In this document: positions 1 to 32,000 of the stretch, one piece after another
Layout: every line of letters begins with the position of its first letter
Position numbering within the stretch: position 1 is the first letter of the stretch
Source of the DNA: an uncultured Acidimicrobiaceae bacterium
Lineage (GTDB): Bacteria; Actinomycetota; Acidimicrobiia; Acidimicrobiales; Palsa-688
Reading direction: 5' to 3'
Assembly: GCA_963702305.1 (NCBI GenBank)
Contig: CAVPBX010000007.1
Span: forward strand, 92,998 to 124,997
DNA length: 32,000 bases
Position numbers and translations under genes: made by a program
Notes under the pieces: model-generated
What the model was told of the DNA's origin: nothing
The model's database searches: none
What the model saw: only the letters and a program-made list of their open reading frames with translations

Positions 1-100
1 TCTCCTGGTTGAGCCCGCGAGTCTGGCGGGCACGGGCGAGCGCCCGGCCCAGCTCGGCTGGATTTGACGCCCTCCACTCGGGCTTCGCTTTTGTGCTCAT
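1..100 (-). CDS. XRE-family helix-turn-helix regulator, N-terminal fragment (gene runs off the left edge)
   Basis: Reverse complement of 1-100 reads ATG (98-100) MSTKAKPEWRASNPAELGRALARARQTRGLNQE, a typical XRE HTH N-terminus (lG..l...R...glsqe). Confidence 0.5.
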   Translation of the reverse strand, partial: MSTKAKPEWRASNPAELGRALARARQTRGLNQE

Positions 101-183
101 ATCAACACAATATCAGAGATGAGCCTCTCGTGTGAATATCAACACATCGACCGGGGGACGCTAGATGTCTGAATATCAGCACA
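99..183. promoter_or_regulatory. Three ATATCARCACA boxes at an exact 37-bp period upstream of and overlapping the XRE start codon; candidate operator array
   Basis: ATATCAACACA at 99-109 and 136-146, ATATCAGCACA at 173-183, plus a half copy ATATCA at 110-115. Copy 3 lies inside the palindrome CTGA-ATA-TCAG. Confidence 0.45.
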
Positions 184-359
184 CACCTCGGGTCGAGTGA
201 CGTCGGCGTTGCTGCTCTTCAATATGTCCTTGCAGGCACGGGCACCGTCGCTCGCGTTCCGGCCGGACCTCGATGCCGCGCCAGGCCGGGCTCGGAGGGA
301 CCGGCGACCGAGTATCGCGGTGGAACGCGGCGCGGCCCGCGACTAACGGTCCTCGACCT

Positions 360-695
360 TCATCTCGACACGTTCGGGATAGAAGGACAGCAGACCGGCA
401 ATGCCTTCTGCCCCGCGATCGGGTTCTCGTAGCTCCAGGCGATGCCGTCGAGCATCTCACCGTCGAGCTGGAGGGACCAGTAGGACGCCTGGCCCTTGAA
501 GGGACAGGTCGTCTGGAAGTTGGTGGACCGCAGCAAGTCGGTGCGGACGTCCTCACGTCGTAAGTAATAGCGGGTCGGGAGACCCGTCTCCTCCAGCAGT
601 ACCGGCCGGTCGGATTCCGCCACCTTCTGGCCGTTGACGACCACCTCGACGTGGACGCTCGAAGGGGCGATGGTGATGGTGTGCCCGTGTGCCAT
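360..695 (-). CDS. DUF427 domain protein
   Basis: MAHGHTITIAPSSVHVEVVVNGQKVAESDRPVLLEETGLPTRYYLRREDV...TTCPFKGQASYWS matches the DUF427 signature (YY.p..dv....C.yKG.A.Y). I chose the internal ATG at 695 over the 929 ORF start because the upstream extension looks non-protein-like. Confidence 0.7.
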   Translation of the reverse strand: MAHGHTITIAPSSVHVEVVVNGQKVAESDRPVLLEETGLPTRYYLRREDVRTDLLRSTNFQTTCPFKGQASYWSLQLDGEMLDGIAWSYENPIAGQKALPVCCPSIPNVSR

Positions 696-761
696 ACGTA
701 AAGTCTGACAGACGACATCCGGCGCCATTCCCCCGGCAGCTCCTATTGCCATGCTGTAGCG

Positions 762-1622
762 GTGAGGGCTGCACTCGAGGCGATCGTGGGTCCCGTCGAC
801 GACCTGTACGTGGTACGCCGCGGCTACACCCACAACCAACGTGTCGTCGCTACCCTCCGCGACGGTCGGTCCGTGTTCGCGAAGCGGGCCGTCGACGAGA
901 CGACAGCCGCTTGGTTGCGCCAAGAGCACAGGATGTACCAGGCGTTTCGGAACGAGACGTTCATGCCCAAGGTGATCAGCTGGGCGGACGACGGGCTACC
1001 GATTCTGGTGCTCGAAGACCTCTCTGACGCCACCTGGCCACCGCCGTGGCATAGCAGCCAAATCGACGGCGTACTCTCGGCCCTGGGCGAGCTTGCCCGT
1101 CGTCCGGCACCGGAAGGACTGCCCCGCCTCGCCGACGGCGAGCAGCCGGGCGACGGATGGCATCTTGTCCTCGCCGACCCGTCCGCGTTCTTGTCCCTCG
1201 GTCTGTGCGAAGCGGACTGGCTGGATCACGCCGGTCCAGTCCTGCGTGCTGCCGCGGCGGCGGCGCCCCTCGCCGGGACGAGCGTCGTGCACTGCGACAT
1301 CCGCAGCGACAATGTGTGCGTTCGGCGCGGCTCGACCCTGCTGGTCGACTGGAACCTCGCCAGCATCGGCAACGCCGAGTTCGATGTCGCCTTCTGGCTG
1401 CCCAGCCTGGCTGCCGAGAACGGTCCGCTCCCCGAAGATGTTGCGCCTGAGTGTCCAGCCGAACTCGCCGCTTATGTCGCCGGGTTCTTCGCCTGCCGCG
1501 CTGGTCAGTCTGATATTCCTCATGCGCCATTGGTGCGGCAAGTCCAGCGGCAGCAGCTACGAACAGCGCTCCCTTGGGCAGCGCGCGCCCTCGGCTTGCC
1601 CGCACCAGCTGCACGCATATAG
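762..1622 (+). CDS. Phosphotransferase-family (APH/choline-kinase-like) protein
   Basis: Kinase catalytic loop HCDIRSDN followed by LVDWN (HxDxxxxN ... D motif of aminoglycoside-phosphotransferase-like kinases). GTG start at 762. Confidence 0.7.
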   Translation: MRAALEAIVGPVDDLYVVRRGYTHNQRVVATLRDGRSVFAKRAVDETTAAWLRQEHRMYQAFRNETFMPKVISWADDGLPILVLEDLSDATWPPPWHSSQIDGVLSALGELARRPAPEGLPRLADGEQPGDGWHLVLADPSAFLSLGLCEADWLDHAGPVLRAAAAAAPLAGTSVVHCDIRSDNVCVRRGSTLLVDWNLASIGNAEFDVAFWLPSLAAENGPLPEDVAPECPAELAAYVAGFFACRAGQSDIPHAPLVRQVQRQQLRTALPWAARALGLPAPAARI

Positions 1623-1663
1623 GCGGAGTGAAATTGATTAGTAAATGTGCTAAACTTCTAATC

Positions 1664-2002
1664 GTGGTTGGCGTAGACGCGTACAAGGCCCTGGCCGATC
1701 CGACCAGGCGGAAGATCTTAAAGTTGCTTCGCGATGACGATCTTCCAGCCGGGGTGATCGCCGAACAGTTCGACATGTCGTGGCCGTCGGTGTCTCGGCA
1801 TCTTGGTGTGTTGACATCCGCAGGCCTGGTCGAGGCCCGCCGGCAGGGCCAGCAGGTCATCTACTCGCTCACCACATCGGTCCTGGCCGACATCGTCACC
1901 GAGCTGGCCGACATGGGTCGGCTACACGATTCGCCACCTAAGGCCAACCTCTATCGACCGGGGCGGTCCGTTCCGCCGACGTTGCGCACGGCCCGGCCGT
2001 GA
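1664..2002 (+). CDS. ArsR/SmtB-family transcriptional regulator
   Basis: YKALADPTRRKILKLL...AGVIAEQFDMSWPSVSRHLGVLTSAGLV is the canonical ArsR wHTH. The start is uncertain (GTG 1664 preferred, GTG 1628 possible). 1621-1663 is an unusually AT-rich stretch with sigma70-like hexamers and the inverted repeat GATTAG-N16-CTAATC. Confidence 0.8.
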   Translation: MVGVDAYKALADPTRRKILKLLRDDDLPAGVIAEQFDMSWPSVSRHLGVLTSAGLVEARRQGQQVIYSLTTSVLADIVTELADMGRLHDSPPKANLYRPGRSVPPTLRTARP

Positions 2003-2229
2003 AGGGTCCAGGCCTGGCGGTCCTGCTAGTGGCGGTCGGGGTCGTCTCGTTTACTGCCGGATGGGTGTTCCGCGACGCGAGGGCGCGCGGGCTGCCATTG
2101 CGCAAGGCATTGACTTGGGCGGTTCTGACCACCCAGGAATGGCCCTTGCTCCTATTGCTCTATCGGCGAATACGGCCTCGACGGGTCCGAGCCGACGGGC
2201 CGGTGCTGCCGAGATCCAACCAGAGATAG
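1999..2229 (+). CDS. Small membrane protein, translationally coupled to ArsR
   Basis: GTGA start/stop overlap at 1999-2002. Two hydrophobic segments (LAVLLVAVGVVSFTAGWVF, WPLLLLLY). Confidence 0.5.
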   Translation: MKGPGLAVLLVAVGVVSFTAGWVFRDARARGLPLRKALTWAVLTTQEWPLLLLLYRRIRPRRVRADGPVLPRSNQR

Positions 2230-2577
2230 TTGGAGGAACGACGGACTGTGACGAACGGAGCGCTCTACGACGACGGTCGCATCTCCTGCGATCAGGCCGG
2301 CATCCGCATCGGCTGGTACTACCCGTGGGGAGCCAAGCGCATCCCGTATGCCTCCGTCAAGGCCGTCGAGCACCTGCCCCTCACCGGAATGAACAAGGTG
2401 CGCAGGTGGCGAATCTGGGGCAGCGGTGACTTCATCCACTGGTGGAATCTCGATCCGGGCCGTCCGCGCAAGGACGTCGCTCTTGTGCTCGACGTCGGCC
2501 ACCGGGTCCGGCCGACGATCACGCCAGACGACGCCGAAACGGTTGAGCGAATCCTCCGTGAGCATGTCAACAAGTAG
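2230..2577 (+). CDS. Hypothetical protein (possible bacterial PH-like fold), third gene of the ArsR operon
   Basis: TTG start directly follows the previous stop codon. Protein-like composition. No motif recognised. Confidence 0.45.
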   Translation: MEERRTVTNGALYDDGRISCDQAGIRIGWYYPWGAKRIPYASVKAVEHLPLTGMNKVRRWRIWGSGDFIHWWNLDPGRPRKDVALVLDVGHRVRPTITPDDAETVERILREHVNK

Positions 2578-2637
2578 GGGGCAAAGATGATCGTGTCTGT
2601 CCTCCTTGTTTGGTCCGAGTCCGGGTCGGGGTGGACG

Positions 2638-3018
2638 CTATATGGGCACGACGGTCACGTTTGCCATGTCCGCGGTCAGTGCGTTCAGGTCGGCGGGATC
2701 GCCGGTCAAGAGCCGGACTCGCGTCCCAAGTGTCCCGGCGGTGACGGCAACGATGGCATCGATGGTGTCGTCTCGGTTCGTCCGCCCGAGCAACTCGCCG
2801 GCCGCACGACCAAGCCGAGGCGTTACGGGCTTCTGATCGGTTCCGGCCAGTACTGAATGGATCCGAGCATCGCGACGGTCACCGCGCAGGGTCTCGGTCA
2901 AAGTGACGCTGCTCACGTGTACCTCGACGCCGAGCTCCTCGGCCAGGCTGAGTTCGGCCCGAACCCTTACCTTTGCCCTTCCGATTCTGTGGCCCGAGGG
3001 GCCCATGTGCTCGCTCAC
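2638..3018 (-). CDS. PIN-like domain protein (possible VapC-family remnant)
   Basis: The C-terminal DAIVAVTA...LLTGDPADLNAL...VTVVPI resembles the PIN C-terminus. I could not see the N-terminal acidic motif and there is no antitoxin upstream, so the function is doubtful. Confidence 0.35.
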   Translation of the reverse strand: MSEHMGPSGHRIGRAKVRVRAELSLAEELGVEVHVSSVTLTETLRGDRRDARIHSVLAGTDQKPVTPRLGRAAGELLGRTNRDDTIDAIVAVTAGTLGTRVRLLTGDPADLNALTADMANVTVVPI

Positions 3019-3022
3019 CGTC

Positions 3023-3403
3023 TTACCGGGAGCTCAGGGGCCGGGCGAAGCTCAGCTCGTGGCCGTCCGGGTCGCGGATGTGGAAATAGCGCTCACCCCA
3101 CGGGGCATCGGTAGGTGCGCTCTCCGGAACGAACTGGGCCTCCAGGGCTCGCTGGTACATGGCGTCCACGTCCTCAACCCAGAACACGACTCGACCCCAG
3201 ATGGCCTGTCGGGTAGCGCCAGCCGGATCGAGTTGCAGGTTGAGGTAGCCGGCGCCGACGCCGAAGCTCGTGAAAGGCGCCGCAGGTCCTCCGTACAGCA
3301 GATGGAAACCAAGCGCGTGATAGAAGCTCACCGCTTTGTCCATGTCGGTCGTCAGCAACGTGACCACGCTGATGCTCTCAATCGGCTCAAGCTGCTCGTC
3401 CAC
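3023..3403 (-). CDS. VOC (glyoxalase/bleomycin-resistance/dioxygenase) family protein
   Basis: ISVVTLLTTDMDKAVSFYHALGF ... WGERYFHIRDPDGHELSF is a typical VOC beta-alpha-beta-beta-beta signature. Confidence 0.8.
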   Translation of the reverse strand: MDEQLEPIESISVVTLLTTDMDKAVSFYHALGFHLLYGGPAAPFTSFGVGAGYLNLQLDPAGATRQAIWGRVVFWVEDVDAMYQRALEAQFVPESAPTDAPWGERYFHIRDPDGHELSFARPLSSR

Positions 3404-3409
3404 AACGAG

Positions 3410-4867
3410 CTACCCGGAACCCGGCGGTTCACGGTGCCCAGGCGTGCCGGTGACCATGTCGAGGGCGCCGAGGAACGTGTTGGCCCAGTGGTGGACGTCG
3501 AATTCGGTGACCCGGCGACGGAGGATCCGCATGCGTCGGGCCGCCTCGTCGGGCGACACCCGGGCCGCCTGAAGAATGGTGGCCTTGGTCCCGTCGATGT
3601 CGTACGGGTTGACGAGAAACGCATGCCGCAGTTCGTCGGCGGCGCCAGTGAACTCTGAGAGCACCAGCGCCCCCCGCAGGTCGAAGTGGCAGGCCACGTA
3701 CTCTTTGGCAACCAGGTTCATCCCATCCCTCAGCGGGGTGACGAGCATGACGTCGGCGGCGAGGTACAGGGCCGCCATCTCCTCTTTGGGGAACGACTGA
3801 TGCAGGTAGCGGACAGCGGTTCTGCCGACCGAAGAGTGATCGCCATTGATCCGGCCGACGATTCCCTCAACCTCTTCGCGCAGGCGCTGGTACTCCTCGA
3901 CCCGCTCCCGGCTGGGACTCGCCACCTGCACTAACACCGCATATCTGGGGTCGAGCTCACCCTCGTCTAAAAGCTCACCGTAGGCTCGCAACCGGTGCAA
4001 GATGCCCTTGGTGTAGTCCAGGCGGTCCACCCCGAGCAGCACCACCTCTGGGTCACCGAGCTCGTTTCTCAGCTGACGGGCCCGGGTCTGGATGTCGTCC
4101 CGGCGGGCCAGAGTCTCTAGGGATGCAGTGTCGATGGAGATTGGGAAAGCCCCGGCCCGCAGCTGACGCGGCCCGGCCTCGGACGCCAGTTCGATCACTG
4201 ACCCACGCGTGCTCGCCCCGGTCAATCTTCTGCATGCCCGGAGGAAGTTGCTGGCGTCGTCGCGGCGCTGAAAACCAATCAGGTCCGCGCCGAGCAAGCC
4301 CTCGACGACCTGGCGCCGCCACGGCAGCTGAGAGTAGATCTCATAGCCGGGGAACGGAATGTGGTTGAAAAACCCGATCCGCAGGTCCGGTCTCCGGGCC
4401 CTGAGCAGCGCGGGGACGAGTTGGAGCTGGTAGTCCTGAACCCACACCACCGCCCCCTTTCCCGCCTCGTCTGCGACGACGTCCGCGAACCGGTGGTTGA
4501 CGTCCCGGTACGCCTCCCACCAACCCCGCTCGAACTGGGGGACCGCGGTCAAATCGTGGTACAGCGGCCACAGCGTCGCGTTGGAGAAGCCCTCGTAGTA
4601 GTCACTCACCTCCTCCGCGGTGAGCACGACCGGCACCAGGTGCATGCCGCCGGCGTCAAAGGCGTCCAGCGTTTCGTCCGGCGCCCCTGACCATCCCACC
4701 CAGGTGCCCTGGTTGGCCTGCATGACCGGCTCCAAGGCGGTGACCAGCCCCCCCGGGCTCGGTCGCCAAAGCACCGAACCGTCCGGCTCGTTGATCCTGT
4801 CGACGGGCAGGCGGTTGGCGACCACGACGAACGAGGCGTGACCGACAGCGGGCGACATGGCCTGCAC
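3410..4867 (-). CDS. otsA: Alpha,alpha-trehalose-phosphate synthase (GT20)
   Basis: [61 protein letters not shown] are hallmark OtsA/GT20 blocks. Length 485 aa. Confidence 0.9.
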
Positions 4868-4920
4868 CCTACGAGCCTCTCTTGGGACATGCGGCCGAGT
4901 CGCCGGTCGGCGTGCAATCG

Positions 4921-5910
4921 TCAGAGGAACGTCACGCGGGTCGCTTCCTGCTTGCCTTGGGCGAAACCGGCACGGGCGGCGGGGATGCGGGTTGCCGGAT
5001 CCATCTGGTTCGTGCCCATTGCGGCTCGGGAATCGGCGTCCGGAGTAATCACCTCGACGCGGCTGCCCTGCTGGCGCAGGGCCTCGACCTGGCTTGCCAG
5101 GTCATTGCCCCATTCCGGTGATCTGCGCAGGCCCTCGAACTGGCCTTCCGGTAGGGTCCCGCTCCGTCCGCCGAACGGCGAGAGCACCACCACGTTCGCA
5201 TAGCCCGAGGCAAGGTCGGCGTTTTCGGAGGAACGCACGCCACCGTTGATGTAGTGACTGCCGTTGATGCTGATAGTGGGGGATGAACCCGGCAGCGCAG
5301 TGCCCGCCGTGACCGCGTCCACCAGGTCGACGCCCGAATCGCGGTCGAAAGTAGCCAACTCGCCGGTATGCGCGTCGACGGCCACCACGATCATCGGCCT
5401 GTCCGGCCATTCATGGCGAGGCAACCGGGCGGCGACCACGGCGCGGTGCTGTCCCGCCGTGGGTCCGAGTATGGAGTCGCACTCCAACCCGAACGCGCCC
5501 ATCGCACGTTGTAGATCGGCAGCCGAGGTGGCGGCGGCGGAGATAGCCCTCATCCGCTCGAACACCGTGGCCATCGGCAGGGCCGGCGGTCGTTCCCGGT
5601 TCTGTCCGACCGGTCGAAGCGGCGGAGACAGCACCGAGGCGAACAGTTCGGCCGGCGGTATTCCGCTTCGCAGCTGTGCTGCCGCGGTGGCACCGGACGA
5701 CGTGCCGATCACCAAATCGGCGGCCTCTGTCATATCGAGACCCGCTTCGGCCAGGCCTGCGATGATCCCGATCTCCCACGCATTTCCAGCAGCCCCACCA
5801 CCACCGAGAACCAGAGCAACGTTTTGAGCCACCCGCGGTTGCGACGTACGTCGTGCCGACTCAGGCGTGAAGGATTGGGCTTTGCCCCCAGACCAAACCG
5901 TCGGGCTCAT
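4921..5910 (-). CDS. Patatin-like phospholipase
   Basis: LVLGGGGAAGNAWEIG (oxyanion GGGxxG) and GTSSGA (GxSxG nucleophile). Start placed at ATG 5910, which forms an ATGA overlap with the upstream gene. The 6276 ORF extension is Arg-rich shadow sequence. Confidence 0.8.
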   Translation of the reverse strand: MSPTVWSGGKAQSFTPESARRTSQPRVAQNVALVLGGGGAAGNAWEIGIIAGLAEAGLDMTEAADLVIGTSSGATAAAQLRSGIPPAELFASVLSPPLRPVGQNRERPPALPMATVFERMRAISAAATSAADLQRAMGAFGLECDSILGPTAGQHRAVVAARLPRHEWPDRPMIVVAVDAHTGELATFDRDSGVDLVDAVTAGTALPGSSPTISINGSHYINGGVRSSENADLASGYANVVVLSPFGGRSGTLPEGQFEGLRRSPEWGNDLASQVEALRQQGSRVEVITPDADSRAAMGTNQMDPATRIPAARAGFAQGKQEATRVTFL

Positions 5911-6449
5911 AAACGGTAGTGGAGGTATACGACGCCGCTGCGAAAGCGGCGCTCGTCCAACAGCTCCAGGTCGGCATGGATGCCGGCGGGCAGGGCGCGC
6001 TTGCCACCGCCCACTAGGTCCGGCCCAAAGAAGAGCTGGCACTCGTCGACCAACCGCTCGGCGATCGCCTGGCCGGCGAGCTCCGCCCCGCCGATCGCGA
6101 TGTCGGATCGCGAGCTCTCCTTCAGCCGCCTGATCGCGGCGGCATCGAATTCGCCCTCGATTCGGGTTCTCTCGCTGGACACCGTCTGAAGCGTCCGCGA
6201 GTAGACAACCTTCTCGGCCGCCCGCCAGATCTCGGCGTAGTCCCGGTACACCCCCGCATGATCGCCGGTCTCCCACCAGACCATCGTCTCGTACATGCGC
6301 CGCCCGTACAGATAGGTGCCGACGGGCCGCTCGAGGTCGTTGATGAACGCGTGCACCTCCTCGTCCGGCGCCGCCCAGTCGAATTTGCCCTGCTCGTCCT
6401 CGACGTAGCCGTCGAGCGACCCGATCGCCATATAGATCAGGCTGGCCAT
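5907..6449 (-). CDS. Dihydrofolate-reductase-like (RibD C-terminal domain) protein
   Basis: MASLIYMAIGSLDGYVEDEQGKFDW...LYGRRMYE...IAIGGAELAGQA matches the RibD_C family. GGAGGAGG Shine-Dalgarno sequence upstream of ATG 6449. Confidence 0.8.
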   Translation of the reverse strand: MASLIYMAIGSLDGYVEDEQGKFDWAAPDEEVHAFINDLERPVGTYLYGRRMYETMVWWETGDHAGVYRDYAEIWRAAEKVVYSRTLQTVSSERTRIEGEFDAAAIRRLKESSRSDIAIGGAELAGQAIAERLVDECQLFFGPDLVGGGKRALPAGIHADLELLDERRFRSGVVYLHYRL

Positions 6450-6547
6450 CTCAAACCTCCTCCCGCGCTCATACCCGGCAAGGGGATGCGGTGATGTTAG
6501 CAAAACCGATTGCAAGCTACAATCGGTCTCCGGATCGGAGGACACTG

Positions 6548-7066
6548 ATGCCAGAGCACCGTTCAGGCTGCCCGATCAACCTCGCCACCGAGGTGCTGGG
6601 CGACAAGTGGTCGCTTATCGTCCTCCGCGACATGATGTTCAGCGACAAGCGCTACTACCGCGAGCTGCTGCACAGCTCCCTGGAGGGCATCGCGTCGAAC
6701 ATCCTCGCTGACCGGCTCCAACGGCTGGTCACCAACGGGCTGATCTCCCGCGCGTCCGACCCAACGCACAAGCAGAAGATCCGCTACAGCCTCACCGAGC
6801 CGGCCATTCAGCTAGTGCCGATCATGGCCCACCTCGGCTCGTGGGGAAAGCGGCATCTACCGGTCAGCCGCGAGCTCGCCGTCCGCGCTGAGCTTCTCCA
6901 AGCCGGCGGCCCCGAACTGTGGGATCGGTGTATGGACGAGCTACGCGAGCGCCACCTCGGCCTCACCCGGCCGGCCGGCGCGGAGTCCGTCCTCGCCTAC
7001 CTCCAAGCCGCCTACGAGGCCGAAGTCGCCGTCCGTCCCGTACCCAGAACGCGCCGTGAACACTGA
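6548..7066 (+). CDS. HxlR-family transcriptional regulator, divergent from the DHFR-like gene
   Basis: CPINLATEVLGDKWSLIVLRDMMF...RYYRELL...GIASNILADRLQRLV is the HxlR wHTH signature. Confidence 0.85.
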   Translation: MPEHRSGCPINLATEVLGDKWSLIVLRDMMFSDKRYYRELLHSSLEGIASNILADRLQRLVTNGLISRASDPTHKQKIRYSLTEPAIQLVPIMAHLGSWGKRHLPVSRELAVRAELLQAGGPELWDRCMDELRERHLGLTRPAGAESVLAYLQAAYEAEVAVRPVPRTRREH

Positions 7067-7113
7067 CCATCCCCGCCCTGGGCAGCTAACCCGAAGGGTG
7101 CGGTCGTCGACGA

Positions 7114-7668
7114 CTATGGGGTGCGGCCGATGAAGGCCAGCAGTTTGGTCTGGACATCGGCGTCGTCGAGGACATGCACGCGTGGTCCGTACTGGCCGCT
7201 CTGGCGCAGCACCTTGTCCATCGGCAACATGCCCTCGAGCATCGCGGCGCACTTGTCCGGATCCAACGTCTCGTCCTGTCCCGTGGCGCGGGCGAGATCC
7301 CAGCGGTGCAGGAACACGTCGCTGGTGTAGATCATGTCGATCGCCTGCCCGAGCGGCATGCGACCAATGTGAGGGAGATCGTGCTCTCGATCGGCAATGT
7401 CGGCGTCGTCGAGGAGTGCCTGCACGGCGTCGGTCTGGGTGCGCCAGGCGCCGACCGGGTCGTCATCGACCGAAGGTCCCGCCGGCAGCGTGATCCCCGC
7501 CCCTCCCTGGAGGAAGGCCGGGAACCATTCGACGAGGTGGCGCACGACGTCGCGGGCCACCCAACCCTGCACCGGCGCGGGCTGATCCCACGCGTCCGAC
7601 GCGGCACTCTCGACGGTCGTGGTGAACGCATGGGCGATGCGGCGGTGCTCGTCGGCCGAGCTGCTCAT
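7114..7668 (-). CDS. DinB/MDMPI_N-like (TIGR03086-type) protein
   Basis: N-terminal WDQPAPVQGWVARDVVRHLVEW and a C-terminal half like mycothiol-dependent maleylpyruvate isomerase N-domain family members. ATGA overlap with the upstream gene at 7665-7668. Confidence 0.6.
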   Translation of the reverse strand: MSSSADEHRRIAHAFTTTVESAASDAWDQPAPVQGWVARDVVRHLVEWFPAFLQGGAGITLPAGPSVDDDPVGAWRTQTDAVQALLDDADIADREHDLPHIGRMPLGQAIDMIYTSDVFLHRWDLARATGQDETLDPDKCAAMLEGMLPMDKVLRQSGQYGPRVHVLDDADVQTKLLAFIGRTP

Positions 7669-8153
7669 CGGAGTTCGGCGATGACGGCGTCGAGCTTGGC
7701 GTAGCCCTCGCCGACGCCGGTCTCCATGCCGCTGGCCAGCCACTGGTCGCGGTCCTCGAAGCTGTCCACCAGCGACTGCGCGTGCAGTCGGGTGCGGCCG
7801 TCGCCGAGGTCTTCGAACCGGAGCGTCTCGAGGGCGACGCCGTCGGGCTGACCGTCGAAGGTGAAGGTCTGCACGATGCGGTCCTCACCGACCTCGTGGA
7901 AGCAGCCGTGGAAGCCGTACTCCTCGCCGTCGCGGCTGGCGACGTAGCGCCAGCGGCCGCCGGTGGTGGCGTCCCAGTCGAGGATCTTGGTGTCCATATC
8001 GTTGGGACCGACCCAGCGGGCGAACAGCTGGGGATCGGTGTGGGCCCGCAGCAGCTGCGCCGGGGTGGCGTCGAAGTCACGGGTGATGCGAATGATCGGC
8101 ACGGTCGGGTCGGCCTCGATCGAGACCTGGTAATGACTGCTAGTGGCGTTCAT
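7665..8153 (-). CDS. SRPBCC / AHSA1 (activator of Hsp90 ATPase-like) domain protein
   Basis: IRITRDFDATPAQLLRAHTDPQLFARWVGP...RWRYV...FHEV...IVQTF is typical of the AHSA1 subfamily usually paired with ArsR. ATGA overlap at 8150-8153. Confidence 0.8.
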   Translation of the reverse strand: MNATSSHYQVSIEADPTVPIIRITRDFDATPAQLLRAHTDPQLFARWVGPNDMDTKILDWDATTGGRWRYVASRDGEEYGFHGCFHEVGEDRIVQTFTFDGQPDGVALETLRFEDLGDGRTRLHAQSLVDSFEDRDQWLASGMETGVGEGYAKLDAVIAELR

Positions 8154-8539
8154 GACGCTGCTCCTTGTTCTAGGTGTCGGGGGTTGGCGGGTTGTTCATC
8201 GCCGCGCATCTCGGCCAGCACGGCGTCGAGGCGCTCGTAACGCTCTTGAGCCTGTTGGCGGTACCGGTCGATCCACTTCGTCATCAGGTCGAAAACCTCG
8301 GCTTCGAGATGACACGGCCGCCGCTGGGCGTCCTTCGTCTGGCTCACCAGGCCGGCGTCGGCTAGCACCTTGATGTGCTTGGACACCGCCTGGACTGAGA
8401 CGTCGTAGGGGTCGGCCAGCTCCCCCACGGTGGCGTCGCCCACGGCCAGGCGCGCCACCATGTCGCGCCTCGTTGGATCGGCCAGAGCGGCGAACACTCG
8501 GGACAGCTGGTCGTCGGCCACGGACGACTCCTTCTTCAC
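8150..8539 (-). CDS. ArsR/SmtB-family regulator, first gene of the ArsR-SRPBCC-DinB operon
   Basis: VFAALADPTRRDMVARLAVGDATVGELADPYDVSVQAVSKHIKVLADAGLV. Confidence 0.85.
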   Translation of the reverse strand: MKKESSVADDQLSRVFAALADPTRRDMVARLAVGDATVGELADPYDVSVQAVSKHIKVLADAGLVSQTKDAQRRPCHLEAEVFDLMTKWIDRYRQQAQERYERLDAVLAEMRGDEQPANPRHLEQGAAS

Positions 8540-8546
8540 TGAATCG

Positions 8547-8598
8547 TTGAATACAACCTACGCCAGGGACAAATCGTTGTCAACCCCTAGGTTGAATA
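8547..8598. promoter_or_regulatory. Nested inverted repeats upstream of the ArsR gene; candidate operator
   Basis: CAACCTA (8554-8560) pairs with TAGGTTG (8588-8594). These enclose GACAA-atcg-TTGTC (8568-8581). The whole is flanked by direct TTGAATA copies (8547-8553 and 8592-8598). Confidence 0.3.
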
Positions 8599-8636
8599 GG
8601 AGGGTGGCCAGCGGTTATGTGACACCCTTTCCCGGC

Positions 8637-9998
8637 TTAGCCGTCGGCGGTAGTCCAGGCGAGTGGAGTTCCTGGCGAGGGCGCCAGGATCAGCGAGTCG
8701 CTGGTGGGGGTGGCGTAGAGCCAGCGGTAGCGATTTTCCGATCTGCTTTGACAGAGGACGTCGATCGAGTTGGGAGACCATACGCATTGTCCGAAGATGG
8801 TGTTGGCGGTTGGTGCCGAGAGATCCTGGACGGTTCCGGTCTCCGAAACGATGGCGAGGGCCGCGCCGGTGTTGGTGTAAGTGGGATAGGCGATTTCTCG
8901 GCCATTGGGTGACCAGATGGGCTGGGTCCCGTATATGGGGCTGTCGTGCTCACTCAGGGCGGCCAGCAGGTGTCCTCGCCGGTCGAGGATAACCATGGGG
9001 ACGTTGCCGGTGACGGGGGTGAGCGGGTTCGCCACGATGGCGATGGCGTGTCCCGAAGGGTCGGGATAGACGCCGAGTTGGATCGGTGTTGACGGCAAGC
9101 TTCCGACGTACTGGTTGACCTGTGATGACGTGGCGAGCAACGCTGGCGGCACGGAGGCGGTGAGAAACTCCACCTCAGTGTCGGGGCTCGCTGGGTGGGC
9201 GATCTGCGATTGGTGTTGCTGGGCCGGGATCGACACGAAGGCGCCCAGGCTCTTGGCGTCGCCGCCGGCACTGTCAACCGTCCCGAGATCGAACTCCCGA
9301 CCATCGCTGAAGCGGACGACGGTTGCGGCGGCGGGCGATGCCGCAGTCGGACGGGTCAGCACCAACACCGCCTGATTCTGGTCGACAAACGGCCTGGATT
9401 GTGCCGGTGCCGTCGAACCAGAGAGGACCTTCGACACCGCGCTGGAACCAGTGACGATCCGCGTCCCCTTCACATCGAAGACGGTTCCCGCAGCGTCGAG
9501 GATCGTCTGGCCGTCCGACGAGACAGCGACTGGGGTCAGGGGGCCTCCGCCAGCTAGGACCGGGTACCTCTCGATCGTCCCGGTGGCGGGATCGACGGAA
9601 ATGATCGCCCCAGCCGAAGACACCGCCATAACCCGACCCGTCAGCGCCTTCAACCCCGCCGGCCCCGAGTGACCCCCAGAAGACAACAGAAACGACGCCA
9701 CGACCGCGCCCGCAATAACGACCACCGCCGCAGCCGACGCTGCTGGCCTGACCCGCCATTTGTGTGGGCGGTGACTCCCCCGTGGCCGTGGTCCTACGTC
9801 ACGGGGTCCCTGCGGCACCGCGATCGACGACGAAGGCGACCCCTCCCCGGCCAGCAAGGGATCGGGTTCTTCCGGCAATGGCTCCGGGATCTCGACCGCA
9901 TCATCAACAGATCGGCCACAAGCGGCACAGTGCGCCGCGAACTCGGAAACCAACCCACCACAACCGCTACAGCGCAGCATTCCCCACAAACCGTACAT
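8637..9998 (-). CDS. Membrane-anchored protein: N-terminal zinc ribbon, one TM helix, extracytoplasmic TolB/WD40-like beta-propeller
   Basis: CSGCGG...CAACG (CxxC-N10-CxxC), TM segment AAVVVIAGAVVASFLL, and repeated propeller-like strands (PIWSPNGREIAY, CVWSPNSIDVLC). The start may instead be ATG 9980. Confidence 0.55.
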   Translation of the reverse strand: MYGLWGMLRCSGCGGLVSEFAAHCAACGRSVDDAVEIPEPLPEEPDPLLAGEGSPSSSIAVPQGPRDVGPRPRGSHRPHKWRVRPAASAAAVVVIAGAVVASFLLSSGGHSGPAGLKALTGRVMAVSSAGAIISVDPATGTIERYPVLAGGGPLTPVAVSSDGQTILDAAGTVFDVKGTRIVTGSSAVSKVLSGSTAPAQSRPFVDQNQAVLVLTRPTAASPAAATVVRFSDGREFDLGTVDSAGGDAKSLGAFVSIPAQQHQSQIAHPASPDTEVEFLTASVPPALLATSSQVNQYVGSLPSTPIQLGVYPDPSGHAIAIVANPLTPVTGNVPMVILDRRGHLLAALSEHDSPIYGTQPIWSPNGREIAYPTYTNTGAALAIVSETGTVQDLSAPTANTIFGQCVWSPNSIDVLCQSRSENRYRWLYATPTSDSLILAPSPGTPLAWTTADG

Positions 9999-10097
9999 CG
10001 CATCACCCCACGCAGCCCTAACGACTCATCTGCGCTTGCCGGGACGTGCTGGTTGAGCCGCGAGCTGTCCCAGCCTGGTTAGGAGCGACTCCTTTTC

Positions 10098-10538
10098 TCA
10101 GCTCAGCTGCTCGGCCAGCGCGAGGATTATTCCGCTCGGCCCGCGGAGATAGCAGAGCAGGTAGCTGTCCTCGTAGCGCGTCACTTCGCCAACGAGTTCG
10201 GCGCCGTGCGGGCGGAGGCGGGCGAGGGTGTCCTCGATGTCGTCAACGGCGAACATGACACGGTGCAGGCCCAGCGTGTTCGCCGGGGTGATCTCCGGCT
10301 TGGGGGTGATCGCCTTCGGGGTGTGATACTTCGTCAGTTCGAGCCGGCCCGGGGCGTCCGGGATCCGCATCATCGCGATCTCGCTTCTCATGTCGTCGAG
10401 CCCGACGACGTTTCCCGCCCAGCTTCCTTCGATCGGCATCCTGCCTTCCAGCTCCATACCGAGTTCGGTGAAGAAAGCGACGGCGGCGTCGAGGTCGTCG
10501 ACGACGATCCCGACGTTGTCCATGCGCTGAATTGTCAT
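10098..10538 (-). CDS. VOC/glyoxalase family protein
   Basis: MDNVGIVVDDLDAAVAFFTELGMELEG ... LHRVMFAVDDIEDTLARL is a two-module VOC fold signature. Confidence 0.8.
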   Translation of the reverse strand: MTIQRMDNVGIVVDDLDAAVAFFTELGMELEGRMPIEGSWAGNVVGLDDMRSEIAMMRIPDAPGRLELTKYHTPKAITPKPEITPANTLGLHRVMFAVDDIEDTLARLRPHGAELVGEVTRYEDSYLLCYLRGPSGIILALAEQLS

Positions 10539-10628
10539 GTCTCAAACGATAGGGGCCGGGTCCGACGCCGTCGGCTCAGCCAGCCGTCTCCTCACGCCGT
10601 ATCCACAGCTGGGCCATACTCTCGACCC

Positions 10629-13223
10629 TCAGGGCAGGATCTCAACGTACCCCTCCGTTCCATTGAGGCGGATCCGCTGCCGATCGCGGATGAGCCGGGT
10701 GGCTTGCTCGACGCCCACGACAGCCGGCAAGCCGTACTCCCGGGCGATGACTGCGCCATGGGTCATCAGGCCGCCGACCTCCGTCACCAGGCCCGTGATC
10801 GCGACGAACAGGGGCGACCAGCTGGGGTCGGTGTAGGCCGTGACCAGGATGTCGCCCGGCTCGAGATCGGCCTCGGCCATGTCCATGATGACGCGGGCCC
10901 GCCCCTCGATGATCCCGGCGGATACCGGCAAACCAACTAGCGCGCCGGTCGGCACGTCGTGGCGTCGGTACGCCCCGGCGACTACCTCGCCATCCGACGT
11001 AAACACCCGGGGCGGCGTCAGCGCTTGATACGACCTGAACGCGTCCTTGCGCTGGGAGATGAGCTCATCATCCGCGTGGTTCGTGCGCACGACGTCGTGG
11101 AACTCTTGGAACGTGAGGTAGTACATGTCTTCCTTCTCACGAAGCACACGCGCCTGCACGAGCCGCCCGGCCTCTTCCAGCAAAGCCTGCTTGTACACGA
11201 AGTAGCGGCTGACCATGCCGTACTTCGGATACTCCCGGTACCCGATGAAGGTCCGGACCCGGTCGATCATCCGCTTGACCTCATCCGCCTTACGCTCCCC
11301 GTCCGGCAAGTCCCCCAAGCGCGCCAGCAGCTCTTGTTCCTTCTCCCAGGCCTCCTGCCGGCCTTGCTCGAAGCGCCGCTCGCCGGCGCCCGGCTCGAAG
11401 TTCTTGATGTTGCCGAGGATCAGGGGCACGAGCGTGGAGGGGCGTTCGCTCCATCGTGGTCTCGTGATGTCGATCTCACCGACGCAGCGCATGCCGTACT
11501 TGTCGAGGTAGGCCCGGATGGCGTCGCGGGCTTCCCGCCCGCCCGTAAGTTTGGCCATCTCGTCCAAGAAACCGTCGTCGTCGATGTGTCGCAGAAGCGC
11601 CACCACCTCCGGATACGGACGGATCACGTCCGCGACGTCCAGGAGCGCGAGCCCCATCTCCGACGTGACGTTATGGGGGACAGACTGGGTGAGCGTGTCC
11701 GCCGCGTTCTTCTCGCCCAGCCACGCCTCCAGCTGCTCGTTCAGCCACCACGTGGCCTCCATCGCCGACATGAACACCTGATGGCTGCGCGGATCGAACA
11801 GGATCCGCCTCAGCTCTTGGATGTCCGCCAAGATGAAGTCGAGCAGCGCCGATCCGGACGTCGTCGCGATGTCGCGCTTCAAGGCGGCAATGGAGGCCTC
11901 GCTACGTCCGATCAGATCGGTGACGATGGCCGGATCGGTCTCGATCGGCGCTGGCGCGCCGCCAGCCGGCATCGCATTCGGGCCCTCGTCAGGGAGCGAC
12001 GGGATGAAGTCGTCGCGTTCGAGGATGGTCTCTAGCGCGTCCCCGATCAGCGGATCGCCCCTTCCCAGGACCTCCAAGAGACCGGCGCGACTCGCTGGCG
12101 ACGCCAGGCCCACGGCGACATCGACGAAGAGCCTCCCACCGGCCACGTACATCGGCCGAGGTGTGGTCAGCTGCCAGAAGGAGAGCCCCAGGGGCTTCAT
12201 CGCGTCGGTCATCATCTGCGCATGACCGACAGACACGTACACATGGTTCTCTTGGTCGCCGGCCGCAGGGATAGGAAACAGTGTGGTGATCGGCCGGCTC
12301 TGGACGATCCGGAAGCTGTCATCGACCAGGCACCATTCGATGTCCTGGGGGCGGCCGAAGTGCCCTTCGATCCGCCGTCCCAACTGCGCGACTCGCACGA
12401 CCTGCGCATCAGTCAGTGCTGGCTTCTCCTGACGCTCCGGCTCGATCGCCAGTTCCTGCGTCCCGCCTGCCGGCGAGGCGTGAATGGCCAGCTGCTTGGT
12501 GGCGACCGCCTTGGCGACGATCTCGCCGTCCCGCACCTGGTAGACGTCCGCGTTCACCCGGCCGGAGACCAGGGCCTCGCCGAGTCCGAAGGTGGCCTCC
12601 ACCGAGCTGACCTTCCGGTTTGACGTGACCGGGTCGGCCGTGAAGACGACGCCGGCCGCCTGCGGGAAGACCATCTGCTGCACCACCACGGCCATGTGGA
12701 CCTTCCGGTGGTCGAATCCATTCCGCAAGCGGTAGGTCACGGCCCGATCGGTGAACAGGGAGGCCCAGCACCGACTGACGTGCTCGAGGATCGCCGCTGG
12801 CCCCACGACGTTCAGGTACGTGTCCTGCTGGCCGGCGAAGGAAGCAGACGGCAAGTCCTCCGCCGTCGCACTCGATCGGACTGCGTAAGCAGCATGTTCG
12901 CCGAGCCCGGCGACCGAGCCGGTGATCGCCGCCGCCAGATCGTCGGGGATGGCAATCCCTTCGATGGTCCGGCGGATCTCCGCGCTGAGCGTGCGGATCG
13001 CCTCCCGGTCATCCGGGCTCAGGCGCGACAGCCGACCGAGCCGATCGTCGATCGACGGCGCGTTCGCCATGATCCGCCGGAAGGCGTCCGTCGTCACACA
13101 GAAGCCGGCCGGTACGCGGATGCCTTCGATCCGCGAAAGCTCCCCAAGGTGCGCGCCCTTGCCGCCAACAACCGCGACTTGCGTCCGGTCGATCTCCTGG
13201 AAACCCAGCACGTAGCTGCCCAT
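10629..13223 (-). CDS. rph: PEP-utilising enzyme of the rifampin phosphotransferase (RPH) type, also annotated as phosphoenolpyruvate synthase-like
   Basis: 864 aa. N-terminal ATP-grasp (VVGGKGAHLGEL, FAVRSSATAEDLP..SFAGQ). C-terminal swivel phosphohistidine domain (TDPSWSPLF...GGLMTHGAVIAREYGLPAVVG). This architecture and length fit Rph. Start at ATG 13223 with a GGAAGGTGG Shine-Dalgarno sequence. The 13418 extension was rejected. Confidence 0.75.
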   Translation of the reverse strand: MGSYVLGFQEIDRTQVAVVGGKGAHLGELSRIEGIRVPAGFCVTTDAFRRIMANAPSIDDRLGRLSRLSPDDREAIRTLSAEIRRTIEGIAIPDDLAAAITGSVAGLGEHAAYAVRSSATAEDLPSASFAGQQDTYLNVVGPAAILEHVSRCWASLFTDRAVTYRLRNGFDHRKVHMAVVVQQMVFPQAAGVVFTADPVTSNRKVSSVEATFGLGEALVSGRVNADVYQVRDGEIVAKAVATKQLAIHASPAGGTQELAIEPERQEKPALTDAQVVRVAQLGRRIEGHFGRPQDIEWCLVDDSFRIVQSRPITTLFPIPAAGDQENHVYVSVGHAQMMTDAMKPLGLSFWQLTTPRPMYVAGGRLFVDVAVGLASPASRAGLLEVLGRGDPLIGDALETILERDDFIPSLPDEGPNAMPAGGAPAPIETDPAIVTDLIGRSEASIAALKRDIATTSGSALLDFILADIQELRRILFDPRSHQVFMSAMEATWWLNEQLEAWLGEKNAADTLTQSVPHNVTSEMGLALLDVADVIRPYPEVVALLRHIDDDGFLDEMAKLTGGREARDAIRAYLDKYGMRCVGEIDITRPRWSERPSTLVPLILGNIKNFEPGAGERRFEQGRQEAWEKEQELLARLGDLPDGERKADEVKRMIDRVRTFIGYREYPKYGMVSRYFVYKQALLEEAGRLVQARVLREKEDMYYLTFQEFHDVVRTNHADDELISQRKDAFRSYQALTPPRVFTSDGEVVAGAYRRHDVPTGALVGLPVSAGIIEGRARVIMDMAEADLEPGDILVTAYTDPSWSPLFVAITGLVTEVGGLMTHGAVIAREYGLPAVVGVEQATRLIRDRQRIRLNGTEGYVEILP

Positions 13224-13323
13224 CCGTCCACCTTCCCCTGAGCCGCCTCGGGCGCCTCTTGTCCCACGGTCAAACGGGCGGACGCCTCCGGTCCGGCCTG
13301 TGGCGTGCATTGTCAGCACACAA

Positions 13324-13344
13324 GGGGTCCTTGCAACAAGCCCC
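13324..13344. promoter_or_regulatory. Imperfect palindrome GGGGTCCTTGCAACAAGCCCC about 100 bp upstream of rph; resembles the rifamycin-associated element (RAE)
   Basis: GGGG..CTTG pairs with CAAG CCCC, with a 2-nt bulge and a 3-nt centre. Its position upstream of a rifamycin-resistance-type gene matches published RAE behaviour as I recall it. I could not check the consensus here. Confidence 0.4.
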
Positions 13345-13560
13345 CCACCCTGGTGTACATTGCTTATGGCGGAAGGGTGAATCGGCATCCTTGGCGGCAC
13401 CAGAGCCGGGCACGTCACCGAAGCTGGGGCTTATGCCTCCGCAATGAAGCGCACGCCACGGGAGTCGCTTTGTGTCGAACCTCCACACCAAGGGGACAAC
13501 GTGGCGCTACGCGTTCCGAAGGCGGAGCTCAGCACCGACATGAGGGAATTCCCCTGATCG

Positions 13561-14670
13561 TCATCTGCCAGGGTGCGGTGGCGCGGCGGGGAGTTGCACG
13601 GTGACGCAGAGGCCGCCCGCGGCCCGGGGGGTGAGGGTGAGGGTTCCGTCGTGTGCTTGGGTGATGCTCTTGACGATGGCCAGGCCGAGGCCGACACCGG
13701 CGTGGTCGGTGCGTATGCGCTTGGAGCCGCGCTGAAACGGCTCGACCAGCGTCGAAACCAGCTGTGGGGTGAGCTGCTCGCCGGTGTTCTCGACCGTGAG
13801 CACCACCCTCTTGGGGTGGGCGCTGGTGGTGACCCAGACGGTGCCCTGTTCGGTCAGGTTGTGGACGATCGCGTTGTGTACGAGGTTCGTCGTCATCTGC
13901 AGCAGGAGGGCGGGTGAGCCGGTGGTGGGGGTGGTGTCGCCAGAGGTCTCGATGGTGAGGCCGCGCTTTTCTGCGAGGGGAAGGAGCGTTTCGGTGGCTT
14001 GTTCGGCGAGGAGGGACAGGTCGACGTGTTCTGGGGTGAAAGAGCGCTGGTCGGCCCGACTGAGCAGGAGCAGTGCTTCGGTGAGGTCGATCGCTCGGGT
14101 GTTGACGAAGTGGAGGCGGTCGACCAGTTCGTCGTGGCCGCAGCTTTGACCGTTGCGGGCCACCTCGAGAAGTGTTTGTGTGATGGCGAGCGGAGTGCGC
14201 AGTTCGTGGGAGGCGTTGGCTGCGAACCTCTGCTGTTCAGCGATCTGTGTTTCGAGCCGGGCGAGCATGGCATCGAAGGCGTCGGCGAGGTCGCGGAACT
14301 CGTCGCGGCGGCCCGGCAGCCGGATTCGGTGGGCGAGCGATCCGGTCGTGGCCGTGCGGGTGGCGTCGGTAATGCGAGTCAGGGGGGCGAGCATGCGGCC
14401 GGCAAGCAGCCACCCACCCACGAGACCGAACACCAGCAGGAAAGCCAACACGGCGGCTGCCCTGGGCGCGAAAACGTGCAGGAGGTTGGACCGAACGGGA
14501 AAGACGCCATGAATGGAGGTGTCGGCGTTGACGAGGAACGCACGGTCGGGGACGTACCGCAGGAGGAACAGCCACACGGCGGCGAGCAGCATGGCGCCGG
14601 CGAGCATGAGGAAGCCGGCGTAGCTGAGGGTGAGTTTGAGGCGAACGCTCAAACCTGGGGCTCTATCCAC
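13561..14670 (-). CDS. vanS: VanS-type sensor histidine kinase
   Basis: Two TM helices with a short loop of about 30 aa, a HAMP domain, the H-box NASHELRTPLA, and N/G boxes (LVHNAIVHN, GVGLGLAIV). GTG start at 14670 overlaps the vanR stop by 8 nt. Identity rests on its partner and its context next to vanHAX. Confidence 0.8.
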   Translation of the reverse strand: MDRAPGLSVRLKLTLSYAGFLMLAGAMLLAAVWLFLLRYVPDRAFLVNADTSIHGVFPVRSNLLHVFAPRAAAVLAFLLVFGLVGGWLLAGRMLAPLTRITDATRTATTGSLAHRIRLPGRRDEFRDLADAFDAMLARLETQIAEQQRFAANASHELRTPLAITQTLLEVARNGQSCGHDELVDRLHFVNTRAIDLTEALLLLSRADQRSFTPEHVDLSLLAEQATETLLPLAEKRGLTIETSGDTTPTTGSPALLLQMTTNLVHNAIVHNLTEQGTVWVTTSAHPKRVVLTVENTGEQLTPQLVSTLVEPFQRGSKRIRTDHAGVGLGLAIVKSITQAHDGTLTLTPRAAGGLCVTVQLPAAPPHPGR

Positions 14671-15358
14671 GGTCTCCTCCCTCACGCCCTGAGTCTGGGT
14701 GAGTGTCGATGCGGTACCCGACGCCGGCCACGGTGGCGATGAGCCAAGGTTCGCCAAGGCGTTTGCGCAGCGCCGAGACCGTGATGCGCACCGCGTTGGT
14801 GAACGGGTCCGCGTTCTCATCCCACGCCCGTTCCAGCAGATCTTCGGCGCTGACCACGCCGCCTTCGGCCGCCACCAGAACCTCGAGCACCGCGAACTGC
14901 TTCCGGGTCAGCGCGACGTAGCGGCCGTCGCGGTACACCTCGCGGCGGAACGCATCCAACCGCAGACCCGCGATCTCTCGCACCGGCGGCCGGTTGTGAG
15001 CCCGCCGGCGGTCGAGCGCTCTGAGACGAAGCACCAGCTCCCGCAGCTCGAATGGCTTGGTGAGATAGTCGTCAGCGCCGAGTCCGAACCCCGAGGCCTT
15101 GTCGTCAAGCCGGTCGGCAGCGGTGAGCATGAGGATCGGCATGCCGCTACCAGAAGCGACGATGCGCTTGGCGATCTCGTCGCCAGAGAGCCCGGGGATA
15201 TCGCGGTCAAGCACGGCGATGTCGTAGGCGTTGACGCCCAGCAGATGTAAAGCGGTGTCGCCGTCACCGGCGATGTCCGCGGCGATCGCTTCCAGGCGAA
15301 GACCATCGCGGATGGCTTCTGCCATATAGGGCTCGTCCTCGACGATCAACACACGCAC
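14663..15358 (-). CDS. vanR: VanR-type OmpR-family response regulator
   Basis: MRVLIVEDEPYMAEAIRDGLRLEAIAADIAGDGDTAL...DIAVLDRDIPG...LTKPF... followed by a winged-helix C-terminus. From memory it closely resembles actinomycete VanR. It is divergent from a vanH-type promoter. Confidence 0.85.
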   Translation of the reverse strand: MRVLIVEDEPYMAEAIRDGLRLEAIAADIAGDGDTALHLLGVNAYDIAVLDRDIPGLSGDEIAKRIVASGSGMPILMLTAADRLDDKASGFGLGADDYLTKPFELRELVLRLRALDRRRAHNRPPVREIAGLRLDAFRREVYRDGRYVALTRKQFAVLEVLVAAEGGVVSAEDLLERAWDENADPFTNAVRITVSALRKRLGEPWLIATVAGVGYRIDTHPDSGREGGDRG

Positions 15359-15454
15359 ACTCTCGCGATGCTAGGCGCCGGGGCATATCGTCGGCGTATC
15401 GAAAACCGCATACGGGCTGGTAACACCACGCTGCGTTGACTGGAGGCATGACCT
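15329..15454. repeat. Copy A of the vanR-vanH control region: vanR codons 1-10, an 89-bp divergent intergenic region, and a dead vanH start stub
   Basis: Aligns colinearly with 16843-16970 at roughly 80% identity by eye. It ends in GGAGGC-ATGACCT, a 12-codon ORF (15448-15486, MTYSDSQGSHDT*) homologous to the vanH start. Weaker similarity may extend to about 15478. Confidence 0.8.
15385..15401. promoter_or_regulatory. Candidate VanR box, copy A: ATATCG-N5-GTATCG (11-bp phased direct repeat)
   Basis: The hexamers start at 15385 and 15396. The box lies 27 nt from the vanR GTG and 47 nt from the stub ATG. It is conserved in copy B. Confidence 0.45.
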
Positions 15455-15582
15455 ACAGCGACTCCCAGGGTTCCCATGACACGTGACGAATCGGCCTATG
15501 CCGGGCACTCGGCGCGACCAACGGCCATGTCCGCATCGGACTCCTCTCCGAGGCCATCTACGTCATCACCAATGCCGCAGCC

Positions 15583-16818
15583 GTGACCCAGCAGCGCACC
15601 AGGCCCGGCCGCGACGCCGACTGCCTGCCGGAGGAGTACCTCCGTCTCGAGCGGCGGTCGGCTCGGCGCCCACCCGCCAGGGGCCGGCGGCGGAGGGGGC
15701 GGATGGCCGTCCGGGTCCTGTCGGTGGCCCTCGGCCTGCTCGTGCTGTTCCTCGGGGCGTCGGTGTACGGAGCCGCCACCACGCCGGGCAACCAGAACTT
15801 CAAGGCCAAATGGGCCGACTGGTTGCGGTCCCACCACGCCGCCTTCGTCGTCAAGCCACTGGAGCAGTGGTACTACAACAGCCAGGCCCCGGCCAAGGGT
15901 GGCGCTCCCAAGGCCCTCAACCGGATCCCGGCGGCCTCTGCCCACCCGGCGGGCACCTCGGCGGCACCCGCCGGCCTGCCCGCCCCCAGCCCGGTACCGC
16001 TGGTCGTATCACCGGCCCTCCCGGGTGAGGGCCAGTGGCAGCCCACGGGGCCGATCGTCGACGGCCGGGCCGCCAGTTACGTGGCCCAGTTCCGGGCCGA
16101 CACCATCTACACCAGCCAGATCACCTCGGCGGTCTGGATCGACCCCACCCGGCTGAGGATCCGACTCGTCCCCGGCGCCCAAGAGCCGGGCGGTACCTGG
16201 AGCGTGCCGCCCGACCTCACCGGCACGGCGGCCGCCCAGGCGGTGGCCGCCTTCAACGGGGGGTTCCGGTTCCAGGATGCCCACGGCGGGTTCTACCTGG
16301 GCGGTCGCACCGCCGTACCCCTGGTGAACGGCGCCGCGTCGGTGGTCATCTACAAGGACGGCCGGGTCAACGTCGGCGCCTGGGGCACCGACGTGGCCAT
16401 GACCCCCTCGGTCGAGGCCGTCCTGCAGAACCTGGTGCCGCTGGTCGACAACGGCCAGATCGCCCCCGACGCCACCTACCACGACACCCACATCTGGGGG
16501 AACACCCTCGGCGCCAACACCGTCGTGGCCCGCTCCGGGCTGGGGGTGACGACGTCGGGGGCGCTGATGTACGTGGCCGGCCCGGCCCTGACGGCCAAGA
16601 CGCTGGCCGAGTCGCTGCAGCGGGCCGGGGCAGTGCGGGGGATGACCCTCGACATCAACCCGGAGTGGGTTACGTTCAACTTCTACACCCACCCCGACCC
16701 CGCCGATCCCACCTCGATCACCGGAGCCAAGCTGTATCCGCAGATGCAGCGCTCGGCCGACCGGTACCTCGGCCCCACCGAGGAGTCGCGTGACTTCTTC
16801 TCCGTGTCGACCAGCTGA
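15583..16818 (+). CDS. Membrane-anchored phosphodiester glycosidase family (NAGPA/DUF2233-like) exo-protein
   Basis: Arg-rich N-terminus, TM helix VLSVALGLLVLFLGASVYG, then AAFNGGF...GGFYLGG, VARSGLGVT..GALMYVAGP, GMTLDINPEWV, typical of the bacterial phosphodiester glycosidase family. GTG 15583, or ATG 15703 as an alternative start. Confidence 0.7.
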   Translation: MTQQRTRPGRDADCLPEEYLRLERRSARRPPARGRRRRGRMAVRVLSVALGLLVLFLGASVYGAATTPGNQNFKAKWADWLRSHHAAFVVKPLEQWYYNSQAPAKGGAPKALNRIPAASAHPAGTSAAPAGLPAPSPVPLVVSPALPGEGQWQPTGPIVDGRAASYVAQFRADTIYTSQITSAVWIDPTRLRIRLVPGAQEPGGTWSVPPDLTGTAAAQAVAAFNGGFRFQDAHGGFYLGGRTAVPLVNGAASVVIYKDGRVNVGAWGTDVAMTPSVEAVLQNLVPLVDNGQIAPDATYHDTHIWGNTLGANTVVARSGLGVTTSGALMYVAGPALTAKTLAESLQRAGAVRGMTLDINPEWVTFNFYTHPDPADPTSITGAKLYPQMQRSADRYLGPTEESRDFFSVSTS

Positions 16819-16842
16819 ACGCGGAGGGCTTCTCCCTTGTCA

Positions 16843-16970
16843 GGGCTCGTCCTCGACCGTCAACACACACCCACACACTCGCGATCGTACGAACCGGAAC
16901 ATATCGTCGGTATATCGAAAACTACATACGTGCTGGCAACAGGCCGCGGCGTTGAATGGAGGCGTGACCT
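16843..16970. repeat. Copy B of the vanR-vanH control region: dead vanR 5-prime stub, promoter region, and the live vanH start
   Basis: The minus strand at 16866-16840 reads GTG TTG ACG GTC GAG GAC GAG CCC TGA (VLTVEDEP*), compared with vanR MRVLIVEDEP. Homology stops exactly after codon 10. The copy ends at the GGAGGC-GTGACCT vanH start. Confidence 0.8.
16901..16917. promoter_or_regulatory. Candidate VanR box, copy B: ATATCG-N5-ATATCG (perfect 11-bp phased direct repeat), 47 nt upstream of the vanH GTG
   Basis: The hexamers are at 16901-16906 and 16912-16917. The distance to the start codon is the same as in copy A. Confidence 0.45.
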
Positions 16971-17953
16971 CTGGCAAAGCAGATAGCGCCGTCCCAAGGG
17001 TGGGAATCACCATCTACGGGTGCGGGCCGGACGAAGCCCTTTTGTTCCGAGAGATGGCGCCTCGCTTTGGCGTCAAGCCAACTATCACCGATGCCGCGGC
17101 ATCAGATGCAACTATTGACTTGGCATCTGGGAATCGATGCGTCAGCGTCGGCCACAAGACTCAAATCTCAGGTGACATTCTGCTTGCGCTTCGCCAAGCC
17201 GGTGTTATGTACCTCTCCACTAGAAGTGTTGGATACAACCATATCGATGTCAAACTGGCGGAGAGCGTCGGCATCTCCGTTGAAAACGTCACCTATTCTC
17301 CGGACAGCGTTGCTGACTACACGTTGATGTTGATGCTCATGGCGGTGCGGAATGCCAAATCCACCATCAGCCGCGCCCAGGTTCATGATTACCGATTGAA
17401 TGAAGTACGAGGGAAAGAACTCCGCGACCTGACCATCGGAGTCATCGGAACAGGACACATCGGTGCCGCCGTGATGGACAGGCTGCGGGGGTTTGGTTGC
17501 CACGTACTGGCCTGTGACCGTTGTCCGAAGACCTCTGCCGAATACCTGCCTCTCGACGAGCTGCTACGGCAGAGCGACCTTGTGACGCTCCATACACCAC
17601 TCACCGCCGACACCCACCATCTGCTGAATCGTCAACGTATCGGGCAGATGAGGCACGGAGCATTCATTATCAATACGGGGCGTGGTGCACTTCTCGATAC
17701 CGAGGCCCTTGTCCCGGCGCTGGAGAGCGGCCGCCTCGGGGGTGCGGCGTTGGATGTCCTCGAAGGCGAGGAAGGAGTCTTCTACTCTGACCACAGAAGG
17801 AGACCCATTCAAAGCCAACTGTTGTTGCGGTTACAACAGTTACCGAATGTGCTGATTACTCCGCACACCGGCTACTACACCGATCACGCCCTGAGCGATA
17901 CCGTCGAAAACACGTTCCTCAATTGCCTGCGCTTTGAAAGAAGAGAAGCGTGA
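16964..17953 (+). CDS. vanH: VanH, D-specific alpha-keto acid (pyruvate to D-lactate) dehydrogenase
   Basis: ITIYGCG...GYNHID...IGVIGTGHIGAAV (NAD-binding GxGxxG)...NTGRGALLD...ITPHTGYYT. GTG start with a GGAGG Shine-Dalgarno sequence. GTGA coupling to the ligase gene. About 329 aa. Confidence 0.9.
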   Translation: MTSGKADSAVPRVGITIYGCGPDEALLFREMAPRFGVKPTITDAAASDATIDLASGNRCVSVGHKTQISGDILLALRQAGVMYLSTRSVGYNHIDVKLAESVGISVENVTYSPDSVADYTLMLMLMAVRNAKSTISRAQVHDYRLNEVRGKELRDLTIGVIGTGHIGAAVMDRLRGFGCHVLACDRCPKTSAEYLPLDELLRQSDLVTLHTPLTADTHHLLNRQRIGQMRHGAFIINTGRGALLDTEALVPALESGRLGGAALDVLEGEEGVFYSDHRRRPIQSQLLLRLQQLPNVLITPHTGYYTDHALSDTVENTFLNCLRFERREA

Positions 17954-18984
17954 ATAGGTTGAGAGTCGCAGTCATCTTCGGAGGTTGCTCCGAAGAACAT
18001 CCCATCTCGGTCAAATCCGCGCAGGAGGTGGCAACACACCTCGACCTTGAGAAGTATGAACCGTTCTATATCGGGATCACAAGAAGCGGTACCTGGAAGC
18101 TCTGTGACGGCCCTGACGCAGGCTGGGACAACGGCAGCTGCCGTCCGGCGATGCTGTCACCGGACAGAGGCCTACACGGATTGCTTGTCCTGAAGCAGGG
18201 CCACTACGAAACGATCAGTCTGGACCTCGTCTTCCCCGTGCTCCACGGCAAACTCGGCGAGGACGGGGCGATACAAGGTCTGCTGGAGCTGTCCGGCATC
18301 CCCTACGTAGGCTGCGATGTCCAAAGTTCTGCCCTGTGCATGGACAAATCTCTTGCCTATCTCGTTGCGAGCAACGCGGGAATTGCTATACCAAGGTTCT
18401 GGACCGTCACGGCGAACGAGGATCTCGACCCCGACCGGATTACTTATCCAGTCTTCGTGAAGCCGGCCCGTTCGGGTTCATCGTTCGGCGTCAGTCGTGT
18501 AAGTGAGAAACAAGAGCTGCCGAGTGCGGTTGAGACCGCAAGGCAATACGACTCGAAAGTGTTGATCGAAGAGGTTGTTGTCGGCAGCGAGGTGGGATGC
18601 GCGATCTTCGGGAACGACACGGATTTGATTGCAGGAGAGCCAGATCGAATCTCGCTAGCTCATGGGTTCTTTAGAATCCATCAGGAGAATCAGCCTGAAA
18701 GCGGTTCTGAGAACTCCACTTTCATCGTTCCCGCCGACATCTCGACAGAGGCGCGCGACCTCGTTCAGGAAACAGCAAAGACCCTATATCGAGCCTTGGG
18801 ATGCAGGGGACTCTCGCGAGTGGACATGTTCCTGAAGGAAGACGGAACGGTAGTCCTGAACGAGGTCAACACGCTGCCCGGTATGACCTCATACAGCCGT
18901 TATCCGAGAATGATGGCAGCCGCGGGACTGTCGCTGGCCGATGTGATCGACCGGATCGTGTCGTTGGCGTTGAACGGAAAGTGA
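17950..18984 (+). CDS. vanA: VanA-type D-alanine--(R)-lactate ligase
   Basis: MNRLRVAVIFGGCSEEHPISVKSA...EKYEPFYIGITRSGTWK...GEDGAIQGLLELSGIPYVGCDVQSSALCMDKSL...YPVFVKPARSGSSFGV...FRIHQENQPESGSEN...NEVNTLPGMTSYSRYPRMMAAAG is near-colinear with enterococcal VanA as I remember it, including the omega-loop and the HQE region characteristic of D-Ala-D-Lac ligases. Confidence 0.92.
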   Translation: MNRLRVAVIFGGCSEEHPISVKSAQEVATHLDLEKYEPFYIGITRSGTWKLCDGPDAGWDNGSCRPAMLSPDRGLHGLLVLKQGHYETISLDLVFPVLHGKLGEDGAIQGLLELSGIPYVGCDVQSSALCMDKSLAYLVASNAGIAIPRFWTVTANEDLDPDRITYPVFVKPARSGSSFGVSRVSEKQELPSAVETARQYDSKVLIEEVVVGSEVGCAIFGNDTDLIAGEPDRISLAHGFFRIHQENQPESGSENSTFIVPADISTEARDLVQETAKTLYRALGCRGLSRVDMFLKEDGTVVLNEVNTLPGMTSYSRYPRMMAAAGLSLADVIDRIVSLALNGK

Positions 18985-19613
18985 TGATGCACGAGGACTT
19001 TGTCTTTGTCGACGAGATCGTATCCGGAGTACGTTGGGATGCGAAGTACGCCACGTGGGACAATTTCACTGGCAAGCCGGTGGACGGATATCTAGTAAAT
19101 CGGATCGTCGGCTCGCGGACCTTGTGTGCGGCCCTGGGGACAGCGCGAGAGGTAGCAGGATCCCTTGGCTTCGGCTTGCTGCTCTGGGACGGGTATCGTC
19201 CTCAACGCGCCGTGGATTGCTTCCTGCGCTGGTCCAGACAGCCGGAAGATGACCGGACGAAACGAAGACACTATCCTCACATCGACAGGTCCGAGATCGT
19301 CGCACAAGGATATGTAGCTGAGAAGTCGGGCCACAGTCGGGGCAGCACCGTTGACTTGACGCTCTATCACTTGGCCACCGGTGAACTCGCTCCAATGGGC
19401 GGGGACCATGACCTGATGGATCCGATCTCACATCATGGAGCAAAGGGAATCACGCAAGTTGAAGCGAGAAACCGGCAGCGCCTTCGTTCGATCATGGAGT
19501 CCGGCGGGTTTAGATCCTACGATTGCGAGTGGTGGCATTACACACTGAAGGACGAACCCTATCCGAGCACCTATTTTGATTTTCCCATCACCACTGTTGA
19601 GCCAATTGAATAG
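18984..19613 (+). CDS. vanX: VanX D-Ala-D-Ala dipeptidase
   Basis: DAKYATWDNFTG, LLLWDGYRP, SGHSRGSTVDLTL (Zn ligands), CEWWHYTL. The ATG overlaps the ligase stop codon (TGATG). Confidence 0.92.
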   Translation: MMHEDFVFVDEIVSGVRWDAKYATWDNFTGKPVDGYLVNRIVGSRTLCAALGTAREVAGSLGFGLLLWDGYRPQRAVDCFLRWSRQPEDDRTKRRHYPHIDRSEIVAQGYVAEKSGHSRGSTVDLTLYHLATGELAPMGGDHDLMDPISHHGAKGITQVEARNRQRLRSIMESGGFRSYDCEWWHYTLKDEPYPSTYFDFPITTVEPIE

Positions 19614-20812
19614 ACTATGTCTGGGGGAGAGGTGCGGGTCGACGGGATGGTGACGGTGCAGGAGAGGCCTCCGTCGTTACGGGGGCGGGCGGTGGTGGTA
19701 CCGCCGTGGATCTCGGCAATGGACGCCACGATGGTCAGGCCCAGGCCGAAGCCGTCGTTCGACGAGCGGTTGTTGAGCCGCTGGAATGGATGGAAGATGC
19801 GGTCGGCGTCCGCCGGGCTGATGATTTGGCCAGTGTTTGCGACGGTTAGCTGGCTGTTTCCGGCTGCGGTACGGGTGCTGATCCAGATGTCGCCGGAAGC
19901 GACGTTGTAGCGCACCGCGTTGTCGACCAGGTTGGCGATGAGGCGTTCGACGAGCACCGGATCGCCGGATATGACGGCGCGTTCCAGCGTGGCGTGCACT
20001 TGCCGGTCGCTCAGGCCGGCGGTGTCGAGGATGTCTTCGGCGACCGTGGCCAGGTCGATCTCCTCGTGGACCGCGAGGCCGCGCTCGTTGCGGGCGAGGA
20101 TGAGTAGCGCGCCGATGAGGTGCTCGGCGTGATCCACGGCGGCGCGGATGTCGGCCGCCATGGCTCGCAGCTCGCCGGGGGTGCTGTCAGGGTTGCCGAC
20201 CACGACGTCGATCGTCGTGCCCATGACGGCGAGGGGGGTGCGCAGTTCGTGGGAGGCGTTGGCGATGAACCGCTGTTGGGCTTCGAACGCGGTCTGGAGC
20301 CGGCCGAGCATGTCGTCGAACGTCTCGGCCAGCTCTCGGAGTTCGTCCCGGGGACCTCTCGGCGCGATCCGCGCCGAGAGGTTGTGTTGCGAGGCGGCGC
20401 GGGCGGCCGCGGTGATCCGGTGTACTGGGCGCAGCGCCCGCCCGGCGAAGATCCATCCGAGGATGGCGGCGAGGGCGATGACGACGCCGAGGGTGATCAG
20501 CGAGTACTGCAGCAGGCGCGTCAGGGTGAGGGCGCGCTGCGCTTGCGCGCCCAGGTCGGCCAGAAAAGACCCGGGGCAATTGGAGGAGCCGAGGAAGCGC
20601 TTGTCGCCGCTCAGGTACGCGGACTTGCAGTGAGCCAAGAAGCTGGCCGGAACGCCACTATACGAAGCAGGTGGCTGGGCCTGCCTGGCCACCCCTAGCT
20701 GAGCCACCAGGGTGTAGCTGACGGCCACGATGATCCCCCCACACAGGGCGAACAGGCCGGTGTAGATCAGGGTCAGGCGGGCTCGGACGGTCAGGCGCGG
20801 ACCGCGGGTCAC
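19571..20812 (-). CDS. Sensor histidine kinase (HK2), paralogous to VanS
   Basis: TM1 LTLIYTGLFALCGGIIVAVSYTLVA, an extracytoplasmic loop of about 60 aa with two Cys residues, TM2, HAMP, and the H-box NASHELRTPLA. GTGA overlap with RR2. Its last 14 codons plus the stop codon are antisense to the vanX 3-prime end (43-bp convergent overlap). Confidence 0.8.
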   Translation of the reverse strand: MTRGPRLTVRARLTLIYTGLFALCGGIIVAVSYTLVAQLGVARQAQPPASYSGVPASFLAHCKSAYLSGDKRFLGSSNCPGSFLADLGAQAQRALTLTRLLQYSLITLGVVIALAAILGWIFAGRALRPVHRITAAARAASQHNLSARIAPRGPRDELRELAETFDDMLGRLQTAFEAQQRFIANASHELRTPLAVMGTTIDVVVGNPDSTPGELRAMAADIRAAVDHAEHLIGALLILARNERGLAVHEEIDLATVAEDILDTAGLSDRQVHATLERAVISGDPVLVERLIANLVDNAVRYNVASGDIWISTRTAAGNSQLTVANTGQIISPADADRIFHPFQRLNNRSSNDGFGLGLTIVASIAEIHGGTTTARPRNDGGLSCTVTIPSTRTSPPDIVYSIGSTVVMGKSK

Positions 20813-21453
20813 ATTCTGTATCCCTTGCCTACGACGGTCTCGATCAACGGCGGGTCGCCGAGCTTGCGCCGCAGCCGGGTCATAGTGACGGAGACGATAT
20901 TGCTGAACGGGTCGGAGTTGGCGTCCCACACCTGTTCGAGCAGCTCCTCTGCGCTGACCAAGGCGCCGTCAGCGGCCAGCAGCGTCTCGAGGATCCCGAA
21001 CTCTTTGCGGGTCAGCGTGAGCGGGCTGCCGGCGCGCATGGCGCGGTGGCGGGCGCGGTCGACGGTGAGGTCCTCGCGGACCAATACTGGCGGCGCTGAC
21101 GGCGCTCGGCGCGACAGCGCCCGCACGCGGGCGACGAGCTCGGCGAATGCGAATGGCTTGGGCAGGTAGTCGTCCGCGCCCAGTTCCAGCCCGTCGACGC
21201 GGTCATCGACGTCCCCGGCGGCGGTCAGCATGAGGATCCTCGGGCCGGAGCCGGCTACGTCCCGGCAGACCCGGTCCCCATGGAGGACCGGTAGGTCGCG
21301 GTCGAGCACGATTACGTCATAGGCCGTCTGGTCGGCGGCGTCCAGTGCGGCCGCGCCGTCATACACGACGTCGGTGGCCATCCCGGCCTGACGCAGCCCT
21401 TGAGCGATCCGGTCGGCGAGCGTCGCATGGTCTTCGACCACCAGGACGCGCAT
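20809..21453 (-). CDS. OmpR-family response regulator (RR2)
   Basis: MRVLVVEDHATLADRIAQGL...YDVIVLDRDLPVLHGD...LPKPF...LTRKEFGILETL...GKGYRM. ATG 21453 chosen; the 21720 extension was rejected. Confidence 0.85.
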   Translation of the reverse strand: MRVLVVEDHATLADRIAQGLRQAGMATDVVYDGAAALDAADQTAYDVIVLDRDLPVLHGDRVCRDVAGSGPRILMLTAAGDVDDRVDGLELGADDYLPKPFAFAELVARVRALSRRAPSAPPVLVREDLTVDRARHRAMRAGSPLTLTRKEFGILETLLAADGALVSAEELLEQVWDANSDPFSNIVSVTMTRLRRKLGDPPLIETVVGKGYRM

Positions 21454-21539
21454 CAGGCCATTATGCGCTGCTCGACATGACATCCGTGCAACATCGCCTG
21501 TAGCGCTGATGTCACCCGCCGGAGCGTACAACTGCAGGC

Positions 21540-22214
21540 ATGAAGCCAGTTCATCCTGCCGGCCGCCCTTGCAGAGGCGACGGCCCGCTGCGCCTCGTCC
21601 GGTCGAACGTCGAGGGCACGGGATGGATCGTCGGCGGGCGGGGAGCCTGGCGGCCCAGGAGCGTTTCGCTGACCGCGCTGTTGATTGTCGTGTTGGGTCT
21701 GACCGCGTGCGGGGGCGCATCGTCGCACCGCCCGGGAACTGCCAGCGCCGTCGGTACCACCACCAGCGCCTCGGCCGGTGGCAGTACGCAAGCAGGCGGA
21801 CTCCTGGCGTTCGCCTCCTGTATGCGCTCGCACGGCGTGCCGAACTTCCCCGACCCGACCGCCAGCGGTGGGATCCCGAAGCCTGCCGTTGTCAGCGCAT
21901 TCCAGGCGGTCGGCAACGCCCAGGCGCAGGCGGCCCAGAACGCCTGCAACCACTTGCTCCCCGCCGGAGGGTTGAGTGGGCAGGCCAGCCAGACGGTCAC
22001 CGCCCAAGACCAGCAGGACTACCTCAACGCTGCTGCCTGTATGCGCTCGCACGGGATCACCAACTTCCCCGACCCCGTCTTCTCCAACGGCCACGTCAAC
22101 CTCAACATCCCCTCCAGCATCGACAGCAAGTCACCGCAGTTCACCCAGGCCGCCCAGACCTGCACAAAGCTCATCCCCGCGGGACTCCCCTACAGCAGGG
22201 GCTCCGGAGGATGA
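21540..22214 (+). CDS. Lipoprotein with two tandem CMRSHG-x3-FPDP ... C repeat units, function unknown
   Basis: Lipobox LGLTAC. Unit 1 is FASCMRSHGVPNFPDP...AAQNACNHLLP. Unit 2 is AAACMRSHGITNFPDP...AAQTCTKLIP. Divergent from RR2. The 3-prime end overlaps the RR3 3-prime end by 25 bp. Confidence 0.7.
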   Translation: MKPVHPAGRPCRGDGPLRLVRSNVEGTGWIVGGRGAWRPRSVSLTALLIVVLGLTACGGASSHRPGTASAVGTTTSASAGGSTQAGGLLAFASCMRSHGVPNFPDPTASGGIPKPAVVSAFQAVGNAQAQAAQNACNHLLPAGGLSGQASQTVTAQDQQDYLNAAACMRSHGITNFPDPVFSNGHVNLNIPSSIDSKSPQFTQAAQTCTKLIPAGLPYSRGSGG

Positions 22215-22888
22215 CGCGATGTCAGCGTTGGGTCGATGATCCGGTAGCCGACCCCGGGGATGGTTTCGATCACGTCGGGGGGGCCGAGTTTGCGGCGCAG
22301 CCGGCCGATGGTGACCTGAACCGTTTTGGTGAAGGGGTCGGTGTGTTCGTCCCAAGCCTGTTCGAGGAGGTCCTCGGTGCTGAGGGTGGCGGGCGAGGCC
22401 CGCATGAGCGCTTCGAGCACGGCGAACTCCTTGGTGGTCAGCTCGCACGGCTGGCCGGCCCGGGAGGTGGTCCGGCGGAGCGGGTCGAGCTCGAGGTCGG
22501 CCGCTTTGAGGATGCGGGGCTGAGCGGTGGGTTTTCGTCGGGCCAGGGCCCGCAGCCGCAGGACCAGCTCAGGGAAGTGGAACGGTTTGGGCAGGTAGTC
22601 ATCCGCGCCGAGCCCGAGCCCGCTGACCCGATCCGCGGGGGCGTCGGCCGCGGTGAGCATGAGCACCATGGCCGGGTCATCGCTCTCGGTGATCATCTTG
22701 CAGATGGTGTCGCCGTGGATACCGGGAAGGTCGCGGTCCAGTACGACGACGTCGTAGCGGTTGATGTCCAGCTTGGCGGCGGCGTCGAGCCCCGTGTAGG
22801 CGACGTCGACCGCCATGCCTCGGTCTCGGAGGCCCTCGGCGATGTCGTCGGCCAGTCGCCGCACGTCTTCCACGACCAGCACCTTCAT
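22190..22888 (-). CDS. OmpR-family response regulator (RR3)
   Basis: MKVLVVEDVRRLADDIAEGL...YDVVVLDRDLPGIHGD...LPKPF...LTTKEFAVLEAL...GVGYRI. ATGA overlap with the upstream kinase gene. Confidence 0.85.
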   Translation of the reverse strand: MKVLVVEDVRRLADDIAEGLRDRGMAVDVAYTGLDAAAKLDINRYDVVVLDRDLPGIHGDTICKMITESDDPAMVLMLTAADAPADRVSGLGLGADDYLPKPFHFPELVLRLRALARRKPTAQPRILKAADLELDPLRRTTSRAGQPCELTTKEFAVLEALMRASPATLSTEDLLEQAWDEHTDPFTKTVQVTIGRLRRKLGPPDVIETIPGVGYRIIDPTLTSRHPPEPLL

Positions 22889-24142
22889 GGCAACTCTCGA
22901 TTCGGGCAGGGGGGTGCGGCGTGAGGAAGCTCGACCGCCACGCGCATCCCTCCTTGTGGGCGGGCCCCGAGTTCGATGGTTCCGTGGTGGGCGGCGGCGA
23001 TGGCTGCGACGATGGACAGACCGAGCCCGAGCCCGCCGTCGGCGCCGGTCCGCTCGCCGCCGCCTCGCCAGAACGGTCGGCCCAACTGGCCGGCCTCGGC
23101 GGGTTCGAGGATGGGACCGCTGTTCTCGACGATCAAGCGGGCGGATGGACCCTCAGTCGTGGTTGTGACCTGCACCCACCCGCCGGGCTGGTTGTAGCGG
23201 ATGGCGTTGTCGATCAGGTTGACGGCGAGACGGGCAAGGAGGGTTCGGCTGCCGGCGACCTCCGCCTCGTCAAGGCGGCGGTGCAGGGTCACGTCGGCTG
23301 CGACGGCACCGTCGGCTCGGGTGTCGAGAGCGTCCGCGGTGAGGTGGGGCAACGAGACCGTCGTCAGGTCGTCGATCATCCCCCGCTGGGCTCGGGCCAG
23401 CACCAGGAAGCTCTCCACCAGCCGTTCGGCCTGGTCGAGCCCCTCGCGGACCTTGGCCGAAAGCACCGACGCGTCCTTCGAAATGGGCGGAGACTTGGCC
23501 GCGGCAACATCCAGGGAGGTGCGCATCATGGCGAGCGGGGTGCGAAGCTCGTGCGAGGCGTTGGCCACGAAAGCTCGCTGGGCGCCGAAGGCGCCCTCCA
23601 GCCGGGCGACGAGCCCGTCGATGGTGTCAGCCAGGTCCGTGATCTCGTCACTCGGGCCGGCCAAGCCAAGCCGCTCGTGGAGGTTCTCCTCGGAGATGTG
23701 CCGCGCCGTGGAGGTGATGTGCCGCAGCGGGCGAAGCACCCGACCGGCCATGAGCCATCCCAGCACGACGGAGGCCAGGGCCATGACGCCCAACGCCACC
23801 GCGAACCACACCAGCAGAGTGCGCAAATCCGCGGAGTGCTGTGCGCTTGTCGCGCGCGCGCACCACGCCGGCGCCAGCCGGGAGGATGTGGACGGTGTTC
23901 GAGGGCCCAGGCGAGTGAATGACTGGGCTGCGTGGGGAGGTGATGTGGACGGTGGCCGCGAACGGGAAGCGGGCCACGAACAGGTAACTGATACCAAGCA
24001 GGGCCGCGCCGCAGAGAACGAACAGCGCCCCATAGGCGAGGGCGAGGCGCACCCGCACCGTCCGCCGGGGCAGGCGAGCGCGGGCCAACCGGCGGGCCAC
24101 ACAGGCGTAGGGTCCGAAGGCCACTCCGGTCACGGGTCGCAC
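22885..24142 (-). pseudogene. Sensor histidine kinase (HK3), apparently frameshifted in the extracytoplasmic loop
   Basis: TM1 (VRVRLALAYGALFVLCGAALLGISYLFVA) is in the frame of ORF 23648..24142. TM2, HAMP, the H-box (NASHELRTPLA) and the ATPase domain are in the frame of ORF 22885..24102. The frames switch near the (CG)5 tract at 23851-23861. Confidence 0.65.
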
Positions 24143-24266
24143 GCACTCACGGCCAACTCCGCCTGCACCTGCCGGCGCCGACGTCCGCGAACGCCAAATC
24201 CTGCTGCTCGTCCGACCCCCGATGACCTCTCTCCAGCCGCTTCACGGCCCCCAGCATGGCCCCTGG

Positions 24267-24311
24267 CCGGTAACAGGAAGGTAACAGGCTCTGTTGAGCC
24301 CCTGTTACCGG
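24267..24311. promoter_or_regulatory. Repeat cluster CCGGTAACAGG-aa-GGTAACAGG-N12-CCTGTTACCGG between HK3 and the lipoprotein/exporter operon; candidate response-regulator operator
   Basis: Direct repeats start at 24269 and 24280 (11-bp phasing). A perfect 11-nt inverted copy lies at 24301-24311. The cluster ends 56 nt upstream of ATG 24367. Confidence 0.55.
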
Positions 24312-24366
24312 CGATGTCGTACAACCACCTCCGAACGGTCGTTCGCGAGGAAGGAGCCACGACATC

Positions 24367-24976
24367 ATGGACAAAGACACTGGCCGCTCCCCAGCGGTCA
24401 ACAAATGCCGGTTGCGACGAGTCTGGCGTGCCAGCCTCCCTCTCGTCGGGCTGGCGACCATCGGGCTGCTGGCCGCCGCTTGCGGGAGCGGCTCGAAGGT
24501 TCTGGGGGTCCCGAGCGCCGGGGGGACCACCACGACCGTCGCCCCGTCTGGGTCGTCCGGTTCGGGCGCTTCGGGGGAGACGAGCCAGTCGCAGGAGCTG
24601 CAATTCGCGCAGTGCATGCGGTCCCACGGGGTCGCCGGTTTCCCCGACCCCAGCGCCACCGTGGGCCAACTCCAAAACATCGCCAACTCGGGCGTCAACA
24701 CCCAATTCGCCCACCTACCAGGCGGCCGAGACAGCCTGTAAGAAGTACACCCCGGCCGGGAACATGACCCCGGCCCAGAGCGCCGCCGATAACGCCAAGG
24801 GAGTCCAAGCCTCGCAGTGCATGCGCTCCCACGGGGTGCCCAACTTCCCCGATCCCATCGTCGGCCCAACTGGTGGGCAAGTGATCAACTTGAACGGCTT
24901 GGGCATCGATCTCAACAGCCCGATCTTCCAGGCGGCCCGTGCGGCCTGCCAGAAGATCGTTCCCGGCAGCAAATGA
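24367..24976 (+). pseudogene. Second CMRSHG-x3-FPDP repeat lipoprotein, apparently disrupted by a +1 frameshift
   Basis: Lipobox LLAAAC and unit 1 (FAQCMRSHGVAGFPDP...NSGVNT) are in frame 1. The rest (NSPTYQAAETACKKYTP, then unit 2 ASQCMRSHGVPNFPDP...AARAACQKIVP) is in frame 2. The switch is at the ACCC run at 24700-24703. Removing one C restores a 202-aa protein colinear with the 21540 paralog. Confidence 0.6.
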
Positions 24977-25006
24977 GCGCGACCTCCCAATTGGCGAGGG
25001 AGTCTG

Positions 25007-26671
25007 ATGGCATCCGATAGCGCAGAGATCAGGTCCGCCGCCGTGTCGCACCAGCAAGCGGGCCCGGCCACCGAGCAGCTCCCGGCCGCACCGCACGATC
25101 CCGGCGCCGTGCCAGCCGGCCGCCGTCGGCGTGGGGCGCCCTGGGTGATCGCGGTGGTCGGGGTGCTGGTCGCGGCCGGCGTTGTCGTGGCGATCACCAA
25201 ACCCTTCGCCACGGGAGGAACAGCCAGTCCGGGAGTCGCAGCGAACACCGACGCCACGGGGATCTACACGGTGGCCCGCCAGGACCTGTCCTCCCAGACC
25301 CAGGTGTCGGCGACCCTCGGTTACGCCGGGTCGTTCAGCATCGCGGCCCCGTCAGGGGCGAGCGCCCAGGAGGTGGCCCAGGCCCAGGAGACCGTAACCG
25401 GGGACCAGCAGAGCCTGGCCGCGGACGAGCAGGTCCAATCCGACAAGTCGAGCGCGGATGACCAGGCGATCGTGGCGGCCCAGACGGCTGTCAACACCGA
25501 CCAGTCCATGCTCAGTTCGGACCAGGCCAAGCAGTCCCAGGACTGCGCCGGGTCGGTGGCGTCCAGCCCGGCGTGCACCCAGGATGCCCAGAAGGTCAGC
25601 GGAGACCAGACGCAGCTGACCCAGGCCAACCAGCAGCTGGACAGCGCTCGGTCGACGGCGACCCTAGACCACGACCAGAACCAGGCCAAGGTGGCCTCCG
25701 ACCAGACCAAGCTGGCGGGCGACCAGGCCACCCTGGCGTCGCTGCAAGCCGCCGCAGTGACCCCGGGCGCGACCTACACCTCCCTGCCCGCGGTGGGCGA
25801 CATCATCAAGGAGGACCAGCCGGTCTACTCACTCACCAACGAACCGGTGCCGCTCCTCTACGGGTCGATCCCCGCCTCTCGGGCGTTCTACCTCGGCATG
25901 TCCGACGGCGCCGATGTAGGCCAGCTGACCGGCGACCTGATCGCTCTCGGTTACGGCGCCGGACTGCCCCACAGCAACCACTATTCCTCGGCCACCGCCG
26001 CCTCGGTCGAACGTTGGCAGGGCGCCCTCGGCCTGGAGGCGACCGGCGAGATCCTGCTCGGCCAAGTGGTCTTCGAGCCCGGCCCCATCCGGGTCACGTC
26101 GGTCACGCCTCCGCTCGGCGAGTCCATCGGGGGCGGGGGCGGCATTGGCAGTGGCGGCGGCGGCGGCGGTGGTGGCGGCACCGTGCTGTCGGCGACCACG
26201 ACTACACGCCAGGTCAGCATCGCCCTCGACGCATCTCAACAGTCCGAAGTGGCGGTCGGCGACAAGGTGACCATCACCCTGCCCAACAACCAGAACACGC
26301 CAGGGGTCGTCTCCTCAGTGGGTACCGTCGCCACGACGCCCTCCTCGAGCGGCTCCGGCGGCTCGGGACCTTCGAGCCCCACCATCACGGTGCTGGTGAA
26401 CCCGACCGACCCGGCCGCCACCGGAACCTGGGACCAGGCGCCGGTGAACGTGACCATCACCACCGGAACGGTCACCAATGCCCTGGTCGTACCTATCGCC
26501 GCTCTGCGGGCCAAATCGGGCGGCGGTTACGCGGTCGAAGTCGCGGGCGCCGACGGCACCCATCGCCTGGTGTCGGTCAGCCTGGGCCTCTTCGACGACG
26601 CCGACGGCAGGGTCCAGGTCAGTGGGACCACCTTGGCCGCCGGCCAGCACGTCGTGGTGCCGAACCTTTGA
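25007..26671 (+). CDS. MacA/HlyD-type membrane-fusion (periplasmic adaptor) protein with an inserted peptidoglycan-binding domain
   Basis: N-terminal TM helix, a Q/D-rich coiled-coil hairpin, PG_binding_1-like GADVGQLTGDLIALGY...SVERWQGALGLEATGEILLGQVVF, a Gly tract, and a C-terminal beta-barrel segment (ALVVPIAAL...GYAVEV). Confidence 0.8.
   Translation: MASDSAEIRSAAVSHQQAGPATEQLPAAPHDPGAVPAGRRRRGAPWVIAVVGVLVAAGVVVAITKPFATGGTASPGVAANTDATGIYTVARQDLSSQTQVSATLGYAGSFSIAAPSGASAQEVAQAQETVTGDQQSLAADEQVQSDKSSADDQAIVAAQTAVNTDQSMLSSDQAKQSQDCAGSVASSPACTQDAQKVSGDQTQLTQANQQLDSARSTATLDHDQNQAKVASDQTKLAGDQATLASLQAAAVTPGATYTSLPAVGDIIKEDQPVYSLTNEPVPLLYGSIPASRAFYLGMSDGADVGQLTGDLIALGYGAGLPHSNHYSSATAASVERWQGALGLEATGEILLGQVVFEPGPIRVTSVTPPLGESIGGGGGIGSGGGGGGGGGTVLSATTTTRQVSIALDASQQSEVAVGDKVTITLPNNQNTPGVVSSVGTVATTPSSSGSGGSGPSSPTITVLVNPTDPAATGTWDQAPVNVTITTGTVTNALVVPIAALRAKSGGGYAVEVAGADGTHRLVSVSLGLFDDADGRVQVSGTTLAAGQHVVVPNL
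26129..26179 (+). repeat. GGN/GGC trinucleotide tract encoding GGGGGIGSGGGGGGGGG inside the adaptor protein
   Basis: Read directly: ggg ggc ggg ggc ggc att ggc agt (ggc)5 ggt ggt ggc ggc. Confidence 0.9.
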
Positions 26672-27483
26672 GCGTCAACCCCTGCCGATGGGCCGTGGCC
26701 GGCTTCGATGCCCACCGTCTGCTCGTCGCCAACGGCGGGGATGGGCCGGTGCTCGAGGTCGACCAGGTCACGAAGAGCTACCCGAGCGAGCCGCCGGTGA
26801 CTGCCCTGCGGGAGGTCTCCTTCACCGTCGGCCGAGGCGAACTGGTGGGTATCGTCGGCCCGTCGGGGTCGGGCAAGACCACCTTGTTACACCTGATGGG
26901 CACCTTGGACCGGCCCAGCTCCGGCCGCGTGCGGGTCACCGGTTTCGACGTCGAACGGCTGGTGGACCGCGAGCTGGCCGCCCTGCGGGCCACCAGGATC
27001 GGCTTCGTGTTCCAGCAGTTCTTCCTGGCCGAGCACCAAAGCGCCCTCGACAACGTGGCCGACGGCCTGCTCTACGCCGGGGTCCCACAAGCCGAACGGC
27101 GCGCCCGGGCCGCCGACGCCCTCAGACTGGTCGGGCTCGAGGGGCGACCGTATGCCCGTCCCACTCAACTGTCGGGTGGCCAGCGCCAGCGCGTCGCCAT
27201 CGCCCGAGCCCTGGTGGGCAGCCCGGCCATCGTGCTCGCCGACGAGCCCACCGGCAACCTCGACCAGGCCACCGGGCTGGCCATCTTGGGGCTCCTCGAA
27301 GACCTGCACGAACTCGGGGTGACCATCGTGGTCATCACCCATGACCAAGCCATCGCGGCCCGCATGGGCCGCCGCATCGAGATGCTCGACGGCCGGATCG
27401 TCTACGACAGCGCCCAGCAGACCTCACCAGCACCGACGCCCGCTCCCGGCGACACCACCCACGACGACGACCACCGGCTTTGA
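26668..27483 (+). CDS. ABC transporter ATP-binding protein (MacB/LolD/FtsE type)
   Basis: Walker A GPSGSGKTT, Q-loop, signature LSGGQRQR, Walker B IVLADEPTGNLD, H-loop ITHD. TTG 26668 (TTGA overlap) preferred, GTG 26695 possible. Confidence 0.85.
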   Translation: MSVNPCRWAVAGFDAHRLLVANGGDGPVLEVDQVTKSYPSEPPVTALREVSFTVGRGELVGIVGPSGSGKTTLLHLMGTLDRPSSGRVRVTGFDVERLVDRELAALRATRIGFVFQQFFLAEHQSALDNVADGLLYAGVPQAERRARAADALRLVGLEGRPYARPTQLSGGQRQRVAIARALVGSPAIVLADEPTGNLDQATGLAILGLLEDLHELGVTIVVITHDQAIAARMGRRIEMLDGRIVYDSAQQTSPAPTPAPGDTTHDDDHRL

Positions 27484-28685
27484 CCCCCACCCAGACCCTC
27501 GCAGTGCGAAAGCTGCGCCCCTCGGACCTGGCGCGCCTGTCCACGGTCGGGGTGCGCACCCGCAAGCTCCGAGCCGGGCTGTCCGCGCTCGGGATCGCCA
27601 TCGGGGTGGCCGCCATCGTGGCCGTCTTGGGGCTCTCCTCGTCCGCCTCAGCGGGACTGTTGAATGAGATCTCGGCCCTGGGCACCAACCTGCTGGTAGT
27701 GGAGAACGGCCAGACCGTCACAGGCCAGGCCGCCGAGCTGCCCACCGCGGCCCCGGCCATGATCGGCGTCGTCGACGCGGTGACCGCGGTGCAGCAGACC
27801 GGATCGGTCGGTGGCCACGTCTACAGCAGCCCGCTCATCCCTTCTATCGACACCAACGCCCTCGGCATCGACGCGGCCAGCCTCGGCCTGGTTCCCACCG
27901 TCGGCACCACCGTCGCCCAGGGCAGCTATCTCAACGCGGCGACCGCCCAAGAACCGGTTTGTGTGCTCGGCGCGGCCGCCGCCCAGCGCTTGGGGATCGA
28001 CCGGGTGTACTCGGGAGAGCGGATCTGGGCCGACCACATGTGGTGTTACGTGGCCGGCATCCTCAACCCCGCCATCCTCGCCCCCACCATCGACTCCTCG
28101 GTCCTGATCGGCTTCCCCGCCGCCGAGCACTACCTCGGCTTCGACGGCCACCCGTCCACCATCTATGTCCGCGCCCAAACCAGCCACGTCAACGCGGTCG
28201 ACCATCTCCTCGCCGCCACGGCCAACCCCGAGAACCCCAGCCAGGTCGACGTATCCCAACCCTCGGCCGCGCTCGTCGCCCAAGCCGACGCCAAAGGAGC
28301 CTTCGACGGCCTCTTCTTGGGACTCGGCGCCATCGCGCTCCTCGTCGGCGCGGTCGGGGTGGCCAACATCATGATCATCTCGGTCCTCGAACGACGATCC
28401 GAGATCGGACTGCGCCGCGCCCTGGGAGCCACCAAAGGCCATATTCGCATCCAGTTCCTCGCCGAAGCCGTCCTTCTTTCCATCACTGGCGGCGCCGCCG
28501 GCGTCGCCGCAGGCGCCCTCACCACCGCCATCTACGCCACCACCAAACACGAACTCATCGTCATCCCCGCCCTCGCCTGGGCCGGCGGCATCGGCGCAGC
28601 AGTCCTCATCGGCGCCATCGCCGGCCTATGGCCCGCCATACGCGCCGCCCGCTTGTCACCCACCCAAGCCCTCTGGAGCACGTGA
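27480..28685 (+). CDS. ABC transporter permease, MacB-like (N-terminal TM, periplasmic domain, C-terminal FtsX 3-TM bundle)
   Basis: LSALGIAIGVAAIVAVLG at the N-terminus, a large extracytoplasmic domain, then FLGLGAIALLVGAVGVANIMIISVLERRSEIGLRRALGA (FtsX signature). TTGA overlap with the ATPase gene. Confidence 0.85.
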   Translation: MTPTQTLAVRKLRPSDLARLSTVGVRTRKLRAGLSALGIAIGVAAIVAVLGLSSSASAGLLNEISALGTNLLVVENGQTVTGQAAELPTAAPAMIGVVDAVTAVQQTGSVGGHVYSSPLIPSIDTNALGIDAASLGLVPTVGTTVAQGSYLNAATAQEPVCVLGAAAAQRLGIDRVYSGERIWADHMWCYVAGILNPAILAPTIDSSVLIGFPAAEHYLGFDGHPSTIYVRAQTSHVNAVDHLLAATANPENPSQVDVSQPSAALVAQADAKGAFDGLFLGLGAIALLVGAVGVANIMIISVLERRSEIGLRRALGATKGHIRIQFLAEAVLLSITGGAAGVAAGALTTAIYATTKHELIVIPALAWAGGIGAAVLIGAIAGLWPAIRAARLSPTQALWST

Positions 28686-28733
28686 ATCGCATGAGGCGGT
28701 CGATAGGCGTGTTGCTCGTGCGGGTAGGCGCCG

Positions 28734-29114
28734 TCAGACGGGCACGATCTCGATGAGGTTCTCGATCCCGGCCAAGTCCGTCGGGTTTCGGGTGTACAGC
28801 CGAGCGGAGTGGGCATGGGCCGTGGCCGCTACCAGGATGTCCATGTCTCTCGATCGTGGTTGGCGACCAGCGGCAACTACAGCCGCGGCGAGTTGACCGT
28901 AACTCGTGGCGACGTGGTCATCGACAGGCAATGGGTCGAAGGTTCGTTGGAGCACGGAGAGTCTCCGGAGACGTTCGGCGCGCACACCAGGGTCGGTGGT
29001 GACCAGCACGCCGAAGTGCAACGCAGCGAGCGAGGCGGCGCTGATGGCGAGCTCTCCCTCGAGTGGCTCCACATCAGTAGCGATCAACACGCTGGTGTCC
29101 AGAATCGCTTTCAC
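28734..29114 (-). CDS. vapC: VapC-type PIN-domain toxin
   Basis: VKAILDTSVLI (first acidic residue), ...SAASLAAL..., DILVAATAHAHSARLYTRNPTDL. GTGA overlap with the antitoxin gene at 29111-29114. Confidence 0.8.
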   Translation of the reverse strand: MKAILDTSVLIATDVEPLEGELAISAASLAALHFGVLVTTDPGVRAERLRRLSVLQRTFDPLPVDDHVATSYGQLAAAVVAAGRQPRSRDMDILVAATAHAHSARLYTRNPTDLAGIENLIEIVPV

Positions 29115-29404
29115 CGCGCCCGCTCCCACGGATTCGCAACGGATTGGTCGACCAGGTCGACGTCGCGCTGCCAATCCGAGTCAGCACGGCCGGTGAACAA
29201 GTCGGCGAGGTCATCCCAGCGCTGCCACCTCTTCGGCGCGGCGGAGACCATCCGGGCCGCAGGGCGCCCCGAGACGGTGATCTCGATCTCTTCGCCGTTC
29301 TCGACCTGTCGTACCAGGTCGGATGCATCCTGGCGCAGGGGTCGGTTTCTCCGGGCCTGCTTGAAGGGCGCGGGGGGATAGACGGTTCTGCTGACCAGCG
29401 TCAC
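29111..29404 (-). CDS. Phd/YefM-like antitoxin
   Basis: ASDLVRQVENGEEIEITVSGRPAARMV matches the Phd/YefM N-terminal fold signature. Its GTG start overlaps the stop codon of the doc remnant (GTGA, 29401-29404). Confidence 0.7.
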   Translation of the reverse strand: MTLVSRTVYPPAPFKQARRNRPLRQDASDLVRQVENGEEIEITVSGRPAARMVSAAPKRWQRWDDLADLFTGRADSDWQRDVDLVDQSVANPWERAR

Positions 29405-29770
29405 TCACGACGAGACTGCAGTAGGTCGCGGAGAGCGCCCTGCACATCTTGACCGGCGGCTGCCTTGACAAGGAGGTCGGCGACCTCCCGGTCGTGCGGG
29501 GGCAGGATGGCCGATCCGTCCTCGCCGTTGCGGTCAAGAACCCATTTCGCCAAAGAGGAAGGCCGTCCGTTTGTTGCCCTCCCCGAAAGCCTGCGCCCGA
29601 GCGACCCGGTAGGCAACCACCGCCGCCGCCGTTACCGGGTCGTTGACCTCCAACCCGGCGTCCAACGCCCGTGGGACTCACTCAAGGTCGTCTGGCTCAT
29701 CGAACCATTCGTCGCCTCGGCGCGCCGCGTAGTTCAGCGCGACCGCTAGCGCCACTGTCGGCCGTATCAA
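29401..29770 (-). pseudogene. doc: Fic/Doc (death-on-curing) family toxin remnant with one in-frame stop and one frameshift
   Basis: The minus strand reads ...VAYRVARAQAFGEGNKRTAFLFGE then (frameshift) WVLDRNGEDGSAI...LV..AAG. The core is xxFxxGNKRTA, with the usual His/Asp positions replaced (AQAFGEGNKR). In-frame TGA at 29678-29680. Frame change at the A3 run 29545-29547. Confidence 0.6.
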
Positions 29771-29892
29771 TGGTCGTGCAGATAGGCGAGTAGCTCCCGG
29801 TAGGTGGCGAGCTGCTCCTCCAGCCAGGCGCGCTCCTCCGGCGGCAGCTCGTCGGCCACCATGGCAGTGCGATCACGATCAACCTGGCTCAC
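29767..29892 (-). CDS. Small ORF (41 aa from GTG, or 31 aa from ATG 29862), possible cognate antitoxin of the doc remnant
   Basis: VSQVDRDRTAMVADELPPEERAWLEEQLATYRELLAYLHDH. Its TGA overlaps a TTG at 29770 in the doc frame. The palindrome CCCAAG-N9-CTTGGG (29895-29915) lies just upstream. Confidence 0.35.
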   Translation of the reverse strand: MSQVDRDRTAMVADELPPEERAWLEEQLATYRELLAYLHDH

Positions 29893-30067
29893 CGCCCAAG
29901 GATACCGGTCTTGGGACTATGGTCTCCGCAGACCCGATCCGGCCATGAATGTTCGGGACGCCGGCGGAGCCGATCCCATCAGTTTCGCCTGAGCGCATCA
30001 CGCCGATTACGGAGCGGGTCGTCGGGGCTTGCCCGTAACTGGTTGCGCTCGCGTTCCGCGCTCGTGG

Positions 30068-30322
30068 CTAGGTGATGCCGAGACTGTTCGGAAGGTCTTG
30101 GACGAAGGACCTCCTGTCTTCCCGCTCCTGTCGGATCGCGAGAGCGTGAATGGCGTCGGTCAGCACCCTCCGATCGGAGGTGGTGAGTGACTGAAGCCTG
30201 CCAGCCACGGCTTCCATCTGCACCACTGCCGCGTCCGGATCAACAACCGAGTCGTCGCTGAGTTCCAGGAACGCAAGTAGATCGGCAGTGCTCTCAAGCA
30301 GGGCTTCCGTTAGTGCATCCAC
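30068..30322 (-). CDS. Hypothetical acidic helical protein
   Basis: The ORF has protein-like composition (MDALTEALLESTADLLAFLELSDD...). No motif recognised. Confidence 0.35.
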   Translation of the reverse strand: MDALTEALLESTADLLAFLELSDDSVVDPDAAVVQMEAVAGRLQSLTTSDRRVLTDAIHALAIRQEREDRRSFVQDLPNSLGIT

Positions 30323-31469
30323 GCCCCAGTCTGCATGACGCCAGATCGCCGATGTACGAGCGCCCCGTAGCCATCGGGCTGTAATCAGCTGCGCCGTTGT
30401 TCTGGGCGGCCAGGGGCGGATGTCTTCCGGGTGCCCCGAGTCGAACGGGGCTACTTCCGGCGAGATACCGGCTGGCCCACCGGGGAGCCGGACATTGGTC
30501 AGGGTAGCCGCAGATCTATGACGCCATCGCCGAATACTTCGCTCCCTGTTGCTCAGGAGGCACCCGCCCGAGGAGCGCCGTACTAACTGTTCTGGTGCGG
30601 TGCAAGGCCTCTTTCAGATGCTTTGGGACCGCGGATGCTGACCCAGCAGTGGAGGCAGGTGATCTCGTCGTCGGCTATCACGACCTGTGCGCGATGCGGG
30701 TCAAGTGCGAGAAGTGGCTGGAGAAGCGGAATGTCGAATGTTTGACGCATCTCGCAGTCCCAGCCACCCTGGTTCGGCATGAACCAGTTGCCGACGGGAT
30801 GGTTCCCGTCGCTTGGAGCGCCTCCAATACCGGACGTAGATGTTCGGCCTCGGGTGGTACCGGCATCGATCCAGTATTGCTAGAAAACTGCGCTCCAAAC
30901 ATCCGATCCGCGCGCACCGCAGTACGTATCCCGAAGCGCGGCGGCGAGCGTGGAACGACGGTGCGGCGCTCACCATCCTGGCCGGTGCCATCGCGGGCGT
31001 TGGCCAGAACGTGCGATCAGATCGCTCCTGACATCGGCGAGCGTTCTGGCGCGTCATCGAGTGGGAAGGACGAGGCGCCCGGGAGTGCCGACCGCCGAAT
31101 AGGTCGCTCCGCAGTCGATGGGATGGCAGAAGCGATTAGTGCGTGATGGAGCGATCTGCGCTCGATGGCGACTTCCCATCAGCGACGGTCGGTACAGTGT
31201 TCGCCGTGACCAGACGAGACGCGAATACGCAGGGAGCGGCGCAGGGCGTAACGGGGGGCGATTCGGTATCTCGGCCATGAGGTGGCCCATGGTTGGCTCG
31301 GCGGCCTTGCTGGCACGAAACTGGTTGATGGCTCCTTGGACAAGGACACCAACAGCTTGCACGGCGCCGTCGGTCAGATGTGTCCCCGATGTGACCGCGT
31401 CATCGAGCAGGGCCAGATTGTCAGGCGGACGGTGTCAGGCGCTTACAAACACGACAACTGCTGAACCAG

Positions 31470-31700
31470 TTACCTCCGGTTCGGGCGGCTCGCTACTCCC
31501 AGGGCCTTCGATTCCCAAACCGTGGCATCCGGCAACACCGTCGGATCGCTACAGACATCGGCGAGTTCTGGCGCGGCGTCGACAAGGAGGACGAGGGCAA
31601 GCTGGAAGGCCGACCGCTCAGTCGGGTGCGGTCCGTTGAGGTAGCAACGTGACGATGTGGAGCGCGTATTCGGGACGCCTGGCGGGGCTGGCGCTGTCAT
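31470..31700 (-). CDS. Hypothetical protein
   Basis: The only support is an ATGA overlap (31697-31700) with the upstream partial ORF. Composition is mediocre. Confidence 0.25.
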   Translation of the reverse strand: MTAPAPPGVPNTRSTSSRCYLNGPHPTERSAFQLALVLLVDAAPELADVCSDPTVLPDATVWESKALGVASRPNRR

Positions 31701-32000
31701 CGCTCGTCGAGCGGACGGCGCATAACCTCGTCGATCACTGCCTGGTCGACCTCTAGAATCCGTTGGCTTTCTTGTTGGAGTCGAACCTCATTCGCGTCTT
31801 TCGCCTCTGCGTCGGAGAGGTACTGCTCGGGATAGCCCCGGTTCGTGGCCGCTACTGCCGCCCGCACCTCGATCACCGTTTGGGCAAGAAGGTGCCGGCG
31901 GATGTCGAACTGGAGAGTGAACCAGTCATCAGACGGGCTGTCGGAACTGGCTACGCCGCGATCTTCTCCGGCTATCCGGCGGCTCCACCACCAAAGCTCG
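31697..32000 (-). CDS. Hypothetical protein, C-terminal fragment (gene starts beyond the right edge)
   Basis: Open frame from the window edge to TGA 31697-31699: ...DDWFTLQFDIRRHLLAQTVIEVRAAVAATNRGYPEQYLSDAEAKDANEVRLQQESQRILEVDQAVIDEVMRRPLDER. Not in the supplied ORF track because it lacks a start codon in the window. Confidence 0.4.
   Translation of the reverse strand, partial: ELWWWSRRIAGEDRGVASSDSPSDDWFTLQFDIRRHLLAQTVIEVRAAVAATNRGYPEQYLSDAEAKDANEVRLQQESQRILEVDQAVIDEVMRRPLDER

What the first reader, a model, noticed from the sequence alone, without database searches (positions are those of the whole stretch)
15329..16970. The vanR-vanH control region is present twice and brackets a non-van gene, so the locus looks like a fusion of two ancestral van clusters
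Copy A (15329-15454) and copy B (16843-16970) align colinearly at roughly 80% identity by eye. The shared blocks are gggctcgtcctcgac, caacacac, catatcgtcgg, tatcgaaaac, catacg, gctgg, gttga, tggaggc and tgacct. Copy A holds the live vanR start (GTG 15358, codons 1-10). It ends in a dead 12-codon stub (ATGACCT..., 15448-15486) that is homologous to the vanH start. Copy B begins with a dead vanR stub (VLTVEDEP then TGA on the minus strand, 16866-16840) and ends in the live vanH start (GTG 16964). Homology breaks exactly after vanR codon 10. The level of divergence argues against a fresh target-site duplication. It fits two orthologous van loci joined together: vanS-vanR-P-vanH' from one and 'vanR-P-vanHAX from the other. 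As a result, the gene between the copies (15583-16818) sits where a vanH gene used to be, downstream of a VanR-type promoter.
Basis: seen in the sequence. Interest (0 to 1): 0.85.

Follow-up and report, generated by a model that had tools for sequence, protein, structure and literature searches.

The report
Duplicated VanR promoter cassette flanking accessory gene
In a vancomycin-resistance cluster of an uncultured soil actinobacterium (Acidimicrobiales), the switch region between the regulator gene vanR and the resistance operon is present twice, so a cell-wall enzyme gene between the copies probably also comes under antibiotic control; this is a new example of a known, modular way of building such clusters.

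Summary
The repeat is real. Window 15307-15461 and 16820-16976 align at about 80% identity (score 87; shuffles 9.5±1.3). Copy B carries a dead 5' piece of vanR, and copy A ends in a 12-codon stub.

The element is the conserved divergent vanR control region of a large family of soil actinobacterial van clusters. Its core motif lay next to vanR or vanH in at least 120 metagenome contigs. It is also present on Streptomyces and Embleya plasmids.

In this family the region, together with the first codons of both flanking genes, behaves as a portable cassette. Copies sit in front of vanH, vanY, S11 carboxypeptidase, vanK, murF and PhyH genes. Extra copies with vanR stubs occur in other contigs.

The bracketed gene encodes a membrane-anchored protein with the NAGPA/DUF2233 phosphodiester glycosidase fold. 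Homologues are linked to van genes in four other contigs.

The closest relative (L218) has the same order. Identity to the window falls from 96% in the bracketed gene to 83-86% in vanHAX, so a recombination breakpoint lies at copy B.

However, the stub is a generic leader, homology runs to vanR codon 18, and an in-situ duplication is not excluded. This is a new variant of a known kind, of moderate interest.

The parts
13561..14670 (-). vanS (sensor kinase). The start is probably GTG 14670, preceded by GGGAGGAG. The longest ORF runs to 14820.
   Evidence: Pfam HAMP/HisKA/HATPase_c. Best NCBIfam model is VanS-O, 486.6 bits, below its 720 cut-off. Start candidates.
14663..15358 (-). vanR (OmpR-type response regulator), live copy
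   Evidence: Pfam Response_reg + Trans_reg_C. Best NCBIfam model is VanR-O, 463.4 bits, cut-off 505. It is 85-95% identical to the VanR next to the same motif in about 90 metagenome contigs.
15307..15461 (.). Copy A of the control cassette. It comprises vanR codons 1-18, the 89-nt intergenic region and the first 5 codons of the leader.
   Evidence: Alignment with copy B. Up to 90-95% identical to vanR-adjacent regions of other contigs. 35 of 36 family-conserved columns kept.
15384..15412 (+). Candidate VanR box of copy A (CATATCGTCGGCGTATCGAAAACCGCATA; ATATCG direct repeats 11 nt apart)
   Evidence: The motif lies 22-25 nt from the vanR start in the family. Binding was not tested.
15448..15486 (+). 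12-codon stub ORF (MTYSDSQGSHDT) behind GGAGG 15442-15446. It is a remnant of the cassette's generic leader.
   Evidence: The first 14 nt match the family leader ATGACCTACAGCGA. Similar stubs occur in L095, L096, L136, L197 and L111. No homology beyond 15461.
15583..16818 (+). Bracketed gene. It encodes an Arg-rich N-terminal tail, one TM helix, a Pro/Ala linker and an extracytoplasmic NAGPA/DUF2233-fold domain. An alternative start is ATG 15703, behind GGAGGGGG.
   Evidence: Pfam PF09992, 26.2 bits, cut-off 25. N-terminal extension conserved in homologues. AF2 pLDDT 87.9. Foldseek 3ohg E 2.8e-10 and vertebrate NAGPA E about 1e-8 to 1e-9.
16820..16976 (.). Copy B of the control cassette. It comprises the vanR fossil, the intergenic region and the start of vanH.
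   Evidence: 34 of 36 family-conserved columns kept.
16820..16875 (-). Dead 5' fragment of vanR (..VLTVEDEP, then TGA, then frameshifted remains to about codon 18)
   Evidence: Comparable fossils occur in L218 (14 intact codons) and in L111, L132, L141 and L153.
16900..16928 (+). Candidate VanR box of copy B (CATATCGTCGGTATATCGAAAACTACATA)
   Evidence: Exact match to the family motif.
16964..17953 (+). vanH (D-lactate dehydrogenase). The start is GTG behind GGAGG 16958-16962. Its leader is about 29 codons shorter than in L082, L084 and L218.
   Evidence: Pfam 2-Hacid_dh. NCBIfam vanH_gen 533.9 bits, cut-off 540. Leader comparison.
17950..18984 (+). vanA-type D-Ala-D-Lac ligase
   Evidence: NCBIfam D_ala_D_lac equivalog 622.3 bits, cut-off 550. 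Best sub-model is VanI, 665 bits.
18984..19613 (+). vanX (D-Ala-D-Ala dipeptidase). The start is ATG 18984 or 18987.
   Evidence: NCBIfam VanX equivalog 394 bits, cut-off 320. Starts.

Best explanation
The repeated element is the divergent control region of a widespread actinobacterial van-cluster family. It comprises a candidate VanR box, a ribosome-binding site and a start codon, plus the first codons of vanR on one side and of a generic leader on the other.

The window holds two copies:
- Copy A is the live vanR promoter region. Rightwards it most likely drives the bracketed NAGPA-fold gene.
- Copy B drives vanHAX and carries a fossil of a second vanR start.

Inferred consequence: phosphorylated VanR switches on three units together when glycopeptides are sensed. 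These are vanRS, the NAGPA-fold gene (with possible read-through into vanHAX, since no terminator is seen) and vanHAX. This parallels the four VanR-dependent units of Streptomyces coelicolor.

Inferred origin: modular recombination. A 'vanR-P-vanHAX module was joined just after the stop codon of the NAGPA-fold gene of a vanSR-P-NAGPA module.

Inferred role: the NAGPA-fold protein is an accessory, extracytoplasmic cell-wall enzyme recruited from a large family of envelope-stress genes in Acidimicrobiales. Its substrate is unknown.

Family context:
It lies 22-25 nt from the start of a VanR that is 85-95% identical to the window's, or in front of vanH.
- It is also present on a Streptomyces plasmid between vanR and a vanJ-like EEP gene. 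On an Embleya plasmid it lies in front of vanK and vanH.
- Both window copies keep nearly all family-conserved positions: 35/36 and 34/36.

Cassette behaviour:
- ORFs starting 64-65 nt after the motif share MTYSEPARTAARRTRS. They continue as VanY (43 copies), VanH (23), S11 peptidase (17), a Cys-rich lipoprotein-like protein (6), PhyH (2) or NAGPA (1). There are also 18 short stubs.
- Second copies on one contig occur in L082, L159, L127/L172, L122 and L128.
- vanR fossils lie beside copies in L218, L111, L132, L141 and L153.

Same architecture elsewhere:
- L218 has NAGPA (95.8% nt), then 'vanR, P and vanHAX-murF.
- L082 has rph-vanS-vanR-P-NAGPA paralogue-P-vanHAX-murF.

Mosaicism:
- Window vs L218: 95.8% in the NAGPA gene, 83-86% in vanHAX.
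- Window vs L082: NAGPA 41% aa, with flanks 81-90% aa.
- Window vs L002: NAGPA 89%, VanA 79%.

NAGPA fold and family neighbours:
- Fold evidence.
- Other family members sit beside OmpR-type two-component systems, an L,D-transpeptidase and a class A PBP.

Precedent:
Against: - No transcript, binding or induction data exist for this family. The VanR box is inferred from position and conservation only.
- The simple sigma-70 scan found no promoter in 15250-17050.
- 96 nt separate the stub's stop from GTG 15583 (216 nt to ATG 15703). This stretch is not conserved with strain IK, so an independent promoter could lie there.
- GTG 15583 has no obvious Shine-Dalgarno sequence.
- Most close NAGPA homologues (76-81%) are not van-linked (L003, L207, L208, L210, L214).
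- The order of evolutionary events cannot be resolved from about 150 nt. B's nearest relatives are only 81% identical.
Confidence: 0.6

Rival explanations
1. Simple in-situ event. A canonical vanS-vanR-P-vanHAX cluster received the NAGPA gene by illegitimate insertion into the first codons of the leader. About 150 bp of the target was duplicated, with no second van cluster involved. Later recombination produced the mosaic identities.
For: - B's vanR fossil is at least as close to the window's own vanR lineage (62/77; L203 and L176 64/77) as to L082 or L084 (57/77, 55/75).
- From B's side, A ranks 3rd-4th of 126.
- The B copy of L218 is 85% identical to window A.
- The window and L082 share both flanks (rph 84%, VanS 81%, VanR 90%, VanHAX 83-89%).
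Against: - The sharp drop from 96% to 83-86% at the NAGPA stop codon against L218 requires at least one inter-cluster exchange at this point.
- Four different sequences follow the same stop codon in the window, L218, L078 and L002.
- 'vanR-P-vanHAX modules without a full vanR exist elsewhere.
- No transposase or inverted repeats flank the gene.
Confidence: 0.25
2. Copy A serves only vanR. The NAGPA-fold gene is expressed from its own promoter in the unconserved spacer 15487-15582 (or up to 15702) and is not part of the VanR regulon. Its position is a by-product of recombination.
For: - The spacer is not conserved between the window and strain IK.
- The stub ends in a stop codon.
- ATG 15703 has its own GGAGG.
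- Most NAGPA relatives are controlled, if at all, by other two-component systems.
Against: - In L082 the NAGPA paralogue is fused in frame to the cassette's start codon.
- In L002 the gene is joined 1 nt upstream of vanH in one operon.
- In L207 a 76% homologue keeps the cassette-like start TTGACCAGGGGAGTGACATACAGG.
- No terminator was found between copy A and the gene, and the spacer RNA has no unusual structure (z = 0.5).
Confidence: 0.12
3. The similarity is an assembly or binning artefact, or reflects only convergent regulator-binding sites.
For: The window is metagenome-derived. The identical proteins P0001 and P0121 come from one 388-kb contig.
Against: - The two copies differ at 20% of positions, so they are not a collapsed or duplicated read artefact.
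- The same order is found on independent contigs from other samples (L218, L082).
- Homology covers a non-functional vanR fragment, which binding-site convergence cannot explain.
Confidence: 0.03

Closest known systems
Streptomyces coelicolor vanRSJKHAX cluster (four VanR-dependent transcription units: vanRS, vanJ, vanK, vanHAX; PMC4790382)
   Same: - One VanRS pair controls several promoters within one cluster.
- An accessory gene is transcribed divergently from vanR, in the vanJ position.
- vanHAX has its own promoter further on.
- The same motif and leader occur on Streptomyces and Embleya plasmids, in front of vanJ-like, vanK and vanH genes.
   Different: - The accessory gene here has the NAGPA/DUF2233 fold. 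It is not VanJ (EEP family) or VanK (Fem family).
- The second promoter copy still carries a dead vanR start.
- The host is an Acidimicrobiales bacterium. A 2021 survey found no van-like genes in 216 assemblies of that order (PMC8698665).
- No expression data exist.
Enterococcal Tn1546 (VanA) PvanR and PvanH, both bound by phospho-VanR (established knowledge, not re-read here)
   Same: One regulator acts on two promoters of the same cluster.
   Different: - The regulator lineage is different: the VanR-ABDEGLN model scores only 117.7 bits.
- The motif is different.
- The enterococcal promoters are not tandem copies of one segment with gene-end fossils.
vanO cluster of Rhodococcus equi (VanR-O, VanS-O)
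   Same: VanR-O and VanS-O are the best-scoring NCBIfam models for the window's VanR and VanS.
   Different: - Scores are below the curated cut-offs (463 vs 505; 487 vs 720).
- The ligase scores best with VanI, not VanO.
- The gene order differs.
NAGPA 'uncovering enzyme' and bacterial DUF2233 (PDB 6PKY/6PKU, 3OHG)
   Same: The C-terminal 287 residues share the fold: Foldseek probability 1.0, TM 0.53-0.60. There is also a marginal Pfam PF09992 hit.
   Different: - Sequence identity is only 14-19%.
- The window protein is anchored by an N-terminal TM helix.
- Catalytic residues and substrate were not examined.
- No link to glycopeptide resistance was found in the searched literature.

Membership tests
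Direct (segmental) repeat of common descent | Two collinear copies more alike than chance, including parts with no shared function | tested here: met
   Score 87 vs shuffles 9.5±1.3. Homology covers a dead vanR fragment with a stop and a frameshift.
VanR-dependent promoter (VanR regulon member) | Conserved operator-like motif at a fixed position next to vanR or van genes | tested here: met
   The motif occurs in at least 120 metagenome stretches, 22-25 nt from the vanR start or upstream of vanH, vanY, vanK or murF. Both window copies keep 34-35 of 36 conserved columns. Part of that conservation is imposed by the search pattern itself.
VanR-dependent promoter (VanR regulon member) | Binding of phospho-VanR, and glycopeptide-inducible, vanR-dependent transcription | not testable with these tools
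   No expression or binding data are available. The sigma-70 consensus scan found nothing.
vanHAX resistance operon | D-Ala-D-Lac ligase, D-lactate dehydrogenase and D,D-dipeptidase in one operon | tested here: met
   D_ala_D_lac equivalog 622 bits vs cut-off 550. VanX 394 vs 320. vanH_gen 533.9 vs 540, just under the cut-off, but both 2-Hacid_dh Pfam domains are present. The genes overlap or abut.
VanR-O / VanS-O (vanO type) | Score above NCBIfam's curated cut-off | tested here: not met
   463.4 < 505 and 486.6 < 720. These are related proteins, not members.
NAGPA / DUF2233 phosphodiester glycosidase | Pfam PF09992 above the gathering score | tested here: met
   26.2 bits vs 25, which is marginal. 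The L082 paralogue scores 30.6.
NAGPA / DUF2233 phosphodiester glycosidase | Same three-dimensional fold | tested here: met
   Model pLDDT 87.9. 3ohg E 2.8e-10, TM 0.60. 6pky and 6pku E 3e-9 to 3e-8.
NAGPA / DUF2233 phosphodiester glycosidase | Catalytic residues and phosphodiester glycosidase activity | not tested
   Active-site residues were not mapped. There is no biochemistry.
Transposon or IS insertion with target-site duplication | Transposase gene or terminal inverted repeats, and short identical flanking repeats | tested here: not met
   No inverted repeats flank 15583-16818. There is no transposase ORF. The repeats are about 150 nt long and 20% diverged.

The most novel reading that the evidence does not exclude
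The vanR-vanH control region, with the first codons of both flanking genes, may be a portable expression cassette. Copies in direct repeat on either side of an accessory gene would give homology arms for capturing and swapping such genes between van clusters, an integron-like modularity without an integrase. By this route Acidimicrobiales would have recruited, more than once, an extracytoplasmic phosphodiester glycosidase as a new glycopeptide-resistance accessory function. One possible activity is cleavage of sugar-1-phosphate linkages of wall polymers or of lipid-linked precursors trapped by the antibiotic.
Probability: 0.2. Interest if true: 0.7.

Novelty: new variant of a known kind. Interest (0 to 1): 0.5.

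Why it matters
Environmental actinobacteria are regarded as the reservoir of the van genes seen in clinical isolates. Three points follow from this locus and its relatives:
- Clusters are assembled from modules that each carry their own VanR-responsive switch. That is a simple route by which new genes can come under glycopeptide control.
- van clusters occur in Acidimicrobiales, an order in which a 2021 survey found none.
- A candidate new accessory gene family (NAGPA fold) has been joined to van genes in several independent ways. If it contributes to resistance, it would point to a cell-wall step not covered by vanHAX, vanY, vanJ or vanK.

Tried and rejected
- **Low G+C of vanHAX as evidence for a recent fusion.** vanHAX is 56% G+C and its flanks are 67%. 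Rejected, because the same contrast is found in every related cluster, including canonical vanSR-vanHAX ones (L084, L082, L002, L218).
- **Incongruence between VanR/VanS and VanH/A/X identity matrices.** The signal is too weak, because VanR is 83-94% identical throughout.
- **Extension of the copy-A stub into a longer vanH remnant.** None was found beyond 15461.
- **A third, inverted cassette copy upstream of rph,** suggested by inverted repeat I4. The score is no better than shuffles.
- **Rfam families and RNA structure in the leader.** No family matched, and the fold z-score is 0.5.
- **Sequence search of the PDB with the NAGPA alignment.** It returned only a spurious hit to a designed repeat protein.
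- **First AlphaFold model.** Built from 12 sequences, it was too poor to use (pLDDT 48.7). A second model from 75 sequences was good.
- **Exact look-ups of the window's own proteins** (the 411-aa NAGPA ORF and its 100%-identical database match P0001). These found no record.
- **Novotna et al. 2012 (VanJ).** The paper could not be read.
Full report
**1. What is in the window**

The region is a glycopeptide-resistance cluster in a high-G+C genome (about 67%). Gene order:
- rph, a rifamycin phosphotransferase: 10629-13418, minus strand
- vanS: 13561-14670, minus strand
- vanR: 14663-15358, minus strand
- a 411-codon gene: 15583-16818, plus strand
- vanH: 16964-17953
- a vanA-type ligase: 17950-18984
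- vanX: 18984-19613

Two further OmpR-type two-component systems follow, and there is no murF. Homologues of the bracketed protein are annotated almost only from Acidimicrobiales MAGs. An identical protein comes from a 388-kb contig. The source is therefore an uncultured Acidimicrobiales bacterium.

**2.

Window 15307-15454 aligns with 16820-16970 at 121 of 148 positions, with two small indels. The local score is 87. Shuffles gave 9.5±1.3 with a maximum of 16, and the best unrelated stretch of the window scored 18. The repeat finder finds the same pair.

Two corrections:
- Homology continues past vanR codon 10 to about codon 18, with a 1-nt indel (17 of 21 further columns identical). It ends 1-2 nt after the stop codon of the bracketed gene.
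- No homology to vanH leaders exists beyond 15461 in copy A.

**3. What the repeated element is**

I took the blocks shared by the two copies as a pattern (CATATCGnnGGnnTATCnAAAnnnnCATA) and scanned public metagenomes.
- In about 90 of them the motif lies 22-25 nt from the start of a VanR that is 85-95% identical to the window's. In others it lies in front of vanH.
- The same element is present on a Streptomyces plasmid, between vanR and a vanJ-like EEP gene.
- On an Embleya plasmid it occurs twice, in front of vanK and in front of vanH.

The element is therefore the control region of a large family of soil actinobacterial van clusters that includes the S. coelicolor type. [quoted passage not shown] That all four depend on VanR is my recollection of Hong et al. 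2004. The vancomycin-inducible vanJ promoter is described in PMC6001138.

The ATATCG direct repeats 11 nt apart fit an OmpR-type operator. This is inference; binding was not tested. Both window copies keep 35 and 34 of the 36 most conserved family columns. Part of that conservation is imposed by the search pattern.

**4. The region behaves as a cassette that includes the first codons of both neighbours**

In 131 distinct copies, the ORF that starts 64-65 nt after the motif begins with a shared leader, M/V-T-Y-S-E-P-A-R-T-A-A-R-R-T-R-S, whatever follows (Pfam checks):

| Product after the leader | Copies |
|---|---|
| VanY (M15) | 43 |
| VanH | 23 |
| S11 D,D-peptidase | 17 |
| Cys-rich lipoprotein-like protein | 6 |
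| PhyH dioxygenase | 2 |
| NAGPA paralogue | 1 |

VanK in Embleya starts MSYSEP. Eighteen copies end in short stubs like the window's, for example in L095, L096, L136, L197 and L111. The 'vanH stub' of copy A is thus the generic leader, not proof of a lost vanH.

Second copies on one contig are common:
- L082 and L159: an accessory gene, then vanHAX
- L127/L172: PhyH, then vanY
- L122
- L128

Fossils of the vanR start (about 10-14 codons) lie beside promoter copies in L218, L111, L132, L141 and L153. In L111 an inverted copy drives murF.

**5. The bracketed gene**

- Pfam gives a marginal NAGPA hit (26.2 bits, cut-off 25).
- The N-terminal 40 codons from GTG 15583 are conserved at the protein level in L002, strain IK and more distant homologues.
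- A model of the C-terminal 287 residues is confident (pLDDT 87.9).
- The model matches DUF2233 (3ohg; E 2.8e-10, TM 0.60) and the vertebrate uncovering enzyme NAGPA (E about 1e-8 to 1e-9).
- The protein is a membrane-anchored, extracytoplasmic enzyme of the phosphodiester glycosidase fold. Its catalytic residues and substrate are untested.
- The family is multi-copy in Acidimicrobiales. Members usually sit beside OmpR-type two-component systems, and also beside an L,D-transpeptidase or a class A PBP. This suggests a cell-envelope stress role.

Links between NAGPA-fold genes and van genes:

| Contig | Arrangement |
|---|---|
| L218 | 95.8% nt homologue, then 'vanR-P-vanHAX-murF |
| L002 | 89% aa homologue, stop codon 1 nt from the vanH ATG; no promoter copy between |
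| L078 (Acidiferrimicrobium sp. IK) | vanS-vanR-copy A-stub-NAGPA |
| L082 | a 41% aa paralogue in the same slot, fused in frame to the leader |

Other homologues of 76-81% identity are not van-linked.

**6. Origin**

The cluster family is mosaic:
- Window vs L218: nucleotide identity is 95.8% in the NAGPA gene. It falls to 86/83/84% in vanH/vanA/vanX and to 77% in copy B.
- Window vs L082: the flanks are 81-90% identical at protein level (rph, VanS, VanR, VanH, VanA, VanX), but the NAGPA-fold proteins share only 41%.
- Window vs L002: NAGPA 89%, VanA 79%.
- Four different sequences follow the same NAGPA stop codon in the window, L218, L078 and L002.

This supports a modular joining.

The data do not show that A and B come from different lineages:
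- A-B identity (80%) equals the family background. The median for A is 81%, and about 70 copies are closer to A than B is.
- B has no closer relative than about 81%.
- B's vanR fossil is at least as close to the window's own vanR (62/77) as to L082 (57/77) or L084 (55/75).
- The B copy of L218 is 85% identical to window A.

A local duplication followed by later exchanges remains possible. I rate it 0.25, against 0.6 for the module-joining account with two working promoters.

**7. How it most likely works**

- Shown: two copies of a family-conserved control region, each with a ribosome-binding site and a start codon. No terminator-like site and no unusual RNA structure lie between copy A and the bracketed gene. 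No space for a terminator exists between that gene and copy B.
- Inferred: VanS senses glycopeptide and phospho-VanR binds both boxes. Copy A fires leftwards (vanRS) and rightwards (stub, then the NAGPA-fold gene, with possible read-through). Copy B fires rightwards (vanHAX).
- Inferred: copy B also keeps a TAnnnT hexamer (TACGAT) where the family has its vanR-side TAGCAT. It might make an antisense RNA into the 3' end of the bracketed gene.
- Not shown: any expression, any binding, and any role of the enzyme in resistance.

**8. Known or new**

Several VanR-dependent promoters in one cluster, and accessory genes divergent from vanR, are known from S. coelicolor. The following are new here:
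- the accessory gene family;
- the preserved vanR fossil that records how the second promoter arrived;
- the extent to which the control region, with its shared leader codons, recurs in front of unrelated genes;
- the host order. A 2021 survey found no van-like genes in 216 Acidimicrobiales assemblies (PMC8698665).

No paper in the searched library links phosphodiester glycosidases with vancomycin.

**Verdict:** new variant of a known kind; interest 0.5.

Noticed in passing
window 16964-19613; also L082, L084, L002, L218: vanHAX has much lower G+C (51-60%) than vanRS, murF, the NAGPA gene and the flanks (62-77%). This holds in every cluster of the family examined, not only in the window. The ligase scores best with the VanI model (665 bits). 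This suggests an old acquisition of the vanHAX core from a donor with lower G+C, not yet ameliorated.
   Followed up: partly
window 15448-15461 and 16964-16976; L087-L206, L216: The first roughly 16 codons after the control region (MTYSEPARTAARRTRS) are shared by unrelated proteins: cytoplasmic VanH, and membrane-anchored VanY, S11 peptidase, VanK, NAGPA and PhyH. Third codon positions are as conserved as the others. Several codons end in A (GAA CCA GCA CGA), which is unusual for high-G+C genomes. This hints at a constraint at the DNA or RNA level.
   Followed up: partly
window about 13324-13346 (minus strand), upstream of rph; L082 about 2800-2900: A stretch upstream of rph is almost identical between the window and L082 (GTACACCAGGGTGGGGGGCTTGTTGCAAGGACCCCTTGTGTGCTGACAATGCA). 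It contains an imperfect palindrome. From memory, it resembles the rifamycin-associated element described upstream of rifamycin-resistance genes in actinobacteria; I did not check this.
   Followed up: no
window 19571-24102: Two more OmpR-type two-component systems lie directly after vanX on the minus strand: HK2/RR2 at 19571-21453 and RR3/HK3 at 22190-24102. RR3 is 52% identical to VanR. murF, which follows vanX in L082, L084, L217, L218 and L002, is absent from the window.
   Followed up: partly
L111 4200-4800; L132, L141, L153: In L111 an inverted copy of the control region, nearly identical to its partner, drives murF. A 10-codon vanR fossil lies between the two copies.
   Followed up: partly
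window 16964-17010 vs L082 6512-6650, L084 6925-7060, L218 1643-1780: The window's vanH lacks about 29 leader codons that are present in its closest relatives. The sequence around the gap (GTGACCT...GGACCTGG in L084) suggests a deletion between short GACCT repeats.
   Followed up: no
L207 6240-6300: Upstream of a non-van-linked NAGPA homologue (76%), a 17-nt unit (CCAGAGGCTGTGTCGCG) is repeated three times in tandem. It occupies the place where the VanR box would be. The gene still starts with a cassette-like TTGACCAGGGGAGTGACATACAGG.
   Followed up: no
L004, L012, L013, L016, L017, L024, L025, L043, L058, L075, L208, L210-L214: NAGPA-fold paralogues of Acidimicrobiales are very often adjacent to OmpR-type response regulator and kinase pairs (about 40% identical to VanR). 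Some also lie beside a YkuD L,D-transpeptidase or a class A PBP. This looks like a recurrent 'two-component system plus NAGPA' envelope module.
   Followed up: partly
L084/L085 11800-17035: A canonical vanSR-vanHAX-murF cluster of this family lies next to NlpC/P60 and DUF6112 genes. This gene set looks like part of an actinobacterial conjugative element, which suggests these clusters are mobile.
   Followed up: no
L078 9200-9600: The NAGPA gene of Acidiferrimicrobium sp. IK shows two apparent frameshifts relative to the window, both in G/C runs. It is either a pseudogene or carries homopolymer sequencing errors. The contig ends 150 nt after the gene, so whether vanHAX follows is unknown.
   Followed up: no

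Follow-up and report, generated by a model that had tools for sequence, protein, structure and literature searches.

A membrane-anchored NAGPA-fold protein encoded between vanR and vanH as a candidate accessory gene of an Acidimicrobiales vanRS-vanHAX cluster

Genes and promoter copies of the van locus

The window, which is the whole 32 kb stretch of DNA that was analysed, carries a vanRS-vanHAX cluster with an additional gene located inside it (Table 1), and the flanking genes were typed by Pfam and NCBIfam models. The host is an Acidimicrobiales bacterium and no classical actinomycete, which departs from the actinomycete frame of the original prediction. VanS has VanS-O as its top NCBIfam match with 486.6 bits, below the allele-specific cutoff of 720, VanR has VanR-O with 463.4 bits, below the cutoff of 505 and far ahead of all other regulator models, and VanH scores 533.9 against a cutoff of 540. 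The VanR of the window is 87-94% identical to VanR of other van clusters. The vanS gene likely starts at the GTG at 14670, which has GGAGGAG ahead of it as read from the sequence; the longest possible reading frame extends to 14820, and the equivalent in the gene call of lineage L174 has 369 aa. The vanX start overlaps the vanA stop (TGATG), and an alignment places an internal deletion in the N-terminal extension of vanH relative to related clusters. The GC content of vanHAX is much lower (0.56 vs 0.72). The locus as a whole is a mosaic, composed of a vanR remnant, a vanH remnant, the low-GC vanHAX genes and lineage-specific spacers.

Table 1. Features of the van locus in the coordinates of the window, with residues of the 411-aa protein where they apply.
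Feature	Nucleotides	Residues	Strand	Remarks
vanS, sensor histidine kinase	13561-14670		-	Pfam HAMP, HisKA, HATPase_c
vanR, OmpR-family response regulator	14663-15358		-	Pfam Response_reg, Trans_reg_C
Bidirectional vanR/vanH-type intergenic promoter, copy 1	15359-15448		.	aligns with vanR-vanH intergenic regions of 9 other clusters
Putative VanR operator, box 1	15384-15406		+	CATATCGTCGGCGTATCGAAAAC, TATCG-N6-TATCG direct repeat
Vestigial vanH 5' end	15449-15487		+	12-codon mini-ORF ending in TGA; ATG ACC TAC AGC = MTYS
Leader between vanH remnant and gene	15488-15582		+	not conserved in orthologous loci
Gene of interest, membrane-anchored NAGPA-fold protein	15583-16818		+	GTG start, 411 aa
Predicted cytoplasmic tail		1-41		
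Predicted TM helix	15706-15780	~42-66		
Two conserved outside helices		67-100		followed by Pro/Ala linker
NAGPA-fold domain	16003-16815	~141-411		
Family motif D357-I-N-P-E-W362	16651-16668	357-362	+	apparent stand-in for the DGGGS loop of NAGPA
vanR 5'-end remnant, ~18 codons	16822-16877		-	out of frame; aligns with vanR 5' end, copy 1 and other clusters
Intergenic van promoter, copy 2, 5' of vanH	16878-16963		.	direct repeat of copy 1
Putative VanR operator, box 2	16900-16922		+	CATATCGTCGGTATATCGAAAAC, core identical to box 1
vanH, D-lactate dehydrogenase	16964-17953		+	Pfam 2-Hacid_dh_C; NCBIfam VanH models ~534 bits
vanA-type D-Ala-D-Lac ligase	17950-18984		+	NCBIfam D_ala_D_lac equivalog, 622.3 bits (cutoff 550)
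vanX, D-Ala-D-Ala dipeptidase	18984-19613		+	NCBIfam dipept_VanX, 395.3 bits (cutoff 320)

The reading frame between vanR and vanH has the architecture originally claimed for it, namely a tail rich in Arg, a single TM helix and an exo-domain. About 12 Arg are found within residues 22-40, and the AlphaFold2 model has a helix at residues 34-66, with pLDDT above 90 over 41-60. By the positive-inside rule, the protein is predicted to be anchored N-in through this single helix, with the rest of the chain outside the cell. Homology to the orthologues starts about 10 nt 5' of the GTG, and the cytoplasmic tail carries an LPxxY motif that is kept across the NAGPA-like family. The GTG start is favoured over M41 because both the conservation among orthologues and the LPxxY motif begin at the GTG. 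M41, which is the start chosen by gene callers and has a GGAGG ahead of it, was rejected, since the Arg codons themselves make this GGAGG.

Two direct repeats with about 80% identity, at 15300-15454 and 16814-16970, frame the gene. The 23-nt box CATATCGTCGGNRTATCGAAAAC occurs at exactly two sites in the 32 kb, one in each repeat, and none are expected in shuffled sequence even with 3 mismatches allowed. The box is invariant across 11 aligned van intergenic regions; of the metagenomic van loci, 40 of 49 have it ahead of vanH and 18 of 21 at about 24 nt from the start of vanR. Box 1, with the same core as the box ahead of vanH, sits 177 nt upstream of the gene start. The promoter claim of the original prediction stands for this conserved box 5' of the gene, but the copy beside vanR is the original vanR-vanH intergenic region. 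Copy 1 retains the vanH start codon and about 4 further codons, and MTYS is the start of the long-form VanH in related clusters, whose canonical members read ATGACCTACAGCGAACC... in frame into vanH. Copy 2 bears the vanR remnant, which begins 3 nt past the stop codon of the gene and matches the vanR of L070 with 78.6% identity in blastn. Blastn homology with L169 and L070 begins only at 15571-15578. Scans for consensus sigma-70 promoters and terminators over 15250-17100 found nothing, and read-through between the gene unit and vanHAX would be possible because no terminator was found between them. Judged by box geometry and conservation, the gene probably belongs to the van regulon and is under VanR control.

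In related clusters, copies of this box and start-codon module drive other cargo, namely an S11 DD-carboxypeptidase with a membrane anchor, VanY, MurF, an ABC ATPase and YceG together with a membrane protein, so the box-driven set is wider than the accessory genes listed originally (vanJ/staP, vanK and vanY-type). VanY (M15B), the S11 DD-carboxypeptidases, MurF and YceG have in common with the window gene a slot divergent from vanR or behind a duplicated vanH module. These four have known peptidoglycan substrates, whereas the window gene belongs to an uncharacterised family. If this reading is correct, the vanH promoter and start codon would form a portable module, copies of which came to drive wall enzymes that vary from one soil lineage to the next, and this would bear on the diversification of the environmental glycopeptide resistome.

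Linkage of the gene to van clusters

Orthologues linked to van genes are found in six lineages (the window group, L173, L174, L169, L070 and L001) at 86-95% identity; L170-L172 are metagenome contigs near-identical to the window. Four of the six lineages have vanHAX downstream, and in the other two the contigs end before that point. The van-linked orthologues form one neighbour-joining clade (window, L070 and L001), and further van-linked members are L169 (91.5% identity), L174 (94.6%) and L173 (95.3%), all beside vanR and/or vanHAX. L169, L170 and L174 each carry two boxes. In L001 the operon order is the NAGPA-like gene, vanH, vanA, vanX and a murF-like gene. As to the co-occurrence of gene and van cluster, for which a survey had been proposed, the linkage is kept in six diverged lineages. 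The gene is absent from all of 80 related metagenomic van clusters, which indicates that vanHAX does not depend on it in general. The same gene was not seen at this place in relatives without van genes, an occurrence that would have spoken against the original prediction; elsewhere, in non-van contexts, there are relatives at the level of paralogues only (75-85% identity).

The dN/dS of the gene between the window and L001 is 0.20, and the gene is under purifying selection. In the same comparison, dS is 0.29 for the gene and about 1.0-1.16 for vanHAX, and the order of VanH identities across lineages differs from that of the gene; both points would fit a swap of vanHAX independent of the gene. 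Against a swap speak the extreme GC3 of 0.93, which depresses dS, and the neighbour-joining tree of VanA, in which the three linked clusters fall within one six-member clade with L089, L114 and L138. The three linked clusters are not grouped in the trees of VanH and VanX. The copy of the gene in Acidiferrimicrobium sp. IK has two frameshifts.

These data bear on the possibility that the gene is a common Acidimicrobiales envelope gene that recombined between vanR and vanH and is transcribed from the van promoter with no contribution to resistance. The mosaic build of the locus, the large size of the family with several paralogues per genome, the frameshifted copy in L070 and the 80 clusters that do without the gene are all compatible with such a passenger. 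However, the gene has stayed beside vanR and/or vanHAX in all six lineages, although its spacer to vanH is different in every lineage and the downstream junction was rebuilt each time, it evolves under the constraint described above, its promoter box is preserved, and in L001 it is tightly coupled to vanH (TGAcATG). A passenger is considered rather unlikely, and an accessory role within the van cluster is the reading that is followed here.

Fold and family of the encoded protein

The family search proposed originally gave a match above threshold, in which residues 219-357 align with positions 2-137 of the 169 positions of the Pfam NAGPA profile (PF09992) with 26.2 bits against a gathering cutoff of 25. 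The match of the 411-aa protein is a borderline one and stops short of the C-terminal end of the profile. NCBIfam offers no model for the NAGPA-like protein, and PDB sequence searches with a family profile and with the catalytic domain returned no NAGPA/DUF2233 chain but just chance matches to a designed Kelch repeat and to lectins. The AlphaFold2 model has a pLDDT of 81.6 and a pTM of 0.80, and its top Foldseek match in the PDB is the DUF2233 protein 3OHG (E 3.6e-11, target-normalised TM 0.61, probability 1.00). The best matches also include the vertebrate NAGPA catalytic domains 6PKY, 6PKU, 6PKI and 6U11 (probability 1.00, E about 1e-7 to 1e-9). According to the model, the outside domain has a NAGPA/DUF2233 fold.

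The catalytic loop appears altered. In NAGPA, the DGGGS motif binds GlcNAc and phosphate and is reported to be strictly invariant and essential for the recognition of GlcNAc-1-phosphate (PMC13474241). This motif is absent from the 411-aa protein and from the 270 family members scanned (120 close matches and 150 representatives), in which LD(I/L/M)(N/H)xxW apparently takes its place. The D357-I-N-P-E-W362 motif is invariant among 46 aligned homologues, and LD[ILMV]NxxW is found in 120 of 120 close matches and 94 of 150 representatives at 50% identity. D357, a candidate counterpart of the catalytic Asp D286 of human NAGPA, is nearly invariant and in the model caps the strand 350-357, with the loop next to it; the Pfam match ends at this residue (profile position 137 of 169) in every scanned member with a reported match. 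The cleavage of sugar-1-phosphodiesters, which the original prediction ascribed to enzymes of this family, is not simply transferable since the family is devoid of the DGGGS motif, and the catalytic chemistry may differ from that of NAGPA or be lost. Many polar residues of the outside domain are invariant in the family and look like those of an active site.

The family comprises 2875 clusters at 50% identity, and 37 of 44 distant members match PF09992. Among the 44 long representatives drawn from the 150 at 50% identity, eight have an N-terminal PAP2 domain, and no other fusion partner recurs. Undecaprenyl-pyrophosphate phosphatases are part of the PAP2 superfamily. The examined PAP2 fusions belong to an LDIH sister branch, with about 28-34% identity to the LDINPEW-type representative P0121, and the hint that they give to a substrate is indirect.

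The original prediction amounts to a wall-glycopolymer release role, in which the protein would cut the GlcNAc-1-phosphate-6-MurNAc-type linkage of teichoic-acid-like or other glycopolymers to peptidoglycan and so remodel the wall under glycopeptide stress. NAGPA cleaves GlcNAc-alpha-1-P-6-Man, a bond with the same topology as the linkage unit of wall polymers, the catalytic domain is predicted to be outside the cell, and one distant family member has an SLH wall-binding domain. Several observations argue against this role: the loop that recognises GlcNAc-1-phosphate is replaced, neither LCP ligases nor teichoic-acid genes recur in the neighbourhoods of 80 homologues, the short tether would hold the domain at the membrane and not in the wall, and the sole recurrent fusion partner is a lipid-phosphate phosphatase. 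There is no specific pointer to the teichoic-acid or arabinogalactan linkages that were originally named; the PAP2 fusions and the kinds of genes found in the same slot suggest peptidoglycan precursors or lipid carriers instead. Release of wall glycopolymers is judged unlikely.

About 30% of family members adjoin two-component systems unrelated to VanRS, in divergent, co-directional and convergent arrangements. Around the 80 genomic homologues, up to a distance of three genes, 24 loci contain a histidine kinase and 12 a response regulator, and P0005 lies in an apparent operon of NAGPA-like gene, regulator and kinase. An ancestral tie of the gene to its adjacent regulator was rejected, since identity to VanR is no more than about 35-41% for the two-component systems that adjoin the rest of the family. 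A role as an auxiliary signalling protein that binds or processes a wall-derived ligand and tunes VanS without conferring resistance itself, as in LpqB-MtrB or CseA-CseC, would fit these neighbours, the conserved LPxxY motif and juxtamembrane helices (TPGN..F.AKWADWLR) that could contact a kinase, and the fast divergence of vanS while the gene and vanR stay conserved, but it is unlikely given that the other box-driven slot genes encode enzymes of peptidoglycan metabolism, that the PAP2 fusions favour an enzymatic role on lipids, that the invariant polar residues resemble an active site and that related, presumably functional van clusters do without the gene.

Proposed role and comparison with known systems

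The gene is a real, new candidate accessory gene for glycopeptide resistance as far as its sequence context can tell. A search of the available literature found no paper connecting the family with glycopeptide resistance, in agreement with the original view that it is an unlisted van accessory, and the terms 'NAGPA' and 'vancomycin' returned author-name noise only. The role proposed here, which is plausible but tentative, is that of a lineage-specific accessory gene of the Acidimicrobiales vanRS-vanHAX cluster whose product would act on a lipid-linked wall precursor.

By analogy with known VanRS systems, VanS would sense the glycopeptide and phosphorylate VanR, and VanR-P would bind the TATCG-N6-TATCG box 1. 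The former vanH promoter would then fire through the 12-codon vanH remnant and the leader of about 95 nt into the gene, and box 2 would drive vanHAX. The product, anchored N-in by its TM helix, would expose the NAGPA-fold domain on the outside of the membrane. There it would attack a wall precursor linked to polyprenyl-(pyro)phosphate, at the sugar-1-phosphate head group. Most plausibly, this precursor would be D-Ala-D-Ala lipid II, or else a different undecaprenyl-PP-sugar caught when polymerisation is blocked by glycopeptides. A NAGPA-like cut at the glycosidic C1-O bond would release undecaprenyl-PP for recycling, so that the drug target would be purged and the carrier lipid freed for D-Ala-D-Lac precursors. 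The chemical step is suggested by the NAGPA fold, the PAP2 fusions in the family and the kinds of genes found in the same slot elsewhere, the last two of which point to peptidoglycan precursors or lipid carriers rather than teichoic-acid linkages. Cleavage of a polyprenyl-(pyro)phosphate-sugar as the specific chemistry is possible, though it must be called doubtful.

A bolder version, which is speculative and improbable, would make the protein the first helper that destroys the lipid-bound target of the drug outside the cell, a diverged NAGPA-fold glycosidase with D-I-N-P-E-W as its active-site loop that would cut the MurNAc-1-pyrophosphate bond of D-Ala-D-Ala lipid II trapped by glycopeptides. 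If it were true, undecaprenyl-PP would be freed for PAP2-type recycling, and the two-component-linked family would represent a general carrier-lipid salvage for envelope stress in Actinomycetota. If the proposed accessory role is correct, the gene would be a new kind of van accessory gene, and an uncharacterised family of about 2900 clusters at 50% identity, with an altered loop, would gain a predicted regulator, inducer and phenotype. The locus would also document that van clusters are present in Acidimicrobiales; a 2021 survey reported none in 216 Acidimicrobiales genomes (PMC8698665).

Among known proteins, NAGPA (the 'uncovering enzyme', to whose human form the window protein is distantly related) and bacterial DUF2233 proteins (6PKU, 6PKY and 3OHG) have the same fold as the window protein, with target-normalised TM of 0.52-0.61 and only 14-18% identity. 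The FNGGF start of the domain is retained in the window protein, which also seems to keep an Asp at the point where the strand runs into the key loop. Like NAGPA, it is tethered to the membrane, and its catalytic domain is predicted to lie, as in NAGPA, on the non-cytoplasmic side. They differ in the loop, where the window family has D-I-N/H-x-x-W throughout in place of DGGGS, and in the tether, which is N-terminal in the window protein and C-terminal in NAGPA. The window protein also has two additions, a conserved two-helix module next to the membrane and a C-terminal tail rich in Arg (MQRxADRYLGPTxESRDFF).

VanJ/StaP of Streptomyces, an accessory membrane protein that depends on VanR and has a domain outside the cell, confers teicoplanin resistance. 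Like the gene for VanJ/StaP, the window gene is a single addition to the van cluster of an actinobacterium and has a VanR-type promoter of its own, and its product is a membrane-anchored protein with a putative extracytoplasmic enzyme domain outside the core D-Ala-D-Lac pathway. The folds are unrelated, and the window gene is confined to one lineage of soil Acidimicrobiales. The PAP2 undecaprenyl-pyrophosphate phosphatases of the BcrC/PgpB class are linked to resistance to cell-wall antibiotics via recycling of the carrier; members of the PAP2 superfamily are fused to the eight family representatives mentioned above, whereas the window protein itself has no PAP2 domain.

VanZ was proposed in a computational study to recycle lipid II head groups, and the same study reported toxins with NAGPA domains fused to the lipid-II-cleaving TelC domain (Lipocone preprint, 10.1101/2025.01.14.632903). 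These protein families are not the same as that of the window protein, and the likeness lies in the proposed action on a flipped lipid II head group, by which canonical precursors would be recycled.

Architecture of the van cluster and its promoter repeats

The genes of the cluster were assigned by Pfam and NCBIfam, and their start positions were then refined (table below). Window VanA and VanX score above the NCBIfam equivalog cutoffs, while VanR-O and VanS-O are the best NCBIfam models for window VanR and VanS, far ahead of other regulator models. The gene that the original prediction placed between vanR and vanH is a real ORF with both flanks identified. The window thereby contains a van cluster that carries an accessory gene of a new kind, its product resembling NAGPA, the "uncovering enzyme".

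Features of the window, with strand and assignment
Feature	Position	Strand	Assignment or remark
Rifamycin-inactivating phosphotransferase	10629-13418	-	NCBIfam RIF_Ptrans_rph equivalog, 1597.7 bits (cutoff 999)
vanS	13561-14670	-	Pfam and NCBIfam
vanR	14663-15358	-	Pfam and NCBIfam
Promoter repeat, copy 1	15300-15454
Box, copy 1	15384-15406
Mini-ORF	15449-15487		12 codons
NAGPA-like gene	15583-16818	+	Pfam; 411 aa
Cytoplasmic tail of its product	15583-15705		residues 1-41
Promoter repeat, copy 2	16814-16970
vanR 5' end remnant	16822-16877
Box, copy 2	16900-16922
vanHAX	16964-19613		GC 0.56, GC3 0.63-0.67
vanH	16964-17953	+	Pfam and NCBIfam
vanA	17950-18984	+	Pfam and NCBIfam
vanX	18984-19613	+	Pfam and NCBIfam
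OmpR-type regulator and kinase	19571-21720	-
OmpR-type regulator and kinase	22190-24102	-
PG_binding_1 protein	25007-26671
MacB/FtsX-type ABC transporter	25573-28685

Two direct repeats of the van intergenic region, about 80% identical, lie before the NAGPA-like gene and before vanH. Each carries the 23-nt box CATATCGTCGGNRTATCGAAAAC, with TATCG-N6-TATCG inside, which occurs exactly twice in the window, the chance expectation being none; the vanH-type promoter copy with a direct-repeat box noted upstream of the gene is present. The original bidirectional region between vanR and vanH is copy 1, which keeps the vanH start ATG ACC TAC AGC (MTYS, compare the long-form VanH of related clusters); this start opens the mini-ORF. 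Copy 2 opens with the vanR remnant, 3 nt past the stop codon of the NAGPA-like gene, and no terminator-like site was found between this gene and vanH. The box is essentially invariant in an alignment with the vanR-vanH intergenic regions of nine other clusters. Among 80 metagenomic van loci, 40 of the 49 that allow the test have it upstream of vanH, and in 18/21 it lies about 24 nt away from the start of vanR. Because it is conserved and OmpR-family regulators bind direct repeats, the box is the leading candidate VanR operator.

vanHAX forms an island of low GC, the NAGPA-like gene having GC 0.72 and GC3 0.93 and vanRS GC 0.66, and this contrast recurs in L001, a related van-linked locus. Composition suggests that the history of vanHAX differs from that of vanRS and the NAGPA-like gene; the trees are ambiguous. 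The rifamycin phosphotransferase lies immediately past vanS, so the van cluster is within a small multi-drug resistance neighbourhood. For the two regulator and kinase pairs past vanX, which have about 50% identity to VanR, VanR-O and VanS-O are again the best NCBIfam models, weakly. These pairs, the PG_binding_1 protein and the ABC transporter form a run of envelope-stress modules.

Distribution of the NAGPA-like gene and of the box

Homologues of the window protein are found almost exclusively in Acidimicrobiales and Acidimicrobiia, the nearest named genome being Acidiferrimicrobium sp. IK. A 2021 survey of 216 Acidimicrobiales assemblies reported no van genes (PMC8698665).

Van-linked copies of the NAGPA-like gene in the window and in other loci
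Locus	Identity to window protein	Setting	Gene-to-vanH segment
Window			vanR remnant
L170-L172	99%	window's own population
L173	95.3%	vanHAX and murF-like gene downstream	617 nt
L174	94.6%	vanSR upstream, vanH downstream	~900 nt
L070	92%	vanSR upstream; two frameshifts; contig ends
L169	91.5%	vanR upstream, vanHAX downstream	LuxR-type HTH remnant
L001	86%	stop codon 1 nt from vanH ATG	1 nt

An NJ tree unites the window copy with those of L070 and L001 in one clade, and the sister groups of this clade lack van linkage; the dN/dS of the gene between the window and L001 is 0.20. Neither tblastn nor a family HMM found the gene in any of 80 metagenomic van clusters, whose VanA is 79-85% identical to that of the window. 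The linkage is therefore conserved yet confined to one lineage. Each lineage has a different stretch between the NAGPA-like gene and vanH. L169, L170 and L174 have two boxes each, and L001 has none between the NAGPA-like gene and vanH, its operon running on from vanH through vanA and vanX to a murF-like gene. Such a Mur-ligase (MurF-like) gene follows vanX in two NAGPA-linked clusters (L001 3844-5229, L173 5032-5925).

In Acidiferrimicrobium sp. IK (L070 6600-10135) three reading frames share the NAGPA-like gene, annotated by RefSeq as fragments of 158 and 109 aa, and two share vanS, which reflects either decay or sequencing errors; the contig stops 150 nt past the NAGPA-like gene, before any vanHAX that may follow. 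L171 (1-3448, set against window 13582-17597) shares 99% identity with the window downstream of position 15360. It lacks nearly all of vanR (window 14723-15359), and its vanS allele has just 92% DNA identity; the contig is a natural variant with vanR deleted or else a chimeric assembly.

The same box precedes other genes in other van clusters. Transcribed divergently from vanR are genes for a membrane-anchored S11 DD-carboxypeptidase or for VanY, and divergently from vanH one for MurF; an ABC ATPase gene is a further case. An independent insertion between vanR and vanH is L160 (245-2960), with a 429-aa polytopic membrane protein of unknown kind and a YceG (MltG-like) gene, where the promoter is duplicated exactly as in the window, neither copy having lost the box or the MTYS start. 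The module of box and vanH start codon stands before the carboxypeptidase, VanY, MurF and ABC ATPase genes in the metagenomic van loci L095-L098, L118, L132, L141, L152, L163-L168 and others. Several cargo proteins begin with the vanH-derived LTG(S/G)M... ("LTGSM" or "LTGGMTY"), so a promoter/start-codon module has repeatedly captured wall-related genes, a series that the NAGPA-like gene extends by one more kind of cargo.

Comparative evidence (box, linkage and dN/dS) thus supports the gene as a candidate VanR-controlled accessory gene, as originally proposed. A rival reading is a signalling-accessory role; of the loci of 80 genomic homologues, 24 have a histidine kinase within three genes and 12 have a response regulator. 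Another rival is that the gene is a passenger. The family is large (2875 clusters at 50% identity, E below 1e-3), with several paralogues per genome, and relatives at 75-85% identity are located away from the van-linked setting: some in envelope-stress neighbourhoods with PBP, L,D-transpeptidase, PspA and MprF-like genes, others alongside an unrelated regulator and kinase in one operon, and further ones among housekeeping genes. Some non-van members (L024, L033, L035, L045 and others) have three gene families as recurrent neighbours. Judged by eye from the sequences of cluster representatives, these resemble a membrane flavoprotein of the ferric-reductase type in 11 loci, ApbE in 6 and an FMN-binding protein in 5. 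In 6 loci a further paralogue, more distantly related, lies close by.

Protein architecture, putative substrate and altered loop

Residues 219-357 of the window protein match Pfam NAGPA (PF09992) with 26.2 bits, the cutoff being 25, which agrees with the proposed family; NCBIfam has no model for the protein. An AlphaFold2 model built with 46 homologues (pLDDT 81.6, pTM 0.80) has as best PDB matches DUF2233 3OHG and vertebrate NAGPA catalytic domains, every one with probability 1.00. The proposed topology of Arg-rich tail, one TM helix and extracytoplasmic domain is likewise recovered: about 12 Arg lie within residues 22-40, a single long helix spans residues 34-66 (pLDDT >90 over 41-60), and by the positive-inside rule the catalytic domain is predicted outside the cell. 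In gene calls the protein begins at M41 (database copy P0001, 371 aa). The GTG at 15583 is favoured as the true start, because conservation among orthologues begins about 10 nt before it, the 30 nt farther upstream being about half mismatched, and because the LPxxY motif of the tail recurs family-wide. The first 35 outside residues (67-100), TPGNxxFxAKWADWLRSHHA...E..YY, are nearly invariant family-wide and helical by prediction. The tail motif or this segment may act in docking or in autoinhibition, in a way reminiscent of the NAGPA propeptide.

PAP2, the superfamily of lipid-phosphate phosphatases to which undecaprenyl-PP phosphatases belong, is the only recurrent domain fusion, present in 8 of 44 long representatives (150 representatives in all). 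The fusions examined belong to the LDIH sister branch and share only about 28-34% identity with a representative of LDINPEW type. NAGPA domains are also fused to a lipid-II-cleaving TelC domain, and VanZ is proposed to recycle lipid II head groups (preprint 10.1101/2025.01.14.632903). These observations, the membrane-proximal tether and the company of the gene favour a polyprenyl-(pyro)phosphate-linked sugar as the putative substrate. Its cleavage would yield undecaprenyl-PP, and in the van context glycopeptide-trapped D-Ala-D-Ala lipid II would be purged and the carrier recycled. Cleavage of teichoic-acid linkages, the original suggestion, is possible and has no specific support, the PAP2 fusions pointing to the polyprenyl-linked sugar. 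Among the papers searched, none was found that ties this family to glycopeptide resistance.

The NAGPA loop 286-DGGGS-290, which binds GlcNAc and phosphate, is reported to be strictly invariant from human to bacteria (2026 structure paper, PMC13474241). In every scanned member with a reported match, the Pfam alignment ends at profile position 137, corresponding to D357 of the window protein; in the model this residue closes a strand that is followed by a loop. DGGGS is absent from the whole family; among the 120 closest members, LDINPEW is present in 107 and LD[ILMV]NxxW in all. The family is a diverged branch of the NAGPA fold that lacks DGGGS, and sugar-1-phosphodiester chemistry is not simply to be transferred to it. 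While NAGPA has the invariant DGGGS loop, the wider family of the window protein has LD(I/L/M)(N/H)xxW, and its chemistry probably differs from that of canonical NAGPA.

Follow-up and report, generated by a model that had tools for sequence, protein, structure and literature searches.

Actinobacterial clusters of the vanO type or VanA-Sc type combine vanRS with vanHAX, often together with murF, and murF is co-localised with van genes in several actinobacterial orders (PMC8698665). A 2021 survey found van-like genes in none of 216 Acidimicrobiales genomes (PMC8698665). GC content is about 65% in the van genes of actinomycetes and about 50% in those of VRE (PMC3323079). Ligases of the actinobacterial type also occur outside Actinomycetota, in the vanI cluster of Desulfitobacterium and with vanHAX in Ktedonobacteria (PMC4229326, PMC9689679).

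We analyzed a stretch of 32,000 nucleotides (the window; positions are counted from its first base) from an uncultured Acidimicrobiales bacterium. Its van locus has five core genes in common with vanO/VanA-Sc-type clusters, and the best models are VanS-O, VanR-O, VanA-Sc, and VanI. Unlike those clusters, it carries a NAGPA-family gene between vanR and vanH together with a duplicated promoter, has lost murF, and has a vanX whose 3' end overlaps the convergent gene of a paralogous kinase; its host order, Acidimicrobiales, also sets it apart from the clusters of the published survey (PMC8698665). The chemistry of VanH, VanA, and VanX and the control by VanRS are as in enterococcal Tn1546 (VanA). 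Both Tn1546 and the window have van genes compositionally unlike the host, but those of the window are GC-poorer than the host, an offset in the opposite direction. Unlike transposons of the Tn1546/Tn1549 type, the window yielded no transposase, resolvase, conjugation genes, or terminal inverted repeats. Its ligase scores 522 bits against the Tn1546-type VanA model, for which the cutoff is 775, and has its highest NCBIfam score with VanI (665 bits), VanA-Sc (624 bits) being the other best model. In Bacillota and Chloroflexota loci, VanA is 78-85% identical to that of the window; the regulators in these hosts are unrelated, with VanR-like proteins only 31-33% identical to the window VanR.

Streptomyces coelicolor, a glycopeptide non-producer, reportedly has a VanRS-controlled regulon, vanSRJKHAX, in which several VanR-dependent promoters are said to drive accessory genes as well as vanHAX (Hong et al. 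2004, Mol Microbiol 52:1107). The two promoter copies of the window resemble these multiple VanR-dependent promoters. The accessory genes differ, being vanJ and vanK, in another gene order, in S. coelicolor and a phosphodiester glycosidase in the window.

The vanHAX genes

The core of the locus comprises the following features.

17000..17953, plus strand: vanH, D-lactate dehydrogenase, GTG start (complete Pfam domains 2-Hacid_dh and 2-Hacid_dh_C)
17950..18984, plus strand: vanA-type D-Ala-D-Lac ligase (NCBIfam equivalog NF000206, 622 bits, cutoff 550)
18984..19613, plus strand: vanX, D-Ala-D-Ala dipeptidase (NCBIfam NF033115, 387 bits, cutoff 320)
19592..19616, plus strand: remnant of the conserved vanX-murF spacer (comparison with at least 60 loci)

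The dehydrogenase scores 534.1 bits against NCBIfam model vanH_gen, 6 bits under the cutoff of 540, and is 71-84% identical to VanH of related loci, whose position relative to vanA it shares. It can very probably be called VanH, though its score is formally under the curated cutoff. Identity of the ligase to annotated actinobacterial D-alanine-(R)-lactate ligases ranges from 82 to 90%, and the vanA stop codon shares one nucleotide with the ATG of vanX. In vanX the canonical stop codon after FDFPIT is gone, which gives a six-residue extension, TVEPIE. The gene murF, next after vanX in the related loci L001, L002, and L009, is missing here, as is the remainder of the vanX-murF spacer. An Rfam search with the conserved post-vanX spacer gave no meaningful match. 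The VanHAX proteins are 77-85% identical across Actinomycetota, Chloroflexota, and Bacillota.

Base composition of vanHAX in the window and across the family

The initial annotation had described vanHAX as a low-GC island with sharp edges, and GC windows, change points, GC3, and tetranucleotide deviation all agree with that description. The segment 16843-19618 has 56.3% GC, compared with 67.0±1.7% (minimum 64.1%) in 473 non-overlapping windows of the same length, and maximum-likelihood change points in GC fall at 16629-16862 and 19610-19681. The vanH, vanA, and vanX genes have 56% GC. Their GC3 values (0.635, 0.667, and 0.626, respectively) are distinct from those of flanking genes, with z between -3.1 and -3.9 relative to the 0.827±0.052 (minimum 0.733) of the 21 other genes in the window. 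GC1 (0.59-0.61) and GC2 (0.44-0.47) are also under those of most neighbours, and GC at four-fold sites is 0.615 in vanHAX versus 0.824 in vanRS. Tetranucleotide distance peaks at the island (z = 5.4), whose correlation with the rest of the window is 0.72, against at least 0.915 elsewhere. The 60-nucleotide samples originally quoted from inside vanHAX were about right (median 0.57). The flank samples quoted as examples were taken from the high side: 16201-16260 has 0.80 and 20101-20160 has 0.72, against a flank median of 0.68.

A low-GC vanHAX beside a high-GC vanRS had been called unusual, but it proves to be the common state. GC3 is higher in vanRS than in vanHAX in 37 of 38 clusters, by a mean of 0.11 (0.16 in the window). 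The GC content of vanA lies below that of its flanks in all 45 loci from high-GC genomes and above it in all 12 low-GC loci, and it follows host GC with a slope of 0.43 (r = 0.89). An equally sharp GC step occurs at murF or murG in L001, L002, and L170, and the contrast is already there in five clusters (L002, L005, L038, L040, and L081) in which vanR and vanH are adjacent without a NAGPA-family gene. Low GC is probably a long-standing trait shared by the entire vanHAX(-murF) core family, which has intermediate GC in every host examined. Because the offset is common to 37 of 38 related clusters, the atypical composition of vanHAX cannot date the event. Polarised substitutions in this lineage, although few (14 and 20 changes), give no net drift from AT to GC, with an implied equilibrium GC4 of 0.57 versus 0.615 at present. 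Partial tracking of the host, with overshoot in low-GC hosts, fits the pattern of exchange between compositionally different hosts. A literature search for earlier reports of vanHAX having less GC than the actinobacteria that carry it brought up only the general values of about 65% versus about 50%.

The regulators and their shared history with vanHAX

A two-component system lies 1.6 kb to the left of vanHAX (13561-15358).

13561..14670, minus strand: vanS, start codon approximate, the neighbouring high-GC kinase (HK1) of the initial annotation (Pfam HAMP, HisKA, and HATPase_c)
14663..15358, minus strand: vanR response regulator (Pfam Response_reg and Trans_reg_C)

The best NCBIfam models are VanS-O (487 bits) and VanR-O (463 bits), each score being under the allele-specific cutoff (720 and 505, respectively). 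VanR is 85-94% and VanS 66-83% identical to the pairs that adjoin vanHAX in 38 clusters, so that a cognate VanR/VanS system was found adjoining vanHAX here as well. At the DNA level, vanS is 82-85% identical to the vanHAX-adjacent vanS of L001, L002, and L005. Identity to L001, L005, and L002 is 85, 85, and 82% for vanSR and 86, 85, and 82% for vanHAX, and four-fold-site distance to the three relatives is 0.41-0.44 for vanRS versus 0.40-0.53 for vanHAX. Homology with L001 is unbroken over rph, a rifamycin phosphotransferase gene described below, vanS, vanR, and vanHAX (10631-19588) except at the NAGPA insert. The distance matrices of vanHAX and vanRS correlate with a Mantel r of 0.63; the comparable values are 0.71 for vanH versus vanA, 0.59 for vanA versus vanX, and 0.48 for vanR versus vanS. 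The VanR/VanS type of the window is confined to high-GC loci and the host range of vanHAX is broader at the deep level, but the two gene sets are equally diverged and their distance matrices correlate as well as those of vanH, vanA, and vanX do among themselves. Judged by these sequence comparisons, vanRS is cognate to vanHAX and co-inherited with it.

The NAGPA-family gene and the duplicated promoter

Between vanR and vanH lie a further gene and two related copies of the van promoter region.

15328..15460, plus strand: duplicated segment, copy 1, with the vanR 5' end and the van promoter region, facing the NAGPA-family gene (motif CATATCGTCGGCGTATCGAAA at 15384-15404)
15583..16818, plus strand: gene for a membrane-anchored phosphodiester glycosidase of the NAGPA family, start perhaps at 15703 (Pfam PF09992)
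16842..16881, minus strand: vanR stub, a degenerate, frameshifted copy of the start of vanR (approximately 13 codons) and of the bases that immediately precede it (83% identical to 15328-15367)
16865..16970, plus strand: van promoter region, copy 2, ahead of vanH (80% identical to 15349-15454; motif at 16900-16920)

In L002 and L005, which have the ancestral order, vanR lies next to vanH in divergent orientation. The NAGPA-family gene, with 72% GC and a GC3 of 0.93, is missing from this position in those two loci and in at least 30 other clusters, and its closest homologues (60-78%) are located away from van genes. L001 has a NAGPA gene at the same place, but the two are only 41% identical, while DNA identity over the rest of the two clusters is about 85%. 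The putative VanR promoter motif is conserved across 42 loci, most of which have it upstream of vanH at a constant spacing; it is present twice in the window, where 0.02 matches are expected by chance. The vanH leader after promoter copy 2 is about 100 nucleotides shorter than those of relatives.

The vanR stub, noted at the outset as the left edge of the island, is real, with its 83% match to the start of vanR and a minus-strand reading of ..VLTVEDEP*. The compositional edge, on the other hand, is the end of the NAGPA gene and not a vanHAX junction. The only flanking direct repeat, of about 130-150 bp, brackets the NAGPA gene rather than vanHAX. At only about 80% identity, its two copies have diverged roughly as far as orthologous copies from different genomes. 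Promoter-copy identities gave no clear grouping for the age of the duplication relative to the split of the window from L001, the copies being short (83 columns).

The kinase HK2 and the right-hand junction

To the right, vanX runs into a second, convergent two-component system.

19571..19618, minus strand: new tail of HK2, IVYSIGSTVVMGKSK, and stop codon (read from the strand opposite vanX and the spacer)
19617..19619: recombination junction (van-type homology to 19616; homology to the HK2 orthologue from 19618/19619)
19619..20812, minus strand: native portion of HK2, a paralogous kinase resembling VanS (DNA 94% identical to L006)
20809..21453, minus strand: RR2, the response regulator paired with HK2 (Pfam/NCBIfam and synteny)

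The HK2 reading frame spans 19571-20929 on the minus strand, and its tail is antisense to the 3' end of vanX, with a 43-bp overlap (19571-19613) exactly as first reported. HK2 is about 30% identical to VanS, in partial pairwise matches, and its best NCBIfam model, VanS-O, gives only 188 bits. Synteny of the HK2-RR2 pair extends to L006, L007, and L008, contigs free of van genes. DNA homology to L006, the contig with the 94%-identical HK2 orthologue, stops at 19618. Orthologues end in TSPQD followed by TNIHAHQQPDVPLLR, and HK2 of the window ends in TSPPD followed by IVYSIGSTVVMGKSK. Comparison with orthologues bears out the idea that the native stop codon was lost: the last 15 codons have been replaced by antisense vanX sequence, and van-free contigs keep the native tail, not the tail found in the window. 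The accompanying remark that paralogues end soon after the LP..PP segment holds for HK1 and HK3, but true HK2 orthologues run about 15 residues further. The catalytic domain of HK2 is complete, Pfam HATPase_c stopping 21 residues short of the C-terminus. Given this intact domain and the poor conservation of the tail in orthologues, replacement of the tail is probably neutral. An exact-protein look-up for HK2 found no other contig with the vanX/HK2 junction. A 20-nucleotide similarity between 19595-19614 and 19771-19790, considered as possible microhomology, was set aside, its first copy being conserved vanX-murF spacer and the match being taken as chance.

Extent of the strain-specific block

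The van genes belong to a larger segment that also carries a rifamycin phosphotransferase gene.

8610..19618: strain-specific block of about 11 kb (left boundary by divergence from L171, right boundary by HK2-orthologue homology from 19618)
10629..13226, minus strand: rph, rifamycin-inactivating phosphotransferase (NCBIfam equivalog NF041857, 1598 bits, cutoff 999)

The block contains genes for a 453-residue protein and a glyoxalase-family protein, rph, vanS, vanR, the NAGPA-family gene, vanH, vanA, and vanX. The rph gene is 86% identical in DNA to that of L001, where it has the same position. The JGI contig L171 is 99.3% identical to the window over 1-8609 and diverges beyond, continuing with MFS and LuxR genes absent from the window; the junction at 8609 is also found in an independent Logan contig, L172. 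The van-free contigs L007 and L008 continue with Usp/TetR or ABC genes. No transposase, integrase, or recombinase turned up when 30 ORFs from across the window were scanned with Pfam, the window has no tRNA genes, and no terminal inverted repeats or other repeats bracket 16843-19625 or 8610-19618. On this point our search agrees with the first reading of the sequence, which had likewise seen no transposase, integrase, or terminal inverted repeats at the junctions. An 8-nucleotide sequence, TTGAATAG, near 8600 and 19610 was rejected as an att core because it lies within sequence shared with the island-free L171. No empty site joining both flanks was found among the contigs. Since no contig has the left block adjoining the HK2 block, we infer the order and direction of events, which may have been an insertion of the 11-kb block or a deletion between already linked loci.

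Origin of the low-GC segment

We favor, with a probability of about 0.75, the reading that the 2.8 kb of low GC are the vanHAX core of a glycopeptide-resistance cluster of the VanO/VanA-Sc type, that the dip in GC is old, and that its sharp edges come from two later, local events. By established family function, VanS would sense a glycopeptide, phosphorylated VanR would activate promoters with the conserved CATATCG..TATC.AAA motif, VanH would produce D-lactate, VanA would make D-Ala-D-Lac, and VanX would remove D-Ala-D-Ala. In the first event, a very GC-rich NAGPA-family gene would have entered between vanR and vanH with duplication of about 130-150 bp (the vanR 5' end and the promoter), leaving the vanR stub and one promoter copy each before the NAGPA gene and before vanH. 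In the second, illegitimate recombination or deletion at 19617-19619 would have eliminated, on the van side, murF together with most of the spacer between it and vanX and, on the other side, the last 15 codons and stop codon of the resident VanS-like HK2, which would now read 15 codons of antisense vanX to a chance stop.

The initial annotation had instead proposed an incoming fragment of about 2.8 kb. Recent entry of such a lower-GC fragment from a foreign donor, bringing vanHAX with its promoter and the vanR stub into the space between HK2 and a resident NAGPA gene, with a separate origin for vanRS, would account for the composition steps at both ends, the stub at the left end, and the replaced HK2 tail. 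It would also agree with the identity of no more than about 80% between the stub/promoter copy and its counterpart next to vanR, and with native NAGPA orthologues often standing divergent beside an OmpR-type two-component system, as in the window. We nevertheless consider it improbable, since homology with L001 is continuous from rph through vanHAX, synonymous sites and DNA identity place vanRS and vanHAX at equal distances from three relatives, and the strain-specific block measures about 11 kb. The GC contrast, moreover, exists in the five clusters without a NAGPA gene and in 37 of 38 clusters overall. The order rph-vanSR-NAGPA-vanHAX is shared with L001, and the arrangement is therefore older than the genome of the window. 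A weaker form of the proposal follows from the promoter copies being as diverged as orthologues: the stub and vanHAX could derive from a second van cluster by recombination.

That an assembly error joined two genomes or loci at 19618, making the vanX/HK2 junction chimeric and the clipped kinase an artefact, seems to us similarly doubtful. The junction occurs in no independent contig, the nearest relatives differ by side (L001 at 86% versus L006 at 94%), and the source resembles a metagenome-assembled contig, but the two sides lack a common repeat able to mislead an assembler and both have host-like composition and relatives of Acidimicrobiales type. The join is clean, with at most two unassigned bases, and the independent Logan assembly shows the same left boundary (8609) for the block. 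We give least credence of all to a GC dip unrelated to transfer and due to amino-acid constraint in three highly conserved enzymes. The low GC1 and GC2, the approximately 80% protein identity across phyla, and the lack of net amelioration in this lineage would suit such a constraint; the largest deficit, however, is at third positions (0.63-0.67 versus 0.83), four-fold sites, which are free of protein constraint, differ too (0.615 versus 0.824 for vanRS), and vanA GC follows the host in part (slope 0.43) and overshoots in low-GC hosts.

Implications

The sharp compositional step around vanHAX is not readable as a recent insertion, being a standing feature in every host examined, and it can persist for about 0.4 substitutions per synonymous site beside regulators that share its history. 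The right-hand junction provides a clean, base-resolved case in which rearrangement next to resistance genes gave the adjacent gene a new end but did not destroy it. The presence in Acidimicrobiales of a full vanRS-vanHAX cluster, together with a linked rifamycin phosphotransferase gene, points to a wider environmental reservoir of glycopeptide resistance.

The NAGPA-family gene under a duplicated van promoter is a candidate new accessory gene. Tentatively, and with odds that we place well below even, NAGPA genes may have been recruited at least twice to the VanR regulon as accessory resistance genes through promoter duplication, while, separately, the vanHAX core may keep its GC3 about 0.1-0.2 under that of its regulators, unameliorated. 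If this is true, the persistent GC3 deficit of vanHAX would reflect continuing exchange of the core across phyla, or selection on composition, rather than the fading signal of an import.

Gene content of the van locus and its host

The van locus lies between a rifamycin resistance gene and a convergent sensor kinase gene, HK2. Its features are as follows.

10629-13226, minus strand: rph, rifamycin phosphotransferase, to the left of the van genes
13561-14670, minus strand: histidine kinase, vanS
14663-15358, minus strand: response regulator, vanR
15583-16818, plus strand: membrane-anchored phosphodiester-glycosidase (NAGPA family)
17000-17953: vanH, recognized by Pfam and NCBIfam models; 534 bits, 6 bits short of the generic VanH cutoff of 540
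17950-18984: vanA-class D-Ala-D-Lac ligase, passing the NCBIfam D-Ala-D-Lac equivalog model (622 bits, cutoff 550)
18984-19613: vanX, passing its equivalog model (387 bits, cutoff 320)
19571-20812: HK2 kinase, converging on vanX from the right, with its regulator RR2 alongside

VanH is 71-84% identical to the VanH proteins of related loci and sits at the same offset from vanA. The function and regulation ascribed to the locus are those predicted from family membership. The rph gene adjoins the van cluster both here and in the related contig L001 (186-2783), with 86% DNA identity between the two copies, and a glyoxalase/bleomycin-resistance-family gene is found at 10098-10541; these two genes and the van genes look like a small multi-antibiotic resistance block. 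There are three paralogous kinase/regulator pairs in the window. The third, an OmpR-type pair (RR3, 22190-22888; HK3, 22885-24102), is inserted in the window when compared with L007, a syntenic van-free contig (window 22230-25004). The highest-scoring NCBIfam models for HK2 and RR2, both with low scores, are VanS-O and VanR-O.

The housekeeping-type protein OtsA encoded in the window is nearest to those of Acidiferrimicrobium (77%) and Acidimicrobiales MAGs, which places the host among the uncultured Acidimicrobiales. A 2021 survey found van-like genes in none of 216 Acidimicrobiales genomes, and by that survey the order has not earlier been reported with van genes (PMC8698665). Four MAGs labelled Acidimicrobiaceae (L013, L038, L040, and L081) carry vanSR-vanHAX.

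Base composition of vanHAX

The initial annotation described vanHAX as a low-GC island with sharp edges, bordered by no transposase, integrase, or terminal repeats, and both observations hold. GC content is 56.3% at 16843-19618 vs. 67.0±1.7% in same-sized windows elsewhere, the lowest of which has 64.1%. A likelihood analysis places the change points at 16629-16862 and 19610-19681, GC3 is 0.63-0.67 in vanH, vanA, and vanX vs. 0.83±0.05 in 21 other genes, and the island is the largest tetranucleotide outlier of the window (z = 5.4). Gene, tRNA, and repeat searches found no transposase, integrase, tRNA, or terminal repeats at the locus.

The further suggestion that a low-GC vanHAX beside a high-GC vanRS is unusual is not supported by comparison with other loci. 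GC content of vanA follows that of its flanks over 57 genome loci (regression slope 0.43, r = 0.89), lying under the flanks in 45 of 45 high-GC genomes and over them in 12 of 12 low-GC genomes. GC3 of vanRS exceeds that of vanHAX in 37 of 38 clusters, by a mean of 0.11 and by 0.16 in the window, and the same GC step occurs at the vanX/murF or vanX/murG boundary in the related contigs L001 and L002 and in another van locus, L170. The GC offset of vanHAX is the rule among van clusters. Polarised four-fold changes in vanHAX on the lineage of the window, in small counts, come to 14/64 from AT to GC and 20/121 from GC to AT, and the equilibrium that these few changes imply (0.57, vs. 0.615 at present) indicates no net GC gain.

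Association of vanHAX with vanRS

Sequence identity marks the kinase and regulator at 13561-15358 as the cognate vanS-vanR: at the DNA level they share 82-85% identity with the vanSR lying directly and divergently beside vanH in the related contigs L002 and L005, and the regulator is 85-94% identical to VanR from 38 van clusters. Independent acquisition of the VanHAX triad and VanRS, with functional and regulatory van genes of different origin, has been described (PMC8698665, PMC11273654); GC content of van genes is not discussed in either paper. VanRS and VanHAX have a common history: over 35 clusters their distance matrices correlate at r = 0.63 (p ≤ 0.0005), no worse than those of VanH, VanA, and VanX among themselves (r from 0.55 to 0.71). 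Distances at four-fold sites to L001, L005, and L002 are 0.41, 0.44, and 0.43 for vanRS and 0.40, 0.44, and 0.53 for vanHAX, and the order rph-vanS-vanR-NAGPA-vanHAX is identical in L001. The equal four-fold distances, the matrix correlation, and the gene order of L001 all argue against a separate, recent arrival of vanHAX as a 2.8-kb fragment, the initial interpretation. VanHAX proteins are 77-85% identical between Actinomycetota, Chloroflexota, and Bacillota; VanRS of the type in the window is confined to high-GC loci, and regulators in low-GC hosts are just 31-33% identical.

The vanX/HK2 junction

The vanX genes of about 60 related loci encode proteins with FDFPIT as the last residues. Many of these loci, in Bacillota as well as Actinomycetota, continue with a conserved spacer some 85 nt long, TAGTTGAGCCGGCCAAAGAA...GGCAACATAATCTATA, and then a murF-like gene; murF follows vanX in the closest relatives L001, L009, and L002. 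The window keeps the first 25 nt or so of this spacer, to 19616, and murF is absent. The spacer (TAGTTGAGCCGGCCAAAGAAATTGCCAAAAGCGTTGAAAGTACTTATAGCAGCTAATATTTAGGCAACATAATCTATA; window remnant 19592-19616) is seen just downstream of vanX in L028, L047, L036, and L052 and had no Rfam match; it may serve as promoter or leader of murF, or mark where the shared cassette ends. The usual vanX stop was itself lost in the window (19586-19613) via a small indel, giving a six-residue extension, TVEPIE, into the former spacer, and other loci have different vanX extensions or murF overlaps.

HK2 is truncated from the other side. Its ORF runs to 19571 and overlaps the 3' end of vanX (19613) by 43 bp. The search for HK2 orthologues yielded over 100 sequences. 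The native HK2 tail is ...DTNIHAHQQPDVPLLR, and the nearest orthologue (92% identity) ends ...TVTIPSAGTSPQD-TNIHAHQQPDVPLLR, while the protein in the window ends ...TVTIPSTRTSPPD-IVYSIGSTVVMGKSK. The alignment with the van-free contig L006 (94% identical DNA) starts at window position 21588 and stops precisely at 19618, 47 nt short of the end of the L006 gene. Fifteen codons and a stop were therefore swapped for fifteen codons and a chance stop from antisense vanX. The proposal that the native stop of HK2 was replaced is confirmed and resolved to the base. The paralogous kinases do end earlier, as first observed, but the orthologues had a native tail of the same length and different sequence. 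With a tail that is weakly conserved among orthologues and a complete HATPase_c domain, HK2 is probably still functional. A search of the stretch where vanX and HK2 converge (19571-19700) revealed no terminator-like structure, and without one, induced vanHAX transcription could read antisense into HK2-RR2.

A strain-specific block of 11 kb

L171, a JGI contig of the nearest strain, is 99.3% identical to the window over 1-8609 and then carries unrelated genes, MFS and LuxR-family genes standing in place of a 453-aa protein, the glyoxalase, rph, and the van block. This junction recurs in an independent Logan contig; it is situated some 50 bp upstream of a gene for an ArsR-type regulator, and no repeats or tRNA are present at 8609/8610. 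From 19618 rightwards, the window shares synteny with the van-free contigs L006 (94%), L007 (83%), and L008 (86%). This delimits a strain-specific block at 8610-19618, which at about 11 kb is larger than the 2.8 kb first proposed for the incoming fragment and has host-like GC content except for vanHAX.

At most two unassigned bases separate the two truncated partners at the vanX/HK2 junction, and so clean a join bears the signature of illegitimate recombination or deletion, not of a site-specific element. No independent contig confirmed the junction at 19618, and a chimeric assembly is therefore conceivable, though we regard such an artifact as improbable. Because no contig was found that joins the two flanks of 8610-19618, two possibilities are kept for a genuine junction: the block may be an 11-kb insertion, or it may result from deletion between regions that were already linked.

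The NAGPA gene and a second van promoter

Relative to L002 and L005, the window has a 1.5-kb insert (15461-16970) made up of the NAGPA gene (72% GC, GC3 0.93) and then a second vanR 5' end with a van promoter. The segment 16842-16970 matches 15328-15454 at 80-83% identity. The vanR stub reported at the left edge is present, as a degenerate vanR start at 16842-16881, but it is the second copy of this duplication and not the edge of a vanHAX insertion. The motif CATATCGNNGGNNTATCNAAA keeps a constant spacing upstream of vanH in the majority of the 42 related loci carrying it; the window has two occurrences and no more, one ahead of the NAGPA gene and one ahead of vanH, with 0.02 chance matches expected. 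The left GC step therefore marks where an unusually GC-rich inserted gene meets the van promoter. The vanH leader, from promoter to GTG start (16970-17000), is about 100 nt shorter than in L001, L002, and L005, and vanH contains two TTA codons, an uncommon choice in high-GC actinobacteria.

Divergence between the two promoter copies is as great as between orthologues, so that the half comprising the stub and vanHAX may at one time have been drawn from a different van cluster. Such an event would predate the split from L001, and it would not explain the GC offset.

In L001 the corresponding slot is also occupied by a NAGPA gene (4783-6525; window 15328-16970). The two are 41% identical in clusters that are about 85% identical in DNA, and the end-points of the duplication differ. 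The closest homologues of the NAGPA gene in the window (60-78%) are chromosomal, none adjoins a van gene, and the van motif is absent from all of their loci. This pattern suggests that phosphodiester glycosidases have been captured repeatedly and placed under a duplicated van promoter. The locus is a further example of the known actinobacterial vanRS-vanHAX kind, with its neighbourhood rearranged, and its NAGPA gene is a possible VanR-regulated accessory resistance gene that may have been captured more than once.

Follow-up and report, generated by a model that had tools for sequence, protein, structure and literature searches.

A conserved actinobacterial module linking a two-component system, an undescribed lipoprotein and a MacB-type pump, found beside a vanHAX island

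In the window, i.e., the whole 32,000-nt stretch of DNA analyzed here, van genes are followed by two two-component systems, two lipoprotein genes, and a MacB-type exporter. Do these genes extend the van resistance, or do they constitute a system of their own? We found that the parts form a conserved actinobacterial unit, associated beyond chance. Judging from sequence, this unit is best read as a probable inducible module for envelope export or defence with a new lipoprotein partner.

Gene content of the locus

Checks of ORFs, Pfam, and NCBIfam confirmed the gene content and order given in the original prediction (Table 1). Between positions 19571 and 28685, the order is HK2-RR2 | LP1, then RR3-HK3 | LP2, adaptor, ABC ATPase, and MacB/FtsX permease. 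Module 2 (RR2-HK2 | LP1) is a short version without a pump of its own, and module 3 (HK3-RR3 | LP2-adaptor-ATPase-permease) is the full version. The 3' ends of HK2 and vanX overlap by 43 nt. Stop and start codons overlap as GTGA between RR2 and HK2 and as ATGA between HK3 and RR3. The TTGA coupling claimed for the pump genes is real for the ATPase and the permease; the adaptor/ATPase junction also has a TTGA, but the GTG at 26749 is an alternative start of the ATPase.

Table 1. Features of the locus, in coordinates of the window
Feature	Position	Strand	Description
van context	13561-19613		vanS (-), vanR (-), NAGPA-domain ORF, vanH, D-Ala-D-Lac ligase, vanX
HK2	19571-20812	-	2 TM helices, extracytoplasmic loop of ~75 aa, HAMP, HisKA, HATPase_c (Pfam, NCBIfam)
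RR2	20809-21453	-	OmpR-family response regulator, recognition helix SNIVSVTMTRLRRKL
Module 2 operator/promoter	21479-21532		half-sites GACATC (21479) and AACATC (21490), 11 bp apart; inverted GATGTC (21508)
LP1	21540-22214	+	lipoprotein, lipobox LTAC (Cys57), Ser/Thr/Gly-rich tether, two helical repeats
RR3	22190-22888	-	OmpR-family response regulator, recognition helix TKTVQVTIGRLRRKL
HK3	22885-24100	-	sensor kinase, frame shifted inside the sensor loop
Module 3 operator/promoter	24270-24325		two direct GTAACAGG with an 11-bp period (24270, 24281); inverted CTGTTGAG (24291) and CCTGTTAC (24301)
LP2	24367-24976	+	same lipoprotein family as LP1, lipobox AAAC, heads the pump operon, split by an extra T
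Adaptor (membrane-fusion protein)	25007-26671	+	554 aa, PG_binding_1 domain
ABC ATPase	26668-27483	+	MacB/LolD/FtsE type; start at TTG 26668 (TTGA overlap) or GTG 26749
Permease	27480-28685	+	MacB type, 401 aa, MacB_PCD 33-234, FtsX 282-394 (Pfam)

Two frameshifts interrupt module 3 in the window: in HK3, a (CG)5 run (23851-23861) carries one C too many, and in LP2, CAATTCG (~24705) carries one T too many. Both had been noted and are present in the sequence, but the one in HK3 is absent from an independent contig that is 99.4% identical (L092), where the kinase is intact, as it is in four other loci (L009, L083, L090, L091). Hence, the HK3 frameshift stems either from a recent mutation or from misassembly. 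The proposed decay of the third module is not supported. In L090 and L091, the LP2 orthologue reads through the frameshift point as one ORF. Assembly noise in the form of frameshifts occurs in sister long-read contigs.

The proposed link to the van genes was not borne out. The GC content of vanHAX is 56-60%, against 66-70% in the flanks, and vanHAX was found in none of the 80 related loci described below, which makes its adjacency specific to this strain. The same order of van genes and modules recurs in L092. The vanHAX island appears to be a horizontally acquired, low-GC insert with no functional tie to the modules.

Conservation of the module across Actinobacteria

Are these genes found together elsewhere? 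We analyzed the neighborhoods of 80 loci. Since these are the best tblastn matches to the lipoprotein and thus sample the family with bias, the following counts concern lipoprotein-anchored loci: 54 of the 80 have the whole set, i.e., a two-component system plus a lipoprotein directly upstream of adaptor and pump. Taken separately, adaptor and ATPase lie within 10 kb in 58 of them, the lipoprotein is directly upstream of the adaptor in 56, and a divergent two-component system is present in 59. Loci reached via adaptor homologues had the full set in four cases out of four. The co-occurrence is above chance, and the predicted component set is indeed conserved. The module is also present in cultured Embleya such as Embleya sp. 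NBC_00888, and in Nonomuraea, where no two-component system lies beside it. The neighborhoods gave no hint of a substrate, and they contain no conserved genes for biosynthesis or for a target. The system had been called poorly described; in agreement with this, our search of the literature found no description of a sensor-lipoprotein-MacB pump module, and the lipoprotein lacks a family annotation.

Signalling pairs and operators

As predicted, all three pairs (VanRS, RR2-HK2, and RR3-HK3) share the ANASHELRTPLA H-box and the VLDRD.P...GD receiver motif, and the actinomycete-type VanR-O and VanS-O are the top-scoring named families for RR2, RR3, HK2, and HK3. The claimed paralogy with VanRS is real, but only moderate. 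Identity to VanR is 51-52% for RR2 and RR3 (51% for RR2, 51-54% over the whole module family) and that to VanS is 34-39% for HK2 and HK3, while the module proteins score below half the NCBIfam family cutoffs (210-227 against 505 for VanR-O, 180-188 against 720 for VanS-O). RR2 and RR3 are 56% identical to each other, and RR3 has orthologues 84-94% identical in L009, L083, L090, and L091. The intergenic region of VanR also has an 11-bp direct repeat, as in the modules. Yet a conserved van link is seen neither in the 80 related loci nor in the way RR2-HK2 is oriented towards vanHAX in the window.

Both sensor|lipoprotein intergenic regions carry two direct and two inverted half-sites ahead of a -10 box. 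In module 2, this box (TACAAC, 21527-21532) ends 7 nt before the ATG of LP1, which suggests a leaderless mRNA. In module 3, the box is again TACAAC (24320-24325), and a Shine-Dalgarno sequence (GGAAGGAG at 24349) precedes the ATG of LP2 at 24367. Exact GTAACAGG occurs three times in the 32 kb, always within the module 3 operator. The orthologous loci L005, L014, and L019 share the module 2 block, and L009 shares that of module 3. In most of the 63 RR|lipoprotein intergenic regions, a direct pair of half-sites at an 11-bp distance and inverted copies precede a TACAAC or TAGAAC that lies ahead of the lipoprotein gene.

The half-site co-varies with the recognition helix of the regulator (TNAVKIT with GGTTTC, TGAVRIT with TGTTTC, TTTVKVT with GGTTACA, SNIVSVT with GACATC, TKTVQVT with GTAACAG), in part due to shared descent of orthologous loci. 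Different classes are found together in single loci. This co-variation argues that each regulator would control its own module. It had been proposed that RR2-HK2 took over control of the pump; this is disfavoured, since the recognition helices of RR2 and RR3 differ, as do their half-sites (GACATC and GTAACAGG).

Adaptor and pump

The adaptor comprises an N-terminal TM helix, a helical hairpin of ~60+60 residues with near-invariant Cys180 and Cys190 at its tip, an inserted PG_binding_1 domain (25.8 bits, Pfam cutoff 23), and beta-barrel domains. PG_binding_1 is present in nearly all of the 120 adaptor homologues listed. Sequence searches gave no HlyD match for this protein. Its AF2 model, confident in the hairpin and beta domains only (overall pLDDT 60), has MacA of MacAB-TolC as best PDB match (5nik_D, E=6e-11) and also matches AcrA, MexA, and Spr0693 (5xu0). 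The permease, with four TM helices, matches MacB (5lil, 5gko, 5nik) and Spr0695 (5xu1) by sequence in the PDB.

The lipoprotein family

Searches of Pfam, NCBIfam, PDB sequences, and PDB folds with LP1 returned no match. Its two CMRSHG..FPDP..C repeats each read C-M-R-x-H-G-V-x-x-F-P-D-P ... C-x-x-L-I-P. In an alignment of 40 LP1 homologues, Cys57, 94, 136, 167, and 208 are invariant, together with the Arg and F-P-D-P of the motif; Ile or Leu can stand in for Met, and Ser, Asn, Arg, or Gln for His. The AF2 model of the domain (pLDDT ~90) is all-helical and places its four Cys on facing helices, as disulfides would need. With 8,084 clusters at 50% identity, this family is large and undescribed, and it is predicted by the model to be all-helical and Cys-stapled. 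Among module orthologues, the lipoprotein is the most divergent part (55-75% identity, against 80-94% for the regulator, ATPase, and permease).

Functional interpretation

We propose, with a probability of around 0.5, that two copies of the module lie beside an unrelated vanHAX island and that a lipoprotein induced by a two-component system works with a wall-anchored MacB pump to expel a compound. The kinase would sense an extracytoplasmic signal. The phosphorylated regulator would then bind the two tandem half-sites of each divergent promoter, raising its own synthesis and switching on the lipoprotein and pump genes. By the mechanotransmission cycle of MacB, the pump would take the compound at the membrane's outer face and drive it out by way of the channel of the wall-anchored adaptor. 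The tethered lipoprotein, as effector partner, might bind or hand over the expelled compound, a role that may be likened to that of LanI in lantibiotic immunity, where LanFEG and LanRK are its partners.

By analogy with the three-component systems LpqB-MtrAB and CseA-CseBC, could the lipoprotein instead be an accessory co-sensor of the kinase, and the pump just one regulated target? The gene for the lipoprotein always comes first opposite the two-component system, the kinase loops of 50-75 aa could touch a partner, and pairs of two-component system and lipoprotein without pump (module 2, L074, L078) are equally compatible with sensing. We nevertheless find this doubtful. In 10 of the 80 loci the lipoprotein lies behind GntR-regulated ABC-2 exporters, a cassette without a two-component system, and a family member also lies beside a NarL-type system; lipoprotein and pump occur without an adjacent two-component system in L008, L027, and Nonomuraea. 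Loci hold 1 to 8 tandem paralogues, the predicted transcription unit is that of the pump and not that of the kinase, and NCBIfam models of LpqB and CseA show no similarity. Because of this co-transcription, the paralogues, the ABC-2 and NarL contexts, one fused gene call of an ABC-2 permease with the lipoprotein, and the high divergence, we infer that the lipoprotein is probably an effector partner of the pump rather than a private co-sensor.

A role in copper or silver homeostasis, with a CopRS/CusRS-like system and the Cys/Met/His motif binding metal for export, is unlikely. The conserved C-M-R-x-H would fit it, and the NCBIfam matches ranked next below the Van models for HK2, HK3, and RR2 are TIGR01386 and TIGR01387, subfamilies of heavy-metal sensors and regulators (for RR3, RppA ranks just above TIGR01387). 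However, these score 166-183 against cutoffs of 279-292, the Met and His are replaceable across the family, the modelled Cys placement is disulfide-like, and no MacB-type pump is known to export metals. It is very unlikely that the lipoprotein is cargo, extracted by the permease as by LolCDE and passed by the adaptor to the wall or surface: the lineages carrying the module are, as far as is known, monoderm, the lipoproteins exist without any pump and with ABC-2 exporters, which are not Lol-like, no LolA-like carrier was seen, and NCBIfam LolC/E models score very weakly. For cargo speak the position directly upstream of the pump genes in 56/80 loci, a flexible tether about as long as the adaptor hairpin, and the MacB architecture shared with LolCDE (PMC5985334). 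Most improbable is the original view that the cluster extends van resistance, with a decaying module 3 and a pump controlled by RR2-HK2-LP1. The adjacency repeated in L092, the three two-component systems of one subfamily, and the two frameshifts led that way; against it stand the low-GC insert and its absence from all 80 related loci, the unlike helices and operators of RR2 and RR3, differing kinase DHp residues after the H-box, the intact HK3 of the near-identical contig, and the frameshift noise of sister contigs.

Comparison with known systems

In lantibiotic immunity sets (e.g., NisI/NisFEG/NisRK), a two-component system induces a tethered lipoprotein together with an ABC exporter, which removes a compound from the membrane's outer face. 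The likeness to our preferred reading, a pump with an effector lipoprotein, lies in this induction logic, as a functional analogy only, and close relatives of LP1 do lie behind ABC-2-type exporters. The module lipoprotein has no sequence or fold relationship to LanI, the pump is MacB-type with an adaptor rather than ABC-2, and lantibiotic genes are absent nearby. In BceRS-AB, too, an ABC transporter whose permease domain is of FtsX type is genetically coupled to a two-component system. BceB has ~650 aa and 10 TM helices, and BceS, almost without extracellular loop, senses through the transporter. In contrast, the module has a permease of 401 aa and four TM helices with a single MacB_PCD domain, kinases with loops and HAMP, an adaptor, and a lipoprotein; the likeness to Bce-type modules that had been suggested was therefore rejected.

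Lipoprotein genes are tied to OmpR-type two-component systems in the actinobacterial LpqB-MtrAB, CseA-CseBC, and AfsQ3-AfsQ1Q2 (PMC9739842). There, the gene lies inside the two-component operon, whereas that of the module is divergent and heads the pump operon; its product is unrelated in sequence to LpqB and CseA and also occurs with other regulator types. Like the module, YknXYZ of Bacillus and Spr0693-0694-0695 of S. pneumoniae occur in cells that lack an outer membrane and consist of an ABC ATPase, a MacB/FtsX permease with four TM helices, and a membrane-fusion protein as a separate component. The structural matches to Spr0693 and Spr0695 agree with this, and YknX, which binds peptidoglycan (PMC5985334), is likewise a peptidoglycan-associated adaptor. 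The module differs from them by the inserted PG_binding_1 domain and Cys-stapled hairpin tip of its adaptor, by the 1-8 novel lipoprotein genes at the start of its operon, and by its own divergent OmpR-type two-component system and operator.

A conserved module of regulators, lipoprotein and exporter

The window carries two modules beside its vancomycin-resistance genes. In module 2, an OmpR-family response regulator and a histidine kinase (RR2-HK2) stand divergent to a lipoprotein gene (LP1), with no pump of their own. In module 3, the pair HK3-RR3 stands divergent to an operon encoding a second lipoprotein (LP2), an adaptor, an ABC ATPase and a permease. A check of the sequence showed that the gene content, order, motifs and overlaps described in the original prediction were correct, with one caveat concerning the start of the ATPase gene (see table).

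Features of the window, in window coordinates
Feature	Position	Strand	Remarks
APH-family kinase	762-1622		upstream of the modules
rph (rifamycin-inactivating phosphotransferase)	10629-13418	-	ORF listing, codon-position GC, family scans
vanS, vanR	between rph and the NAGPA-domain ORF	-	same scans
NAGPA (phosphodiester glycosidase) domain ORF	15583-16818		between vanR and vanH
vanH, D-Ala-D-Lac ligase, vanX	16790-19613		vanX ends at 19613
HK2	19571-20812	-
RR2	20809-21453	-
LP1	21540-22214	+
RR3	22190-22888	-
HK3	22885-24100	-
LP2	24367-24976	+
Adaptor	25007-26671		554 aa, with PG_binding_1
ABC ATPase	end at 27483		GTG at 26749 is a possible alternative start to TTGA
MacB_PCD/FtsX permease	27480-28685
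PIN-domain (VapC-like) ORF with overlapping upstream ORF	28734-29404	-	upstream ORF of 97 aa, antitoxin-looking

A genome scan with LP1 gave 80 loci, against all of which the proteins of the window were then run by tblastn. The hosts are mostly Solirubrobacterales, Acidimicrobiales, Gaiellales and other Actinomycetota. The adaptor and the ATPase occur within 10 kb in 58 of the 80 loci, the lipoprotein gene lies immediately 5' of the adaptor in 56, and a divergent two-component system adjoins the lipoprotein gene in 59; these features are found together in 54 loci. The number of lipoprotein genes per locus varies from 1 to 8. When the search was begun from homologues of the adaptor, the whole set was present in the four loci examined (4/4). 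Hence, the components co-occur beyond chance and form a conserved unit, as had been proposed. The order LP1, RR3, HK3, LP2, adaptor, ATPase, permease is identical in loci L009 and L091. The module is also carried by Embleya sp. NBC_00888, with the layout HK-RR | LP-adaptor-ATPase-permease, and by Nonomuraea gerenzanensis, where no two-component system adjoins it. Neither reviews on MacB transporters and Streptomyces two-component systems nor full-text searching gave a description of the module, in line with the expectation that it is poorly described. These results support a real, conserved and undescribed module. This much of the original prediction stood, together with its underlying observation; the functional link to the van genes, the kinship with Bce-type systems, the takeover of the pump by RR2-HK2 and the decay of module 3 were not supported by the analyses that follow.

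The pump is a MacB-family exporter with an adaptor

The permease has the layout of type VII transporters, i.e., an N-terminal transmembrane (TM) helix, a MacB periplasmic core domain (Pfam MacB_PCD at 33-234, E=9.5e-17) and C-terminal FtsX helices (FtsX at 282-394, E=5.6e-19). By phmmer, it matches the MacB structures 5lil, 5gko and 5nik, as well as Spr0695 of S. pneumoniae (5xu1). The ATPase (ABC_tran, E=8e-33 in Pfam) has the MacB NBD, FtsE and LolD as its top NCBIfam models, each scoring under the equivalog cutoff, which places it in the MacB/LolD/FtsE group of NBDs cognate to such permeases. A pump of this family would be expected to use ATP to expel its substrate at the outer membrane face. 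In many Solirubrobacterales loci, the ATPase is separated from the permease match by a gap of 1.0-1.4 kb that is absent from the window (e.g., 14070-15425 of L001); this suggests an extra gene, possibly a second divergent permease.

The adaptor was less easily recognized. It has no match to the HlyD family in Pfam even at E<=1, and its only phmmer matches in the PDB are to Gly/Ser linkers. An AlphaFold (AF2) model, built with 40 homologues as input, has a hairpin of about 60+60 residues between beta domains. Foldseek ranked MacA of MacAB-TolC first among its structural matches (5nik_D, E=6e-11), followed by AcrA, MexA and Spr0693. This agrees with the make-up of such adaptors, which comprise alpha-hairpin, lipoyl, beta-barrel and membrane-proximal domains. 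The model and its fold matches identify the 554-aa protein as a membrane-fusion protein into which a peptidoglycan-binding domain is inserted. This domain (PF01471) is found in nearly all of the 120 adaptor homologues listed. The tip of the hairpin bears two near-invariant cysteines (residues 180-190, window 25544-25576) that flank a loop (QDCAGSVASSPACTQD); the corresponding position of Gram-negative adaptors touches TolC. The pump, with its adaptor, belongs to the MacB family, and the closest systems in kind are the Gram-positive pumps YknXYZ and Spr0693-0695 (PMC5985334).

A large and unannotated family of lipoproteins

LP1 has a lipobox (LTAC) followed by a Ser/Thr/Gly-rich tether and two repeats of the form C-M-R-x-H-G-V-x-x-F-P-D-P ... 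C-x-x-L-I-P. We defined the family by the repeat C-[MIL]-R-x-x-G-x-x-x-[FV]-P-D-P ... C-x-x-[LM]-[IV]-P; LP1 and the reconstructed LP2 both have the lipobox Cys, the flexible tether and the two repeats. The lipobox Cys, four more Cys, the Arg and the F-P-D-P are invariant in an alignment of 40 homologues, in which the Met and His of the LP1 repeat are replaceable. The model of LP1 consists entirely of helices, with a pLDDT of about 90 in the domain, and the Cys pairs are borne by facing helices. Neither LP1 nor LP2 matched a family in Pfam or NCBIfam, and PDB searches by sequence and by fold gave no relatives among solved structures.

A word-index search gave 4,335 matches to the family. When 1.84 billion representatives were searched with a profile, 8,084 clusters scored at E<=0.001 and 3,855 at E<=1e-10. 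In cultured Streptomycetaceae, every member bears the annotation of a hypothetical or secreted protein. Only distant matches were found in the plasmid collection, where a homologue of the lipoprotein is present in two records, those of Embleya and Nonomuraea, whose DNA was used in the comparison of modules above. Six long members were checked for fusions, and a second domain was present only in P0310, whose gene call joins an ABC-2 permease to the lipoprotein domain, possibly by a read-through artefact. Hence, the family is large, new, unannotated and without a known fold.

Each regulator has its own putative operator class

Where the two-component system and the lipoprotein gene diverge, the intergenic DNA follows one layout, with two direct half-sites 11 bp apart, then one or two inverted copies, and a -10 box (TACAAC, TAGAAC or TACAAG) just 5' of the lipoprotein gene. 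Module 2 of the window has GACATC, AACATC, then GATGTC and a TACAAC that ends 7 nt before the ATG of LP1. Module 3 has two copies of GTAACAGG, then CTGTTGAG, CCTGTTAC, TACAAC, a Shine-Dalgarno sequence and the ATG. The exact GTAACAGG has three copies in the 32 kb, all within the promoter of module 3.

Across loci, the class of half-site tracks the recognition helix of the regulator, in part through common descent, and two classes often occur within the same locus. In the window, both helix and site differ between modules: RR2 has the helix SNIVSVTMT with GACATC, and RR3 has TKTVQVTIG with GTAACAGG. The residues that follow the H-box also differ between HK2 and HK3. Together, these differences argue against the idea that RR2-HK2 took over the control of the pump. 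The association of helix and half-site is what direct, self-insulated control of each lipoprotein/pump operon by its own regulator would give. The module is a clean natural case of diversification of operators and recognition helices that keeps paralogous two-component systems apart.

The role of the lipoprotein

On the evidence, the lipoprotein is more likely an effector partner of exporters than a private co-sensor, because its gene heads the pump operon, it occurs in tandem arrays of paralogues, and it is the fastest-diverging part of orthologous modules. The same reading draws on its association with other exporters and regulators. In 10 of the 80 loci (L084-L086, at 8001-8621, L001, L004, L006, L020, L024, L030 and L077), the closest relatives of LP1 are the last gene of cassettes with a GntR regulator, an ABC ATPase and an ABC-2 permease, and in several loci such a cassette lies between the unit of two-component system and lipoprotein and the adaptor/MacB pump genes. 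The ABC-2 fusion call in P0310 points the same way, as does locus L091, where a NarL-type system faces an LP1-type gene. A sensing role is nevertheless a live rival, since a two-component system is paired with a lipoprotein but with no pump in module 2 and in loci L074 and L078. The proposal that the lipoprotein binds copper is weakened by the replaceable Met and His of the repeat, and a Lol-like role, with the lipoprotein as cargo of the pump, is unlikely in these Actinomycetota lineages, which are monoderm. Extending the effector-partner reading, we consider it possible, with a probability of roughly 0.3, that the Cys-stapled lipoprotein is a new, phylum-wide class of extracytoplasmic partners for MacB/adaptor and ABC-2 exporters. 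Its part would be that of a tethered ligand trap, or of a cap docked on the disulfide-looped tip of a wall-anchored adaptor channel, and it would form, with self-insulated two-component systems, a modular, rapidly diversifying and so far unnoticed antibiotic-defence system of soil Actinomycetota.

Comparison with known systems sets the module apart. A BceB-type permease has about 650 aa and 10 TM helices, with a large extracellular domain between TM7 and TM8, whereas the permease of the window has 401 aa, a single MacB_PCD after TM1 and a single FtsX domain. Bce-type kinases are intramembrane-sensing and lack an extracytoplasmic domain, whereas HK2 and HK3 have TM1-TM2 loops of about 75 aa and 52 aa, respectively, followed by HAMP. 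The module is not of the Bce type: it departs from that type in permease architecture, in its kinase loops and in having an adaptor, and the suggested kinship is not supported. In the three-component systems of LpqB and CseA, the lipoprotein is encoded in the two-component operon, whereas here it is divergent and heads the pump operon; searches of Pfam and NCBIfam gave no match that would relate LP1 or LP2 to them. The LanRK/LanI/LanFEG immunity systems have only their overall logic in common with the module, in which a two-component system would induce a tethered lipoprotein and an ABC exporter, and show no homology to it. The lipoprotein here has no Pfam family or PDB fold match, and the pump is of the MacB type, not ABC-2.

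Firmicutes have well-studied ABC detoxification modules that are inducible, and our literature searching gave no description of the present module for Actinomycetota, the phylum that makes most antibiotics. It is common in lineages from soil, among them Solirubrobacterales, Acidimicrobiales and Gaiellales, and is also present in some cultured Streptomycetaceae and Streptosporangiales. Identification of its substrate could reveal a new mechanism of intrinsic resistance in Actinomycetota.

The van genes are accidental neighbours

VanR shares 51-52% identity with RR2 and RR3, and VanS shares 34-39% with HK2 and HK3. This reflects a subfamily relationship and not a local duplication, because module regulators of unrelated loci are also 51-54% identical to the window's VanR. 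The best named NCBIfam models are VanR-O and VanS-O, with scores of 210 (RR2) and 227 (RR3) against a cutoff of 505, and 188 (HK2) and 180 (HK3) against 720; none of the four belongs to VanRS by these allele-specific cutoffs, under which the window's own VanR (463) and VanS (487) likewise fall. None of the 80 related loci has vanH, the D-Ala-D-Lac ligase or vanX.

The composition of vanHAX, in GC and in codon-position GC, is foreign. The GC of the window is 64-71%, and that of the stretch at 17-20 kb only 56-60%; vanH, the ligase and vanX have this low GC and a weak GC3 bias, while vanS, vanR and the NAGPA ORF are host-like. This suggests a later acquisition of the structural van genes than of their regulators. 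The low-GC island has its right edge at the end of HK2. Here, vanX (+) and HK2 (-) overlap at their 3' ends by 43 nt (19571-19613), so that the final ~14 codons of HK2 are complementary to vanX coding sequence. The order of van genes and module is the same in an independent contig (L092). Hence, the adjacency is real but lineage-specific and accidental, and the absence of vanHAX from the related loci and its foreign composition argue against the functional link to van.

The top model of the ligase is VanI (665 bits against a cutoff of 700), and the generic D-Ala-D-Lac ligase model is passed. The NAGPA ORF is unusual company for a van cluster; in L084-L086, another NAGPA gene is situated within a few kb of the GntR-ABC-lipoprotein cassette. 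Between vanR and the NAGPA ORF, GCATATCG-N3-GCGTATCG forms a direct repeat (15383-15401) with a period of 11 bp. This repeat is similar to the GGTATCG half-sites that go with module regulators having the helix TNAVKITVS, which is the module recognition helix closest to that of VanR (TNAVRITVS).

Apparent pseudogenes and surroundings of the modules

Two genes of module 3 are frameshifted in the window. HK3 has an extra C within a (CG)5 run (23851-23861), and LP2 an extra T in CAATTCG (~24705), the removal of which gives back Q-S-P-T as in orthologues. The HK3 orthologues of loci L009, L083, L090 and L091 are unbroken ORFs. L092, a JGI contig from a different metagenome, is 99.37% identical to the window over 12.2 kb (window 11821-24037), with only two indels, each an extra base of the window in a short repeat. 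One of them is the HK3 site, through which HK3 is intact in L092. Pattern scans of metagenomes for the LP2 site in an independent assembly gave no match. In one ENA project, long-read contigs that are near-identical but come from different samples (L083-L086) have the same genes (histidine kinase, response regulator, ABC ATPase and permease) split at different places; frameshifts in such assemblies should be treated with caution. HK3, and by extension LP2, is thus less probably a settled pseudogene than a case of assembly error or of very recent mutation. These observations speak against a decaying module 3, and the apparent pseudogenes of the window should not be over-read. Other suspicious ORF pairs in the window are separate genes, and no other gene looks broken.

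Of the 75 SNPs of L092, 46 lie within 20000-21500 (the N-terminal half of HK2, and RR2), where they change 12 amino acids of HK2 and 3 of RR2. Such clustering suggests a recombination tract or rapid evolution of the sensor.

Directly past the permease lie the VapC-like ORF and its antitoxin-looking neighbour, and at ~29.7-31.7 kb the GC drops to 63% and convincing ORFs are absent. Resistance-type genes are abundant in the window, with the APH-family kinase and the rifamycin-inactivating phosphotransferase (1598 bits against a cutoff of 999) lying upstream of the modules.
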